Shown piece after piece: positions 1 to 64,000 of a stretch of DNA of 64,000 nt. Origin of the DNA: a bacterium (GTDB taxonomy: Bacteria > CLD3 > SB21); contig JABWCP010000001.1 of NCBI GenBank assembly GCA_013360215.1, forward strand, positions 215,144-279,143, written 5' to 3'. The position numbers were made by a program, and so were the translations under genes. The notes below the pieces were generated by a model that was given only the letters and a program-made list of their open reading frames with translations, made no database searches and had not been told where the DNA came from. How positions within the stretch are numbered: the first letter of the stretch is position 1; every line of letters starts with the position of its first letter.

Positions 1-541
<541 letters not shown>

Positions 542-1747
542 TTAATGAGCATTGATTGATGAAAAAACGGATCGCGCCGACGCGGGCGTTGCAGGCGTAT
601 TGTGTTGACACTGACGCAAAGCCGACGCCAAGTCTTCAATCAAATCGGATGTTTCTTCGATACCGACCGATAAGCGTACAATCCGGTCATTGATACCGGC
701 TTTTTCCCGCAACTCGGCATCCATCGAAGCATGAGACATTGTGGCCGGATGTTCGATCAGGGATTCTACGCCGCCGAGGGACTCCGCCAACGTAAACAAT
801 TTGGTACCTTTGAGAAGCCGGCGCATAGACTCCGAGTCCCCGTCCAGTTCAAATGAAACCATTCCGCCAAAACCGTATTGCTGACATCGAGCCAAGGCAT
901 GATTTGGATGTGACGGAAGTCCGGGGTAAAAAACCCGCCGTACCTGGGGATGTTCGGAGAGAAATCGCGCTACCGCCAGCGCATTGCGCTCATGCGCTTG
1001 CATGCGCGCCACAAGAGTTTTGATTCCGCGCAGTACAAGCCAGCAATCAAAAGGCGCCGCACCCAAACCCAATGCGTTGACAAGAAATTTGAGACGCTCG
1101 GCCAAATTTGAGTCCTTGACAACCACGGCACCGCCGACTACATCGCTGTGACCGTTGAGATATTTAGTCGTCGAATGCACGATGATATCGGCTCCCAATT
1201 CAAATGGCCGCTGGAAATACGGTGAGAGAAATGTGTTATCTACAATGGATAAACCTCTTCGTGCACGCGCTATAGCCGTAATCGCTCGGATGTCCACGAT
1301 ATTGAGCAACGGATTGCTTGGCGTTTCGATCCATATTCCGCGCGTTTCAGGCAACCATGCAGCTTCTACCGATTTCAGATCACACATGTCTACATACGTA
1401 ACACGCAGACCAAACAATTCACTGTACGTCCTCAGTAATCTTTCTGTGCCGCCGTAACAATCATGTGTACACAAAATATGATCGCCGCTTTTGAAAAAAT
1501 GCAGCGCCGTCGCGACGGCCGCCATTCCTGTAGCTACGGCACGCGCGCATATCCCACCTTCAAGCGCGGCTATATTTTCTTCCAAAGCCGAGCGCGTCGG
1601 ATTGCCCGAACGCGTATAATCATATCCTTTAGTAAGTCCCGTCTCTTCAAATCGAAATGTCGAAGACGTATAGATCGGTGTGGTGACGCTGTTGTAGGCC
1701 GTATCTTTGTTGACGCCGGCATGGATCGCAGAAGTTCCGAATTTCAT
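542..1747 (-). CDS. metB: Cystathionine gamma-synthase/lyase (PLP-dependent, Cys/Met metabolism)
   Basis: Motifs YDYTRSGNPTR, IETPSNP, VDNTF, HSTTKYLNGHSD and AESLGGVESL. Confidence 0.88.
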   Translation of the reverse strand: MKFGTSAIHAGVNKDTAYNSVTTPIYTSSTFRFEETGLTKGYDYTRSGNPTRSALEENIAALEGGICARAVATGMAAVATALHFFKSGDHILCTHDCYGGTERLLRTYSELFGLRVTYVDMCDLKSVEAAWLPETRGIWIETPSNPLLNIVDIRAITAIARARRGLSIVDNTFLSPYFQRPFELGADIIVHSTTKYLNGHSDVVGGAVVVKDSNLAERLKFLVNALGLGAAPFDCWLVLRGIKTLVARMQAHERNALAVARFLSEHPQVRRVFYPGLPSHPNHALARCQQYGFGGMVSFELDGDSESMRRLLKGTKLFTLAESLGGVESLIEHPATMSHASMDAELREKAGINDRIVRLSVGIEETSDLIEDLASALRQCQHNTPATPASARSVFSSINAH

Positions 1748-1764
1748 GATGTTCCTTTCATTTT

Positions 1765-1803
1765 AAAAAAAATAAGCCTCTCCCGGGAGATTGGAAGAGG
1801 CCT
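1765..1803 (-). terminator. Intrinsic terminator of the SAM-I expression platform
   Basis: Minus strand reads GGCCUCUUCC-aaucucc-cGGGAGAGGCU followed by a U-run, just upstream of metB. Confidence 0.8.
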
Positions 1804-1811
1804 AGGCTTCT

Positions 1812-1947
1812 TCTCTCATCTTTCCCGAAACCAATACCGTTCGGTATCGGCGGGCAGGATGCGGCACCGGGCATGCACAGGACGTCACTATGCATCGGTT
1901 GCCAAGGCTTCACAGGGCCTGATCCCTCAGCCTTTCGCGATAAGAGT
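1812..1947 (-). ncRNA. SAM-I (S-box) riboswitch aptamer
   Basis: Minus strand reads CUCUUAUC gcgaaaggcugAGGGAucaGGCCCugUGAAGCCuuGGCAACC...GGUGCC...AAAGAUGAGAG. P1, kink-turn P2, P3 and P4 are recognisable, and it lies upstream of met genes. Confidence 0.95.
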
Positions 1948-1992
1948 GTATGTCGTTGGTTGTTTAAGTCATTTTATTCTTTGTTTGAGTGT

Positions 1993-2028
1993 AAAACAAA
2001 AAGCCCTTCCGTTTTATCGGAAGGGCTT
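1993..2028 (-). terminator. Attenuator terminator downstream of the Met/Cys leader ORF
   Basis: Perfect 11-bp stem AAGCCCTTCCG (2001-2011) / CGGAAGGGCTT (2018-2028), followed on the minus strand by UUUGUUUU. Confidence 0.88.
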
Positions 2029-2053
2029 GAAGTAAAAATATTCTACTTATTTG

Positions 2054-2155
2054 CTATAAATGGATATAGCCCTTCCGCGTACAGGTGCACATGCACATCT
2101 GCATCATCGTGGGCATTATATTCTGAGCTGTTTTTGTGTTGCTAAATAAAATCAT
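2054..2155 (-). CDS. Putative Met/Cys-rich attenuator leader peptide, MILFSNTKTAQNIMPTMMQMCMCTCTRKGYIHL (33 aa)
   Basis: Manual translation shows 5 internal Met and 3 Cys codons clustered in codons 14-25. An antiterminator segment at 2068-2077 is complementary to the terminator 5' arm. Confidence 0.8.
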   Translation of the reverse strand: MILFSNTKTAQNIMPTMMQMCMCTCTRKGYIHL

Positions 2156-2163
2156 AATGAAAT

Positions 2164-2193
2164 AATATATACGCCGCACCCCACCCTTGTCAA
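2164..2193 (-). promoter_or_regulatory. Sigma70-type promoter for the leader-metB-metY transcript
   Basis: TTGACA (2193-2188), 18 nt spacer, TATATT (2169-2164). Predicted start falls within a few nt of the leader ATG. Confidence 0.65.
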
Positions 2194-2240
2194 GAGGAAT
2201 CATCGTTTTGTCTAAAAAACTTTTCATTTATTTGATTTTT

Positions 2241-3293
2241 TTATTCCAATAAACCTTTAGCGTGAAGCAATTCGGCATTGAGTACCGCTCCTCCGGCCGC
2301 ACCACGAACCGTATTATGAACCAAACAAGAAAACTTGAGGTTGCCTGAACGGTCGTATCGAATACGGCCGACCGACGCAGCCATTGATTTTTCCAAAGTA
2401 ACATCACGGCGCGGTTGCGGACGGTCATCGCCTTCGATGACGACGATAGGTCTTATCGGCGCGAGCGGTAAATTCAGTTCCTGCGGCGCACTTTTAAATT
2501 CAGACAACTTTTGTTTGATATCGCCGATTGCAGGCTGCTGTTTTAATTTCGCTGTAACACTCGCCAAGTGCCCGTCCAATACGGGAACTCGGTGTACGGA
2601 GGCGCTGATCGCAATCGAAGCGAACTGAATGCGATCCTGTAACATTTGTCCCCAAATTTTTAAAGGTTCGGTTTCAATTTTTTCTTCTTCACCGGAAATA
2701 TACGGAATCACATTTCCTAAAATATCCATCGAAGGCACGCCCGGATAACCGGCGCCGGAAATCGCTTGCAGTGTGGTCACATCTACCGATACGACACCGT
2801 AATGCTGATGCAATACATGCACAATAGGAACAAACCCCATGATCGCACAGTTGGAATTGGTTACAATATACCCTCGATCAAAACCGCGATTCTTTTTCTG
2901 AATTTCTATTAACCGCGTGTGATCTGCATTGACCTCCGGAAAAAGCAAAGGTACATCTTCATCCATCCGGTAATTTTTGGCATTACTTACGACAACATAA
3001 CCGGCGCGGGCCAACTCCATTTCGATCGCGCCGGCAACTGAAGAATCCAATGCCGAAAACATCACACGCGCATCCATTCCCGGAGAACATGGCTGCACGA
3101 TCATTTCCCCGATACGCGAAGGCAAAACACTGTCCAGTTTCCATGTATTGAGATCGTTGTATTTTTTCCCGACGGATCGTTCCGAAGCCGCCAATGCAGT
3201 AATTTCAAAATATGGATGGGCGTGAAGCAATTCGATGAAACGCTGACCCACCGTGCCTGTCGCTCCCAAAATTCCTACTTTTATTTTTTTCAC
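2241..3293 (-). CDS. asd: Aspartate-semialdehyde dehydrogenase (archaeal/peptidoglycan-lacking type)
   Basis: Motifs GILGATGTVGQRF, SNAKNYRM, NSNC, QAISGAG and RVPVLDGH; GTG start with AGGAG RBS. Confidence 0.95.
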   Translation of the reverse strand: MKKIKVGILGATGTVGQRFIELLHAHPYFEITALAASERSVGKKYNDLNTWKLDSVLPSRIGEMIVQPCSPGMDARVMFSALDSSVAGAIEMELARAGYVVVSNAKNYRMDEDVPLLFPEVNADHTRLIEIQKKNRGFDRGYIVTNSNCAIMGFVPIVHVLHQHYGVVSVDVTTLQAISGAGYPGVPSMDILGNVIPYISGEEEKIETEPLKIWGQMLQDRIQFASIAISASVHRVPVLDGHLASVTAKLKQQPAIGDIKQKLSEFKSAPQELNLPLAPIRPIVVIEGDDRPQPRRDVTLEKSMAASVGRIRYDRSGNLKFSCLVHNTVRGAAGGAVLNAELLHAKGLLE

Positions 3294-3303
3294 ATTGACT
3301 CCT

Positions 3304-3334
3304 AAAAAAAATTAGCCGGGCTGTGAACCCGGCT
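3304..3334 (-). terminator. Intrinsic terminator immediately upstream of the asd RBS
   Basis: Stem AGCCGGG/CCCGGCT (3314-3334), followed on the minus strand by AAUUUUUUUU. Confidence 0.75.
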
Positions 3335-3369
3335 GTTATTAAAAATATATAAATAACTAGATCAGACGT

Positions 3370-3468
3370 TCAGCGTCGCATTCGATGGTGCATAACCATA
3401 CGTTTTCGCTTACCGTTAGACATTCGGCACGAAAGTATGTTCGTTAATTTTAGCGCTGAAATCTTCAT
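3370..3468 (-). CDS. Candidate asd leader peptide, MKISALKLTNILSCRMSNGKRKRMVMHHRMRR (32 aa)
   Basis: Manual translation; Lys/Met/Arg-rich 3' half, and the stop codon overlaps a possible antiterminator. Confidence 0.45.
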   Translation of the reverse strand: MKISALKLTNILSCRMSNGKRKRMVMHHRMRR

Positions 3469-3516
3469 TTATTAAATCGTTTTTTATTATCAATTATTCT
3501 TCAATACTAACTTATA

Positions 3517-4056
3517 CTAAAGAGAAACGAAAAAAGCAAATCCGGTTATTGCGATAGCAATAGAACCCAGTACCATACTGAACAACCAAAGTTTGCGATT
3601 GCCTGCGATCATTGCCACAGCCGCAAGAATGATGGCTATTTGATAGAAACCTTCGGCATAGTCGTATTTATCTTCGATCTCAGCCGCCTGATCGGAAAGC
3701 TTCTCGTGCTCTTCCGCTTTGGCTTTTATCTCTTTTTTCTCCGTATCATAACGTGCTACTTCCGCATCAAACTTCTCAAGCTTAACCTGAATTTCTTTTT
3801 TATAGCTTTCGGCCAGGGACGGATCAGCGAGTTGTGTTTCAAACATTTTACGATTTACTTCATAGAGCGCTTGTTTGGTGCTCTTCGCTTGGAAATACGA
3901 CCATTGATTATTGGCCAAACCGCGATGAATCATGATATCATCATTGGCATTGCCGCCCAAAATGGAAGAAATGGATAAAAATACGCCGATAATCGCCGTG
4001 CTCAACGCCGCGCCTTTTTCCAATAGTTCGTCATTTTGTTCCTTTTCATCAGCCAT
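3517..4056 (-). CDS. DUF4337-like membrane protein
   Basis: N-terminal TM, the motif NNQWSYFQAKSTK, a coiled coil and two C-terminal TMs. Confidence 0.75.
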   Translation of the reverse strand: MADEKEQNDELLEKGAALSTAIIGVFLSISSILGGNANDDIMIHRGLANNQWSYFQAKSTKQALYEVNRKMFETQLADPSLAESYKKEIQVKLEKFDAEVARYDTEKKEIKAKAEEHEKLSDQAAEIEDKYDYAEGFYQIAIILAAVAMIAGNRKLWLFSMVLGSIAIAITGFAFFVSL

Positions 4057-4096
4057 AAATATTTCTCCTCCTAAATATTAAACTGAACCTTAAAAT

Positions 4097-6670
4097 TTAT
4101 TCCCCTTCATTAAAGGAAATCGATTCGTTTTCAGGTTGTTCTTTCATCACCGACGTATCCGCCGGCAAAATCTCTTCGTGATTGCAAGTCATACATAAAA
4201 GGAAATCACCTTTACGTTTGCTGGTCTTTTTGACCATAAACGCAGCATCGCAATGCGGGCAACGTGTTGCTACCGGCTCGTTCCACGATACAAAATCACA
4301 ATTAGGATAATTCGCACAACCGTAGAAAAATTTACCATACCGTGAACGACGGCGTATCAACTGACCGCCGTCTTTAGGACAAATCACGTCTTTGATAATA
4401 TCATCCGGATGCGCTTTAGCCGTTTTACAAGTCGGGTAATTGGAACAACCGAGAAACTTGCCGCCGCGACTTTGGCGCACAACCATAGGACTTCCGCAGT
4501 TCGGACATTTTTCATCGGTCACTTCCGGCGGTGGTGCGGCTTCGCCGTCTTTAGACACTTTTTTGATATTCTTACATTCCGGATAACCTGTACAGGACAT
4601 AAATTTTCCAAAACGACCCCACTTGATTACCATCGGTTTACCGCAGATTTCGCAAGTCTCATCCGTTTTTTCCTGCACCGATTCTTTGATCGCATCTTTT
4701 TTACTTTCCACATCCTTCATGTTTTTTACGAAAGGATTGTAGAAATCATCGAGCACTTTTTTATAACCCAGTTCGCCGGATTCGATCTTATCCAGTTCTT
4801 CTTCCATCTCCGCGGTAAACTGGACATTAAAAAGCGCATTAAAATGATCGTTCAGCACTTTATTGACACTCTTACCGAGATCGGTCGCATACAGCTTGCG
4901 CTCGCGCAGTTCGGCGTATTCGCGTTCCACGATCGTACCGACGATCATCGCGTAAGTGCTGGGACGGCCAATGCCGATATTGTCTAATTCTTTTATGAGC
5001 GAACTTTCCGTAAAACGTGCAGGCGGTTTGGTAAAATGCTGCTCCGGCAAAAGTTCATGCAACTTGAGTACATCATTGATCTTCAGATTGGCCGGCAGTA
5101 AACCGCTGTTATCCTCTTCTTCACCATTGTCCTGCGTTTTATCACCTTCGTCGCGACCTTCTTCATATACCTGCAAAAATCCTTTAAAAGTCACAACGGA
5201 ACCTGTAGTACGAAACAGGTATTCGTCGGCGGAAATATCAATGGTCGTCTGATCCAGCTCGGCCGGAGTCATCTGCGATGCTACAAAACGATTCCAAATC
5301 AATTCGTACAGTTTGGCCTGCTGCGGCGTGAGATATTTATTTACGGTTTTAGGCGTGAATTTCACATTTGTGGGACGTATCGCTTCGTGCGCATCTTGCA
5401 CATTGGCTTTTTTACTTTTGAACTGATTAGGCGTATGAGGAATATATTCGCGGCCGTAGCTGCCCATGATATATTCACGCACCGAAACCAACGCTGTATC
5501 GGCTACACGCGTAGAATCCGTACGCATGTAGGTAATAAGACCCGTAAGTCCCTCGCTGCCAAGATCAATACCTTCATACAGCTGCTGCGCGAGCATCATG
5601 GTCAACTTAGGTGAAAAACCGAGCTTTCGTGAAGCTTCCTGTTGTAGCGAGCTCGTAACAAAAGGCGCCGAGGGATTACGTCGCGCTTCACGCTTGCGAA
5701 TATCTTTGATCAGAAAATTTTTCTTACGAATGTCTTCAACAAAACGGTGTGCAACGTCGCCGCTGGCTATATCTACTTTTTTCCCGTCTATAGAATGCAG
5801 ATGCGCCAAAAAGGCCTCTGTCGGTTCATCCTGCACTTTTGCATGGATGCTCCAGTATTCCTGGGGAACAAAAGCATTGATTTCTTCTTCACGTTTGCAA
5901 ACCAGTTGCAAAGCGACGGACTGTACGCGACCTGCCGACGTCCCGCGGCGAACAACGCCCCAAAGGTATCGACTCACACCATAACCGACGATGCGATCCA
6001 GTACACGGCGCGCCTGCTGCGACTGAACTAATTTGGGATCAATTTTCGTCGGTGTGCGCATTGCCTCTTCGACACCGCTTTTGGTGATTTCATTAAAAAG
6101 TACACGCGATATGCTGGGATTATGCTTTTCGATTTCACCGGCGATGTGCCATGCGATCGCTTCACCTTCGCGATCAGGGTCGGTCGCGATAAATACGTTT
6201 TTTGTGGAAGCGGCCAACGTTTTTAGTTTACGGATGACATCCTGCTTGCCGTCAATAATGCGGTACTCGGGGGTAAAACCGTTTTCGATATCAATACCGA
6301 GTTTATTCGACGGAAGATTTTTGATGTGCCCGACCGAAGCTTCGACATGAAATGATTTGCCTAAGTATTTATTGATCGTTTTGGCTTTGGAAGGCGACTC
6401 GACGATCACCAGCGATTTATTGGTACGCTCAATATTATCGGGTATTGTGATCTCAATGTCTTCTTTGACCGTCTTAGCACGAACAAACGGTTTACGACCG
6501 CCGCGTGTACGTTTGGCGGGTGCGGATTCGACGGCTGTTTTTTCCTCCGCGACGGAGGTTTTTGTTTTTCTAACCGATTTTTCCTTAACCGGCTTTTCAG
6601 CGGTATCCGATTTGACGGCTTTAGGCTTAACGGTTTTTGTAGTCTTCTTTTTTCCGGATGATACTGCCAT
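4097..6670 (-). CDS. topA: Type I DNA topoisomerase with C-terminal zinc ribbons and a basic N-terminal extension
   Basis: Motifs LVIVESPSKAKTI, ATDPDREGE, SAGRVQS, LITYMRTDS and GIGRPST, plus C4 zinc fingers. Confidence 0.97.
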   Translation of the reverse strand: MAVSSGKKKTTKTVKPKAVKSDTAEKPVKEKSVRKTKTSVAEEKTAVESAPAKRTRGGRKPFVRAKTVKEDIEITIPDNIERTNKSLVIVESPSKAKTINKYLGKSFHVEASVGHIKNLPSNKLGIDIENGFTPEYRIIDGKQDVIRKLKTLAASTKNVFIATDPDREGEAIAWHIAGEIEKHNPSISRVLFNEITKSGVEEAMRTPTKIDPKLVQSQQARRVLDRIVGYGVSRYLWGVVRRGTSAGRVQSVALQLVCKREEEINAFVPQEYWSIHAKVQDEPTEAFLAHLHSIDGKKVDIASGDVAHRFVEDIRKKNFLIKDIRKREARRNPSAPFVTSSLQQEASRKLGFSPKLTMMLAQQLYEGIDLGSEGLTGLITYMRTDSTRVADTALVSVREYIMGSYGREYIPHTPNQFKSKKANVQDAHEAIRPTNVKFTPKTVNKYLTPQQAKLYELIWNRFVASQMTPAELDQTTIDISADEYLFRTTGSVVTFKGFLQVYEEGRDEGDKTQDNGEEEDNSGLLPANLKINDVLKLHELLPEQHFTKPPARFTESSLIKELDNIGIGRPSTYAMIVGTIVEREYAELRERKLYATDLGKSVNKVLNDHFNALFNVQFTAEMEEELDKIESGELGYKKVLDDFYNPFVKNMKDVESKKDAIKESVQEKTDETCEICGKPMVIKWGRFGKFMSCTGYPECKNIKKVSKDGEAAPPPEVTDEKCPNCGSPMVVRQSRGGKFLGCSNYPTCKTAKAHPDDIIKDVICPKDGGQLIRRRSRYGKFFYGCANYPNCDFVSWNEPVATRCPHCDAAFMVKKTSKRKGDFLLCMTCNHEEILPADTSVMKEQPENESISFNEGE

Positions 6671-6755
6671 AATTATGAATTTCTCTCAATCGTTATACAA
6701 AAAGCGGATTCAATTTATCAAAAAACGATGGAAATGCAAGATGGTGCGAAAAAAA

Positions 6756-8000
6756 CTATACTTCGGCCACCGGTTCCATCGCAACCGGCGCCTCGTCCAA
6801 TTTCAGATCACGGCTTTTGAGAATAAAAGCCATGACCGCGGCAACGGCCATCAGCACAAAAGCAAAATAATACGGTGATTTATGTCCGGCATAGTCATAC
6901 GCCGCACCGCCGATGAACGGACCGATCATCCGTCCTAAACTGGCAAAACTCTGTGCAATACCAAGAATCGAGCCTTGCTCTGACACATCGGCCAAACGCG
7001 ATGTAAGACCCATCGTCGTCGGCGCTAAACACGAACTGCCCATCGAGATCAACGCGGTCGAAATTATAAGTAAAACAATACCACCGATTGGCAAATATGC
7101 CGACAAAGGAAAAGTAATAAAACCGATCGCCATAGCGATAGCTCCAAAACTGATCAAACGCTGTTCACCAAAGCGGTGATTCAGTCTGCCGATCAAACCG
7201 CCTTGAATGATTACACTCACGATTCCGATTTCTACAAAAAACCATCCCATCGCCGAACTCGTCAGACGAAATGGCTCTTCCATAATAAACAGAGGGAACG
7301 TCGCATAGATACTGGAAAAAGCAATCGTCACAATAAAAAAGAAAATCATCAGTAAGCCCAGGTTTTCTTTTTTTATGGCGCGCTGTAAACCGCGCACATC
7401 TATAAGATGATGCGCTTTTATTTCATCCTGCTTGGTTTGTGCCAGAGATTCCGGCAGCATAAAATAAGCCATGAAAAAATTGATCAACGACAACCCCACT
7501 GCGATCCAACCGGGAATCGCAAAACGATACGCTCCAAACGCTTCGCCGGAAAAAACACCGCCGATTAACGGCCCAAAGACAAATCCAAGACCAAATGCCG
7601 CGCCGATCAATCCCATACCTTTGGCGCGTTCCTTGGCCGAAGTGACATCGCTGATATAAGCTTGTGCCACGGAAATATTCGCGTTACCGATCCCGGACAT
7701 GATACGTGCCAAAAAAAGCAACCACAGTGCGAACGCATTGGCAAAAATGATATATCCGATAACTGAACAAAATATCGTCACCAATAAAACCGGCCTTCTC
7801 CCGTAACGATCCGAAATACGTCCCCATAAAGGCATAAATAAAAATGACATGAGTGAAAAAACACTCAATAACAAACCGATCGTCGTGCCCGATGCGTCAA
7901 ACTGCTGCGCATAAAACGGTAATAACGGTATTACAATACCAAAACTTACCAGATCAATAAATACCGTAATAAAAATAACCGTAAGCGGAGAACGCTTCAT
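6756..8000 (-). CDS. MFS transporter (TetA/DHA1-like)
   Basis: 12-TM pattern with motif A GRISDRYGRRP and GLGFVFGPLIGG. Confidence 0.9.
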   Translation of the reverse strand: MKRSPLTVIFITVFIDLVSFGIVIPLLPFYAQQFDASGTTIGLLLSVFSLMSFLFMPLWGRISDRYGRRPVLLVTIFCSVIGYIIFANAFALWLLFLARIMSGIGNANISVAQAYISDVTSAKERAKGMGLIGAAFGLGFVFGPLIGGVFSGEAFGAYRFAIPGWIAVGLSLINFFMAYFMLPESLAQTKQDEIKAHHLIDVRGLQRAIKKENLGLLMIFFFIVTIAFSSIYATFPLFIMEEPFRLTSSAMGWFFVEIGIVSVIIQGGLIGRLNHRFGEQRLISFGAIAMAIGFITFPLSAYLPIGGIVLLIISTALISMGSSCLAPTTMGLTSRLADVSEQGSILGIAQSFASLGRMIGPFIGGAAYDYAGHKSPYYFAFVLMAVAAVMAFILKSRDLKLDEAPVAMEPVAEV

Positions 8001-8007
8001 ACAACTC

Positions 8008-9339
8008 CTATGATGCAGGCACTTCGGCTGACTTGGGAACTCGTACCATCGTCAGCAATATCATACCCAGAATAAAAAAAACTATTAGCGATACAATGGA
8101 TAAACGGGACGAACCGGTCGCTTGCCGAATGACGGCAAACACAAGCGGACCCCATATCGCAGAAAACTTGGTAAATACAGAATAAAACGCATAATACTCG
8201 GCAGAAGATTCTTTGGGAATCATCGCACCGTAATACGAACGGCTCAGCGCTTGCGACCCACCCATGACGATGCCGACCACCACGCCCAGCGCCATATATT
8301 CAGCCGAAGTAGTCATCCCATACGCATACAAGACGACCAACGACCACCCGACCAATGTCGTAAGAATCGCCTTTTGTGTACTCCAACGTTCGGCGAGTTT
8401 ACTGAAAAGTAGTGCACCGAACATGGCCACGATCTGGATCACAAAAAGTGTGATCATGAGTACCGAAGTCGAGAGACCGAGTTCTTCTTTCCCGTAGATA
8501 GTTGCCATGACTATCGTAGTTTGAATACCTTCGTTATACAACATAAAAGCGATAAGAAAAATTAACAGATACGGCGTGGAAACTATTTTTTTAAGTACAC
8601 CGACCGTCCGACGTAATCCGAGACGAATATACGCTATGACTTTGGGCGAACTTCTTAAATCATCAGGTATGTTTTCCGTCGCAGGCGCTTCGTGTACATA
8701 TTTCCAAGTAAAAATAGAAAACCCGGCCCACCACAAACCGGAAAATGCCAGTACCAAACGAACTGCCATCGTACCGGTCAATCCCAACGCATCGTGTCCT
8801 AAAATAAGACCGAGGCATAACAAAAACTGGATGTCGCTTCCGATATAACCATACGCGAAACCTTTCCCGGATACCCAATCCATCTGCCCGGGCGGAGCGA
8901 CATGCGGCAAAAAAGCGTCATAAAAAATGTTTCCGCCGACAAAACCGATTTGGGCGATGATCAGAAAAATCATAGTCATCCATACATCACCGGACCCGCA
9001 AAAAAACAGAAGTACGGTAAAAAGACTACCGGTATAACAAAACACCATCAGAAATTTCTTTTTGGCAGCGGTAAAATCAGCGATCGCACCTAACATCGGT
9101 GCACAAAGAAATACAAATAGCGCCGAGCTGCTGATCATAAAGCCCCACAGCGATGTCGCACTATACAGTGTGCCGCCGATATCAAAACCCTCTTTGGGTA
9201 CGACGACATCGGCAAAATACACCGGCAATACCGCCGTGACAACGGTAAGTATGAAGGCCGAATTGGCCCAATCGTACATACACCACCCCCAAATGGATTT
9301 TTTTTCAGAGGGCGTTAACGCAGGATGCCGGGATATCAA
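8008..9339 (-). CDS. MFS transporter (UMF1/ATG22-like)
   Basis: Motifs WCMYDWANSAF, FYDAFLP and GGSQALSRS. Confidence 0.88.
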   Translation of the reverse strand: MISRHPALTPSEKKSIWGWCMYDWANSAFILTVVTAVLPVYFADVVVPKEGFDIGGTLYSATSLWGFMISSSALFVFLCAPMLGAIADFTAAKKKFLMVFCYTGSLFTVLLFFCGSGDVWMTMIFLIIAQIGFVGGNIFYDAFLPHVAPPGQMDWVSGKGFAYGYIGSDIQFLLCLGLILGHDALGLTGTMAVRLVLAFSGLWWAGFSIFTWKYVHEAPATENIPDDLRSSPKVIAYIRLGLRRTVGVLKKIVSTPYLLIFLIAFMLYNEGIQTTIVMATIYGKEELGLSTSVLMITLFVIQIVAMFGALLFSKLAERWSTQKAILTTLVGWSLVVLYAYGMTTSAEYMALGVVVGIVMGGSQALSRSYYGAMIPKESSAEYYAFYSVFTKFSAIWGPLVFAVIRQATGSSRLSIVSLIVFFILGMILLTMVRVPKSAEVPAS

Positions 9340-9456
9340 TCGTTAGCTCCGTTTTTGTAGTCGCGCAAAATAAGCGATCATCCGTCGAATGTCAAATTGC
9401 AATTGCACAATGTTTGGCGATGTTCTATATTCCCCGCATTCAAAAAAGGAGTTATC

Positions 9457-10158
9457 ATGAAAACGGGTGTTGTCGTATTTCCGGGTTCCAATTGCGATCA
9501 CGATGCTTTTTACACGGCCGGTGAACTGATCGGCCACAAAGCAGAATACATTTGGCACAAAGACCGTAAAGACCTTCGATCGTTTGATCTCATCATCGTA
9601 CCCGGCGGTTTTTCGTATGGCGACTACCTGCGAACCGGCGCCATTGCCCGTTTCGCGCCGATCATGCAGGATGTGATGGATTTTGCAAAATATGGCGGTA
9701 CCGTTTTCGGTGTCTGCAATGGTTTTCAGATTCTGACCGAAGCCGGTTTACTGCCCGGGGCCTTATTGCGCAACAGCCACCTGCACTACGTGTGTAAAAA
9801 TATTTACCTTCGCGCGGAAAATGATAATTCGCGATTTACCAATACGCTGAAAAAAGGCGAAGTGCTCATGGTGCCGATAGCGCACGGTGAAGGCAATTAT
9901 TTTGCCGACAACGAGACGCTCAAACGGCTTGAAGGCGACAACCGTGTTCTTTTTCGCTATTGCACGGAAAACGGAACGATCAACGCCGATGGCAATCCCA
10001 ATGGTTCTCTGAATAATATTGCCGGTATCATGAATGAAAACGGTAATGTCGCCGGTATGATGCCGCATCCGGAGCGTTGTGCAGATCCGGCTTTAGGTCA
10101 AAATGACGGGCTCAAAGTTTTTGAATCGCTGCTTATAGCGCGGCAAAAAGCGGCATAA
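9457..10158 (+). CDS. purQ: Phosphoribosylformylglycinamidine synthase glutaminase subunit
   Basis: Motifs VFPGSNCD, PGGFSYGDYLR, GVCNGFQIL, AHGEGNY and GMMPHPER. Start moved to ATG 9457, which follows AAGGAG. Confidence 0.97.
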   Translation: MKTGVVVFPGSNCDHDAFYTAGELIGHKAEYIWHKDRKDLRSFDLIIVPGGFSYGDYLRTGAIARFAPIMQDVMDFAKYGGTVFGVCNGFQILTEAGLLPGALLRNSHLHYVCKNIYLRAENDNSRFTNTLKKGEVLMVPIAHGEGNYFADNETLKRLEGDNRVLFRYCTENGTINADGNPNGSLNNIAGIMNENGNVAGMMPHPERCADPALGQNDGLKVFESLLIARQKAA

Positions 10159-10282
10159 TTTTTTACGCCATCATTTTCCAAACATCATAACCGAAACGAA
10201 GTATCAATCCGCCGACGACGACGAGAAATACGTATCGGATAAACCGATTGCCTTTCAATACAGCCATTCGGCTGCCCACCAC
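10035..10282. repeat. Direct repeat copy 1 (248 bp): purQ 3' end plus an orphan TSUP 3' end
   Basis: Matches 13130-13376 with 4 substitutions and one 1-nt indel. Confidence 0.97.
10163..10282 (-). pseudogene. Duplicated C-terminal fragment (39 aa) of the TSUP gene
   Basis: Translates VVGSRMAVLKGNRF...DVWKMMA*, identical to the end of 13257-14042. Confidence 0.9.
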
Positions 10283-10593
10283 TTTGTACAGATCATTGTC
10301 GAAATGAAGTGAAGCGAATTCCGGAACGATATGATCGCAAAATGCAATTTATATAATGTAACCCATAAAATTAAACCTTACGATTTCCTCTATCGCGAAC
10401 TAAATTCTTTAAACTTTTCTAACAAGATTTTATCGTTTTGATTCTCGACAACTTTATTTACATGCTTATCAAGTTATTCATTTTCACGCACAAATGTTTT
10501 ATTAAACTTTTTTCATGACCATGTTTTTACATCACTTATTTAATTTTCTGAATCAAGCCCGAAATAATTTCTGCATAAATCCGATAAGCAGAT

Positions 10594-11535
10594 TTAATTA
10601 TTACACTGGCATGAATCCCTTAGCGATTTCACAACAAAATGCGTGTTGATGGAATTATAGGCGCCGAAGTAGCCCGCGATTTTAGCTCCGTCCTGATTTG
10701 TAATATTCGAACGGTACGTAATCGGAGTGGCCGCCGATCGCCAATGCAAAAGTGAGTCGAACAAATCATACCCGAACCCAGTATCTTCACCCATGCCCCA
10801 TGCTCTAGTCAGTACCGTATCAAAGGCCATGACGGTCTCGGATATATTTGTGTACTCCACACCTCCGCATAATTCGATGATTACCGCAGAACCACTATTG
10901 TTAGAAGACTGTAGGTGCGCGGTCTCATCAAACTTAGACCTGTAAATATAGGCGCCGGTCACCGCGGGCCCTGATATATAAGCGACCGCACCGCAGAAAT
11001 CACTCTCGGGCGTATTCTTCTTAGGATAGAGCACGGTCGTATCTCCGGGAGACAAACTCGTGATCGTAATGTGATCCGGAACTCTGACCATCGCTTGATA
11101 AACCTTACCCCCCGGCCTAGTGACCTTGAGCGTGCAGGTTTGAAGCGCCGAGATGTGTAGCGCATTGGATACGTCACGATAGGTCCCCTTACCCACGTTT
11201 TGAAGCTCGACCGTCTGACCCGAAGACGTTATAAATACCTGTGCGTCGTCGTGATACTTCAGCAGCGCATAGTATTCGTTTTGAAACTGACGTAACTGAA
11301 TTTTCAAAAGGTAATCTTGAATATTGGCACCGTCGGTTGAGTCGGGAACAATGGTCAACAGTCGTCCTACGAAAACTTCGACAGGATTGATCCGATCCTC
11401 GTCCGGGGCTACATGTGCGATGACAAACTCACGATCTTTATCCAAGAAGCCTTCATATGGCTTTTTTTTATCATCCGTACAACCGGAACATCCGCATAGT
11501 ACGATGGATATAAAAGCTAAAACAAATTTATTCAT
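10594..11535 (-). CDS. Lipoprotein, DUF4249-like
   Basis: Signal peptide with Cys lipobox (IVLCGCSGC) and C-terminal SNI...GYFGA pattern. Confidence 0.6.
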   Translation of the reverse strand: MNKFVLAFISIVLCGCSGCTDDKKKPYEGFLDKDREFVIAHVAPDEDRINPVEVFVGRLLTIVPDSTDGANIQDYLLKIQLRQFQNEYYALLKYHDDAQVFITSSGQTVELQNVGKGTYRDVSNALHISALQTCTLKVTRPGGKVYQAMVRVPDHITITSLSPGDTTVLYPKKNTPESDFCGAVAYISGPAVTGAYIYRSKFDETAHLQSSNNSGSAVIIELCGGVEYTNISETVMAFDTVLTRAWGMGEDTGFGYDLFDSLLHWRSAATPITYRSNITNQDGAKIAGYFGAYNSINTHFVVKSLRDSCQCNN

Positions 11536-11554
11536 AGGGCTCCTAAAATAACAA

Positions 11555-11580
11555 ACTATCCGGTCGCAAAACCGGATAGT
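11555..11580 (-). terminator. Hairpin between the two island lipoprotein genes
   Basis: Perfect 10-bp stem ACTATCCGGT/ACCGGATAGT with a weak U-tract on the minus strand. Confidence 0.55.
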
Positions 11581-11600
11581 CTGAAAAGAAAAAAGATTAA

Positions 11601-12743
11601 TTACTGTACAATCTGCTTAATAATCCAATCTACATCTGTCAAAGCGCCCCCATCAGCGTTTGCAGTTTCAATATAGTGTTCACCGTTGTTTGTACGAGCG
11701 TATAGTGTTCTCGCATTTATGCTCTTGATGGCGCCTTTCTGATATCTATCATCATTGAGCGATGTCTTCAAATCAACATAATAGGCGCTGTTCTCTTGAA
11801 GCTTTTTGGTATTGTCCGTCATGTCATAGTAGTCGGTGAGAATCTCGCTCGTGGTACCAACCTGCTGATTACGATTGTATCGACCCTGAACATAATTTCC
11901 CGAACTCCAATCCGCCTCGATAGCTACCATACGAACACTGTCTGTCAGATTATCAACGCGGATCAACGAGATTTCCTGCCCATCAGACGTCGGATACCAT
12001 AAGTTCTTGTCGTTTACATCCATATAATAACGTGAATTTCCTGCGGCATCCTCTCTGGTATTGCCATTGAAAACGTGATCTGTCGTACCGTTAAAGTAGC
12101 TATTGATTGGATGTGATCCGTTTGAAAAATACACTTCAAATTCTTCATCGCTTTCGTCTTGTTTTACTTTCACTTTAATCGATCGGCATGCAAAAAAAGT
12201 ACCGGCAATCTGCATGCTTTTGGAAAGAGTATGGGGTTCCAAGGAAGTAGATTTAATAAAAAAAATGAGTTTGTCGGTTTGTTTATCGGGATCGAGTTGA
12301 ACGGTCGTTTCCGATACGGACTGTCCGTCAAAATAGAAAACGGGCATATCCATCACAGGAAGACCAGTCAATTCTTCCTGAATGGAAGGAGAGAAATTAT
12401 ACACGTCCGGATCAAGGCCTACATAGTAAGGTGTTGTACCTAGAGATTTAGAAAGGGACTTGACATTGGAATTGTCATACATCTCGATTTCAATATCCTG
12501 AACAAATCCGTTACTCTTCGACAATTTTATTGAGCTCGGCAGATCGGCGGATTTCACAGCGCCTTTTTTTAATTTTTCAATAAGAGTTTGATCGATCCAA
12601 CTGGGATCGCTTGCAAGAGTCTGGGCCATCTCATTAAGTGTTTCGCGAATTTCCACATCTTCCAGCGATGCGTTGTCCATCTGTTGATGATCGGTACAGG
12701 AAGCAATCATCACGAAGACCATAAGCAAAGGAAATTTTTTCAT
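11601..12743 (-). CDS. Hypothetical lipoprotein
   Basis: Long ORF. Probable start MKKFPLLMVFVMIASC (lipobox) at 12743, with a GGAG RBS. Confidence 0.75.
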   Translation of the reverse strand: MKKFPLLMVFVMIASCTDHQQMDNASLEDVEIRETLNEMAQTLASDPSWIDQTLIEKLKKGAVKSADLPSSIKLSKSNGFVQDIEIEMYDNSNVKSLSKSLGTTPYYVGLDPDVYNFSPSIQEELTGLPVMDMPVFYFDGQSVSETTVQLDPDKQTDKLIFFIKSTSLEPHTLSKSMQIAGTFFACRSIKVKVKQDESDEEFEVYFSNGSHPINSYFNGTTDHVFNGNTREDAAGNSRYYMDVNDKNLWYPTSDGQEISLIRVDNLTDSVRMVAIEADWSSGNYVQGRYNRNQQVGTTSEILTDYYDMTDNTKKLQENSAYYVDLKTSLNDDRYQKGAIKSINARTLYARTNNGEHYIETANADGGALTDVDWIIKQIVQ

Positions 12744-12990
12744 GGGAACTCCATGGTTGAGGAACAGGTTGCATTTAGGCGTAAAACATCCTATAGTTAC
12801 AACTGAGGAAGGCGGTATTACTAAAAAATTCAAAGCTCCGAAGCACTGAATTCGGTAATATTGTTCTTCCTTTTTTTGTTCCAGGTTAAACAAAGCAAGT
12901 TAATTACGGCATCTGCCTTTATTTGATGAAGTCGTTCACCTCCTTCAAATAACAATTTTAAGTACTCCAATAATGATTAAAAAAAACCAT

Positions 12991-13050
12991 TGGATTGGAT
13001 TGGATTGGATTGGATTGGATTGGATTGGATTGGATTGGATTGGATTGGAT
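12991..13050. repeat. Perfect pentanucleotide microsatellite (TGGAT)12
   Basis: Directly visible in the sequence. Confidence 0.99.
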
Positions 13051-13091
13051 TCTACTTAGAAATCCCCTCATCCCATTTCATACGACGTGTA

Positions 13092-13120
13092 ATGATACTA
13101 TAGCAACCTTGAATTGTCAA
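13092..13120 (-). promoter_or_regulatory. Sigma70-type promoter of the island
   Basis: TTGACA (13120-13115), 17 nt spacer, TATCAT (13097-13092). Confidence 0.7.
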
Positions 13121-13129
13121 GAAAATTCT

Positions 13130-13376
13130 TGAAAACGGTAATGTCGCCGGTATGATGCCGCATCCGGAGCGTTGTGCAGATCCGGCTTTAGGTCAAAATG
13201 ACGGACTCAAAGTTTTTGAATCGCTGCTTATAGCGCTGCAAAAAGCGGCATGATTTTTACGCCATCATTTTCCAAACATCATAACCGAAACGAAGTATCA
13301 ATCCGCCGACGACGACGAGAAATACGTATCGGATAAACCGATTACCTTTCAATACAGCCATTCGGCTGCCCACCAC
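13130..13376. repeat. Direct repeat copy 2 (247 bp): orphan purQ 3' end plus the TSUP 3' end
   Basis: Matches 10035-10282. Confidence 0.97.
13131..13253 (+). pseudogene. Duplicated C-terminal fragment (40 aa) of purQ
   Basis: Translates [15 protein letters not shown]...LLIALQKAA*. Confidence 0.9.
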
Positions 13377-14042
13377 CGAACCCGCAATCTGACAAAACGC
13401 CATCGGTATGGCCAACTTCCAGAACACAAACCCGTTCGTAATAAAAAATATCAGCGATGCGATGTCGGCGACGACGTTGACAATTTTGGCCATTGCGGAT
13501 GATTTCAAAAAACTAAATCCGATAACCGAAACAAACGCAAATACAAGCAGACTGCCCGTACCCGGTCCAAAAAAACCATTATAAAAGCCGAGCACGGCAC
13601 ACACAAGTATCGCCGTAGCCGGTAACCGCCAATCTGAAAACGTATGATCATCGGTATGACCCAGATTTTTTTTCATATATGTATAGGCTGCTACGGCTAC
13701 CATGATTATGAGCATCAGTGGCTTGAGCACGTCGGGCTTGAGTAATCGCGAAACCGCGGCGCCTGTGTAGGACATCACCGCGGCCGAAAACGCACATAAT
13801 AAGAGCATTTTAACAGGAATTTGGGTGTGACGCAGATAATGTCGCGCCGCTACGATGGTTCCAGGAATCGAAGAAAAACGATTGGTACCGATCACCATCG
13901 AAACCGGAGCAGTCGGAAATCCTACAAATAAAAAAGGTACTGTAACCAATCCCCCGCCGCCGACGATCGCATCCACAAATCCGGCCAAAAAAGCAAACCC
14001 GCAAACACCTATAAAAAGTAATGAAATGAATTCAAATTCCAT
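13257..14042 (-). CDS. TSUP (TauE/SafE) family transporter
   Basis: Motifs AGFVDAIVGGGGL and GFYNGFFGPGTGS. Confidence 0.92.
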   Translation of the reverse strand: MEFEFISLLFIGVCGFAFLAGFVDAIVGGGGLVTVPFLFVGFPTAPVSMVIGTNRFSSIPGTIVAARHYLRHTQIPVKMLLLCAFSAAVMSYTGAAVSRLLKPDVLKPLMLIIMVAVAAYTYMKKNLGHTDDHTFSDWRLPATAILVCAVLGFYNGFFGPGTGSLLVFAFVSVIGFSFLKSSAMAKIVNVVADIASLIFFITNGFVFWKLAIPMAFCQIAGSVVGSRMAVLKGNRFIRYVFLVVVGGLILRFGYDVWKMMA

Positions 14043-14084
14043 GAATAATCTCTATGCATGATGATTTAATATGATAAAAGACGG

Positions 14085-14834
14085 CTACGCTTCCGACCGC
14101 TTGACATAACGTTCGATCTCCTGAAATATTTTGTGTAACAAACGCACGTCACGGTCTTCCAACGGTGTACGCCCCAGTATGCGCCGGACGCCCAGTAAAA
14201 AATCTTCATTGGTTTTTCGTGGTTTAAATTTTACTGCTTCCAGTACGCGTTGTATTCTTTCATATAATATTTCCATATCTGCCGGTTTGGCCATATCCCA
14301 CACAAACTGCGGATTGCCCGTAAGTCGCGCGGCGAATACTTCATACAAATAGATCATAACCGCATGCGAAAGATTGAGCGAATTTTGAACCGGAGCGGTC
14401 GTCACGGTAGAGAGCACTCGGCACGCATGCACATCTTCGGTTGACAAACCATTTTTTTCTCCACCGAAAACCAAGGCACATGAAGTAACGGGCGAAAAGG
14501 CCGCCATTTGTTGCGCGATTTCGCGCGGTGTAAAACTCGGGAAATGCGTTTCACGACGGCGATTACTTGTGGCAACAGAAAACTGAATACCCTTCAAGGC
14601 GTCGGTAAGTGTCGGATAGATCTGCGCCGAATGAAGTATGTCCTCCGCTTTCACAGCCATCCACAAGGCTTCACGATCCAAATGATCGCATGGACGCACC
14701 AAACGCAAATCCTTCATGCCAAAATTTTTCATGGCGCGAGCGACCGAACCGATATTTCCGGGTGCTTGCGGTTCGACGAGAATAACAGCTATCGAGGTAA
14801 GATCGGGATAAACAAAATCCTTTTGCGGCGTCAC
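14085..14834 (-). CDS. trmJ: TrmJ/LasT family SPOUT RNA methyltransferase
   Basis: Motifs PGNIGSVARAMKNFG, LVFGGEKNGL and SLNLSHAV. Confidence 0.85.
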   Translation of the reverse strand: MTPQKDFVYPDLTSIAVILVEPQAPGNIGSVARAMKNFGMKDLRLVRPCDHLDREALWMAVKAEDILHSAQIYPTLTDALKGIQFSVATSNRRRETHFPSFTPREIAQQMAAFSPVTSCALVFGGEKNGLSTEDVHACRVLSTVTTAPVQNSLNLSHAVMIYLYEVFAARLTGNPQFVWDMAKPADMEILYERIQRVLEAVKFKPRKTNEDFLLGVRRILGRTPLEDRDVRLLHKIFQEIERYVKRSEA

Positions 14835-15553
14835 TTCGACCTTTCATCAAGCTTTTTGAGGCGCTCCTTGAGGCGGGCTTCGATATCTAAAAGAGGGGCC
14901 GGTGCACCGTTCATTTGCACCGTATCGATCGGTTCGCCGCTGACTTGCATTTCGCGCACCAAGTCCTGCAAAGTGTCAATCACCGCCGTTATACGCCGCG
15001 TTTCATGCGTACATACCCGCACCAGATCGTGATAGACGGCCAGTTGATTGAGTTCCAGCGACACTTCACTTTTGGCGGATATTACAGCGGAAGCATTGCG
15101 AATATGGTGCGACAGCGTGGTCAATGCTTCGACTAAAGCTTGTATCTGCCCGGCCTGACGTTGGCTTTCGATGAGATGAATCAGTAGCCGATTCTGATCC
15201 GTAATATCTTTGGCGATAAACGATACCGCTACGACATTTTCGTTTTCATCCGTCACCGGTGAAACGGTAATGTAGGCCGATACGACATGCCCGTCTTTGC
15301 GGGTAAGTTCGGTTTCCAAATTTTTGAGCGCACCGTGATCAAACACCTCAATCGCCATTGCACGCATATGGCGTTTGTCATCCAGCGGCGATAGAACATC
15401 CACACTGTGGCCAAGAACGTCTTCCTTGCCATATCCGAGCAATTCACGCGCTCCATCATTCCACGATAAAATAATCTGCGATGGACTGACGGTAAAAATC
15501 GCGTCGCCGGCACGCTGTATCAATGATCCGAAATATTTTTCGATATGATCCAT
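14831..15553 (-). CDS. PAS domain protein with HisKA-like helix and no ATPase domain
   Basis: PAS-PAC (WNDGARELLGY...RKDG...KDIT) and H-box-like LSHHIRN. Start moved to ATG 15553, which follows GGAGG. Confidence 0.75.
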   Translation of the reverse strand: MDHIEKYFGSLIQRAGDAIFTVSPSQIILSWNDGARELLGYGKEDVLGHSVDVLSPLDDKRHMRAMAIEVFDHGALKNLETELTRKDGHVVSAYITVSPVTDENENVVAVSFIAKDITDQNRLLIHLIESQRQAGQIQALVEALTTLSHHIRNASAVISAKSEVSLELNQLAVYHDLVRVCTHETRRITAVIDTLQDLVREMQVSGEPIDTVQMNGAPAPLLDIEARLKERLKKLDERSK

Positions 15554-15557
15554 CGGG

Positions 15558-16331
15558 TCAGTTCCTCCTCCCAATCACGCCGACCATACGGCCAGAACGG
15601 CCCCCGGCAGCGCGGTGCGAATAGTATATATCCGGTTGGCACATCGTACAGGCAGCGGTCACGACGATATGACCGACGCCGGCTTCATCTAATTGTGTGG
15701 CATTAGCTTTCCATAAATCAAGATGCGGTTTCGGGTAGTCGCGACGATTGACAAACGCCGTATCAAACATTGACGCAACCTCATCACTGACTTCATAATG
15801 ATCCGCGCCGATGGACGGCCCAAGGACCGCCACGGCATGACCCAATGAACATCCGAATGTTTGTTGAATAGAAGCCATCGTTTTTTTGATAATTTGTTTC
15901 TGCGTTCCGCGCCAGCCTGCATGTATCACAGCGATGATACGATGCGCAGGCTCATAAAATAAAACCGGTACACAATCCGCCGCGACGACGGTCAGAAATT
16001 TTTTCGACTGGTCGGTATACATCGCATCGGTATCGGCACAGAGGGTTTGCTCCTGCAAAAAAACGACGCGATCTTCGTGCACCTGATGCTGTCGAATTAC
16101 ATCATTCATATCTACACCGAGCGCTCGCCAAAACCGTTGCCGATTTTCTTCGACACGATGCGGATTATCATCCGTGCTCAGTCCAAGATTGAGCCCTTTG
16201 TAATCCCCCTCGCTGACACCGCCGATGCGCGTGGACATCACAGCCATCACGTCGGGAAATTTTTCGAGCGCCGGAAACCGGCAAAGGCGCAATCCGTCTT
16301 TTTCTTCGAAAATCATGGAGGGTTCAGGCAC
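15558..16331 (-). CDS. pgeF: Peptidoglycan editing factor / YfiH family
   Basis: Motifs STRIGGVS, QVHED, ADCVPVL, HAGWRG and YSHR. Confidence 0.92.
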   Translation of the reverse strand: MPEPSMIFEEKDGLRLCRFPALEKFPDVMAVMSTRIGGVSEGDYKGLNLGLSTDDNPHRVEENRQRFWRALGVDMNDVIRQHQVHEDRVVFLQEQTLCADTDAMYTDQSKKFLTVVAADCVPVLFYEPAHRIIAVIHAGWRGTQKQIIKKTMASIQQTFGCSLGHAVAVLGPSIGADHYEVSDEVASMFDTAFVNRRDYPKPHLDLWKANATQLDEAGVGHIVVTAACTMCQPDIYYSHRAAGGRSGRMVGVIGRRN

Positions 16332-17709
16332 GCGCTAACTCCGGGTGAATGACAATGGATGAAATCTCCGGAATATTCCGATGAATTCGGTTTTCGAGTC
16401 TTGTCGTTATGGCGTGTACCTCATCGAGCGATAAATCGCCGGGCACCACGCAATTGAGCATCATTTTTTTATGACCTCCGATATCCATCACGATAAAATC
16501 GCTGCATGCCAGCACCGGCTGTGTATCAGCCGCAATAGCCCGTACGGCGGCGATGAGCGGCTTGCTTTGGTCCGTAATGTCAAATGCTTGCACAACCCGA
16601 TCCCGCGCATCTTCGATATGCACTTTTACATCCTTAATCTCCGGAATTTTTTCCATCAATCGGCTTTCAATGCGCGATGACGCTTCATGCGCTTCGTCAA
16701 ATCTCTGATGGCTTTCACATTCCAAATGAAAATCCACAAAATATCCGTTGGTAACCCGTTGTGCACGTACATTGTGGCATGCAAGACCTTCTTGTACGAC
16801 GATCATCCGGATTTTATCAATGATACTTTCATCGTCGGTTTCCTGCGGCTCCATATGAATGATCACATCCGCATTGGGCACGATTTCATGAATGCGCGTT
16901 TCCACAGCATCGGCGACATGATGCGCCATTTCGAAAGGCACCGTACGCTTGACATCAATATACATGTCCACAAACACTTTCGAACCCGACTGACGAACCC
17001 GCAAATGGCGATACCGCTCTACACCGTCTAAACTGACCAGCGCCGTTCTGATGCGCTGTTCAATATCTTTAGGCATGGAGTCCGTCAAAGCATCAATCGT
17101 TTCTTTGAGTAATTTACCGCTGATCACAAGCACAAATAACGCCACGCCGATAGCCGCAAGCGAATCGCCTTGATGAAATCCCAACGCTGTGGAAATAAGG
17201 CCTATGATTACAACCGACGAACTCCAAATATCCGACGAAAAGTGCAGTGCGTCAGCTTCCAGCGCCTGACTGCGATACGTTTTGGCAATACGCGCAAGTG
17301 CCCGAGACCGGGAATAATCCACGATGATGGAAACTATAATTACAACAAAACTCCATACATTCACCTCCACCTGCACATCGCCGGACATCAAACGCTCTAC
17401 GGCCGCGCGAATGATAAAAAAGCAAGTCAGGATCAATAATCCCGTTTGCAGCAGCGCCGATATGTTTTCGACTTTACCGTGACCATAGGAATGATCGTCA
17501 TCGGCCGGCTTATCGGATATACGCACAGCTACATACGTCAGAAGCGCAGCGCCCAGATCCAGCGCTGAATGGGCCGCTTCGGATAATATACCGAGACTGC
17601 CGGTGGCTAAACCTGCAGCCAATTTCATACCGGTTAAAAAAATAGCCGCTAATACGGAGGTCAAAGCCACCCGCATTTTGTCGGAGTGCATGGATTGTGA
17701 GAATGTCAT
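16324..17709 (-). CDS. Cation diffusion facilitator transporter with triplicated C-terminal domain
   Basis: Motifs SEAAHSALD, HSYGHGKVE and ADALHFSSD; three repeats ending IHMEP, VHIED and IHPE. Confidence 0.9.
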   Translation of the reverse strand: MTFSQSMHSDKMRVALTSVLAAIFLTGMKLAAGLATGSLGILSEAAHSALDLGAALLTYVAVRISDKPADDDHSYGHGKVENISALLQTGLLILTCFFIIRAAVERLMSGDVQVEVNVWSFVVIIVSIIVDYSRSRALARIAKTYRSQALEADALHFSSDIWSSSVVIIGLISTALGFHQGDSLAAIGVALFVLVISGKLLKETIDALTDSMPKDIEQRIRTALVSLDGVERYRHLRVRQSGSKVFVDMYIDVKRTVPFEMAHHVADAVETRIHEIVPNADVIIHMEPQETDDESIIDKIRMIVVQEGLACHNVRAQRVTNGYFVDFHLECESHQRFDEAHEASSRIESRLMEKIPEIKDVKVHIEDARDRVVQAFDITDQSKPLIAAVRAIAADTQPVLACSDFIVMDIGGHKKMMLNCVVPGDLSLDEVHAITTRLENRIHRNIPEISSIVIHPELARA

Positions 17710-17739
17710 TTAATAAAGTATTCGGTTTATTACCCGCGC

Positions 17740-17768
17740 AATGTAGAAAACGCCCCATCTATTGTCAA
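17740..17768 (-). promoter_or_regulatory. Sigma70-type promoter of the CDF operon
   Basis: TTGACA, 17 nt spacer, TACATT. Confidence 0.65.
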
Positions 17769-17798
17769 GGCGGGTAATTATCAAAAAATAAAAACCTG

Positions 17799-17816
17799 CT
17801 GACATAAGGATGTCAG
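17799..17816. promoter_or_regulatory. Palindromic operator CTGACAT-aagg-ATGTCAG
   Basis: Perfect 7-bp inverted repeat upstream of the DinB/VOC/AlkC operon. Confidence 0.6.
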
Positions 17817-17872
17817 TCATGCACCTTATTTTTTGATAAAATAATTAACAAAAAATAAAATGAAAGGCGATC

Positions 17873-18253
17873 ATGAACTACCAACGTTTTATTTCTCTGT
17901 TTTTTTTCGCAATGTTATTTTTGAACTTAAGTGCTTGCCAAACCAATACTCAAACTCCGTCAAATGAGTATGTAACGGAAGTGGCTGTTATTAAAATCAA
18001 ACCGGAGTTTGTGTCGCGTATGCCGGATATTGTCGCTGAAGCCAAATCCATTATCGGCACGTACGAAGGATTTATATCATGGGAAAACATGCGTGCTGAC
18101 GACACGTCGCGTGTTTTTGTAGATATTTTACGATGGAAAACCAAAAAACATGCCGATCAGGCCTTTGTAAAATTTCATTCCACCGAATCGTGCTCTCGTT
18201 TAATGAACGCTCTCGAAAAAGATGTCTATTTCGGTCATGTTCGCCACTATTAA
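17873..18253 (+). CDS. Lipoprotein with ABM-like (dimeric alpha/beta barrel) domain
   Basis: Lipobox LSAC and pattern GFIS...FVDILRW. Confidence 0.6.
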   Translation: MNYQRFISLFFFAMLFLNLSACQTNTQTPSNEYVTEVAVIKIKPEFVSRMPDIVAEAKSIIGTYEGFISWENMRADDTSRVFVDILRWKTKKHADQAFVKFHSTESCSRLMNALEKDVYFGHVRHY

Positions 18254-18292
18254 TTTACGCTTTTTGCATTAAACACTAATTTGAAATTAACT

Positions 18293-18823
18293 ATGAATAT
18301 CACTGCACACTTACATAAATTCGAATCCATCGCAAACGATTGGATGGCGGCTTTGGACACGTATGATGAACGAAATTTCAATCGTAAACCGGACCAAGAA
18401 AGTTGGTCCATTGGGCAGGTGTATTACCACCTCGTACACGGCACACAAAATTTTCATCTCCGCATGGTGCGGCAATGTATGGATAACCCGGCCCATGCTC
18501 ATGAGAAAAAAACCTTTCCGGGAAAAATTGTGTTTTTCATGGGCCGCTTTCCCCCGATACGCATCAAAGTACCCCCTTCCGACATGTACACACCCAAACA
18601 GCCGGAATCCATTGCCGCCATACGCCGCGATTTGAATACTTTGATCGGAACCATGCCAACGATTGCTAACGAACTATCACAGAAACAACATCAGGGCAAG
18701 GCACAACACCCCCGATTCGGATATTTGAGCGGCGACGAATGGTTTGCCATGATCCAAATGCATTTTCGACATCACTTGTATCAAAAAAATCGTCTTGATA
18801 GTTTCTTACAGAAAGGAGCATAA
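18293..18823 (+). CDS. DinB family protein
   Basis: Motifs WSIGQVYYHL, HPRFG and HFRHHLYQ. Confidence 0.88.
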   Translation: MNITAHLHKFESIANDWMAALDTYDERNFNRKPDQESWSIGQVYYHLVHGTQNFHLRMVRQCMDNPAHAHEKKTFPGKIVFFMGRFPPIRIKVPPSDMYTPKQPESIAAIRRDLNTLIGTMPTIANELSQKQHQGKAQHPRFGYLSGDEWFAMIQMHFRHHLYQKNRLDSFLQKGA

Positions 18824-18825
18824 CG

Positions 18826-19203
18826 ATGAATACCAAAATATTGGGATTGTGCTCTGTAATACATCACGTCACGGATCTGGAAACGGCCAAACGTTGGTAT
18901 GCCGATGCGTTTGGTGTAAAGCCCTATTTCGATCAACCTTTTTATGTCGGATTTCAATTCGGCGGATTCGAACTTGGTCTTGATCCGGATCCTAAACAAT
19001 ACAATTCACCTGGATTCGGCAGTATTACCTATTGGCGCACCGACAATGTGCAAGCTATGTTTGATCATCTTATCCGGTCAGGCGCTCAAGCCAACGAGCA
19101 TCCAAACTGTGTTGGCGGCGATCTTATCATCGCATCGGTGCGCGATCCGTTTGGTAATGTGATCGGATTGATGTACAATCCTGAATTCAAAATAACGGAA
19201 TGA
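18826..19203 (+). CDS. VOC/glyoxalase (bleomycin-resistance-like) protein
   Basis: Motifs KPYFDQPFYVGF, ELGLDP and DPFGNVIGL. Confidence 0.88.
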   Translation: MNTKILGLCSVIHHVTDLETAKRWYADAFGVKPYFDQPFYVGFQFGGFELGLDPDPKQYNSPGFGSITYWRTDNVQAMFDHLIRSGAQANEHPNCVGGDLIIASVRDPFGNVIGLMYNPEFKITE

Positions 19204-19206
19204 CCT

Positions 19207-20310
19207 ATGGCAGAACCATTAAAAAATATGTTTTCCAGATCGTTTGTCGAAACTTTAGGCGATCAGGTTCAAACCGTTTATTCGAGTTTTGACAAACGGG
19301 CATTTACGAATTTTATTTTTGATCACGCATGGTCTCAGCGCGAACTCAAAGATCGAATGCATCATATTTCCTCCGGTCTCAGATCTCATTTACCTGAGGA
19401 TTACCGAAAGGCGCTCGGTATTCTCATTCATGTGACGAAACGTTTTCGTATGAATAATACCAATGTATCGTTTACGGATATGGTGTTTCCGGATTTCGTA
19501 GAACACTTCGGACTTGACGATTTGGAGTCATCCATACCGGCATTGGAATTATTCACCCAAGTTTCAAGCGCTGAATTCGCCATCAGGCCTTTTATTCTTC
19601 GTTATCCGGACATCATGTTACAGCAAATGCTCGTTTGGAGTCGGCACAGTAGTCCGCATGTACGCCGATTGGCCAGCGAAGGTTGCCGTCCGCGACTGCC
19701 ATGGGCTATCGCATTACCTGTGTTTCAAAAAGACCCGGCTCCGATTCTGCCGATTTTAGAAAATCTTAAGGCTGATCCTTCAGAATATGTTCGCCGAAGC
19801 GTGGCGAATAACCTGAACGACATAACCAAGGATAATCCGGAAATCGTACTGCAGATCGCAGAACGCTGGCGAGGTTTGTCTACGGAAACAGACAAATTGG
19901 TCAAACACGCCTGTCGCACGCTTTTGAAACGCGGGAACAAAAAAGCGCTCTCAATTTTTGGAACGCATGATGCCTCCGGCGTTTCAGTGCTTTCATTTGT
20001 ATCCAAGAAGAAAAAAATATTTATCGGTGATACGTTGGATTTTGAAGCGGAAATTCGGATCCGGAAAGTCAAAACACTTCGCATCGAATACGCGATTGAT
20101 TTTGTCAAATCCGGAGGAAAAATCAGCCGCAAAGTCTTCAAATGGCGTGAAGGTCCTTATGATAACGGTTCTTTGAAGTTGAACAAAAGGCATCGTTTTC
20201 AAAATTTTACGACGCGCAAGCATTATCCAGGAAAACATGCAATTACTTTGATCATCAATGGTCATCCCATAGCAGACTTGCACATAACGCTTGGCGACCG
20301 CCATGACTAA
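19207..20310 (+). CDS. alkC: DNA alkylation repair glycosylase (AlkC-like HEAT repeat with C-terminal Ig-like domain)
   Basis: Motifs SSAEFAIRPF, RRLASEGCRPRLPW, YVRRSVANNLND and TTRKHYPG. Confidence 0.85.
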   Translation: MAEPLKNMFSRSFVETLGDQVQTVYSSFDKRAFTNFIFDHAWSQRELKDRMHHISSGLRSHLPEDYRKALGILIHVTKRFRMNNTNVSFTDMVFPDFVEHFGLDDLESSIPALELFTQVSSAEFAIRPFILRYPDIMLQQMLVWSRHSSPHVRRLASEGCRPRLPWAIALPVFQKDPAPILPILENLKADPSEYVRRSVANNLNDITKDNPEIVLQIAERWRGLSTETDKLVKHACRTLLKRGNKKALSIFGTHDASGVSVLSFVSKKKKIFIGDTLDFEAEIRIRKVKTLRIEYAIDFVKSGGKISRKVFKWREGPYDNGSLKLNKRHRFQNFTTRKHYPGKHAITLIINGHPIADLHITLGDRHD

Positions 20311-20842
20311 AAGTGAATTAATAAAAATGCTTACCGGTAACGATCGCCGAACCATCGCTAACGCGAATTTGCTAGTAAGTAAGCTGGCTCACGATAGAAC
20401 GGCGCTTAAAAATTTATACCATCTTTTATCGCACGAAGATGCGGATATTTGTTTCCGCGCTTCCGATGCGTTAGAAAAAATCCTACGAAACGAAACCACC
20501 GCTACACGTACTCTATCACCACACCTGGCTAAAGACTGGGTAACGCTGATTAGCAACGAGGCTTTACAGATGCATCTGCCTCTGATTTTGGGTTACGTCG
20601 CATGGAAAAAAAACGATGCCGCTCGAATCAGTACGAATTTGCTTGAACTCGCGCACACCACTAAAAATAAATTTGTTGCCGTTAATGCGATGACCGGCTT
20701 AGCCGATATCGCATTACGGCATACGTGGTTATTACCTACGGTTTGGGGATTATTGGATGAAATGGAAACGAAAGGCAGTGCGGCGCTTCGTGCAAGAGCA
20801 CGTATCCTAAAAAAGAAAATCAATCTTACAACTAAGCTATAA
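20303..20842 (+). CDS. HEAT-repeat-like hypothetical protein
   Basis: Coupled to the upstream gene; motifs GNDRRTI, RASDALEK and ALRARAR. Confidence 0.65.
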   Translation: MTKSELIKMLTGNDRRTIANANLLVSKLAHDRTALKNLYHLLSHEDADICFRASDALEKILRNETTATRTLSPHLAKDWVTLISNEALQMHLPLILGYVAWKKNDAARISTNLLELAHTTKNKFVAVNAMTGLADIALRHTWLLPTVWGLLDEMETKGSAALRARARILKKKINLTTKL

Positions 20843-21337
20843 ATTCTTTGGCCAAGTGGTATGTTTCATAAAAATATCAACGAATTCCTCCAGACCGGCC
20901 CGATCCGTTTCGTCAAAACGAGCCATCTGAGGGCTATCCAAATCCAGAACTCCGAATAACTGTTCTCCCGAAATCAGAGGGATCACAATTTCAGAATTCG
21001 AAGCACTGTCGCACGCGATATGCCCCGGGAAAGCATGCACATCCTTCACTACAACAGTTTTTCTCTGTTGAGCGGCCGTACCACATACCCCCTTGCCCAT
21101 AGCGATGTGAACACAAGCAGGTTTACCTTGAAAAGGGCCTACCACCAATTCACCGCCTTTATAAAAATAAAAACCGGCCCAATTAAGTGCTGGCAACGTA
21201 TAATATAATAAAGAAGAAGCGTTGGCTGCGTTGGCAATGAGATCGTTTTCACCTTCAAGCAAATGATGAATCTGGGTATGCAATGCAGCATACATTTCGG
21301 ACTTGGTGCTATATTCGGTGGAGTGCGTCTCAAACAT
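20837..21337 (-). CDS. msrC: Free methionine-R-sulfoxide reductase (GAF domain)
   Basis: Motifs NWAGFY, GPFQGKPAC, GKGVCG and HIACDSASNSEIV. Confidence 0.92.
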   Translation of the reverse strand: MFETHSTEYSTKSEMYAALHTQIHHLLEGENDLIANAANASSLLYYTLPALNWAGFYFYKGGELVVGPFQGKPACVHIAMGKGVCGTAAQQRKTVVVKDVHAFPGHIACDSASNSEIVIPLISGEQLFGVLDLDSPQMARFDETDRAGLEEFVDIFMKHTTWPKNL

Positions 21338-21570
21338 ATAATTTGACCCTATATCAAAAGTTCAGTTCAATATAATACTTTTATCTTTAAGCTAACGTAA
21401 AGTACATTTTTCATTTCAAAAAACAACTTGATTTTCTATTCAAAATCATTACAATTACGTCTAAGAAAGGCCGATATTAAATCTCATATCGTTGATCGTA
21501 TAACATCCCTCAAAAAAGATGCGCATCGCGATGTGACTTATTTTTTTAGTACAAATTAAAAAATATTTAC

Positions 21571-22194
21571 ATGAGCAAGAAACCTATTACCAACAAAGAC
21601 GTAACGCCGCGAATGTTTGAAAGTGATTTTTTGGAGTTTTTTTCCAAAGTACACTTTAGCGTTCCGTTGATCGTATTTATTCCTGTAATTTCTTATTTCA
21701 TCTATCAGAGTTTATGGATTGAAAAGTCAGATCTAAAACACTTTTTGTTTTGGATTTTAGCCGGACTCGCCGTTTGGACTCTGACGGAATATGTTTTGCA
21801 CCGTTTTGTTTTTCATTTCACGCCGCGTGGCGCTCTGATGGAACGCATACATTTCATTTTTCACGGTGTGCACCACGATTATCCCAATGATTCTAAACGC
21901 CTTGTCATGCCCCCGGCAGCGAGCATTCCGTTAGCTGCATTATTCTATTTTTTATTTTTAATTATATTTGGATCAAATATCGCTCCCATGTTTTCTGGTT
22001 TTTTGATCGGGTATTTGTGGTATGATATGACGCATTATGCCATACATCATTTCAACATGCACTCGGCGTTTTGGTTAGCTATAAAAAATCATCACATGAA
22101 GCATCATTTTCAGAATCCGGAAAAAGGGTTCGGAGTCAGTACGCCCATTTGGGATTACGTATGGCAAACTATGTTTCCTGTTAAAAATAAATAA
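21571..22194 (+). CDS. Fatty acid hydroxylase (FA2H-like)
   Basis: His boxes HRFVFH, HGVHH, HYAIHH and HHMKHH, plus RLVMPP. Confidence 0.9.
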   Translation: MSKKPITNKDVTPRMFESDFLEFFSKVHFSVPLIVFIPVISYFIYQSLWIEKSDLKHFLFWILAGLAVWTLTEYVLHRFVFHFTPRGALMERIHFIFHGVHHDYPNDSKRLVMPPAASIPLAALFYFLFLIIFGSNIAPMFSGFLIGYLWYDMTHYAIHHFNMHSAFWLAIKNHHMKHHFQNPEKGFGVSTPIWDYVWQTMFPVKNK

Positions 22195-22227
22195 AAATAT
22201 TTTAAGTAGTCTGAGTAATTTTGGGAA

Positions 22228-23247
22228 GTGGTCTATATGATTATTAGACGATGCGAATCCGGTAAGCCCCGTAAGTGTTTTGATCCAATTATTATTATAA
22301 TAATGGTTGGACTGTTTTCAAACAATGCCCCGTCATCCGCTCAAGACCGGTATGATCCTGAATTAAATCGTAAGCCATATATACCAAACGTCACAAAAAA
22401 CGCTGACGCAAGCAGTAAAGACACTATTAATTCTGAACACAGACCACAGCAAAAAATTAAATCCAACCTTATCGATTACAAGCAAAAGAAAATTCATTTT
22501 TTCTTAACTTATGGACGTTCGCTAATGCGCGATTATGAACAAACTATCAAGTATATACGCGCATCCGGATATCCATACGTATTAGCCGAAATATCTGACC
22601 CTGATGAAAAGAAAGTTAAACCTCAAATTTTCCAAATCGGGGTACAATACAACATTAACGACCGTTTTATAGTTGAATTTTCCAACACGCGAATTCTAGC
22701 TCAGAAAATTTCAGGAAGCAATTGGGTTGCCGGTATAAATGAATCCGTACCGGGAATAGGTGATTTACTTTTTGATATTGTTCAAGCTTCCAAAACATCA
22801 ATTCTACAACCGGGCGTTAGATATATTTTGATGCCATTAAATATAGAAAGTCGACTTGAAATTACTACCGGCTTGGGGTTGTCTTATGCAAGCTACCATT
22901 TGACATCAACAAATTATTATAAACAGAATTACGGTACTTATCGCGTACCGGTAATAATTAATGCAAAAAAAGAATCCAGTAAATTTGATCGAAACGCTTT
23001 CGGAATGTATTGCGATTTAGGTATGGAGTTTTATTGGTCAAAATTGATAAGTACGCAATTTAAAATTGAACAGCGTTATGCTCAAACAATAAATATACCA
23101 GAACAACAATTCAGCTACATTGTTAGAAAAAAGGACAACCTTTCAGGATCATATATTGAAGAAACTCAAACACGGTTTTTTAAAAAACAAAAAATTGATC
23201 ACTCCGGCTTTATATTAAGTTCAACACTTCGTATACATTTGTTCTGA
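22228..23247 (+). CDS. Hypothetical exported/outer-membrane beta-barrel-like protein
   Basis: Long AT-rich ORF with alternating beta pattern and C-terminal Phe; start uncertain. Confidence 0.55.
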   Translation: MVYMIIRRCESGKPRKCFDPIIIIIMVGLFSNNAPSSAQDRYDPELNRKPYIPNVTKNADASSKDTINSEHRPQQKIKSNLIDYKQKKIHFFLTYGRSLMRDYEQTIKYIRASGYPYVLAEISDPDEKKVKPQIFQIGVQYNINDRFIVEFSNTRILAQKISGSNWVAGINESVPGIGDLLFDIVQASKTSILQPGVRYILMPLNIESRLEITTGLGLSYASYHLTSTNYYKQNYGTYRVPVIINAKKESSKFDRNAFGMYCDLGMEFYWSKLISTQFKIEQRYAQTINIPEQQFSYIVRKKDNLSGSYIEETQTRFFKKQKIDHSGFILSSTLRIHLF

Positions 23248-23431
23248 TTAGAAAGATATACGATACCTACATTATGCAAACATAATCTATTTGATTTTTA
23301 GCTCTATCTTTAATATTATTTTCAACTTAAGCGACTGTATTTTCAATTACGATCTGCAATTGCTATGCATGCTGATAGTAATCACCATCGGACGTATTGT
23401 TTTACTTTTTAAATGTTAGAATTCATCCCCA

Positions 23432-24655
23432 ATGATGCGTGGTTTTGAAAAGGCAGCGGATATTTTGGAATTGGATACCGGTGTTCGCCAATACCTCCTT
23501 ACGCCTGAAAAACAAGTTACTGTATCCATTCCAGTAGTACTTGAAGACGGTTCAATCAAAGTTTTTAAAGGCTTCCGGGTCATACATAGCACCGTTCGAG
23601 GCCCCTCCAAAGGTGGAATTCGAGTTTCTCCGAAAGCCACGCTTGAAGAAACAACCGCTTTGGCCGCATGGATGACGTGGAAGTGCGCCGTAGTAAATAT
23701 TCCGTTCGGTGGAGCAAAGGGCGCCATTGAGTGCGATCCTTCTCGACTTACGGAATCGACCTACGAAAAAATTATTCGCCGTTATACGGCCAATTTGTTT
23801 GAAATTTTCGGCCCCGATAAAGATATACCGGCACCGGACAACAATACCGGTGAACGCGAAATGGGATGGATCATGGATACATACAGCATGCATGTCCGGC
23901 GAACCGAGACCGCCGTGGTGACGGGAAAACCGCTCATTATGGGCGGTTCTCACGGAAGACGCGACGCCACCGGCCGTGGTATTATGCTGATTGCCCTTGC
24001 CGCGATGAAACAGCGTAACATACCGACTAAAGAAGCGCGCATCGTTATCCAAGGATTTGGTTCCGTTGGTGCAACCGCCGCTCAACTTTTGTATGAAAAC
24101 GGATGCAAAATCATCGGGATCGGTGATGCGAGTGGGTCTTATTTTTCTGAAAAAGGCATCAATATTTCTGATGCAATCCGATTTGCTCAACAAAACCGTC
24201 GTTCTTTATCCGGATACCCCAACGCACAGAAAATAACGAATGAAGAATTATTGATGCTAGATTGCGATGTGTTAATACCTGCAGCTATGGAAAACCAAAT
24301 TCATTCGGAGAACGCATCCAAAGTGCAGGCTAAAATAATATGCGAAGGGGCCAATGGCCCGATCACGCCGGAGGCTGATACTTTGCTGCATGAACGCGGC
24401 ATCTTGGTTGTACCGGACATTTTAGCCAATGCCGGCGGTGTTACAGTCTCCTATTTTGAATGGGTACAAAATAGAATAGGTTTTTTTTGGCCGTTGCATG
24501 AAGTGCATGATCGCCTTGAACGTATTATGATCGAAAGTTTCGAATCGGTTCACGCCGCCGCACTTCGCCACGCCCAGTCCATGCGCGTCGGCGCTTACAT
24601 ACTGGCGCTTGACCGCGTCACTCAGGTTTTAAGACTTCGTGGAATTTATGCTTAA
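23432..24655 (+). CDS. gdhA: Glu/Leu/Phe/Val dehydrogenase
   Basis: Motifs GPSKGGIR, PFGGAKG, DIPAPD, EGANGP and NAGGVTVSYFEW. Confidence 0.9.
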   Translation: MMRGFEKAADILELDTGVRQYLLTPEKQVTVSIPVVLEDGSIKVFKGFRVIHSTVRGPSKGGIRVSPKATLEETTALAAWMTWKCAVVNIPFGGAKGAIECDPSRLTESTYEKIIRRYTANLFEIFGPDKDIPAPDNNTGEREMGWIMDTYSMHVRRTETAVVTGKPLIMGGSHGRRDATGRGIMLIALAAMKQRNIPTKEARIVIQGFGSVGATAAQLLYENGCKIIGIGDASGSYFSEKGINISDAIRFAQQNRRSLSGYPNAQKITNEELLMLDCDVLIPAAMENQIHSENASKVQAKIICEGANGPITPEADTLLHERGILVVPDILANAGGVTVSYFEWVQNRIGFFWPLHEVHDRLERIMIESFESVHAAALRHAQSMRVGAYILALDRVTQVLRLRGIYA

Positions 24656-24688
24656 TTTATGAAATAAAGAGAGTAAGGACTTTTTCTG

Positions 24689-25411
24689 ATGCCTAAAAAA
24701 ATTCTGATCGTTGACGATAACAAAACCGTGCGCACCTTATTAAGCATTAATTTGCGCAAAGAAAATTTTGAAGTCATCGAAGCCGAAAATGGCGCCGAAG
24801 GTTTACAGATGGTCAATGACCATTTACCCGACCTCGTGATATCAGACATTATCATGCCACAAATGGACGGTTTTGAATTTTGCCGTAAAGTACGAGAAAC
24901 TTCAAAATCACCCATGGTGCCCTTTATGTTCCTGACGTCTATTGATCAGGTTGCAACGGAATTACGCGGCCTTCGAACCGGAGCAGACGACTACCTCATC
25001 AAATCGAATATTAAAAAAGAAGAGTTGGTCGGAAAAGTATCCGCCATGCTCCAAAAATCAAACGAATACAAACAAGCCGAAAATCAGATGCAAGAAGGCT
25101 TGTATGGTAAATTTAGCGACTTAAGTCTTGTGGATGTATTCCAACTTTTGATTATGAATAAAAAAACCGGCTTGCTGACGATCACCCGTGACAGCGACAA
25201 AGCCGAAATCACATTCGAAGACGGACGCATGTTGCATGCCGAATACAAACAGTTTGTCGGTGAAGAAGCCGTGTATAATCTCGGCGAATGGAAAACTGGG
25301 GTCTTTAAATTTGAATCCGTTGAACCGAAGGTGACGCCGACCATCCATTCGGCCACCATGAATATTTTGATGGAATATTGCCGCATCACCGATGAAAACA
25401 AACTGAACTGA
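24689..25411 (+). CDS. Response regulator REC + DUF4388
   Basis: ILIVDD...SDIIMP receiver; GKFSDLSLVDVFQLL...KTG...GEEA...W..G.F. Confidence 0.88.
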   Translation: MPKKILIVDDNKTVRTLLSINLRKENFEVIEAENGAEGLQMVNDHLPDLVISDIIMPQMDGFEFCRKVRETSKSPMVPFMFLTSIDQVATELRGLRTGADDYLIKSNIKKEELVGKVSAMLQKSNEYKQAENQMQEGLYGKFSDLSLVDVFQLLIMNKKTGLLTITRDSDKAEITFEDGRMLHAEYKQFVGEEAVYNLGEWKTGVFKFESVEPKVTPTIHSATMNILMEYCRITDENKLN

Positions 25412-25431
25412 AGCTGAGGAGAAAAACGGCT

Positions 25432-26166
25432 ATGGCAGAAACAAAAAAAACTCGCTCCAAACTGCTCCTCGTAGATGCCGATGAACAGGCGCGCCTGCTT
25501 ATTAAAGAAAATCTTATCAAAGAAGATTATATCGTTTTTGATACCGGCAATGGAAACGTGGCCTTGGAAATCGTCAACCGCGAAAAACCGGATCTGGTAA
25601 TCAGCGATATTTTTCTTGGTGAGATGAATGGTTTTGAATTGTGCCAACGGATTCGCGATACATCCAACGTACCAACCGTACCATTCGTATTTTTTACGGC
25701 CATTGACGACATGCTGACCGAAATCCGCGGCTTCCGCTGCGGTGCCAATGATTATCTCGTCAAACGCCACACCAAACGACAAGATCTTTTGCTTCGGATC
25801 GAAAGCATGGTCAGTCAGGTTAATGCTTTTGAAAAAGAAAAAGCGACGTTGCGTGACGGATTCCTCGGTAAGCTCGGCGACGTCAGCGTGATTGACGTTC
25901 TCCAGCTTTTAGCGAATACCGCTAAAACAGGCAACCTGCTGATTTCAGACGGTACGATCGAAGGCAACGTGTATTTTATGAAGGGTCAAATTTTTAATGC
26001 TACGCTCGGTCACGTTCAAGGCGAAGACGCTATTTATGACATGATATACTGGGAAGACGGATTTTTTCGGTTTACACAGGAAGAAATCCCGCGCCAAAGT
26101 GTCATCGCATCGCCGACCAATAAAATCATCAGTAAATGCAGACGTTTGCTTGGGAAAGAAGAATAG
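25432..26166 (+). CDS. Response regulator REC + DUF4388
   Basis: Paralog of the preceding gene; GKLGDVSVIDVLQLL...KTG. Confidence 0.88.
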   Translation: MAETKKTRSKLLLVDADEQARLLIKENLIKEDYIVFDTGNGNVALEIVNREKPDLVISDIFLGEMNGFELCQRIRDTSNVPTVPFVFFTAIDDMLTEIRGFRCGANDYLVKRHTKRQDLLLRIESMVSQVNAFEKEKATLRDGFLGKLGDVSVIDVLQLLANTAKTGNLLISDGTIEGNVYFMKGQIFNATLGHVQGEDAIYDMIYWEDGFFRFTQEEIPRQSVIASPTNKIISKCRRLLGKEE

Positions 26167-26203
26167 TTTTCAAATATATTTTACTTATACACCATAGACT
26201 GCC

Positions 26204-27265
26204 ATGAAAGATCACATCCTCGTGGTTGACGACGAACTGGACGCCGTTGACCCACTTATTCGCGTACTCCAGCATGACGGTTATGAAGTTGATTACGCAG
26301 CCAATGCGAAAGAAGCATTGGGCTATGTAAAAACAACATCGTATCAGCTCATCCTGATGGATGTCATGATGCCCGGCATGAGCGGTTACCAACTTTTGAA
26401 AAAGCTTCAAGAAGACGAGGAAACAGCATATATACCGGTCATTTTCGTTACCGGCCATTTTAATGCGGAGGAAATCGTCAAAGGGCTGGAAGCCGGTGCG
26501 GTTGATGCCATAAGCAAACCTTTTCACATCGCAGAGGTTGTCACACGCGGAAAAGTGCGCATCGCCGAGTCCAAACTTAAACGTCGTTATACACCCATTC
26601 ACCATTTCTTTGCCGAAGCACAGGAAAAAGAACAAAGCCGTCGCACGGGCTGTTTCGAATTTTTTGATAAATCTAAAAATAAAGTCGGCGACGTTTTTGT
26701 CAGCGAAGGCAAGATTGTTTACGCGACAAGCAAAAACGCCATCAAAGAAGACGCTTTTCTTCAACTCGCATCGATGAAAGATATCACTTATATTTTTCAG
26801 GAAGGTGTACGCTCTCAAAATACCAGTTTTTCGGCCAGTGTAACGAGCCTCATCTTAGAAGCCTCCAAGATCGTTGATGAATTGGAAGCCAAAGAAATAC
26901 GCGATGAAGATCAAAAACGTGTTCTCGTGATTGATCGAGACCGTATTCCCCGAATTCTTGCGAGCCGCGCCCTTAAATCGGCCGGTTATGCTCCGACCGT
27001 AACGAGTCCCGATGAAGTAACACAAGACATTATTTCCAAATACGATCCGCATGTGGTGATCGTAGATCCGCAAGATTGTGAATTAGTCCTTAACAAAGTG
27101 GCTCTCACCCGGCCATCCCGCCAACCCATTCCGCTCATCGTGTACGGTGATCAGGATCAGTTAGAAAAACACGACGCGCTTCGCAAATACCATATCAAAG
27201 CGTTTGTTGACAAGGCACAAACTAATGAATCGCTTGCCCATGCCGTTTTTCAGGCGCTGAAATAA
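26204..27265 (+). CDS. Response regulator REC + DUF4388-like + degenerate REC
   Basis: ILVVDD...MDVMMP receiver, RTG...GDVFVSEGKIVYA, and C-terminal VLVID. Confidence 0.8.
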   Translation: MKDHILVVDDELDAVDPLIRVLQHDGYEVDYAANAKEALGYVKTTSYQLILMDVMMPGMSGYQLLKKLQEDEETAYIPVIFVTGHFNAEEIVKGLEAGAVDAISKPFHIAEVVTRGKVRIAESKLKRRYTPIHHFFAEAQEKEQSRRTGCFEFFDKSKNKVGDVFVSEGKIVYATSKNAIKEDAFLQLASMKDITYIFQEGVRSQNTSFSASVTSLILEASKIVDELEAKEIRDEDQKRVLVIDRDRIPRILASRALKSAGYAPTVTSPDEVTQDIISKYDPHVVIVDPQDCELVLNKVALTRPSRQPIPLIVYGDQDQLEKHDALRKYHIKAFVDKAQTNESLAHAVFQALK

Positions 27266-27289
27266 TATCGGGCGGTTCCGCCGTGAATC

Positions 27290-28192
27290 ATGCAACCCAA
27301 GAAAAAAAAATCACGCTCCAGCACACGTACTAAGAAAAAAAAAGACTTCTGGTGGGAAGTTGATCTCGGTCATATCGTTAATCTCGAAGCTACACAAGCT
27401 TTATTGTTCGAATTAGGCTCCACCGGCTCCATCGAAACGGCAACGGGGCTCACGGCTTATTTTCAACCGGCTGATTATTCCTCAGAAAAAACACTTCATG
27501 CTAAACTCGCACCGCGACTTGGACCGGGCACGACAATTCACATTCGCCCAATGGCCGCTCAAGATTGGGAAAGCGAATGGAAGAAAAATTTCAAACCGCG
27601 ACGTGTTGGAAAACACTTTATCGTGCGCCCCTCATGGGAAAAATACAAACGTAAACCCAAAGATATCATCTTGGTTATTGACCCTAAAATGTCATTTGGT
27701 ACGGGAACGCATGAAACAACACAGTTAGTTTTAGGTTTTATCGAATCGTTTCCCGTTAAAAACAAAATACTGTTAGATGTCGGCAGCGGGACGGGAATAC
27801 TGGCGATCGCCGCCGCTAAGTCCAGTGCACGCGCTGTTTATGGTTTTGATGTGGATACGAATGCCTTTGAAAATGCCGAAGAAAACATTCGTCGTAATCG
27901 CGTTTCAGCCCGTGTAAAAACGGCACTAACCACTATCGAAACCCTGCCGCCTAAATGGCCCGAACGTTACGATATAATACTAGCCAATATCCAACGCGCG
28001 GTATTCGAGATGCCCGGGTTTATGGAAAATTTGAACCAAAAAATGAAACCTGCCGGAATGATGATTCTTTCTGGAATCCTTGCCATCGAAGATGAACGCA
28101 TGCGCATGTTGTTTTCTGAACATAATCTGCATGTCAGTGAATTTCGAGCCGATGGCGAATGGGTCGCTTACGTACTGCAAAGGACATCGTGA
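27290..28192 (+). CDS. prmA: Ribosomal protein L11 methyltransferase
   Basis: Motifs DPKMSFGTGTHETT and LDVGSGTGILAI. Confidence 0.93.
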   Translation: MQPKKKKSRSSTRTKKKKDFWWEVDLGHIVNLEATQALLFELGSTGSIETATGLTAYFQPADYSSEKTLHAKLAPRLGPGTTIHIRPMAAQDWESEWKKNFKPRRVGKHFIVRPSWEKYKRKPKDIILVIDPKMSFGTGTHETTQLVLGFIESFPVKNKILLDVGSGTGILAIAAAKSSARAVYGFDVDTNAFENAEENIRRNRVSARVKTALTTIETLPPKWPERYDIILANIQRAVFEMPGFMENLNQKMKPAGMMILSGILAIEDERMRMLFSEHNLHVSEFRADGEWVAYVLQRTS

Positions 28193-29124
28193 TGCGGATC
28201 GCCTCAATTGACATCGGCACCAATACAGTACTTTTACTCATCGCTGAAGCGGATTCCACCGGCCATTTGCACACACTTTTTGAAAAGCAGCGTATCATCA
28301 GACTCGGAAAAAACGTGGACGCTCAAAAAAATATCGCGCACGAGGGATTGGATAAACTGACACATGTTTTAACTGAATATGTGCAAGATGCCGCAAATCA
28401 TCAGGCCGCTAAAATCGTCATCGGCGCCACCAGCGCCATGCGCGACGCCGCAAACAAAGAAACAATTTTAAATGAAATTTATCGTCGTACCGGTCAACGT
28501 ATTCAAATTTTAACCGGTGATGAAGAAGCCCAGTGGACGTTTCAAGGCGGTTGCCTTGCTCTTCCCCCATCGGCGCACCACCCCATTCTCTTGATTGATA
28601 TCGGCGGCGGAAGTACTGAGTTCGTTGTCGGCTCCGCTTCCGATATGACGTTCAAAAAAAGTTTGAACATTGGCGCGGTTCGTATGACGGAGCGTTTTAT
28701 CAATCATGATCCGCCGCTTCAATCCGAATTGGAAAGCCTTCGCCGGTATGTAAACAGCGAATTTGACACTCATTTATCCGGTATAAAAAATATTCAACCC
28801 GCCCATGCACTCGGTGTTGCCGGTACCGTTACTACATTATGTGCGATGTTGCAAGCACTCCCACATTATGATCCCAACCGCATCAACGGTTATATGATTG
28901 ATAAAGCGGCGTTGGATTCGCTGATCGAAAAAATGAGCGACCTTACCCTCGAAGAACGTCGTAAGATGCCGGGATTGGAACCGGAGCGTGCGGATGTTAT
29001 TATTGCGGGGGCGACGATTTTGTCGGAAATACTTTCTTTTTTTAATTTAGATAAAATCACGGTCAGCAATTTTGGCTTACGTTACGGTCTCATACTAAGA
29101 GAGCTTGCAAGTCATGGTCAATGA
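28192..29124 (+). CDS. ppx: Ppx/GppA phosphatase family
   Basis: Motifs IDIGTNT, ATSAMRDA, DIGGGSTE and RADVI; TGATG coupling to prmA. Confidence 0.9.
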   Translation: MRIASIDIGTNTVLLLIAEADSTGHLHTLFEKQRIIRLGKNVDAQKNIAHEGLDKLTHVLTEYVQDAANHQAAKIVIGATSAMRDAANKETILNEIYRRTGQRIQILTGDEEAQWTFQGGCLALPPSAHHPILLIDIGGGSTEFVVGSASDMTFKKSLNIGAVRMTERFINHDPPLQSELESLRRYVNSEFDTHLSGIKNIQPAHALGVAGTVTTLCAMLQALPHYDPNRINGYMIDKAALDSLIEKMSDLTLEERRKMPGLEPERADVIIAGATILSEILSFFNLDKITVSNFGLRYGLILRELASHGQ

Positions 29125-30097
29125 AACCGCATTTACGCATCATGCCGGTGTGCAATACCCTATTCTTTGCGGGGCTATGTATCCGTGCAGCAATCCGGAG
29201 CTTGTTGCCGCTGTTTCTGCGGCTGGAGGACTCGGCATCATACAACCCTTATCGCTTACCTACGTTCATAAATACGACTTTCGCCAAGGCCTTCGTTATA
29301 TTCGTTCTCTGACGGATAAACCCATAGCACTCAACGCGACAGTCGAAAAGTCATCGCGCGTTTATGAAGATCGTTTGCGACAGTGGATTGATATCGCGCT
29401 GGAAGAAGGTATCCGTTTTTTTGACACATCACTTGGCAATCCGCGCTGGGTCGTAGATCGTGTCGCACCATACCAGGGCATCGTCTATCATAAAGTCACC
29501 GAACGCAAATGGGCGGAGAAAGCGATGGATGCCGGAGTACACGGCCTCATTGCCGTCAATGCCCGCGCGGGAGGACATGCCGGCCATCTTTCGCCCCAGC
29601 AACTGTATGATGCGCTGGCCGATACCGGTTTGCCGATTCTGTGCGCCGGTGGTATCGGTGATGAGAACGATTATGCAGACACCTTAAAAATCGGTTATGC
29701 AGGCGTCATGATGGCCACCCGATTTATTGCTACCACCGAATGTACGGCACACGAGGATTACAAACGAGCCATCGTACAAGCCGGCGAAGCAGATATCGTT
29801 CATACAGAACGCGTTACGGGCGTACCATTGGCCGTGATAAAAACCGAATATGTCGAGCGCGTCGGGTACAAAACGGGTACCATAGCGCGCCTGATGCTCA
29901 AACATCGCCAATTAAAAAAAATGATGCGTTTGATTTATGCATTGCGGTCCATGCGTCAGTTAAAGCGCTCATCATTGCAAGGCAAGATGTCTACACGCGA
30001 TTATTATCAAGCCGGTAAAAGCGTCGCCGGTGTCCATGCCGTCGAATCCGTGGCGGCCATCATCGCACGTTTTGTTCGATCTACAAAACCAAAATAA
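29114..30097 (+). CDS. Nitronate monooxygenase / FabK-like flavoprotein
   Basis: Motifs SNPELVAAVSAAGGLG, AGGHAG, AGGI and TRFIAT. Confidence 0.85.
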   Translation: MVNETAFTHHAGVQYPILCGAMYPCSNPELVAAVSAAGGLGIIQPLSLTYVHKYDFRQGLRYIRSLTDKPIALNATVEKSSRVYEDRLRQWIDIALEEGIRFFDTSLGNPRWVVDRVAPYQGIVYHKVTERKWAEKAMDAGVHGLIAVNARAGGHAGHLSPQQLYDALADTGLPILCAGGIGDENDYADTLKIGYAGVMMATRFIATTECTAHEDYKRAIVQAGEADIVHTERVTGVPLAVIKTEYVERVGYKTGTIARLMLKHRQLKKMMRLIYALRSMRQLKRSSLQGKMSTRDYYQAGKSVAGVHAVESVAAIIARFVRSTKPK

Positions 30098-30121
30098 TTG
30101 TAATCATAAAGGAATTCATCT

Positions 30122-31768
30122 ATGCGAACCATACGCGCACCCCGAGGCACTACACTTACCTGCAAAAACTGGCTTACCGAAGCGCCTTTACGCATGCTCA
30201 TGAATAATCTTGATCCCGACGTAGCGGAACGTCCGGAAGATCTTGTGGTGTATGGTGGCATCGGCAAAGCAGCCCGCAATTGGGATTGTTTTGACGCGAT
30301 CGTAAAAAGTCTTACCAATTTGGCAATGGATGAAACTCTGCTCGTTCAATCCGGAAAACCGGTCGCCGTTTTCAAAACCCATGCCGACGCACCGCGCGTT
30401 ATTATAGCCAATTCCAACATCGTTCCGCATTGGGCAACATGGGAAAATTTTCGCGAATATGAAAAATTAGGCTTGATCATGTATGGACAGATGACCGCCG
30501 GAAGCTGGATTTATATTGGTACTCAAGGCATTTTGCAAGGTACGTATGAAACTTTTGCCGAGTGCGGGCGCAAACATTTTAAAGGCACTTTACGCGGTAC
30601 GATCACGCTGACGGCCGGATTGGGCGGTATGGGCGGTGCGCAGCCATTGGCTGTCACAATGAATGACGGCGTGGCTATTTGTATTGAAGTTGATCGCACC
30701 CGTATTCAGCGTCGTTTGGATACACGTTATTGTGATGTTATGGTCGAGTCGCTGGATGAAGCCTGGCGTATGGCAACGGAGTGTAAAGCCAAAGGCGAAG
30801 CCAAATCCATAGGCTTATTGGGAAATGCCGCAGAACTTTTACCAGAAATGCTCAAACGGAATATGATCCCGGACATTGTAACCGATCAAACGTCGGCCCA
30901 TGACGAATTAAACGGCTATATTCCTACGGGTATCTCCGTCGAAGAAGCAGCGGAATGGCGTAAAAATCGCACCCAGGAATATATTAACCGGGCCATGGAA
31001 TCAATGGCCTTTCATGTGCGCGCTATGCTTGATTTTCAAAACCGCGGAGCGATCGTATTTGACTACGGCAATAATATTCGCGGGCAGGCGCTTAAAGTCG
31101 GCGTGACCAATGCGTTTGATTTTCCAGGTTTTGTTCCGGCATTTATTCGTCCGTTATTCTGCGAAGGGCAAGGTCCCTTTCGTTGGGCTGCGCTCTCCGG
31201 CGACCCGGAAGATATTTATGTAACGGACAAAGCTATTATGGAGGCTTTTCCTGAAAAGGCAGGTCTTCAACGTTGGCTGTCGCAAGCCAAAGATCGCATA
31301 GCGTTTCAAGGCCTCCCCAGCCGCATTTGTTGGCTTGGTTACGGAGAACGTGAAAAAGCCGGTTTGATTTTCAACGAATTGGTACGTACTAAAAAGGTAA
31401 AGGCACCCATCGTCATCGGTCGTGATCACTTGGATTGCGGCTCCGTTGCTTCACCTAACAGAGAAACCGAAGCCATGAAAGACGGTTCTGATGCTATCGC
31501 TGACTGGCCGCTATTAAATTTTGCGATCAACGCGGTCAATGGTGCGACGTGGGTATCTTTGCATCACGGCGGCGGCGTGGGGATCGGATACAGCTTACAT
31601 GCAGGTATGGTGATCGTCGCCGATGGTACATCGGAAGCAGCTGTGCGGTTAAAACGGGTGTTAACGTGTGATCCCGGTATGGGCGTTGTCCGACATGTGG
31701 ACGCGGGTTACGATGAAGCCATCAAAGTAGCGAAAGAAAAGAACGTACATATTCCGATGATACGCTAA
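30122..31768 (+). CDS. hutU: Urocanate hydratase
   Basis: Motifs [17 protein letters not shown] and HHGGGVG. Confidence 0.98.
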
Positions 31769-34700
31769 TCGTTTTTTGGCAAACCGGTTTTTTCGCCAAG
31801 TTCGTCGAAATAGCGTTTGATCAGATCCTGATAATCTTTAGCATAACCTTGTTTCATTTGGCGCAATAATTCCTGACGTAAAAAATTGCGACGATCCGTC
31901 AGATTTTCAGGCAATGCGCGCGGAGAAACCGTATCATAATTTTTTCCGGATTCGCCTTTTCGTTTTTCGCTCATGTCTTTTTCTTGCATGGAAGTCGAAG
32001 CATCCAGCATACGCTGAAGTATTTTCTGCTGCCGTTCGATGGTCTTACGATTAACTTGATTGGACTGCATGTCTTTGATGACCTCTTCCATCTCTTTAGC
32101 CAAATTACCTAGCTGCCCTTTTAAGCCTTGTTGAGCGCCGGCTTGATCTTTCATGGCTTCCATAGATTGTTTGAGCGCCTGTTGCTCCGCCATCATACGA
32201 CCGAGTTGTGCTTGCTGTTCCTGCGATAGTCCGCCCGGGTTATTATCTTGACCCTCCATCAACGATGACATTCCCTGATTAATCCCCCTTTGTTTTCCAG
32301 CCGCCTCACGCATCTGTTCCATCAGCTCTTCCATTCCTGTACCGGATTGGCCGTTATTCATCTTATCCATGCTCAGAAGCAATAACTTGATCGCTTCATT
32401 GACGGATACCATAGCCGCTGTTTGTGAATTGACCGCTTGTGGCGTATTACGTTCTTCCATGGCCTTCACCGCGGTCTGCATTTGCCCCATTGCCTGGCCG
32501 ACGGTTCTACCGAGCGGTGTATTCACAAAGAAAGTTTTATTGGAAAGCTCCAAGAGGTTTTCCGTAACGATACCCATATTGGATAAAATGTCTGACTGAT
32601 CTTGTGTCACCTCACGAAAACGAACGCTGGCAAAATTTAACGGCGAAGTCTCGGAAATCAAAGCCTCCTGGTTTTGTGAAATGACCAGCATATCTACGAC
32701 GATTTTTTGCATAGCACGTTTTATAGCCTCATCCTGATTGGCACGATGTTCCTTTTGCGCATCGGCCATAGATCGTGAAAGCGAATCTAAAGATTTATGG
32801 ATGTCCTCTCTGTTTTCTTTTTCTTCTTTCGTTCCTTCTTGTTTATCGCTCATGCCCTGCTGAGATTGTTGCATGCGATTCTGAATGTTGTTTTGTTGCA
32901 GCTGATCTTGCGCCGTATTGAGCTTTTGATTGGATTGATTATTATTTAATTCCTTTACTAATTTTTGTAACTCATCCGATTTTTTCTTCAGATCATCGAT
33001 GTTTTTCCGAATGCGTTCTTGTTCCTTGATTGCGGCGTTCCGTTCATTATCATTTTTCAAATTCGACGCCATCCGATCCAGATATTTTTGTTGCTTTTCC
33101 AAGTCTTCTGCTGTGCGGCGCAACTGATCAAACATCTGTTCGGCTTTGATACGCTTGAGCAATTCGACAGTCCGATCGACATTTTTTTTGAACGCCTCTT
33201 GATCCATTTTAAAATTCTTAAGCGCATCCCGCATTTGGTTGGGGTTAAAATTATTTTCCATAGCCTGCTGCATTTTTTGCATCAATTCCTGCATTTCTTT
33301 GGAATTAATCTCGCTAAGTAGCTTTTGCAGTTCCTGATATTTTTGAACCGTTTCGGGTGTAAGTAGATTTTGTTCTTTAAGCTTATCCGTCATTTCTTCT
33401 AAGCTCTTTTGAATGGACTCCGCTTTCTTTTGAAGCTCCTCTTGTTTTTCGACAAGCTGTTTTATCTTTTCCTTGTCCTTCCACTCCGGTTTTTTATCTT
33501 TGAGCATCTCACGATGTACTTCTTCAAGCGATTTTTTTATTTCTTCGCTTTCTTTGGCAATTTCCTCAGCCGCTTGGATCTGTTGATCTTGCTTTTGATT
33601 GGTTTCTGCAAAAATTTCTTCCATCGAAGGAAACCGCAGACGACGCTCGACACTTTTTGTTTTTTTCGGCCCGGAAACGGCATCATTATCCCACACTTCG
33701 AGATAAAAGCCGATCACGTCTTCCGGTTGTAAAAGCAGTTTTGAGAATTCCCAATTATAAACGACATCAAATTCGCTCTGATCGCTGCGAATCAAAAAAC
33801 TCAAATCTTCGGTGGTATATGTTTCCGGAATCGGCAGAACACCGCGGGTATGCATCAATTTATAGTTTAGCACAATTCGGCTTACACCAAAGTCATCCTG
33901 CACATCGGCCACGATCTTCTGAAGCATAGCTTCGGTGATATCGCCGTCCTTTTCGGGAATATTCAATTGAACCAGCGGATATAAATCATCTTGCACATCT
34001 ATACGATATTCGACCGGATCTTCACTGGGTGTTCCTTCGTTATCCATCATCACAAAATGATAGGTTCCCGACTTCATTACTTTAAAAACACCCTCGGCTT
34101 TTTCAGAATTAAACACCGAAGTTTTCAGCGGTATTGAAGTCGAATCGGAAAAGACAATACGCGCTTCTTGCAATGATTTTGTCGCTTCCATGGTAACCCG
34201 GACACGGGACCCCTTGAGGGCTTGTATATCACCGTTATTGGCTTCTAAGACACGATGTTCGATGCGCGCATAGTTCGGGGATTCGATTTCGATCTGAAGG
34301 CGTTTTACCGACGGACGACGCATCACACGAAGCGTGTTTTTTTCTGAAACCGCAGCACGTTTGCGGCTATTTTCTATGTATGAAAATTTGAACCAATATG
34401 TCAGTTCCTGACGGAGGTTTTGTAACTCCAACGAGTAAAATCGTGCCGTATCTTTTTTCATGACGGCTTCGGTCACCTGTTCTACGCCGGACAGCTGTGT
34501 TAAGAGTTGCACGGCATCCGGCATCACCGCGTCGGAAGTCAGCGGAATAATTTCGACGCTAATTTTACGATTCTGGCCTTGGAGTATATCGGTCGTTCCC
34601 GGTACTATCACCCATCGGTACGGAATGACTTCCATCGGCTTTTTTCCCGGATCGGCTAGCCGCGCAAATGCGTCAGTCAAAGGACGATTAAAAAGTAAAA

Positions 34701-35229
34701 AAACAAAACTTGCCGTAATAACAACGACGGATGTATATCGCCATGTTTTGCGAAGTACTGTACGATCGGCTACGCTGGCGATATCATACTTTTCAAGTGT
34801 AGCATGTATTGTTTGTATCGCCGCTATGATCATGGGCTCGGAAACTTTTTCTTTGCCTTCGCGCAATTCCCCAAAAAGCTGCAACGCATTCAAAAGACGA
34901 TCTTTAATTTCTGGAAACCGTTGACCGATCTGCTGCGCTAAAGCAAAATCTGATGAAGCTGCAACAACGCCGAACAAACGCAAAATCGGCGAAACGATAT
35001 AGAATGCAATTATCACACAGGCGATCATAAGTCCGCTCATCGCCAATACCCATCGCCCTACCACATCCGGATCAGAGAGTACTTCAATACTTGCCGTTAA
35101 GAGAGCGAGTAACAGTAACAAAGCCGTGCCGCGAAGGGCATTCGTTTGAAAATAAAGACGATTCTCTTCACGACGAAGCCGCATTAGCGGAATCTGTAAT
35201 GACCGGTATAAGGAATCTGTATCGTGCAT
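31765..35229 (-). CDS. DUF4175-like membrane-anchored coiled-coil protein
   Basis: N-terminal TMs, Ig-like region with DDFG and DNDAVSGPK, then a long Q/M/K/E coiled coil. Confidence 0.8.
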
Positions 35230-35240
35230 ATTAGTAAAAT

Positions 35241-35273
35241 AAAAAACCGACAGGATAATACCTATCGGTTTTT
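35241..35273 (-). terminator. Intrinsic terminator after pruA
   Basis: AAAAACCGA.AGG / CCT.TCGGTTTTT hairpin with A/T tails on both sides. Confidence 0.7.
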
Positions 35274-35298
35274 ACGAATCCGTTCAAAAACTGTTGCA

Positions 35299-36882
35299 TT
35301 ATTTTATTTTTTCGCTGACGACTTTAGCTTGTGTAAATAGCATCAGATAATCTCGTCCACCCGCTTTGGAGTCGGTACCGCTCATGTTGAAACCGCCGAA
35401 CGGATGTACGCCGACCAATGCCCCGGTACATTTACGATTCAAGTACAGATTTCCTGCATGAAATTCATTGCGCGCACGTTCCAATTTTTTACGGCTTTTC
35501 GTAAAAATAGCGCCGGTCAAACCGTATTCCGTATTGTTCGCGATTTCCAACGCTTCATCAAAATTTTTGGCTTTAATGATAGCCAGCACCGGGCCAAAAA
35601 TTTCTTCCTGCGAAATCGTATCTTTGGGTTTCACATTGTCAAAAATTGTCGGCATCAAAAAGCTTCCCTGCGTGTCATCTTTCACGCCGCCCAGCAGAAG
35701 TTCGGCACCCTCTTGTTTGGCTTTATCAATATACCACATCATTTTTCCAAGCGCTTTATCATTGATCACTGGGCCCATATAGTTTTTAGAATCAGCTGGA
35801 TTACCGACGGTCAATGTTTTCGCTTTGGCGATCAATTTTTCAGTGAACTTTTTATGAACGCTCTCGACGACAATCGCCCGGGAACATGCGGAGCACTTTT
35901 GACCGGAGAATCCAAACGCCGAATACAACACACCGTCCACGGCTTTATCCAAATCCGCCTCATTGTCAACGATGATCGAATCTTTGCCGCCCATCTCCGC
36001 AATCACGCGCTTGATCCAAAGCTGACCGGGTTGTGTTTCTGCGGCAACTTTATTGATATGCAAACCTACGGTCTTTGAGCCGGTGAATGCGATAAAACGT
36101 GTCAATGCATGTTTAGTGATGACATCACCCATACCGGAACCGGGTCCCGGAAGAAAATTGATAACCCCTTTCGGTACTCCTACTTCTTCCATCAACGCAA
36201 CAAATTTAGCTGCAATCGTCGGTGAATCACTCGACGGCTTGAGTACAACTGTATTACCGGAAACAATGGCGGCCGTTGTCATACCGACAAGAATGGCCAG
36301 CGGAAAATTCCACGGCGGAATCACGGCACCGACACCCAAAGGAATATACATCAGTTGGTTATCTTCGCCGGCTATTTTAGTCAATGGTTGCTCCGACGCA
36401 TAACGCAGCATTTCGCGCCCGTAAAATTCCATAAAGTCAATAGCTTCGGCCGTATCGCCATCGGCTTCAGCCCAACTTTTCCCGACTTCATAAACCATCA
36501 TTGCCGAAAATTCGTGTTTACGCTTACGCATAATTGAAGCAGCCTTGAATAAATATGATGCGCGTTTTTCGGGTGCGACACGACTCCATTTTTTAAAAGC
36601 TTCAGCCGCCGTTTCTACTGCTTTATTAGCTAATTCTTCATTGCCATCATAAAAAATACCGATGAGCTGCTCACGATTGGACGGATTACGTGATTCCATT
36701 TTGTGATTGGTACGAATACGGTCACCGCCGATAATGATATGGTATTCTTTGCCCAATTCTTTGGAAATCTTTTCCAAGGCTTTTTCAAATGATTTACGGT
36801 TCGCAGGTTTCGAAAAATCCGTAAACGGTTCATTTTTGAATACGCTGTATTTGAAGGTTTTCTTTTTACGTGCCGTTGCCAT
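35299..36882 (-). CDS. pruA: L-glutamate gamma-semialdehyde (P5C) dehydrogenase
   Basis: Motifs NEPFTDF, PPWNFP, EMGGK, GQKCSAC and EEIFGP. Confidence 0.95.
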   Translation of the reverse strand: MATARKKKTFKYSVFKNEPFTDFSKPANRKSFEKALEKISKELGKEYHIIIGGDRIRTNHKMESRNPSNREQLIGIFYDGNEELANKAVETAAEAFKKWSRVAPEKRASYLFKAASIMRKRKHEFSAMMVYEVGKSWAEADGDTAEAIDFMEFYGREMLRYASEQPLTKIAGEDNQLMYIPLGVGAVIPPWNFPLAILVGMTTAAIVSGNTVVLKPSSDSPTIAAKFVALMEEVGVPKGVINFLPGPGSGMGDVITKHALTRFIAFTGSKTVGLHINKVAAETQPGQLWIKRVIAEMGGKDSIIVDNEADLDKAVDGVLYSAFGFSGQKCSACSRAIVVESVHKKFTEKLIAKAKTLTVGNPADSKNYMGPVINDKALGKMMWYIDKAKQEGAELLLGGVKDDTQGSFLMPTIFDNVKPKDTISQEEIFGPVLAIIKAKNFDEALEIANNTEYGLTGAIFTKSRKKLERARNEFHAGNLYLNRKCTGALVGVHPFGGFNMSGTDSKAGGRDYLMLFTQAKVVSEKIK

Positions 36883-37051
36883 ACGTTTGCTCCTGCATTC
36901 GATCTAAGTGAATTTTTTGAATCAAAATTACTTTTCGAATATAGCGAATATGATAAAAATCTACAAGAAAATAGCGTATGCGATAAGATACATATTCACT
37001 TTTTTCACACTCACTAAAGCCCGGCTGCATTGTAAATAAAAGCTTTAAGAA

Positions 37052-37066
37052 TGGCACAAGGTTTGA
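37052..37066 (+). promoter_or_regulatory. Possible sigma54 (-24/-12) promoter
   Basis: TGGCAC-N5-TTGA, a one-base deviation from TTGC. Confidence 0.45.
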
Positions 37067-37096
37067 GTGTAATCGGTTATCAAACCGGAGTTGTGT

Positions 37097-37963
37097 ATGA
37101 AAATCATATCTGAAGCATGGTTCAAACGGCATCGCTGGACTTTATTGGTTTTTCTGTTTTTAGTTTTTCGACCGCACATTACAGCCGCTATTCGCAATCA
37201 TGTAGTTATTCCATTCAAAAAACATATTCTGCACGATCACCGCACCATGCCTTCTAAAAAGCTACTCAAACCCAAAGCCAAATTAAGTGTACATTATGCC
37301 GGTATAGTGTTGCTGAATGATACAGGCGACACGGAAGATGACGGATGTTCCGATGAAGACGGCGATGCTTGTTCGACTGAGTCCGAATACTACGAAACCG
37401 AGGACGATACTGAGGATGATGGCTGCAGTGATGAAGAAGACGATAGCTGCGAATCGTCTGATGAGGAATCCGATGACAGCGATTATTCGGAAGATGACGG
37501 ATGTTCCGATGATGAAGGATGCGAATCCGACGACGAGGATACATACTCTTCGGATGATTCCGATTATTATGAAGACGATGGATGCTCCTGCCAAGGCGAA
37601 ACTGTGGTATACTCCGATGATACGCCTGAGAATTATTATAATAGCACTCTGAGCGTACATTTCTCAGTCTATACAGGGGGCGCGGATTGGACGATCCGCA
37701 TCGAAGATACCTACGGGAAAACGTTGTACACGATGATGCGAATAGATAATGTGGCGTCGGGGAATTATTCGTACAGTTGGAGCGGTGACTATTACGATGG
37801 CGCCATCGGACAAAGTCGTTTTATCCTGCCGGGAAGTTATTACGTTGTACTCCAGCGAAGGGACGGCGGTGTCTACCAAAGTAAAAAATCATTTACTTAT
37901 GATTCAAAAAACGGATTTCAGGTGGACGGTCTGAATATCAATGAAATCAACTTTATGTATTAA
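37097..37963 (+). CDS. Exported protein with acidic EDDGCS repeats and C-terminal FlgD-like Ig domain
   Basis: Hydrophobic N-terminus, D/E/S tract with 8 Cys, then IRIEDTYGK...GNYSYSWSG...PGSYYVVL. Confidence 0.7.
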   Translation: MKIISEAWFKRHRWTLLVFLFLVFRPHITAAIRNHVVIPFKKHILHDHRTMPSKKLLKPKAKLSVHYAGIVLLNDTGDTEDDGCSDEDGDACSTESEYYETEDDTEDDGCSDEEDDSCESSDEESDDSDYSEDDGCSDDEGCESDDEDTYSSDDSDYYEDDGCSCQGETVVYSDDTPENYYNSTLSVHFSVYTGGADWTIRIEDTYGKTLYTMMRIDNVASGNYSYSWSGDYYDGAIGQSRFILPGSYYVVLQRRDGGVYQSKKSFTYDSKNGFQVDGLNINEINFMY

Positions 37964-38630
37964 TCGTTCGCAGTATGCTTTTAAGCCGAAGATCAAGCGT
38001 ATCAAAATCGGTATACCCATTGGCTATCAGATAGGCTTGATCTCCGGCACGAAATACCAGTGCCGGATACCCTTGAATACCTAAATAATGTACGTCCCTA
38101 AATTCCCGTTGCGCGGTCTCACGCCACACCGGATCATTCACCGCAAGAATAAATTCATTTCCGTCTAATCCGAATTGTTCTGCCACGGTTGCATATAAAT
38201 CCGGTTGATTAGTATCGGCTCCGTTCACAAAATGACGTGATTGAACCTCGGACGCAAACTCAAATGCCATTTCAGGCTTTGCCTTTTTACATACGGCCAA
38301 CGCTACCGCAGGAGGCAACGAATCCAATACAAACCGTCCTTGTTCAACCAAATCACGATACGGTTTCCCGAATGTAACGCCCGTCATAGTCTCTAACCTC
38401 GGCATCACGTCTAAAATATAATGCGACATGAAACCGATAGGTTTCACTCTATCGCCCACAGCCAATCCTCCGCTCATGATTGCGAACGGTATTTCCCTGG
38501 AATAGTTTTTCCTTAGTCGTTGAACAACCGGGCCAAAACCGTAGCACCAACCACACAACGTATCAAAAATATAAATGATTTCTACATCTGTGGCGATCGT
38601 TTCTACTGAACCGGATTTGTCTGAAGACAT
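37953..38630 (-). CDS. DsbA family (FrnE/DSBA-like) thioredoxin-fold protein
   Basis: Motifs DTLCGWCYGF and GIQGYPAL. Confidence 0.88.
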   Translation of the reverse strand: MSSDKSGSVETIATDVEIIYIFDTLCGWCYGFGPVVQRLRKNYSREIPFAIMSGGLAVGDRVKPIGFMSHYILDVMPRLETMTGVTFGKPYRDLVEQGRFVLDSLPPAVALAVCKKAKPEMAFEFASEVQSRHFVNGADTNQPDLYATVAEQFGLDGNEFILAVNDPVWRETAQREFRDVHYLGIQGYPALVFRAGDQAYLIANGYTDFDTLDLRLKSILRTINT

Positions 38631-38752
38631 AGAATAGTACCAATGGTATTGTTATAAAAAAACCAACGCTTGCGCGATGGTTTGTATTTCCAAAAAAATT
38701 TCAGATCGAACACTATTTACATGCATGCCGCGGTTTTGAGAAAATTAATACT

Positions 38753-39964
38753 TTACTCGAAACGCAATGCCTCTATCGGATTGAGCGACGCGGCTTTGCG
38801 GGCAGGATAAAAACCAAAGAAAATGCCGACGCCGGCGGCGAAAGACATTGAAACAACTACGGAAACCATCGAAATACTGACGGCCCAACTCGTAAATGTC
38901 TCAACCAAATAACCGATCACTACACCCAGTATCATGCCGATCACGCCTCCGGTAAGACTCAGTACTACGGCTTCGACAAGAAACTGTAACAAAATGTGTT
39001 TTTCCGTTGCACCGATCGCCATACGAATGCCGATTTCACGTGTTCGTTCTGTTACAGAAACCAGCATGATATTCATAATGCCTATGCCGCCTACCAGTAG
39101 TGAAATCGACGCTACGATAATCATGAGTAGCGATACTGTTTTGGAAATGGACTTGGCAATTTCATTGACTTGCTCTTGTGTACGTATCGTAAAATCATCA
39201 TCACCGTAAGCAGGAATACGATGTTCCTGACGCAAAATCTGACGAATTTCCTCCATTGCCGTATTCATGTCCTGACTTGTTCGCACGGAAACATAGATAT
39301 AATCAATATTTTTGTCACCCGTCAGTCGTTTATCATAAGTCGTATATGGAATGATGATCATATCGTCCTGATCTTGACCGGACGCCAATTGACCTTTCGA
39401 TTCGAGCACACCGGCAACACGAAACGGGATATTCTGGATACGAACTATTTCCCCTGTCGGATCGCTTTGCCCGAAAAGATTGACTGCCACGGTTGAGCCA
39501 AGTACACAGACTTTGTTTCCGGAACGATAATCCTGATCCGTAAACATCGCACCATGCATCATACCCCAATTGCGTATGGTCGTAAAACTTGTATTGACGC
39601 CATATACTTGGGATGCCCAGTTACGTTCCGATGAAACGACATTAGTTACAAGACGAATCACCGGCGTTTGTGCCGTGACTAATTCCGACCCGCGCACGAT
39701 AGCGTCGCCATCACTGGGTTGCAACTCTTTCATCGCACGTATTCGGATACCGCCCGCTGTCATACCGCCGGAACGAATCGTAATCATATTGGTACCAAAG
39801 GCGGCCGTCTGATTATCAATTTCTTTTTGTGCACCGGCACCCACACCGGTCATGGCGATAATAGAGCCTACGCCGATCACGATCCCCAGCATTGTAAGCG
39901 CCGAACGCATTTTATTACGCATAAGCGCATTAAATGCAATTTTGAATATATTTGAAAAACCCAT
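38753..39964 (-). CDS. MacB-type ABC permease
   Basis: Motifs RSALTMLGIVIG, GGIGIMNIMLVSVTERTREIG and PARKAASLNPIEAL. Confidence 0.93.
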   Translation of the reverse strand: MGFSNIFKIAFNALMRNKMRSALTMLGIVIGVGSIIAMTGVGAGAQKEIDNQTAAFGTNMITIRSGGMTAGGIRIRAMKELQPSDGDAIVRGSELVTAQTPVIRLVTNVVSSERNWASQVYGVNTSFTTIRNWGMMHGAMFTDQDYRSGNKVCVLGSTVAVNLFGQSDPTGEIVRIQNIPFRVAGVLESKGQLASGQDQDDMIIIPYTTYDKRLTGDKNIDYIYVSVRTSQDMNTAMEEIRQILRQEHRIPAYGDDDFTIRTQEQVNEIAKSISKTVSLLMIIVASISLLVGGIGIMNIMLVSVTERTREIGIRMAIGATEKHILLQFLVEAVVLSLTGGVIGMILGVVIGYLVETFTSWAVSISMVSVVVSMSFAAGVGIFFGFYPARKAASLNPIEALRFE

Positions 39965-39975
39965 ATCAATTCCTG

Positions 39976-40776
39976 TTAAGCATTATCAACGATGGAAGTT
40001 GCAAGCACCTTACGCATTTCCTCTTCGGGTTCGAGACGACGTTCGACCATAAAATCCTTAATAATACGGCCGTCACGAAAAACAACATTGCGTTTACAAT
40101 ATTGTGCAATATCGTTTTCATGTGTCACAAGTACGATCGTAATACCTTGATCGTTGAGACGCATAAAAATCTGCATGATTTCGATGCTCGTTTTACTGTC
40201 CAGGTTCCCGGTTGGTTCGTCGGCGAGAATCATGGATGGATGTGCCGCCAAAGCACGCGCAATCGCAACACGCTGTTGTTGTCCACCGGAAAGTTCGTTG
40301 GGTTTGTGATCATAACGTTTTTCCAGGCCTACCGCTTTAAGCGCTTCCATGGCACGATCGTGCCGTTCTTTGGGAGCTACGCCTTGATAGAGCATCGGCA
40401 ATTCCACGTTTTCGATAGCACTCGTACGCGACAATAGATTGAACCCCTGAAAAACAAATCCGATTTTAAAACTACGTATGCGCGCCAGATCGGTTTTGGT
40501 CATATGACCTGTGGATACGCCGTCTAAAAGGTATTCCCCGGATGTCGGTTGGTCGAGGCATCCAAGCGTATTCATAAATGTTGATTTGCCCGATCCGGAA
40601 GACCCCATGATCGCAACAAATTCACCTTCGTAAATATCCAGCGATACACCGCGTAAGGCCATCACCTCGATGTCACCCATTCGGTATGTTTTTTTGATGT
40701 TGCGAACGGATAACAATGGTTTGGATCCGGCACGCTCCATCAAAGGATGAAATATTTGTTGTGTAGGTTGACTCAT
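39976..40776 (-). CDS. ABC transporter ATP-binding protein (LolD/MacB-like)
   Basis: Motifs [18 protein letters not shown] and ADEPTGNLD. Confidence 0.93.
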
Positions 40777-40789
40777 ATTTAATGATGTA

Positions 40790-41947
40790 TTATTTCTTTG
40801 GTGCAAAGCGATCGCGTGCACTACCTGGTGCCGCAACAGTGCTGATGCCGGTTACCAATATCTGCTCTATTGTAAGTTGATCGCCTCGAATTTCGGTATA
40901 CTGGCCGTCCGTTAATCCCGGATCGACGATGATCGGCGCCAGTTCACCGGATTGTAATGCCCAAACCATTGCGCTGTTTTTTAGATCAAATTTATCGCCG
41001 TACATTGCCGAATATTTCTTGAATTGCTCCTGCGTCAGTGCCGGTTGAAATCGCAATGCCATATTTGGAACTTTTACCACATCTTTTTTGGTGTCAACGA
41101 TGATAGACAAATTGGCTGTCATGCCCGGCAACAATTTATTGTCGCGATTCTCTACTTCGATGATCACTTCATAGCTAACCAAGTTCTGTGTAGTAATCGG
41201 CTGCAAACGAACCTGTGCCACACGACCTTTAAATTTTTCATCCGGGTACGCATCCACATAAAAAGACACTTCTTGATTCACTTTTACTTTGCCGATATCC
41301 ACTTCATCGATCGTTGCCTCGACCTGAATTTTGCTGAGATCATTGGCAATGACAAAAAGAATCGGCGCCTGAAGACTTGCGGCGACAGTTTGTCCGACAT
41401 CCACATTGCGCGATATGACCACGCCGTCTATCGGAGAGACGATGGATGTATAGCGGAGCGATACTTCCGCACGATTATAGGCGGCCATAGCTTGTTTGTA
41501 TTGCGCTCCGGCCAAATTGTAATTAGTCAGCGCCTCATCTTTTTCCGATTGAGAAATCAATTTTCGATCAAAAAGTTCGGTAGCTCGATCGAGCGTTTTT
41601 TTCGATTGTTCTACTTGCGCTTTGGCCTTTTCCGCATTGGCTTCGGCTTCTAAAAGTTGTGCTTTTAAAAATGTAGGATCAATTTCGGCAATCTCCTGCC
41701 CTTTGCGCACCTTCTGATTAAAATCGGCAAAGATGCGTGAAATCGTGCCCGTGATCTGAGTACCGACTTGCACGCGCGTGACCGGATTGACTTTGCCGGT
41801 CGCCGTGATGACCACGGAAATATCGCCGCGCGTAACGGATTCCGTTTTATAACCCCCGGCAGCGGTTGATCCGCCCCACACAATCCATCCGAGGATTACG
41901 GCCACAAGCACGGCAATACCTCCGATGATCCATATTTTCTTATTCAT
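40790..41947 (-). CDS. Efflux periplasmic adaptor (MacA-like)
   Basis: Motifs VQVGTQITG, SPIDGVVISRNVDVGQTVAAS and PGMTA. Confidence 0.92.
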   Translation of the reverse strand: MNKKIWIIGGIAVLVAVILGWIVWGGSTAAGGYKTESVTRGDISVVITATGKVNPVTRVQVGTQITGTISRIFADFNQKVRKGQEIAEIDPTFLKAQLLEAEANAEKAKAQVEQSKKTLDRATELFDRKLISQSEKDEALTNYNLAGAQYKQAMAAYNRAEVSLRYTSIVSPIDGVVISRNVDVGQTVAASLQAPILFVIANDLSKIQVEATIDEVDIGKVKVNQEVSFYVDAYPDEKFKGRVAQVRLQPITTQNLVSYEVIIEVENRDNKLLPGMTANLSIIVDTKKDVVKVPNMALRFQPALTQEQFKKYSAMYGDKFDLKNSAMVWALQSGELAPIIVDPGLTDGQYTEIRGDQLTIEQILVTGISTVAAPGSARDRFAPKK

Positions 41948-41966
41948 GTATAGCTCCTAAAAACAA

Positions 41967-43322
41967 TTATTTTCGCAAAGTTCCGATTGTGCGCTGAAAA
42001 CGCGCCAGTTCGATTTTGTAATTATATAATGCTGTTGTACGTTCTATGCGCGCATTGGCTACTGAAAAATTGGCATCCGTCACTTCGATGGCTGAACCGA
42101 CACCGGTGTCAAATCGCCCCTCCGCCAGATTGAGATTACGCTCCGTTTGAGTAACTATACGCTCGGTTGATTTGTATCGTTCTTCCGCAAACTTCACACT
42201 GTAATATCTTTCCTGCACTTCCTGAGCAATGCGTTGTTTCGTAGTATTGTACTGCGAACTTGCAATACGAATCCCGCCTTGCGCTTCGGATATATCGGCA
42301 CGTACATTGAGGCCTTGAAAAATCGGAAACTCAAAATTCACGCCGATGTTATAACCGATCTTGAACTTGTCTTTTGTTTCCCCGGTAGTCAATGTGTTAC
42401 GCACGATATATGGGCCAAAACCACCCGAAGCTGTGATAATGGGATAATATTGGCTTTTGGCTGCACTCAATGCAGAACGCCATGCTTGGACTCGCATTTC
42501 CGAAGCCGCTACCTCACGACGTCCGGTAAACGCAGAATTGATAGATTCTCTGAGATTCGCGTTAAAAGCTACATAATTTTCATGAGACGCCACTTTATAA
42601 CTTGTTACGTCGTCCGTCCAATCGGCCACGCCCATAGCGCTATTGAGGCTTACTTTTGCTAATTGTAATTTTCCTCGCGCATTCGTCAATTCAAGTTCAG
42701 CGTTAGAAACTTCAAGCTCCGCTTTATAAACTTCCGACTCTGGAATTTTTCCTACGGCAAAAAAACCACGCGCACGCTCTAAGTGTTTTCGCGATTGCGT
42801 TACTCGCTCCTCATTGATTTTTAAAATTTGTTGCGCAAGCACGTAGTTGTAATAACTCGTATGAACATTGAGTATCACATCATCTTCGGTAGCTTGCAGA
42901 GACATCTCAGCAGCGCGAATTAATTTGCTTTTGGATTCGAGCGATTTATCCGTACGACCAAAATCATAAATCGGTTGTTTGACGGTAAGTCGTATGGTGG
43001 GAATAAAATCCGTGTTGTTTTTAGGTTCGATCACCGGTGCCTGAGCTATTGCATTGGAAGACCCAAGAGGTGTATTGGTCACATAAGCCCCTGCTTCCAT
43101 TTGAATCTGCGGAAAACGAAGTGAGCGCACCTGCGTATAATCGGATTCGGCCGTGATAATAGCACCTTGCGCTGCACCGAGAGCCGGTTGATTTTTGAGA
43201 GCAATCTCAATACAGCGATCAAGCGTAAGCGTGTCCTCTGTCGAAATGGTAATAACTTCTTGCGACCATCCGCTCCGCGCGGCCAATATTACCCACACAA
43301 AAATAAATTTCATACAACGCAT
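41967..43322 (-). CDS. TolC family outer membrane efflux protein
   Basis: Two OEP repeats, QPIYDFG and FPIFQG. Confidence 0.9.
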   Translation of the reverse strand: MRCMKFIFVWVILAARSGWSQEVITISTEDTLTLDRCIEIALKNQPALGAAQGAIITAESDYTQVRSLRFPQIQMEAGAYVTNTPLGSSNAIAQAPVIEPKNNTDFIPTIRLTVKQPIYDFGRTDKSLESKSKLIRAAEMSLQATEDDVILNVHTSYYNYVLAQQILKINEERVTQSRKHLERARGFFAVGKIPESEVYKAELEVSNAELELTNARGKLQLAKVSLNSAMGVADWTDDVTSYKVASHENYVAFNANLRESINSAFTGRREVAASEMRVQAWRSALSAAKSQYYPIITASGGFGPYIVRNTLTTGETKDKFKIGYNIGVNFEFPIFQGLNVRADISEAQGGIRIASSQYNTTKQRIAQEVQERYYSVKFAEERYKSTERIVTQTERNLNLAEGRFDTGVGSAIEVTDANFSVANARIERTTALYNYKIELARFQRTIGTLRK

Positions 43323-43357
43323 GTTTTTTCCTTTGAGTAACGATTCAGTCTTTGATC

Positions 43358-43374
43358 TACAAACCCCATGCCAA
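43358..43374 (-). promoter_or_regulatory. Possible sigma54 promoter of the tolC-macAB operon
   Basis: TTGGCAT-N5-TTGT on the minus strand; palindrome TTTCACA-g-TGTGAAA about 80-95 nt upstream. Confidence 0.4.
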
Positions 43375-43469
43375 ACGTTATTTTGATAAACCCATATTTT
43401 ACACCGTGAAAATACTAATATTAATTTCTATTGCAATACTTCACATGCTTAATTTTCACAGTGTGAAAT

Positions 43470-44249
43470 TCAGTGGGTCATTCCGAAAATGCGTCGGGCG
43501 TTAGCTGAAGTGATCGACTCGGTTTCACCCACTGTCCATTTGTTTATTTCACTTAACTTTTCGGCCGTAAAACGTAAATTTGCCGACTCATTACGTTTTC
43601 CGCGGTGCGGAACCGGTGTCAAAAATGGCGCATCCGTTTCGATCAAAATACGATCGTGCGGTATCATAGGAATGATGGAAGGCAGATGGCTTTTTTTATA
43701 GGTAATGTTCCCTGAAAAAGAGATATAAAAATTCAAATCCAGCGCTTGTTTTACAGCCTCTGCATCACCGGAAAAGCAATGCATTATTCCTCTTAAATTA
43801 CTCAATTTCCCGTTTTCCTTCTCCTCCTGCAGTACGCTGATGATATCGTGATTGGCTTCTCTGTTATGAATAATGATCGGCTTGTCATAAACACACGCCA
43901 TTCTGATAAAAGAACGGAATAGGGGGAGTTGTTGCTCCGGTGCCGCTTCCTTCCAATAATAGTCAAGCCCCGTTTCGCCGACAGCCACGCACTTGGGATG
44001 TTGTATCAGTTTTTCATAGTGCGGCATCATAGATGATTGGTATGTATGAGCATCGGCAGGATGATGCGCTACGGCAAAAAAAACGAAGTCATACTTTTCA
44101 GCAATCGTTTTAGCTCGTTCAGCCGATTGTAAATTGGTACCGATAGTCACGATCGTATCTACTCCCGCTTCGCGCGCACGTGCGATCATCGCTTCGCGGT
44201 CATCGTCAAACAAATCGTAATCCAGATGCGCATGCGTATCAAACAACAT
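43470..44249 (-). CDS. tatD: TatD family nuclease
   Basis: Motifs DTHAHL, GETGLDY, IHNREA, MHCFSG and ETDAPFL. Confidence 0.93.
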   Translation of the reverse strand: MLFDTHAHLDYDLFDDDREAMIARAREAGVDTIVTIGTNLQSAERAKTIAEKYDFVFFAVAHHPADAHTYQSSMMPHYEKLIQHPKCVAVGETGLDYYWKEAAPEQQLPLFRSFIRMACVYDKPIIIHNREANHDIISVLQEEKENGKLSNLRGIMHCFSGDAEAVKQALDLNFYISFSGNITYKKSHLPSIIPMIPHDRILIETDAPFLTPVPHRGKRNESANLRFTAEKLSEINKWTVGETESITSANARRIFGMTH

Positions 44250-44253
44250 AGAA

Positions 44254-47200
44254 TCAGTATTCTTTCCGGAAGTAGAGCAGAAGGTTAAAAATGTCGGGTT
44301 GATCCGTTTTTTCCTGCGGTGGTTGCTTATATTCAAATTCGAGTGTTTTTTTCCAGGATTTTAAAAATTTGCGAACACCCCACACGCTATCGGCCACAAC
44401 TTCCAATGTGATGGATCGTCCGACAGTAGGGTCCGTACCGCCTGAAAAATTTACCGAAACTGTTTCACTGATGCGTTTGCCAACCTCGATCGTTGCCTTG
44501 CTCGCATCCGACGTGCTGGGTATGTATTCCAATTTTGATAATCCGGCCTTGTTGGCTACGATATTCAACACTTGATTGATCGCTGTTTGCTGCACAATAT
44601 CTTTTGCTTGCGACGCATCCACCTTGGCCAAATCTTTAGTCTTTACCCCGAGTACCAGGTAAGACAAAATATCCGCGGGCTCTGTCAAATCCGGCAATGG
44701 TGAATCTTCCGTTCCGCGTTCGACGGCCGAAATGGCCACTTCCGGTTTGAGTAATTTACCGGTTACCTGAATGCGTGCTTCGGCAGGAATACTTTGACCT
44801 TCCGAATCTTTGTATTCAAATCGCTTCTTAGCGACGATATCCAAATTTGGATTGACTCCGGGTTCACCCGTAAATACGATGTCGCCTTTTTCGATATTAA
44901 ACGCAATACTCAGATAAGCATATTTCCCACCCGGACGCGTTTTCACGTCACCGCTTAGGAAAAATTCTTCGGATTCCGGTGGTTTGGTTACACCGATATT
45001 CCCATAGAGCGTAAGTAACATTTCCGCGCTTCGAATCGCATTATCCGCATTTTCCGGCAAATCAATATTGACATCTAAATCTAGATTTTTGTAAAAATCA
45101 ATGGAGTGCTTCTCGCCTTTTTTAGCTGGTGCTGACGCCGTGGCTAACTTGGCTTTACGAGGGTCCACGACCCAAATTTCAGAATTATTAATCACCAGAT
45201 CACCCGAAATCTGCGTATAATATAGCGTGGGCGCTTTAACTGTCATTTTACCTGATATAGAAGCCGTATGAAGATACGAGGTTTCTGATTTCGTATTGAT
45301 AGGTACAAAGTCAGTAAACTGTGCATTGATGAGATAGCTTATTTTATCAACGTTTTCAAATTTGAAGTCCTTGAGGACATCGCCGAGATCCACCGAACCT
45401 TGCGCAAAAAGCCTCGAACGCGGATCTTTCCCCGATTGGACAAATAACGTATCCAAAAAAACACGCTCCGGCGTCAATTTGACATACATACTGATATTTC
45501 TAAAAGTCTGCCCCAAAGTTGATCGCGGAAACGTAATTTGACCGCCTTCTATTTTAACTTCACCTTCCAGTTTTGGTTTTTCTTTATTGCCACTGATCGT
45601 CATATCTACTTTGATATCACCACGATTGAGGCGAAGCGACCGCCCAAAAAAAGACTGCAAAAACCGCAAATCAATACCTTCGCTGTGCATCTTAAAATTC
45701 ATCGGGCGATTGGTAAAACGTTCTTTGACATCTTTAAACGAAAGATCTATCGGTACATATCCGCCCATCGTAAGCGATTTTTCTGAATTTTGATTGAGCG
45801 TCATATTGACCTGAATTTTGCGATTCAGATACTGCATGTTTCCGAGAAAGTTTTCATACGTAAATTCGGAGGCTTTACCTTTGGTGATACTCCAGTCGGC
45901 CAAAATTACCGGTTTCTCAAATGTACCTTTGAGGCTCGCCGTCATATTGAGAATACCTTCGACAACCGATTGTTTGGAACCTATCAAAGCATTGGCGCGC
46001 GACAAATCCAAATCCTTGAGCTTAATATCAAGATTTTGATCGCCGGCTATGTCCGCTTTACCGGCCAGGCTTACTGATCCACGTCCGATGTCTAAATTGA
46101 AATTTCTAAACTCATACTGATTTTTTTCGATGTCAAAAAATATGTCAACAGGCTGACTGTTCTTCCACGACTCCGTCCACCGCTCAAATGTCGTATCAAT
46201 CATTGCATCTTCGCCGAGTTTTTGTGATACTTCCCGTGTCCGCATGGACTTACCGTTGATCTTGAGGAAGAGTTCATCAAAAAACAACTCACCTCGTTTT
46301 TCATTTTCCAAAACTAAACTTCCGCGCACACTCGCAAAAGCATCGGCCGTATCCTGCGATCCGGAAACCTCAAATAATGTACGGCCTTTTTCTTTGGTTA
46401 TAGATGTGGTAAAGTCCCTAAAAACCATACCTTCCATATTGACCATGTGGGTATACAAAAAAACATCGCCGATAATGGTGGTATCTTCGCGGCGAAAATC
46501 CAATGCGCGTGCTAATTGGTTGGGCGAAAGATTATCAAAAAAATAACTAAACTGCATGGAATCAATTGTGATACCGGAAAAAATAAAATTGGTCAGAGTC
46601 AAAAAACCGGCCGTCGTCATTTTATTGGGCGTTCCGCGAAGGCTTCCGTTATACTTTAATTTCAAGTTCAGTGAATCTTTGAGTAAACTATCATTACCCA
46701 AATATTTTTTTAGAAGCGTGAAATCAACAGTCTCCATCGTGTATTTGAGGTTGACTGACGAATCTAACCCCACCGAACCCGAAGCCGTAACATTGGCCAG
46801 CGGTGTTCTTAGTTTTACTTCGTTGAGTGTCAAGCGACCGTTCTGCTGACTGGCATCAAATGTAAGATTTTGAAGTTCGCGGCCTAAAATTTTTGACGAA
46901 TCCGAAACCACGCGCACTTGGCCTTTGGCCGTTTTAGGGTTGAGGCCTTTGCCGTCATAGGCTAGCGAAAGATTGATTGAGCTCTGCAGCGATGTGTCAC
47001 CGACGACATCCGCGATATTGATCGAACGTAACCGTGTTTGAAGGTGGTACGTTTCATCAATTAGATTATAATATCCATCGCAATTAAAATTCCCGGCTGT
47101 TGTTATTCCCTCAAATTTAGTCAATTGAGCTTTCCCATTTTGCACGTCCGCGTTGATCGTAAAGCGATCAATGCCAATCCCGTAAGCTTTGGATTTGACT

Positions 47201-48411
47201 AATTGGAGTTCGAGTTTACTCGTTAGAGTTTTAGGCTCTATACCCGCACCCTCAGCACGAATATGTCCGTTGATATTGGTAAAAAGATCAGGATTATCCG
47301 CAAAAGCAGCCGCATTGATACCCAAAAACTCAAGCTCGGTTACATAACGCAATGGTTCGTCGGCGCCAAAATGTACGTCTGCAAATCCACGTAATGTACC
47401 GGCCGGTGTATGAATGCGCAGATCACTGATGGTTGCAGTTCTATCATTGCCTGTGGCGAGCGCTTCAAATTCGATCTTATCAATGTTCCGCATTTGAACA
47501 GGTGCAAACCTGCGAATATCCGAAAGATGTAAAGGCTGTGTTTTAATGTCGGCTGTATATTGTAAAGCAATACCCCGCGCACTGTCCGGTAGCAGGAATC
47601 GTCCTTTGACATACACATCCGTCTGGTCAGTAACAAATCGAAATTCATTGATATCCAACCATAACGAATCCCGTTTTTCCGGATGATTGATCTGATAATA
47701 CAATGAACGCGCTAATAAGTGGGCTGAAACGTCCAATCCGATATTTTTGATATCAAGCGAATCCGTTTTGACTGTTTCTTTAGCTTTGTTCAATTTGTTT
47801 TTAGTCAAAAGAAACGCTAACTGATCCAGTTTAATATTTTGTTTATTGGGTGACGCTTTGACGTTCATACGTACATTAAGATTTTGAAGTGCACCGTCAA
47901 AAGCAGGTAGTTGGACTTTTACGTGACCTTCCTCTATTGAGAACTCATCCAAATTAATGGTAAAACCAGCCAGAGGTTCCGCCGCGCTATCTACTGGCTC
48001 CGGTTCTATAGGTTTGGCTAAACGTGCCAGATTGATTACCCCGTTGGTATCGCCGATAGCGTGAATAAAAGGTTTACGGATACGAATATGGTCAACTTGA
48101 ATTTGTTTATTGAAAATCGCCAAAGGAGAAATGGCCACATCTACAGATTCAAACGCCAATACGGAGGTATCACCAAAAGCGATCCGCCCGTCAAATACGC
48201 TTATGTGCGTGAGAAAATTACCTTCGATTTTGCCTATAGTTAGTTTCGCGTAGAGTGATTTATTAGCAATGCGTTCGATCTCTCCGCGCAAAATATTCTT
48301 GACCCATGGCAACTGAATGGCCGCAAGAACAAGCCCGATGAGAAGTACGATAGATACAACCGTACCGATTATAATTTTGAGAGTGTTGCGAAGTGCCAGT
48401 TTTAATGTCAT
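44254..48411 (-). CDS. tamB: Translocation/assembly module TamB (AsmA-like) protein
   Basis: N-terminal anchor, long beta-rich body and C-terminal NPNLDI...ILSYLVLG. Confidence 0.82.
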   Translation of the reverse strand: MTLKLALRNTLKIIIGTVVSIVLLIGLVLAAIQLPWVKNILRGEIERIANKSLYAKLTIGKIEGNFLTHISVFDGRIAFGDTSVLAFESVDVAISPLAIFNKQIQVDHIRIRKPFIHAIGDTNGVINLARLAKPIEPEPVDSAAEPLAGFTINLDEFSIEEGHVKVQLPAFDGALQNLNVRMNVKASPNKQNIKLDQLAFLLTKNKLNKAKETVKTDSLDIKNIGLDVSAHLLARSLYYQINHPEKRDSLWLDINEFRFVTDQTDVYVKGRFLLPDSARGIALQYTADIKTQPLHLSDIRRFAPVQMRNIDKIEFEALATGNDRTATISDLRIHTPAGTLRGFADVHFGADEPLRYVTELEFLGINAAAFADNPDLFTNINGHIRAEGAGIEPKTLTSKLELQLVKSKAYGIGIDRFTINADVQNGKAQLTKFEGITTAGNFNCDGYYNLIDETYHLQTRLRSINIADVVGDTSLQSSINLSLAYDGKGLNPKTAKGQVRVVSDSSKILGRELQNLTFDASQQNGRLTLNEVKLRTPLANVTASGSVGLDSSVNLKYTMETVDFTLLKKYLGNDSLLKDSLNLKLKYNGSLRGTPNKMTTAGFLTLTNFIFSGITIDSMQFSYFFDNLSPNQLARALDFRREDTTIIGDVFLYTHMVNMEGMVFRDFTTSITKEKGRTLFEVSGSQDTADAFASVRGSLVLENEKRGELFFDELFLKINGKSMRTREVSQKLGEDAMIDTTFERWTESWKNSQPVDIFFDIEKNQYEFRNFNLDIGRGSVSLAGKADIAGDQNLDIKLKDLDLSRANALIGSKQSVVEGILNMTASLKGTFEKPVILADWSITKGKASEFTYENFLGNMQYLNRKIQVNMTLNQNSEKSLTMGGYVPIDLSFKDVKERFTNRPMNFKMHSEGIDLRFLQSFFGRSLRLNRGDIKVDMTISGNKEKPKLEGEVKIEGGQITFPRSTLGQTFRNISMYVKLTPERVFLDTLFVQSGKDPRSRLFAQGSVDLGDVLKDFKFENVDKISYLINAQFTDFVPINTKSETSYLHTASISGKMTVKAPTLYYTQISGDLVINNSEIWVVDPRKAKLATASAPAKKGEKHSIDFYKNLDLDVNIDLPENADNAIRSAEMLLTLYGNIGVTKPPESEEFFLSGDVKTRPGGKYAYLSIAFNIEKGDIVFTGEPGVNPNLDIVAKKRFEYKDSEGQSIPAEARIQVTGKLLKPEVAISAVERGTEDSPLPDLTEPADILSYLVLGVKTKDLAKVDASQAKDIVQQTAINQVLNIVANKAGLSKLEYIPSTSDASKATIEVGKRISETVSVNFSGGTDPTVGRSITLEVVADSVWGVRKFLKSWKKTLEFEYKQPPQEKTDQPDIFNLLLYFRKEY

Positions 48412-48550
48412 ATCAAAAATTATTAATGAAAACCGTGGCGGAAACTACAAAAAATACTTCTCACTTTCAAACGATTTACCTACAAAATTGTTTTGTCTTT
48501 TATCCGTGTATGTATATTTTTCAACATCATGATGTAAATTCGGAGAACGC

Positions 48551-49624
48551 ATGTATCAATCTATTATCAGACCTATTCTTTTTCGATTTGACCCTGAAGT
48601 TGTGCACGAAACCATATCACGCGGGCTATTTGCAAGCGAGCCGTTACTTAGACATATAAATTTCTTATTCTGTAATAATTCCTCTGTCCTTTCGCAGACC
48701 CTACATGATATTAATTTTACAAACCCTATAGGACTGGCGGCCGGTTTTGATAAGTATGGCATGGGTGTTCCGGTTTGGCCGCATTTGGGTTTCGGTTTTG
48801 CTGAGATCGGTACGATAACCGGGCAAGCACAAGATGGCAACCCGCGGCCTCGTTTATTCAGGTTACCGGAAAACAAGGCACTAATCAATCGCTTTGGCTT
48901 TAATAATCATGGCGCTGATCAGACTGCACAGACTCTTGCGCAGTGGAAACGTGAAAATACGTTGCACCGAATACCTCTCGGCATCAATATCGGTAAAACA
49001 AAAATTGTTTCGCTTGATCACGCTGTCGAAGATTACGCTTATACGTTTTCCCGTTTGTTTGATTACGGCGATTATTTTGTCGTCAATGTGAGCTCACCCA
49101 ATACGCCCAATCTGCGCAAACTTCAGGACAAAGCTTTTCTCGATGCGATATTTTCGTCCCTCATGAAGATAAACCGTGAGCAAAGCGGTAGCAAACTGCT
49201 TAAACCGCTGTTTGTCAAAATAGCGCCGGACCTTACACTTTCACAGATTGACGATGTGTTAAGTTCAATTGAAAACCACAAATTACATGGTATCATTGCA
49301 ACCAATACGACGATAACGCGTGAAAATATAAATTCGAGATACGCAGGTGAAACCGGAGGATTGAGCGGATTTCCACTCCGTGGTATGTCAACGGAGATTA
49401 TACGTTACATTCACAAAGTTACATCGGGAAAGCTGACGATTATCGGCGCCGGAGGTGTTTTTACAGCTGAAGATGCGTATGAAAAAATAAAAGCCGGTGC
49501 GTCATTAATACAAATATATACCGGATTTATCTATGAGGGGCCACGTTTTTGTCATAATCTAAATGCTGGTTTATTAAAACTTATGAAACGTGATGGAATC
49601 AATTCTATAAAAAATATCAATTGA
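48551..49624 (+). CDS. pyrD: Quinone-dependent dihydroorotate dehydrogenase
   Basis: Motifs GLAAGFDK, INRFGFNN, NVSSPNT and GGLSG. Confidence 0.96.
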   Translation: MYQSIIRPILFRFDPEVVHETISRGLFASEPLLRHINFLFCNNSSVLSQTLHDINFTNPIGLAAGFDKYGMGVPVWPHLGFGFAEIGTITGQAQDGNPRPRLFRLPENKALINRFGFNNHGADQTAQTLAQWKRENTLHRIPLGINIGKTKIVSLDHAVEDYAYTFSRLFDYGDYFVVNVSSPNTPNLRKLQDKAFLDAIFSSLMKINREQSGSKLLKPLFVKIAPDLTLSQIDDVLSSIENHKLHGIIATNTTITRENINSRYAGETGGLSGFPLRGMSTEIIRYIHKVTSGKLTIIGAGGVFTAEDAYEKIKAGASLIQIYTGFIYEGPRFCHNLNAGLLKLMKRDGINSIKNIN

Positions 49625-49677
49625 GATGATAAATATATTAGATATGCTTATAGTATTTGGTTTGACAGTTTGATATT

Positions 49678-49713
49678 TAAATGACCTTCTGTAGCGTTAC
49701 AGAAGGTCATTTA
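49678..49713. terminator. Bidirectional terminator between convergent genes
   Basis: Perfect 16-bp stem TAAATGACCTTCTGTA/TACAGAAGGTCATTTA. Confidence 0.8.
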
Positions 49714-49763
49714 TAATACTAATTTCCAATACTTACGAATACCATTTAAACCTTATGTTATTG

Positions 49764-50564
49764 TTAGTAGGACATTGAGATACTCAATCCAATTACTTTT
49801 CCCATACCATTTGAAATTTCTTCATCCATTGGAATTTTTAAAAATAGCCCCGGTCGTATCCGATCATGTTTCAAATAAGCCGAAACTTCAACGGTGCTAA
49901 GATGCCGATCTGAAATATTACCATCTTCAGTAAAGATAACTACACCTTCGTAACCCATGGATGCCCCGAATTTTTCCAAATCCAATCCGCAGTACACTCC
50001 ATAATTCGCCCATAAATCTGTCGGATCTTCAACTTCACTATCAGTAAAATGTGACACCGAAGTACCCAATCGAAACCCCATATACGATCCTTTATCCATA
50101 ATTTTATGACGTTGAACCATTATTGAACCTGTAATAACGTCTGCACCGTAGGCATACATTCGCTCATAGTCTGCAGAACCACCAATAAGATTAGCTAGAA
50201 ACTTGTCGTCACTCGCTGTAGGTAGCCTGAGACCTATATCCGTAAACCATTCATCATTGTTGTTCATTCGAAATCCGAGGTAGATATTAGACAAAGCAAA
50301 TTCATCTTCTTTAAAACCATTTCGTTCATATGAAAAATTACAGAATGGCACTTCAATTCGAACGGCACTTCCGGAGGCCAAAGTCGTCTGAAATGTTATG
50401 TCGTATAATCCTGTTATTGCATTGTAACCTTTTGAATCAAAATCGGGGTGATAAAAATCAATTGAAAATTTACCACGAGTTGTCGGATTCATCCAATCCA
50501 TTTGTGCGTGGGTGATATGTACCACACCTAAAATTAACAATAATAGGAACATTGTTTTTTTCAT
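49764..50564 (-). CDS. Hypothetical outer-membrane beta-barrel protein
   Basis: Signal peptide, SNIYLG...GLRLPTA and a C-terminal aromatic residue. Confidence 0.65.
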   Translation of the reverse strand: MKKTMFLLLLILGVVHITHAQMDWMNPTTRGKFSIDFYHPDFDSKGYNAITGLYDITFQTTLASGSAVRIEVPFCNFSYERNGFKEDEFALSNIYLGFRMNNNDEWFTDIGLRLPTASDDKFLANLIGGSADYERMYAYGADVITGSIMVQRHKIMDKGSYMGFRLGTSVSHFTDSEVEDPTDLWANYGVYCGLDLEKFGASMGYEGVVIFTEDGNISDRHLSTVEVSAYLKHDRIRPGLFLKIPMDEEISNGMGKVIGLSISMSY

Positions 50565-50650
50565 ACGTTCTCCCTTGAATGATTTTTTAAAAAATAGAGA
50601 CGACTTCTACAAACTTATAATATCCCAATCACACATTGCTTAAAGATTAT

Positions 50651-51334
50651 TCATCGTCCCGGCTTAGATATTGTCCCTTCAATGGATACATTAACAACAG
50701 ACGAATCCGTAGTTGCTGGGCCACTAATCCGCGCCCATGCTTGCACGGTAATCCTTTTGGATCCGTTCAAACCAGTAACATCCCAATCAAATGTGGTATT
50801 GTTAGTCAACGTCTTGCGGGAAAGCCGTTTGTTGTCAATATAACAAACCATACTATCAACCGACGACGCGGCAACATTTGTAACCTTAGCTTTTATTGAA
50901 TAAATACCTGCGCTAGCAGAGATAAATGCCGCATCCGTAGGTTGTGTGATTTCTACTATGGGTGTACCGATATTGGTGACTTTAATCGTGATATTTTTAC
51001 TGGTACTTTTGTTAGATTCATTGATAACTTTACTCTTTATTACGTAATCACCCGGTAAAAAAGGCGCCCTATAAGTTACTGTTGATCCATTAATAGCGCC
51101 CTCAAATGATCCCCCATTGTTGGTACTGATGGTCCAAACATAGTCCAACTGTTCATCGTTCAAATCGCGTGCTGAAACGGTTATGTTTGTTGTATCATTT
51201 ACAAGTATGGTATTTCTTGCAGCCGTGATGCCATCAATAACCGGAGCATCGGCACTAACGCTGTCCCCTATGGGTTGACATGCAGCAAAACAAAAAACAG
51301 TGATTGTTGATAAAAGTATTAAATTAAAGCGCAT
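50651..51334 (-). CDS. Lipoprotein with two Ig-like domains
   Basis: Lipobox FAAC; motifs SARDLNDEQLDYVW, PIVEITQP and FDWD. Confidence 0.72.
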   Translation of the reverse strand: MRFNLILLSTITVFCFAACQPIGDSVSADAPVIDGITAARNTILVNDTTNITVSARDLNDEQLDYVWTISTNNGGSFEGAINGSTVTYRAPFLPGDYVIKSKVINESNKSTSKNITIKVTNIGTPIVEITQPTDAAFISASAGIYSIKAKVTNVAASSVDSMVCYIDNKRLSRKTLTNNTTFDWDVTGLNGSKRITVQAWARISGPATTDSSVVNVSIEGTISKPGR

Positions 51335-51342
51335 TTTTCCTC

Positions 51343-52134
51343 CTAAAACGCCCGCGCGGCTTGAAGAATACGGCCGTTTAACGCAGACTTAATAATAACA
51401 ACCACACCGATTTGCGATTGCACATAGCTAGATTTGAGATTGATCGGATCAGTCGTAAATTCATAAATTGTCTTAGCCGGTATGAGTGGTAACGTCTCCG
51501 ATGGTCGCACTTCGCGAACGGTATAATGCCCGCTTGGCATGCCTTTGTCCTCATAGACGATATACTCGATTTTGGCATTAGTAAGATCTTCATCGCCGTA
51601 GCGTGCGATCTGTATGTCTAACGTCAATTGGGATGCCTCTATTTTTTTTGTCGCCGTGACATACAGCTTTTCTTTATTGGAAACTAGAGAATCTAAAACC
51701 GTTTGGTACCGTTGTTTGGCAACACTTAATGACGAAGCGCCCTGCACAGCAACAGATTTCCCATTAAAAAATGTATGCGGAAATCCGCGCGAAGCCGACC
51801 CTTTGTACTCATTGGCGTATCGCAATTCATTATCCGATATGGCTAGCGAATCCTCAAATCCGCCTGAATTGGGAGTCATGTGATACTCCAGTGTAATCAA
51901 ATTATTATCGTAGCGTTCTTCCAATTCGTATAATGCATTTAGAGAATACGTATTGAATTCAGGAGCCGTGACATTCACATTGGTATTGATAATGACAAAA
52001 TTTTCGACTACGGCTATTTGATCCGCGGCCGCATTGGGATTTTTAGGATCTAGCGTGTTGTCATGTTTTAAATCACAACCGGCGTTGCTGGCAATGATCA
52101 CTAAAATAAAAAAATATGTTTGAATTAATTTCAT
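51343..52134 (-). CDS. Omp28-related lipoprotein
   Basis: Lipobox NAGC; motifs AVVENF, LEYH, GFPHTFFNG, VYED, HYTVR and ILQA. Confidence 0.65.
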   Translation of the reverse strand: MKLIQTYFFILVIIASNAGCDLKHDNTLDPKNPNAAADQIAVVENFVIINTNVNVTAPEFNTYSLNALYELEERYDNNLITLEYHMTPNSGGFEDSLAISDNELRYANEYKGSASRGFPHTFFNGKSVAVQGASSLSVAKQRYQTVLDSLVSNKEKLYVTATKKIEASQLTLDIQIARYGDEDLTNAKIEYIVYEDKGMPSGHYTVREVRPSETLPLIPAKTIYEFTTDPINLKSSYVQSQIGVVVIIKSALNGRILQAARAF

Positions 52135-52139
52135 AATTT

Positions 52140-53000
52140 TCAAAATGAGAATGAAAGGTTTAGCCCTGACGTTTTAGAATCAATATACGGTGCGACAGCA
52201 AAATTACTTATTTCAGGTAAATCCATATCCGCCAAAACTTCACGATCGGAAGAAGCGTTTTTTATAAATGCATAAACTAAACCGATCGCTGTAGCTGCGG
52301 TGCCGACCTGAAGCGAAATCGTCGCTTTATTCCAACGATCTGCTTTTTTATAGCGTGCATTCATTTTTGCAAGATCGGTAGTACCGCGATACGCCGCACG
52401 CAAATCAGAAGTTTTTTGCGCTGCTAAATAGGCTCCGCCGCCAAGGACTAACGTGGCAATGGCGAATTCTTTGACCGGTGCTCCACCCAACTTCATAGAC
52501 GGTATTTTTTTGCCTTCGCCGGATAATTCGTAAGCTATATTATTAGCTAATAACCGCGCCATCGTATTCACATTCTTGCGTGATGGCCCTGTGACCTTCT
52601 CAGCGATAACCTGACCGCTGGAAATACGCGTAACGGCTACGTCAATACGTAAGCGACCTTCCGCCTCAGAAACTTCACCGGTGATCACATAGTCCGCTCC
52701 GATCAAATTCCCGACCTTCGCTTGTTTATCCTTATCTTCGGACAGATCACTTAAAACAAAATCCTGTTCTTTCAATACCGCATCCAGCTTTTCACGTTCG
52801 ACGATGACAACGGAGCGCGTTTGTGCAAGTTCCGTTTTGAGTAAGGTGGGGAAGGATTTTGCTACTTCGTCTAAATAAAATTTCTCTGAAGTGTTGTGAA
52901 AACTTAGAATAGCAGCTACCGGTTTTTCCTGTGAAAAAATCGGAACCACGGCAACAAACAGCAACCATAAACCACTAAAAATACAACGTATAAAGATCAT
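52140..53000 (-). CDS. CsgG/FlgO/TolB-N-like exported protein
   Basis: Motif IVEREKLDAVLKEQ...KVGNLIGADYVITG; C-terminal GLNLSFSF. Confidence 0.72.
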   Translation of the reverse strand: MIFIRCIFSGLWLLFVAVVPIFSQEKPVAAILSFHNTSEKFYLDEVAKSFPTLLKTELAQTRSVVIVEREKLDAVLKEQDFVLSDLSEDKDKQAKVGNLIGADYVITGEVSEAEGRLRIDVAVTRISSGQVIAEKVTGPSRKNVNTMARLLANNIAYELSGEGKKIPSMKLGGAPVKEFAIATLVLGGGAYLAAQKTSDLRAAYRGTTDLAKMNARYKKADRWNKATISLQVGTAATAIGLVYAFIKNASSDREVLADMDLPEISNFAVAPYIDSKTSGLNLSFSF

Positions 53001-53058
53001 GAGTACCCCTATTTCTGAATATCGTTCATTCAAGAAACGACGTATAGGTAAACGAATT

Positions 53059-53916
53059 TTAACCAAAAAGTTTCAAAGCATTTTCACGAACTATTTTTAG
53101 TTTGGCGGTTTCATCGAGCGGTAAAGAAAGAAATTCATCGGCGTTTTTACGCATATCATCTACCTGCGGGCCCGGCCAATCCGTACCAAAATATACCTTA
53201 TCCGCTATTTCCTCAAGACGGGGAAAATAATCCGTCAGTATTTTTTTGGGAGGAATGGAGGAAATATCAATCGACACATTTTTATGACGGCGCACAAGAT
53301 AAAAAGCCGTCTCCATCCATAGCGGCCTCCCGCCGTGCGCCATGATGATTTTGAGATTGGGAAAATCTACCGCTACATCATCCACATGAATCGGATCACC
53401 GTACTTGATACGCGCTCCCGCAAAAAAAGACGTACCGGTATGTATCATCACCGGTATTCCCCACTCTTCACAGCGACGGTAAATAATTTCCAAGTTTTTC
53501 ATGCCGTTCAAATAATCATTTGGATAATAGAGCTGATGCGGCGGATGCACCTTGATGGCGCGAATGCCGAGATCGTGAATCAATCGGTGTATATCCGCTT
53601 CGGCATCTTTGGTGAATCGAGGATGTACAGATCCATAGGCGATAAACCGATCCGGAGCATATTTTTGATACGCCGACGAAAAATCATTGGATGAATCGTC
53701 AAAACCCATCAGATCAGGGCTTACATAGTTGATCAAACCTACTTTTTCTATATCGGCCTTATCCATCAACGCGATCAACTTGGCCGGGTTTTTCATAATA
53801 TCCAGAAGTTGATCGTAGTTCTCTTTCCCGTGGGCCATACGCGTGCGTATCTCCGGCTTCAATTGCCACCACGGCTGGATATGAATGTGAATATCTATAA
53901 TCTTGATGCGAGACAT
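53059..53916 (-). CDS. Amidohydrolase_2 family metallohydrolase
   Basis: Motifs IDIHIH, KVHP, IHTG, AHGG and FGTDWP. Confidence 0.9.
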   Translation of the reverse strand: MSRIKIIDIHIHIQPWWQLKPEIRTRMAHGKENYDQLLDIMKNPAKLIALMDKADIEKVGLINYVSPDLMGFDDSSNDFSSAYQKYAPDRFIAYGSVHPRFTKDAEADIHRLIHDLGIRAIKVHPPHQLYYPNDYLNGMKNLEIIYRRCEEWGIPVMIHTGTSFFAGARIKYGDPIHVDDVAVDFPNLKIIMAHGGRPLWMETAFYLVRRHKNVSIDISSIPPKKILTDYFPRLEEIADKVYFGTDWPGPQVDDMRKNADEFLSLPLDETAKLKIVRENALKLFG

Positions 53917-53918
53917 GA

Positions 53919-54209
53919 TTACGCCTGAAAACCAAATGGATTTTTAGGTTCGCTGGCTTCTTCGATTTTACCGAATTGTTCTTCGTAGTGGCGCATATTT
54001 TGTGCAAGGGCCGCGATGACACGTTTGACATGACCGGGGCTCATAACGATTCGGGCATTAACTACACCTGTCGGAGGCGTTACCAGCATAAAATCGAGTA
54101 TAAATTCTTCTTTGGAGTGCGCTACGACCATATTATTGGCATACGTTCCGGATTGTTTTTCAGGGGGAAAGTGAATTTGGATTTCCTGCATTTTCTTTTC
54201 TTCAGCCAT
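53919..54209 (-). CDS. DUF3467 protein
   Basis: Motif GTYAN...HSKEEFILDF...ARIVMSPGHVKR...YEEQFGKI. Confidence 0.85.
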   Translation of the reverse strand: MAEEKKMQEIQIHFPPEKQSGTYANNMVVAHSKEEFILDFMLVTPPTGVVNARIVMSPGHVKRVIAALAQNMRHYEEQFGKIEEASEPKNPFGFQA

Positions 54210-54257
54210 AAACTCCTCTGAGGTTATTCTTAACGCTATCAGTTAAATAATAAAAAT

Positions 54258-54860
54258 TTACTTTTCACACAATCGCTTTAGTTCAGACAAATTACGATCA
54301 TTGATTTGATAAGCTCCATTTTTTGATAACCACGCTTTGACGCCGCCCCAGAACCCTTGGACCGTTCGCTGCTCTGTCATAGTCAGCGTTGTCATACCTT
54401 CGCCGGTTGGGAATAACGTAACAGATTGGGCCAAACCATGAAAAGGACCGCCTTCAACACGTAGTGAAAACGCATGCGGTGGATTAGTTTCGGTAATCCT
54501 ACACACCATTTTAAGTTGATTGACCCCTTTGTCAACGAGCGCAGAACCGCCTTGTGCAATATATTGCCGCACTGTATCAAGCCGCACACCCGCACCCACA
54601 ACGCCGTTTCCGGATGGCAATTGCAATAACAATTGCATCAATTGATCCCCGTCTATTTTTTCCAGCGACAATTGAGCCGCTTGTGCCAGAGCGTGCCAAG
54701 CCGGCAAATCCATCGCTCTTTCATATACGACCGGCGGAGCCGCTTTGATCATTATTGTTGTTTCAGCGGTATAATGCTTCGGAAGAAAAAAAGCGGCTAT
54801 GACCGCCACGCCTAACATTGCTAAAGAAAAATATATCAGACGAAATAATAATCGTATCAT
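54258..54860 (-). CDS. SRPBCC-like membrane-anchored protein
   Basis: N-terminal TM, LPKHYTAETTIMIKA.P..VY and C-terminal LSELKRLCE. Confidence 0.6.
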   Translation of the reverse strand: MIRLLFRLIYFSLAMLGVAVIAAFFLPKHYTAETTIMIKAAPPVVYERAMDLPAWHALAQAAQLSLEKIDGDQLMQLLLQLPSGNGVVGAGVRLDTVRQYIAQGGSALVDKGVNQLKMVCRITETNPPHAFSLRVEGGPFHGLAQSVTLFPTGEGMTTLTMTEQRTVQGFWGGVKAWLSKNGAYQINDRNLSELKRLCEK

Positions 54861-55037
54861 AGCTTAGAAGTTAGAATTCCATACCGCTAAAGGCAAGCGC
54901 ATTCTAAGGAATCACAAAAACACATGTCTTATTATTTATTATGAATATGTTAAACGATGTCTTTTCTTGCAGACCATGCGAGGATTACTTAACTTAAAAA
55001 ACATTGCTAAAAAATATAGTCAATCATTATCACTGCT

Positions 55038-57200
55038 ATGAACGAATCTCCCAAAACGGTTTCCGATCCTGCCGAAAGCGACTCAACGGGTGTTTTTAAC
55101 CCCAAATCATTTGATAAATCTGAACATTTTGCAAACCGCGAACTGAGTTGGCTGGAATTTAATCGGCGCGTACTCGAGGAAGCGCAAGACCCGGCGGTGC
55201 CTCTGCTGGAACGCCTCAAGTTCCTCTCTATATTTAGTACAAATTTAGACGAGTTCTTTATGGTTCGCGTGGCCGGTGTATCGCGGCAGATCGATGCGAA
55301 TGTGCTTCATAAAGGAGCCGACGGACTTTTGCCTCGCGATGTGATGGACGCGATGTCGCGGCGAATTCATGAAATTGCTATCATCCAACATGATTATTTT
55401 TTCGATGTGTTGATTCCTCAACTTCAGAAGGAGAACATCGCCATACTTAAACCCGGCGAATTATCGACCGAACAAAATAATTTTGTACGCGATTACTTCC
55501 AAAATACTGTGGTTTCCATCCTTACGCCGCTGGCGATTGATCCGAGCCACCCGTTTCCCCATTTGGCCAATCGCGCATTGTGTTTAGTATCTGAAGTCGA
55601 ACCCAAAATTGAGAGTAAATTACCGAAGACCAACCTCGTCGTCGTTCCCATTTCCCTGAATGTCATTCCTCGTTTTGTGCGATTGCCGTCGGCGGAAGGA
55701 ACTTATCAATTTATTCTGTTGGAGGACTTGATTCGCACGTGTATCAATGATCTATTCATCGGTTATGAAGTAAAGAATTGTTTTACGATTCGGGTGACAC
55801 GGGACTCCGATCTGACTTACGACGAAGATCCTTCGGAAGATCTTATCAAAACTATTTCCGAATCTTTGCGTAACCGCAGAAAGGGAGCGGCTGTTCGCTT
55901 GCAATATGAACGCGGCCTACCGGATAGTTTACTCAAGCTACTTCTCCGTGAACTGGATCTTCAATACGAGGATTTGTACCCCTCGCGGGGATTTATTTGT
56001 CTTTCCGATTTGATGAATTTGTATCAACAGCTTGACATTGCATCACTCAAAGACCCGCTTTTTCCTCCGCATCACATTCCGGAGCTTGAAACCGGTGCGG
56101 ATATGTTTAGTATTATTCGCAGCGGTGATATTCTCACCCATCATCCATACCAGAGCTTTGAATACGTCACACGATTTGTGCGTGAAGCGGCGGAAGACCC
56201 GAGTGTACTGGCAATCAAAATGACGCTTTATCGTATTGCGGCTAATTCCCCGATTGCGCAAGCATTGCAGTTAGCTGCCGAGCGCGGCAAAGAAGTAGCC
56301 GTCCTAGTAGAACTCAAAGCACGTTTTGATGAAGAAGCCAATATCCAATGGGCACGCAAACTCGAAGATGCCGGAGCGCATGTGATCTACGGCATGGCCG
56401 GACTTAAAACACACTGTAAAGTATGCCTTATCGTGCGTCAGGAAAAAAACAAAATCCGTCGTTATTGTCATTTATCGACAGGAAACTATAATGAACGCAC
56501 GGCGCAAATATACGGTGATCTGGGCTTATTTACGGCGCATCCGCGTTTTGGTGAAGACTTGACCAATTTGTTTAATGTTTTGACCGGATATTCTGCCCCG
56601 CCCAAATTTCATCGCATCAAAATTGCTCCGACGGATTTGCGCGATACATTTATCAATAAAATCCGACGTGAAGTCAATCACGTCCGTGATGGTAAACCCG
56701 GTCTTCTCATTGCCAAAATGAATGCCTTGGTAGATAAACAGATTATTTTGGAATTGTATCGTGCAAGCCAGGCCGGTGTTCAGATCAAATGCATCATTCG
56801 CGGAATTTGTTGTTTGAAACCCGGCGTAAAGGGGTTGTCAGAAAACATTGAAGTAGTCAGTATCATTGATCGTTTTCTTGAGCACGCGCGTATTTTTTAT
56901 TTTCACAACAATGACCAACCGGAGTATTGGCTCGCCAGTTCGGACTGGATGCCGCGTAACTTGGACCAACGCGTCGAAGTCATGTTTCCTATACTGGAAC
57001 CGCGCCATCAGCAAACGGTGATGACCGTACTCCAAACGCAGCTCGGCGATAATGTAAAAGCCCGCCGGTTTTCAGCCGACGGGACTTATGTACGAGTCAA
57101 AAATGATCGTAAAAAAATTCGTTCGCAGCAGGTACTGTACGAAATAGCTGGTAAGTTAGCCAAAATTTACACCGTCAACGAATCCAAAATATTCAAATAA
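55038..57200 (+). CDS. ppk1: Polyphosphate kinase 1
   Basis: Motifs NRELSWLEFN, NLDEFFMVRV, HHPYQSF, LKTHCK and RFLEH. Confidence 0.97.
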   Translation: MNESPKTVSDPAESDSTGVFNPKSFDKSEHFANRELSWLEFNRRVLEEAQDPAVPLLERLKFLSIFSTNLDEFFMVRVAGVSRQIDANVLHKGADGLLPRDVMDAMSRRIHEIAIIQHDYFFDVLIPQLQKENIAILKPGELSTEQNNFVRDYFQNTVVSILTPLAIDPSHPFPHLANRALCLVSEVEPKIESKLPKTNLVVVPISLNVIPRFVRLPSAEGTYQFILLEDLIRTCINDLFIGYEVKNCFTIRVTRDSDLTYDEDPSEDLIKTISESLRNRRKGAAVRLQYERGLPDSLLKLLLRELDLQYEDLYPSRGFICLSDLMNLYQQLDIASLKDPLFPPHHIPELETGADMFSIIRSGDILTHHPYQSFEYVTRFVREAAEDPSVLAIKMTLYRIAANSPIAQALQLAAERGKEVAVLVELKARFDEEANIQWARKLEDAGAHVIYGMAGLKTHCKVCLIVRQEKNKIRRYCHLSTGNYNERTAQIYGDLGLFTAHPRFGEDLTNLFNVLTGYSAPPKFHRIKIAPTDLRDTFINKIRREVNHVRDGKPGLLIAKMNALVDKQIILELYRASQAGVQIKCIIRGICCLKPGVKGLSENIEVVSIIDRFLEHARIFYFHNNDQPEYWLASSDWMPRNLDQRVEVMFPILEPRHQQTVMTVLQTQLGDNVKARRFSADGTYVRVKNDRKKIRSQQVLYEIAGKLAKIYTVNESKIFK

Positions 57201-58567
57201 TTCTGATAGCGTTCTTCTGAAATCTCTCCGGTTTCTACGGCCTTTTTGACTTTACAATTCGGTTCATCCGCATGATTACAATCGGGAATAGAACATTGGT
57301 GATTGTAATTTCGGAAATCACGGAAGTATTTTTTAAGATCTTTTTTCTCAATACTCGATATCTCATATTCGGTAACACCCGGCGTATCGATCAGAACAAT
57401 TCCTTCCTTCCCGCGCAAACAATTTACTTGGCGGGTAGTTTCCACAATATCATCTACGATCGTCAAGTCATATTCTTCGGGATTATCCGGCAATCGTGCA
57501 CTTTCTTCTTCGAGTATAAGCTCCGCCAGCGTAGTTTTCCCGACTCCTTGATGACCGGTAAATAACGAAGCCTTTTGTTTGACGGCAGCTTTGAGCTCAT
57601 TCACACTGGAGAGCACGGCGGACGAGGTAAATATGACGCGATATCCCATCTGTTTATAGACTTCCATCTGCTCTAGAAACATATTATCATCGGCCAAATC
57701 AATTTTATGACAAACGATCAGTGGTTTGAAACCTTTACGCTCGCACACCAGCAAATGCCGATCCAGCCAATCCGTACGCAACACCGGCTCCATCACCGAC
57801 AGGACTAAAACGATTTGGTTGACATTAGCTGCTAATACCAAATCACCCTGACGTTCGCGTGCACCGGGAGCTAACACAAAATTCTGACGCGGTTCATATT
57901 TCTCGATCACGCCGCGCATCTCAGGTTGGATTTGAATTCGGACACGGTCGCCGATATACAATGGGCCTTGACGCGTGATATACTCCTGAACCGTACATGC
58001 ATATTCTTTATTTTCCGCTAAAACAGTGTACACTGAACCGTTCATTCCGCAGATATATCCGCCAAGAACTCGGTTTTTCTGTACAACCGGCGGTTTAGAT
58101 TCCGGTCTGCGATCGCGATCTTGGGGACGCTGCTGACCGCCGCGGCGATCCTCTTTACGAGGCGCTTCGCTTTTCTTTGGTACATTATTATTCTTTTTCT
58201 GCTCATTACGATCGCGATTCGGATCATTGGGCCGGCCGTCGTTTTTGCGATCACGATCATTGCGGTTATTCTGAAAATTCTTTTTAAAAGGTTTTTCAGA
58301 AAAAAATCGTTTGTCCTGCGGGTTATTACGATTGCCCTCGCGTGAAGACTCTTTGCGTTGATTATCGCGTTGCGGCTTATTGTTATTCTGCTGATCGCGC
58401 TGCTGTTGCTGATGGCGAGGTTGATCTTTAGGAGTAACCTGAGGTTTTACTTGCTCTTTCGGGCTATTATCCGTAGGCGATTTGGGTACATCTTTGTTGG
58501 CCTTAATCTTGGCATTAAGATCATCCAGATATTTTTTGGACCAATCATTGTTCGTCGGTTCAGACAT
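57167..58567 (-). CDS. rsgA: Ribosome small subunit-dependent GTPase A-like protein with disordered N-terminal extension
   Basis: OB fold (IGDRV), LAANV, HKIDL, GHQGVGKT, DTPG and CxxxxCxHxxEPxC. Confidence 0.8.
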   Translation of the reverse strand: MSEPTNNDWSKKYLDDLNAKIKANKDVPKSPTDNSPKEQVKPQVTPKDQPRHQQQQRDQQNNNKPQRDNQRKESSREGNRNNPQDKRFFSEKPFKKNFQNNRNDRDRKNDGRPNDPNRDRNEQKKNNNVPKKSEAPRKEDRRGGQQRPQDRDRRPESKPPVVQKNRVLGGYICGMNGSVYTVLAENKEYACTVQEYITRQGPLYIGDRVRIQIQPEMRGVIEKYEPRQNFVLAPGARERQGDLVLAANVNQIVLVLSVMEPVLRTDWLDRHLLVCERKGFKPLIVCHKIDLADDNMFLEQMEVYKQMGYRVIFTSSAVLSSVNELKAAVKQKASLFTGHQGVGKTTLAELILEEESARLPDNPEEYDLTIVDDIVETTRQVNCLRGKEGIVLIDTPGVTEYEISSIEKKDLKKYFRDFRNYNHQCSIPDCNHADEPNCKVKKAVETGEISEERYQNYLNILDSLTV

Positions 58568-58575
58568 AAAACTCC

Positions 58576-59073
58576 TTACTTCTTCATCTGCGAAAATTCA
58601 GCCAACAGACGGTCATACGTCTGCTCTAAGTATTCAGGCATCACTTTGGTGTCCATGATTACCGGCATAAAATTGGTATCGCCGTTCCATCGCGGCACGA
58701 CGTGCATGTGGACGTGGTCGTCAATGCCCGCTCCGGCGGTTCGTCCGAGATTAAATCCGATGTTAAAACCATCCGGTTTGACACTGCGCTGAAATGCTGT
58801 AACGCATTTTTGTGTGGTCGTCATCATGTCCAATAGCGTTTCGGGCGGCAAAGCATTGATGTCCGGAGCATGTTGGTAAGGCACCACCATCAAATGACCG
58901 TTGTTGTACGGATATAAGTTCATTATTACAAAATTATGCGTCGAGCGAAAAAGGATCATGTTTTCACGGTCCCGATCTTCTTGCGGTTTAAAACAAAAGA
59001 TACATCCTTCGCCTTCATTTTTGTCGCCGGCTTTGATATACCGCATGCGCCAGGGTGCCCATAAATGTTCCAC
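58576..59073 (-). CDS. HIT family hydrolase (Ap4A phosphorylase-like)
   Basis: Motifs LWAPWR, CIFC, NLYPYNNGH and HVHMHVVPRW. Confidence 0.92.
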   Translation of the reverse strand: MEHLWAPWRMRYIKAGDKNEGEGCIFCFKPQEDRDRENMILFRSTHNFVIMNLYPYNNGHLMVVPYQHAPDINALPPETLLDMMTTTQKCVTAFQRSVKPDGFNIGFNLGRTAGAGIDDHVHMHVVPRWNGDTNFMPVIMDTKVMPEYLEQTYDRLLAEFSQMKK

Positions 59074-59100
59074 TACGTTTACTCCATCCTAAGTATAAAA

Positions 59101-61212
59101 TTATGCCGGTTCGATCCATCGTCCTTCGCGGCGAATAAGATCAATAAGCTTTTGATCGGCATCGGCCATATCAATATTACGCTCGACTAATTCTTTTCCA
59201 ATATACAGATTGATCTTCCCGGCGCTGGCTCCGACATATCCGAAATCAGCATCGGCCATTTCGCCCGGTCCGTTGACGATACAACCCATAATAGCGATTT
59301 TAACGCCTTTCAAATGACCGGTCTTGGATTTGATACGTGCAGTAACTTCCTGCAAATCAAACAATGTTCGGCCGCACGAGGGGCACGAAATGTATTCCGT
59401 TTTGGAAACACGTAAGCGAGCCGCTTGCAAAATGTTATACGCTAAGCGCACGGTTTCTTCCGACGCCATAGCCCGGCAATCTAAATAAATAACATCGCCA
59501 ATGCCATCGGAAAGCAGAGAACCAATGTGCGAAGCTGCATCAAATAAGGGATTCGCTTTATGTTCAAAATGCAAAACCATCGGCGTATTAAAACCGGCTG
59601 CATTCAGCTGAGCAATCAGTATCCGATGTGAAGCAATAAAATCACTATCTTGAATCGAAATAATCAAATTACTAAATCCCGCTTCGTGTGCTATCTGAGC
59701 AACGCGGATCGCCATCCAGCCTGTTTTTTCCGATGATGATTGGACATGTCGATCAACGAAAGAAGGTATCTCAGTCGGTGAAAAATGAATCTGCAAAATT
59801 TTTTTCTCGAAACCGGCTATTGATTCGATAAGTTTACGAACATGCGCTTCGTACACATCGGCCGTCCACGCCTTATCCGGAGTCCAACGTACGCCATCAG
59901 TAAAAGGAAGTACAGCACAAGCCATATCTGTCGAATGCCTACAATCCGCCATCAAAGCTACAGTTAATAAATCCTTTTCAATCGTTTCACGCATGCGTTT
60001 CCATGCCGTGATATCCTGATAATTGCGTACCGGTGCGTACAACATCTCGGCTTTAAAGGGATTATCGGTTTGGTGTGCGGAAAGCTGTTTGATTTCATTT
60101 ACAACCTGCATCGTATCATGGATATCACTCCGCAGCGGGAGAGCAACACGCACATGATGCACACCGCCGGCATTAAGCGCCGCTGTTTCAACGACTTGCG
60201 TCCATCTTCGATGGTATTGAAACGGGTCCCGCGGTTCTTTAAGACGAATTTCTAAGGCAGCTTTTTCTGCATCAAAAATTACGTTCTGACGATTAAATTT
60301 ATCCGCTATGGCGCGGGCGGCCGGTATTTCGTGTATTGAATCTTCGGTTAACGAAACACGTATCGTGTCACCGATACCCTCTTCCAATAATGTACCTATG
60401 CCTAGCGCTGATTTGATACGGCCGTCTTCGCCGTCGCCGGCTTCCGTTACGCCAAGATGAAAAGGGTAATCCATACCCAATTCATACATCCGCGCGGCAA
60501 GCAGACGATACGCGGCGATCATCACCTGCGTATTCGACGATTTCATCGAAAGAACAATATCGTGATAATCGTAGTGTTCGCAAATTCTAACAAATTCGAG
60601 CGCGGACTCCACCATACCAAGCGGGGTATCGCCATAGCGATTCATTATTCGATCGGATAACGAACCGTGATTGGTGCCGATTCGCATTGCGACGCCGCGT
60701 TCTTTGCATTTGAGAACCAACGGTTTGAAGGCTTCTTCGATACGTTCAAGTTCGCGAGTATAATCATTTTCGGAATATTCGATTACGGCAAATTTCTTTT
60801 TGTCTGCATAGTTACCGGGATTGATACGTATTTTTTCTACATACTCGGCGGCTTTTAAAGCGGCATTCGGAGTAAAGTGAATGTCCGCAACCAACGGAAC
60901 CTTGATACCGCGTTTACGCAGTCCTTCGCGTATCGCACCTAGATTTTCGGCATCTTTGATCGAAGGCGCGGTAATGCGAACGATTTCACAACCAACATTC
61001 ACAAGATCAATGACTTGACGGATTGTAGCTTCGGTATCTAATGTATCCGAAGTCGTCATGGATTGGATTCGAATGGGATTGGAACCACCGATTCCGATAT
61101 CGCCCACCATCACCTCGCGGGTAGGTCGCCGACGGTAGGTAAACCGGTATTCACTATAGCGAAAGAGTTTACTTGAGTTCAATATTTGCGGGATAGCAGT
61201 CCGAGGTTCCAT
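59101..61212 (-). CDS. ispG: HMBPP synthase, long three-domain form
   Basis: Motifs IQSMT, ADIHF, RINPGN, CPSCGR and MGCIVNGPGE. Confidence 0.96.
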   Translation of the reverse strand: MEPRTAIPQILNSSKLFRYSEYRFTYRRRPTREVMVGDIGIGGSNPIRIQSMTTSDTLDTEATIRQVIDLVNVGCEIVRITAPSIKDAENLGAIREGLRKRGIKVPLVADIHFTPNAALKAAEYVEKIRINPGNYADKKKFAVIEYSENDYTRELERIEEAFKPLVLKCKERGVAMRIGTNHGSLSDRIMNRYGDTPLGMVESALEFVRICEHYDYHDIVLSMKSSNTQVMIAAYRLLAARMYELGMDYPFHLGVTEAGDGEDGRIKSALGIGTLLEEGIGDTIRVSLTEDSIHEIPAARAIADKFNRQNVIFDAEKAALEIRLKEPRDPFQYHRRWTQVVETAALNAGGVHHVRVALPLRSDIHDTMQVVNEIKQLSAHQTDNPFKAEMLYAPVRNYQDITAWKRMRETIEKDLLTVALMADCRHSTDMACAVLPFTDGVRWTPDKAWTADVYEAHVRKLIESIAGFEKKILQIHFSPTEIPSFVDRHVQSSSEKTGWMAIRVAQIAHEAGFSNLIISIQDSDFIASHRILIAQLNAAGFNTPMVLHFEHKANPLFDAASHIGSLLSDGIGDVIYLDCRAMASEETVRLAYNILQAARLRVSKTEYISCPSCGRTLFDLQEVTARIKSKTGHLKGVKIAIMGCIVNGPGEMADADFGYVGASAGKINLYIGKELVERNIDMADADQKLIDLIRREGRWIEPA

Positions 61213-61221
61213 GCCAAATAA

Positions 61222-61968
61222 TTACGCCTTTGCGCTCGCCGTAATACGCCGGACGCCCGCCTCGATTTTTTTGAAAATTTTTTCTCGTTTTTCAGTACTT
61301 TCGTCTTCCGGGACAGTCAAAGCCAACACGCAGTCACCATGCGCGCTACCGATGAGTTTGGCCTCAACCATAAGTTTGGCCTCACCAATGATAACAGGTT
61401 GAATCATATGCGAATCGGTAAATCCTTGTCCTACGGCTACATTCATTGCTTGGATGACATTACGGAGCGAATCGCCCGACAACACGCGGGAACCGACCGT
61501 TTTGATTGGGTGCTTTTGAATGTCATACAGTCCGGCGGCCGCATAATGATTTTCATTAATATGATACATCAGCAGCATCAGAATTCCTTCTTCATTTTGT
61601 TGTGAACGCTGCTTACGGCGATCAAAACAACTGCGGATAACCTCAATCTGAGCGCGTAATTTATTGCCTGCGCATACCGGATGTGAAACAAAACATGATC
61701 GTCCGCGGCAAGTATCAATGGGTTCGCCACAAAGTTGGCCGCGCCAATACTCCGTGGTCGGCATCATGTGCGATGTGATCATTTCGCGCGTTATCGGCTT
61801 ACCTGCTTCGTCGCGCCCGATGTAAAGCGCCGCATCCCACATAAATTCTTGAATGTCTGATAATTGATACGGATTAGCTTTTGCAATAACTTCGTCAAAA
61901 GCTGTTTTACTATAAACCGATTTTATCAGATTTACTTTAAATTCGCGTGATAAACCTTCCTGTGGCAT
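61222..61968 (-). CDS. Hypothetical protein with a four-Cys cluster
   Basis: Lies in the operon between gpsA and ispG; contains C-X6-C-X4-C-X6-C. Confidence 0.7.
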   Translation of the reverse strand: MPQEGLSREFKVNLIKSVYSKTAFDEVIAKANPYQLSDIQEFMWDAALYIGRDEAGKPITREMITSHMMPTTEYWRGQLCGEPIDTCRGRSCFVSHPVCAGNKLRAQIEVIRSCFDRRKQRSQQNEEGILMLLMYHINENHYAAAGLYDIQKHPIKTVGSRVLSGDSLRNVIQAMNVAVGQGFTDSHMIQPVIIGEAKLMVEAKLIGSAHGDCVLALTVPEDESTEKREKIFKKIEAGVRRITASAKA

Positions 61969-62002
61969 ATTGATTTCCTTGTTTCTGCCTTGTTAAAGAG
62001 GC

Positions 62003-63019
62003 TCAGGCTTCCGATTTGGATTCGCGCGTCATCAGATCATATACCGCCGCGCGCGGATCTTTATTTTCAAATATAACACGGTATACCTGTTCTATAATGG
62101 GCATTTCTATGCCGTGTTTTTGAGCTAACGCATAAGCCGCTTTGGCTGTCTTAACGCCTTCGGCAACCATTTTCATGGAGGCTAAAATTTCTTCGAGTTT
62201 TTTTCCTTGTCCTAATTGAATACCGACGCTGCGATTTCGACTCAGATCACCGGTGCATGTCAGAACCAAGTCTCCCATGCCCGAAAGACCCAAAAAGGTC
62301 ATCTCTTTGGCTCCCATTTTTTTTCCGAGACGCAATATCTCCGCAACACCTCGCGTTATGAGCGCCGCACGAGTATTATGCCCATAACCAAGCCCATCAC
62401 TGATGCCCGCCGCAATGGCGATAACATTTTTGAGCGCACTCGCCAGTTCCGATCCGACAATATCATCCGTTGTGTATACACGAAAACGCTCACTGGAAAA
62501 AATTTTCTGGCAATATTGAGCAGCGGACGGATTTTTAGAAGAAATCGTAACGGCCGTCGGCGCACCGAGTGCCACTTCGCGTGCAAAACTCGGTCCCGAT
62601 AAAAAGGCCAGTTGACTGTGTTTTGATGGTGGAATAATCTGAAGCAATAATTCCGACATGGTCAACAAAGATTCATTTTCAATTCCTTTGGTACAATTGA
62701 GAATGATCGCATCGTCTTCCAAAAAAGGAACGGCACGCTGCATGACGTCTCGCGTTGCATGGGATGGATTAACCTGCAAAACCAGTTTTTTACCACGCAC
62801 AGTTTGCTGTAAATCAGATGTAGCCGTCAGACTATTAGGTAAAACGACACCCGGTAAATAGGTTTTGTTTTCCCGTTGGGTCTGCATGTATTCAGCGGCT
62901 TGTGCATCATGTGCCCAAATTGTAACAGGATAACCGTTACGTGCCAAATGAATAGCCATGGCTGTCCCAAAACTTCCACCGCCAATCACACCGACTTCTA
63001 CTAATTCTTTTGTATTCAT
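62003..63019 (-). CDS. gpsA: NAD(P)H-dependent glycerol-3-phosphate dehydrogenase
   Basis: Motifs GGGSFGTA, TKGIE, SGPSFA, LKNVIAI and GDLVLTC..SRN. Confidence 0.96.
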   Translation of the reverse strand: MNTKELVEVGVIGGGSFGTAMAIHLARNGYPVTIWAHDAQAAEYMQTQRENKTYLPGVVLPNSLTATSDLQQTVRGKKLVLQVNPSHATRDVMQRAVPFLEDDAIILNCTKGIENESLLTMSELLLQIIPPSKHSQLAFLSGPSFAREVALGAPTAVTISSKNPSAAQYCQKIFSSERFRVYTTDDIVGSELASALKNVIAIAAGISDGLGYGHNTRAALITRGVAEILRLGKKMGAKEMTFLGLSGMGDLVLTCTGDLSRNRSVGIQLGQGKKLEEILASMKMVAEGVKTAKAAYALAQKHGIEMPIIEQVYRVIFENKDPRAAVYDLMTRESKSEA

Positions 63020-63161
63020 GAGGAAAATATAGTATACGTTGTTTATTATATCAAGACTTATTAAAACACAAATTTTACAATAAGTTAGTTTTAACTTGAA
63101 TTTTTATTGTATCGGTAATACTTTTCCCATGTTCAAGCACTTTTCTTAGGAGAAATATTTG

Positions 63162-63719
63162 ATGAAAATTTATCTCGAAGCCGGAGTCGGCTTCCAATCC
63201 GGAACAGACGCGTATGGTAATGAAATTACCGGCTCATCTAACACAGAGTTAACCGTAAAATATTTACAAGAATATTTAAACAACCAATCTGACATACGGG
63301 ATCGAAAAACGGAAGTAATAACCACCTCCAACGCCGCCACCGTACTTGAAACGATGCAACCTGAAGATATTTTTTTGACCGTACATCTAAATTATTACAG
63401 GCAATCCCAAGGTGTGGGCTTACGCGGGTTTTATCGCAGCTCCCGTAAGCTTAATTCCGAAAAGTGCAAAGCTTTGGCTATTACTGTTACCAAAGCATTG
63501 CATGATCACACGGACGTATACTATCACGGCGTCTTCAATGAGCAACGAAATAATAAACCTCAACTCGAACCGATTTTGTCTACTAAAGCTACAGCCGCTT
63601 TGGTAGAAGTCGGTTTTAATGATGATTTTAAAACAAAATCACAATCTGAAATGTTGCATAAAAATTTAGCAGAGGGTTTAGGTAAAGGTTTAGTTCGTCA
63701 CATAAACGCTATACGCTAA
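63162..63719 (+). CDS. Amidase_3-fold protein, probably catalytically degenerate
   Basis: IYLEAGVG in place of xDPGHG; FLTVHLN and ALVEVGF retained. Confidence 0.65.
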   Translation: MKIYLEAGVGFQSGTDAYGNEITGSSNTELTVKYLQEYLNNQSDIRDRKTEVITTSNAATVLETMQPEDIFLTVHLNYYRQSQGVGLRGFYRSSRKLNSEKCKALAITVTKALHDHTDVYYHGVFNEQRNNKPQLEPILSTKATAALVEVGFNDDFKTKSQSEMLHKNLAEGLGKGLVRHINAIR

Positions 63720-63826
63720 AAGTGACCATAAGACAAAAAAACTGTATTATTGTATTAGTATAATTACAATTGGATAGGTCACTTTCCTTTGACAAAAGTC
63801 GACTTAAAGTTCATTTTAATAAATAC

Positions 63827-63855
63827 TTGACATTGCACCAATAATCATTTATTTT
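63827..63855 (+). promoter_or_regulatory. Sigma70-type promoter
   Basis: TTGACA, 17 nt spacer, TATTTT. Confidence 0.5.
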
Positions 63856-63954
63856 TTCTCAAATTACCGTCTTAATAGCTTAATAGCTTAAATCAAGAAT
63901 TATACTGATTAATATTAAAATTTATTTATAAACATCCGAAATTCGGAGGAATGT

Positions 63955-64000
63955 ATGTTGCGTAAAAAATTGATTTGGCTGAGTATGTTAATGGCAACTT
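63955..64000 (+). CDS. Start of an exported protein, truncated by the window end
   Basis: GGAGGA RBS, then MLRKKLIWLSMLMAT (signal-peptide-like). Confidence 0.6.
   Translation, partial: MLRKKLIWLSMLMAT

Follow-up and report, generated by a model that had tools for sequence, protein, structure and literature searches.

The 5' leader of the metB-metY genes is on balance best explained, with modest confidence, as a ribosome-mediated leader-peptide transcription attenuator for sulfur amino acids that is followed in series by a SAM-I off-riboswitch, so that the switching on of metB-metY probably needs two separate shortage signals. The locus was studied within a 64 kb stretch of bacterial DNA (hereafter, the window), and all the coordinates of its elements refer to the minus strand. 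The basis for this explanation is a set of sequence elements, their statistics, their alternative folds and a related leader found in one relative; from these we infer the transcription start, the translation of the leader ORF, the stalling and the regulatory outcome.

Organization of the metB-metY leader

As shown in Table 1, two terminators (2028..2001 and 1804..1773) are located on the same strand in a single 5' leader with no gene in between, ahead of the only met operon of the window. All the elements listed in a previous sequence-only reading of this DNA were found where it had placed them. The TTGACA/TATATT promoter that it described was borne out by a promoter scan, its perfect 11-bp terminator agreed with a terminator scan, and its SAM-I aptamer with a terminator of its own was recovered by the RF00162 model search and by the detection of the second stem followed by U8. 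The genes metB and metY were also present downstream in the order announced, but metB could be assigned at the family level only, having in mind that its scores stay under the equivalog cut-offs (481.9 bits with NF005871, its best NCBIfam model, for a cut-off of 513, and 476.4 bits with TIGR02080 for a cut-off of 504.55). The metY-like product gave 261 bits with TIGR01326 over 169 aa, corresponding to profile positions 1-159 of 418.

Table 1. Features of the metB-metY leader, of its neighbouring genes and of the related leader in L001.
Feature	Position	Strand	Description
asd (aspartate-semialdehyde dehydrogenase), upstream gene	2241..3293	-	NCBIfam NF006416, 461.7 bits vs cut-off 232
Promoter P1	2164..2193	-	TTGACA (2193-2188), 18-nt spacer, TATATT (2169-2164); 11/12 consensus matches
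Leader ORF	2054..2155	-	33 codons + TAG stop; ATG 2155, TAG 2056-2054
Putative regulatory codon cluster	2081..2116	-	Codons 14-25: 5 Met (AUG) + 3 Cys (UGC, UGC, UGU)
Segment 1:2 hairpin	2068..2113	-	Weak; Met/Cys codon region + part of segment 2; full-length minimum-free-energy fold
Segment 2, antiterminator 5' strand	2068..2077	-	CGGAAGGGCU, within codons 27-30; exact 10-nt copy of terminator 3' arm
Predicted antiterminator (2:3)	2018..2077	-	Two small hairpins in loop; -19.1 kcal/mol; forms in transcripts ending at 2016
Terminator 1 (3:4)	1993..2028	-	11-bp perfect stem 2028..2001, 6-nt loop, U-tract 2000-1993; -19.3 kcal/mol
Candidate weak promoter P2	1971..1999	-	TTGTTT-17-TAAAAT; 8/12 consensus, below scan threshold
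SAM-I (S-box) aptamer	1813..1946	-	RF00162, 67.5 bits vs gathering 44.4, E = 1.4e-13, full model 1-108
SAM-I expression platform	1765..1826	-	Terminator 1804..1773, U8 1772-1765, alternative helix; scan + folds
metB-like trans-sulfuration PLP enzyme, cystathionine gamma-synthase family	542..1747	-	NCBIfam family level
metY-like O-acetylhomoserine sulfhydrylase	2..508	-	Cut by window edge; TIGR01326
L001 leader	L001 2262-2480		TTGACA-17-TATCTT promoter, 36-codon ORF, terminator

The surroundings of the leader were also inspected. A scan of positions 1500-2500 detected minus-strand terminators only at 2028..2001 and 1804..1773, so the upstream asd gene has no terminator of its own before 2028. 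The 64 kb contain no operon for trp, his, leu, thr or ilv, from which the attenuator habits of the organism could be judged. As for an origin in a repeat or a mobile element, with 2240-1947 as blastn query no further copy was obtained in the window or in 80 related loci.

P1 is the only strong promoter of the region, and the only site with at least 5 of 6 matches to TTGACA in the 300 nt ahead of the aptamer. From its end to the aptamer there are 217 nt, which include the ORF and terminator 1. Judging from the spacing, transcription from P1 would start around 2158-2155, which would leave a 5' UTR of 0-3 nt; the leader ATG is 8 nt after the -10 box. There is no Shine-Dalgarno ahead of this ATG, while an SD-like motif precedes 27 of the 55 genes in the window (background of 9.6%). 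A leaderless start of the leader ORF is possible, and in the absence of a Shine-Dalgarno its translation would depend on the predicted transcription start being at the AUG, or not more than around 3 nt from it.

The sequence-only reading had warned about a weaker TTGTTT-17-TAAAAT promoter, and this candidate (P2) is indeed in the sequence. P2 shares sequence with the U-tract of terminator 1 and matches the consensus at 3 of 6 positions in its -35 box; 24 nt separate the end of its -10 box from the aptamer, and this is where the relatives have their riboswitch promoter (in 10 of the 15 relatives bearing the SAM element, a strong promoter ends 24-44 nt ahead of the aptamer). This placement makes some riboswitch-only transcription plausible, in such a way that the AND gate may be leaky through P2.

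The leader ORF follows P1 (2193..2164) and precedes the riboswitch and metB. It was claimed to be missed by the ORF track; the ORF is there, although it had been listed inside a longer frame of 57 aa (ORF57), of which it is the 3' portion. The reading of its codons confirmed the proposed 5 Met and 3 Cys in codons 14-25, the three Cys codons being non-adjacent and scattered among the Met codons, with no consecutive Cys run. With 8 of 12 codons, this cluster ranks first among 78,980 stop-free stretches in the six frames of the 64 kb, where the best one outside the leader ORF scores 5. When 754,422 such stretches from the 80 related loci were scored, 8 of them reached at least 7/12, all in a single ORF that belongs to the leader of L001 described below. 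By contrast with its composition, the length of the ORF by itself is weak evidence: open frames as long as this one were obtained in 487 of 5,000 shuffles (9.7%), and in 15.2% for L001.

The SAM-I element is the sole Rfam match at the gathering threshold in the 64 kb, and it is conserved ahead of metB in 15 of the 20 loci searched. The alternative helix of its platform recruits the aptamer 3' strand (1826-1813), with folding energies of -21 to -22.6 kcal/mol for the terminator and of -13.1 to -14.8 kcal/mol for the antiterminator. It is predicted to be an ordinary SAM-I member with a standard terminator/antiterminator platform. In the upstream half of the leader, Rfam models gave no match at the gathering threshold in a search extended to E values up to 10. 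The sub-threshold matches of the window included the PyrG leader (24.8 bits, gathering 65), the Phe leader (23 bits, gathering 55) and PyrR (20 bits, gathering 54); scores similar to those of PyrR were obtained with the leader models of His, Phe and trpB, supporting that these hits reflect a generic attenuator shape.

Alternative folds of the leader RNA

The complementarity between 2077-2068 and the terminator 5' arm, pointed out in the sequence-only reading, proved to be exact, as segment 2 is a perfect copy of the terminator 3' arm. When the 160 nt upstream were dinucleotide-shuffled 20,000 times, a 10-nt copy never appeared and a 9-nt copy appeared in 12 shuffles. Among 114 terminator-like hairpins from the window and the 80 loci, terminator 1 is the only one for which 8 nt or more are copied upstream. 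The 10-mer CGGAAGGGCU is confined to the leader locus, and the count of the motif over the whole window is ordinary (3 matches with up to one mismatch vs a mean of 2.17 expected, with 38 of 100 shuffles reaching 3). The stem of terminator 1 is directly followed by UUUGUUUU.

The folding of alternative structures was advised in the sequence-only reading, and its outcome was mixed. Full-length folds kept the terminator under every ribosome mask and did not discriminate between states, so transcripts cut off before the 3' arm of the terminator were folded in place of masked full-length ones, and these did discriminate between states; the argument for the putative switching is kinetic. In cut-off transcripts, the pairing partner of 2077-2068 was 2027-2018. 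In the transcript ending at 2016, seven segment 2:3 pairs were formed with the ribosomal A-site at Met14, Met17, Met18, Met20, Cys21 or Met22, the number falling to four at Cys23 and to zero at Cys25. The stretch 2116-2068 folded alone gave -18.3 kcal/mol, and the 1:2 hairpin lost to 2:3 once segment 3 was present in the cut-off transcript. The calculated energies of antiterminator and terminator (-19.1 vs -19.3 kcal/mol) are near-equal, and the 5' 80 nt of the leader are A/U-rich and little structured.

These folds bear on the proposal of a trp/his/thr-type geometry, one part of which was retained, as segment 2 is left free by a ribosome at codons 14-22. The 1:2 hairpin is weak, however, and the ribosome-free cut-off transcript favours the antiterminator, so that a default termination like that of trp is lacking. 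The antiterminator strand was supposed to be hidden by a ribosome reaching the end of the ORF, and the pairing was in fact lost at Cys25, but with a ribosome modelled at the stop codon 6 nt of segment 2 remain outside its footprint. The idea that Cys codons are equivalent to Met codons was not upheld, as the footprint of ribosomes stalled at Cys23 or Cys25 would cover the antiterminator strand.

According to the mechanism that we propose, a transcript whose 5' end is 0-3 nt ahead of the AUG (position 2155) would have its 33-codon ORF translated in a leaderless manner, without a Shine-Dalgarno. With ample charged elongator tRNA-Met, the ribosome would cross codons 26-33 and cover 2077-2068 during the synthesis of segments 3 and 4, in such a way that the 11-bp terminator would form and transcription would end near 1995. 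With scarce Met-tRNA, the ribosome would pause at the AUG codons between 14 and 22, leaving segment 2 free to pair with the emerging segment 3 and preventing the formation of the terminator; the scarcity of Cys-tRNA may work likewise at codon 21. As the antiterminator is favoured in the ribosome-free transcript, a low initiation during methionine starvation would also promote read-through. A polymerase that reads through would reach the SAM-I element and face an independent second decision at 1804..1773, stopping there when SAM is bound. Full induction from P1 would then require that the charging of Met-tRNA and the level of SAM are both low, and P2, being downstream of terminator 1, may provide a basal level under the control of SAM alone. 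On the other hand, the last Cys codons are placed where a stall would cover the antiterminator, and, on a more speculative reading, a cysteine shortage could in this way shut off MetB, a cysteine consumer.

A related leader in L001 and searches for further copies

In order to find conserved Met/Cys-rich short ORFs upstream of met or cys genes, as the sequence-only reading had suggested, related genomes were searched. A collinear Cys-rich leader was found in L001, the closest relative found (MetB 73% identical), but none of the 15 relatives bearing the SAM element has such a leader before the riboswitch: in them, promoter and aptamer are not separated by an ORF with a terminator. The L001 leader precedes a gene of the nitrite/sulfite-reductase family and cysH (157.1 bits for CysH, cut-off 154), and its ATG is located 12 nt after the -10 box. 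Codons 13-29 of its ORF include 8 Cys and 2 Met, four of the Cys codons being consecutive. The truncated L001 leader folds with a strong 1:2 hairpin (-40.6 kcal/mol), and a 15-bp antiterminator was obtained with a ribosome at Cys13, Cys16, Met24 or Met25 and was absent with a ribosome at the stop codon. In these models, the L001 leader folds as a textbook 1:2 / 2:3 / 3:4 attenuator.

The leaders of the window and L001 are probably homologous, as judged from their alignment. This alignment is collinear, with a score of 81.5 that was reached in none of 500 shuffles (25.6 +/- 6.3), whereas 14 unrelated regions upstream of riboswitches scored 12.5-37.5 in the same test. The ATG-ATT starts of both ORFs align and their stops are at most 6 nt apart in the alignment, despite the indels. 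The terminators coincide in a 9-nt core of their arms and in the loop motif AAAAC, and a UCCAU motif is common to both antiterminator loops. By the GAAGG/CCUUC core, segments 2, 3 and 4 carry G, C and G in the window and C, G and C in L001; one base pair covaries, keeping both the antiterminator and the terminator pairing in the two genomes. When the parts of the alignment were scored separately, the shuffles that reached the score were 1 of 1,000 for the terminator, 32 for the ORF, 91 for the promoter and 194 for the spacer, in such a way that the support comes mostly from the terminator, where scores are inflated by the non-independence of the hairpin arms. The aligned TG-rich core is read partly in different frames in the two ORFs.

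When both leaders were combined into an nhmmer profile, no third copy was detected in the window and the 80 loci (none with E below 0.5). All the loci were also scanned for small ORFs in which Met or Cys made up at least 5 of 10 codons, with a terminator behind them. This retained the leaders of the window and L001, besides frames antisense to metB in L006 and L008 that were discarded as artefacts of its conserved coding strand. The identification of the L001 leader as a PyrR RNA was also discarded, because its 29.5 bits (gathering 54) came from an alignment on generic hairpins with no conserved binding loop. At the protein level, the search with ORF57 returned only P0001, which is 96% identical with its Met/Cys part unchanged and is too close to be informative, and phmmer with the 33-aa peptide against 1.84 billion representatives returned P0001 and one low-complexity match of 415 aa. 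The L001 peptide had no match in the predicted-protein search, and neither among 5.8 billion nor among 1.84 billion predicted proteins was there a family of peptides like either leader.

Competing explanations, known systems and biological meaning

The switch between terminator and antiterminator could be real and yet be set by a protein or a small ligand acting on the hairpin at 2113-2070 or on the antiterminator loop, the Met/Cys codons being then a by-product of a UG/CA-rich hairpin, an option that we consider unlikely. It would agree with an ORF that has nearly no 5' UTR and no Shine-Dalgarno, with the location of the Met/Cys codons inside a hairpin, with the UCCAU motif of both antiterminator loops and with the sub-threshold matches to protein-dependent attenuators (PyrR with 29.5 bits in L001 and 20 in the window, PyrG leader with 24.8). 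However, the PyrR alignment falls on generic hairpins without the conserved binding loop, the His, Phe and trpB models score similarly, and the A/U-rich 5' 80 nt, with little structure, are unlike an aptamer; moreover, the ORF starts and stops that align are kept despite the indels, each ORF has the top Met/Cys cluster of its set, and in each genome the codon content suits the downstream operon. It is quite unlikely that 2028..2001 just terminates asd, or some short transcript from upstream, in the ordinary way, with the riboswitch operon transcribed from P2 and with an ORF and a 10-nt complement that have no regulatory role. The lack of another terminator after asd, the position of P2 within the 24-44 nt range of 10 of the 15 relatives and the absence of an attenuator before the riboswitch in all 15 would fit it, but such a complement is expected by chance less than once in 20,000, the Met/Cys cluster that ranks first among 78,980 stretches directly precedes the only met operon of the window, the strong P1 would yield merely a dead-end transcript of 160 nt, and P2 matches only 8 of 12 positions, with 3 of 6 in its -35 box. 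In addition, the design is found again ahead of the cys genes of L001, where the terminator comes after a separate promoter.

Two further explanations deal with the ORF itself and its origin. Met/Cys-rich motifs are typical of soft-metal ligands, and a leader ORF with its own promoter and terminator, whose frame is maintained in P0001 and L001, might encode a functional small peptide (e.g. a metal-binding one) adjoining the met operon by position only. This is very unlikely, as the two peptides are alike in little but composition (the ORF alignment score is reached in 32 of 1,000 DNA shuffles), no such family exists among the 5.8 billion and 1.84 billion predicted proteins, and both copies immediately precede sulfur-metabolism genes of the same orientation; besides, the 3' end of the ORF overlaps the antiterminator strand and the L001 ORF lies within a strong hairpin, the truncated leader folding with -40.6 kcal/mol. 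Finally, an L001-like Cys leader could have been moved before the riboswitch by a rearrangement and be decaying there with its regulation lost. An arrangement unique among the relatives examined, a 1:2 hairpin far weaker than that of L001 and a TG-rich core partly read in another frame would all be expected from such a relic, but a perfect terminator stem, an exact 10-nt antiterminator strand and an 11/12 promoter would not; furthermore, the shift from Cys-dominant to Met-dominant codons suits the new operon, and a constitutive terminator behind the only strong promoter would silence metB-metY, making this the least probable of the explanations considered.

The attenuator in series with a SAM-I riboswitch was compared with known systems. 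The trp, his, thr, leu and pheA leaders of Proteobacteria are the classical leader-peptide transcription attenuators of amino-acid operons. The leader of the window resembles them in its short ORF where codons for the product of the pathway are clustered, its intrinsic terminator and its mutually exclusive antiterminator, with the 5' strand at the end of the ORF. Unlike them, its putative regulatory codons are Met and Cys, its predicted start is near-leaderless and without a Shine-Dalgarno, its ORF runs through segment 2 instead of ending before it, its weak 1:2 hairpin would make read-through the ribosome-free default, and its host belongs to the Ignavibacteriota/Bacteroidota group; the Rfam His and Phe leader models are sub-threshold on it.

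Cysteine codons have been related to leader control in other bacteria. For the uORFC-8-2 motif, located upstream of cysS in Rhodobacterales, stalling at low Cys-tRNA is proposed to allow read-through, and as in the window the Cys codons of the uORF are in the first stem and a second stem with a U-run is the intrinsic terminator (PMC8632094). As described there, this motif differs in having just two tandem Cys codons, no Met codons and no downstream riboswitch, and in preceding a tRNA synthetase gene of alpha-proteobacteria (PMC8632094). Polycysteine leaderless short ORFs, first cistrons of sulfur-metabolism operons, are experimentally supported Cys sensors in mycobacteria (bioRxiv 10.1101/834739), after an earlier prediction in Actinobacteria (PMC1262725). 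The resemblance to the window leader includes a short ORF as first cistron, which in the window would be leaderless, the stalling at Cys codons as a sensor, proposed for the window, and several loci that may share one signal (bioRxiv 10.1101/834739). What the mycobacterial ORFs control is translation, through the unmasking of a ribosome-binding site; according to the authors the effect is not one of transcription termination, and intrinsic terminators are absent there (bioRxiv 10.1101/834739). The ORF of the window is, unlike them, Met-dominant and followed by a strong intrinsic terminator and then by a riboswitch rather than by a gene start. Consecutive Cys codons of the mycobacterial type are absent from it, and four are present in L001.

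Compared with the members of RF00162, the SAM-I element of the window differs only in the distance to the strong promoter, 217 nt vs 24-44 nt in the relatives. Leaders with two sensors are also known: that of mgtA combines a Mg2+ riboswitch with mgtL, an ORF with Pro codons, and that of metE has SAM-I and AdoCbl riboswitches in tandem. Tandem attenuators are likewise reported for mgtCBR of Salmonella (PMC3641672). The leader of the window is like these three in having, as predicted, two independent sensors in one 5' leader that would integrate two signals on one transcript. It differs from them in the combination of a putative charged-tRNA sensor with a metabolite aptamer, each with its own terminator, and in that the two signals, Met-tRNA and SAM, belong to the same pathway. 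The sequence-only reading did not recall this combination as described, and a full-text literature search covering the main text of openly accessible articles agreed with this, as neither a Met-codon leader nor a tandem of a leader with a SAM riboswitch was found.

If our explanation is true, a Met-codon attenuator would fill a gap in a classic mechanism and raise the question of how the charging of elongator tRNA-Met is read while initiation also needs methionine. A drop in fMet-dependent initiation would also induce the operon, read-through being the default without a ribosome. The leader would constitute a natural gate for charged tRNA-Met and SAM, through which the bacterium could tell, on one transcript, a shortage of methionine for protein synthesis from a shortage of methyl donor. 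Such ORFs are missed in annotation or called as a longer false frame, the 57-aa form in protein databases being an example. The Cys-rich leader of L001 suggests a small ribosome-stalling regulon in a phylum where control of this kind is not known to have been described. More tentatively, and at a level that we consider possible rather than likely, Ignavibacteriota-like bacteria would have a family of leaderless leader-peptide attenuators for sulfur amino acids whose codons are retuned to the operon served, Cys-rich before the sulfite reductase and cysH genes of L001 and Met-rich before metB-metY in the window, where it would be the first natural Met-codon attenuator; this pair suggests that regulatory codons may be retuned by few substitutions and changes of frame.

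Anatomy of the leader and chance controls

The minus strand was read directly and scanned for the parts that the sequence-only reading had listed, and all of them were borne out, in such a way that its observation as such is confirmed (Table). The aptamer is full length and is the sole Rfam match at the gathering threshold within the window, and in folding its 3' strand takes part in the alternative helix of the riboswitch platform. The gene at 1747..542 is assigned by profile to the cystathionine-gamma-synthase family, at the family level only. The consensus match of P1 is good, but not proof of a promoter; a 1-kb scan gave 2 promoter-like sites where 1.5 ± 1.4 were expected. The upstream gene, asd, lacks its own terminator, and the first one past its stop codon is that of the leader, 213 nt away (2241-2028, minus strand), so asd read-through transcripts would also enter the attenuator.

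Features of the window leader, of the leader of the closest relative (L001) and of other riboswitch loci
Feature	Position	Strand	Context or basis
asd	ends at 2241	minus	gene upstream of leader
Promoter P1, TTGACA-18-TATATT	2193..2164	minus	11/12 positions matched
Leader ORF, 33 codons	ATG 2155 to TAG 2056-2054	minus	reading-frame scan
Terminator 1, perfect 11-bp stem then UUUGUUUU	2028..2001	minus	terminator scan
SAM-I aptamer	1946..1813	minus	Rfam, 67.5 bits vs gathering score 44.4
Riboswitch's own terminator	1804..1773	minus	terminator scan
Cystathionine-gamma-synthase-family gene	1747..542	minus	481.9 bits vs equivalog cut-off 513
O-acetylhomoserine sulfhydrylase gene, incomplete (cut off)	after cystathionine-gamma-synthase-family gene	minus	profile match
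L001 leader	L001:2262-2480	plus	downstream of metB; upstream of L001:2505-4271 and 4372-4956
L001 nitrite/sulfite-reductase-family gene, 588 aa	first after leader		best NCBIfam matches below cut-offs
L001 cysH	second after leader		157.1 bits vs cut-off 154
Box close to GTTCTTTACA	L002:170-224, L004, L006, L011, L024; 10-25 nt before SAM aptamer		by eye

Codons 14-25 of the leader ORF include 5 Met and 3 Cys, and these 8 out of 12 are the top score of 78,980 stop-free 12-codon windows in the six frames of the window, the best score outside the ORF being 5. The open frame by itself is weak evidence, since 487 of 5,000 shuffles are open equally long. By contrast, the exact complement of the terminator 5' arm reported at 2077-2068 is beyond chance: in dinucleotide shuffles (160 nt upstream of the terminator) a 10-nt copy of the 3' arm appeared in 0/20,000 and a 9-nt copy in 12/20,000. 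Among 114 terminator-like hairpins (window plus 80 related loci), only terminator 1 has an upstream copy of at least 8 nt. The 10-mer CGGAAGGGCU occurs 3 times in the 64 kb, always at the leader locus (both terminator arms and the copy at 2077-2068); its whole-window count is ordinary, with 2.17 sites expected at up to one mismatch and 3 reached in 38/100 shuffles.

Protein searches with the leader peptide added just P0001, a database protein found on 6 contigs that differs at 2/57 residues, with the Met/Cys part unchanged. It corresponds to a 57-aa in-frame longer version of the ORF (2054-2227, minus strand) called as a protein by gene callers, probably a mis-annotation because its first 24 residues overlap the promoter.

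Elsewhere in the window, an MFS transporter (6756-8000, minus strand) has the Tet(A)/(B)/(C) efflux family as best NCBIfam match, and is kept as a generic MFS efflux pump, not called a resistance gene, because its 212 bits are far below the cut-off of 475. GC content in the window is lowest at 20-24 kb (0.397) and 48-52 kb (0.399), and these stretches overlap two gene runs, 17873-23247 and 49764-54860, that have no NCBIfam match at E <= 1e-10.

Predicted switching in the window and L001 leaders

Full-length folds of the window leader keep the terminator in every case, which requires the choice to be made kinetically. Truncated transcripts ending at 2016, where the terminator 3' arm is not yet made, were folded with a 30-nt ribosome footprint masked. 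With the A-site at Met14, Met17, Met18, Met20, Cys21 or Met22, leader segments 2 and 3 form an antiterminator of 7 pairs, of which 4 are left at Cys23 and 0 at Cys25. With the ribosome on the stop codon, segment 2 keeps 6 nt formally free; it is doubtful that these pair across a ribosome in place. Antiterminator and terminator (segments 3 and 4) are nearly equal in energy, at -19.1 and -19.3 kcal/mol, and the hairpin of segments 1 and 2 is weak (-18.3 kcal/mol); the antiterminator is favoured without a ribosome, so the default would be read-through. In these folds the trp-type geometry previously proposed holds for the antiterminator that stalls at codons 14-22 would free, but departs from trp in its weak 1:2 hairpin, its default, and an ORF that extends over segment 2 to a stop codon 12 nt past it. 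A read-through default would suit a methionine sensor, because methionine shortage would also lower initiation. The reading of Met and Cys codons as equivalent sensors agrees with Cys21, where a stall would free segment 2, but not with Cys23 and Cys25, where stalls would favour termination.

Relatives were collected by a MetB-based scan with one genome per species (best 80 of 272 kept); the top MetB identity was only 73% (L001), and the MAGs are labelled Ignavibacteriota, Bacteroidota or KSB1. When all 80 loci were scanned for Met/Cys-rich frames (754,422 windows), all 8 windows with at least 7/12 such codons fell in one small L001 ORF. As in the window, a promoter (TTGACA-17-TATCTT) is followed by an ORF, here of 36 codons with its ATG 12 nt past the -10 box and 8 Cys and 2 Met in codons 13-29, and then by a terminator. 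The 1:2 hairpin is strong (-40.6 kcal/mol in the truncated-leader fold); with the ribosome at Cys13, Cys16, Met24 or Met25 a 15-bp antiterminator of segments 2 and 3 is predicted, and at the stop codon it is absent. The modelled fold is that of a textbook attenuator, and the element has the look of a so far undescribed Cys attenuator, in a MAG of the Ignavibacteriota/Bacteroidota type. Two Cys-rich small frames, L006:2984-3091 and L008:3133-3285 (both minus strand), were rejected as leaders; they run antisense to a conserved metB stretch and recur because that coding strand is conserved.

The two leaders are collinear in alignment, scoring 81.5, a value reached by 0/500 shuffles (25.6 ± 6.3), and 14 unrelated riboswitch-upstream regions scored 12.5-37.5. 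Their ATG-ATT starts coincide and no more than 6 nt separate their stops. For the individual parts, the observed score was reached per 1,000 shuffles by 1 for the terminator, whose score is inflated because hairpin arms are not independent, 32 for the ORF, 91 for the promoter and 194 for the spacer, so homology is likely but not proven. Beside a shared GAAGG/CCUUC core, segments 2/3/4 read G/C/G in the window and C/G/C in L001, a single three-segment change that preserves the antiterminator and terminator pairs alike. A profile search with both leaders found no third in the window and the 80 loci, and the L001 peptide had zero matches in the protein search.

Neither leader ORF has a Shine-Dalgarno, a motif whose like is seen at 27/55 window genes against a 9.6% background; translation would therefore have to begin with no more than about 3 nt of 5' UTR in the window (predicted about 6 nt in L001).

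Stacked leader sensors are familiar from mgtA/mgtL and from the SAM-I plus AdoCbl tandem. The mgtCBR tandem attenuators are another case (PMC3641672, in the part concerned). Cys-codon leaders have been published as actinobacterial predictions, without terminators in the relevant section of PMC1262725, and the uORFC-8-2 motif before cysS of Rhodobacterales is presented with an intrinsic terminator (PMC8632094, in the part concerned). Mycobacteria offer proven cases of leaderless short ORFs that sense Cys, where the polycysteine ones act on translation (bioRxiv 10.1101/834739, in the part concerned); these set a precedent for the window leader and are no evidence for it. A search of open-access full texts, supplementary tables aside, returned neither a methionine-codon leader nor any pairing of a leader peptide with a SAM riboswitch, and neither appears in the main texts of PMC2965389 and PMC4833913. 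With good support from sequence statistics and one informative relative, we lean slightly towards a ribosome-mediated attenuator.

The riboswitch in relatives and the proposed two-input gate

The Rfam search covered 20 of the 80 loci (L001-L019 and L024) and placed a SAM-I aptamer before metB in 15; none was found there in L005, L013 and the Planctomycetes L018 and L019, and the upstream region of L016 is cut off. In 10 of these 15, a promoter matching TTGACA at 5/6 positions or better has its end 24-44 nt upstream of the aptamer (by this rule, the other 5 have none), and a real terminator within 300 nt before the aptamer is found in 0/15, the match in L002 having been rejected because it is the GC-rich spacer of the promoter continuing into the -10 box. 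In the window, 217 nt separate the aptamer from the end of the sole strong promoter, and this comparison therefore points to the ORF-plus-terminator module as an addition peculiar to the window lineage.

In several relatives a box close to GTTCTTTACA lies between promoter and aptamer; the window counterpart, TTGTTTTACA at 1990-1999, resembles it, yet lies 44 nt before the aptamer. P1 (2164-2193) and the L002 riboswitch promoter (L002:173-210) have in common TTGACA-18-TATATT, a spacer rich in G and the bases that follow the -10 box. The nhmmer profile of the two leaders scored this region at only E = 3.5, and P1 may descend either from the riboswitch promoter or from a leader promoter.

A weak candidate promoter, TTGTTT-17-TAAAAT (1999-1971, minus strand, 8/12), lies where relatives have the riboswitch promoter, with 24 nt between the end of its -10 box and the aptamer. 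It may be a remnant of the original one, its -35 box perhaps replaced by the U-tract that came with the added terminator, and may support a basal level of expression controlled by SAM alone, in which case a gate requiring both low charged Met/Cys-tRNA and low SAM would leak. A strict two-input gate is plausible but may be leaky.
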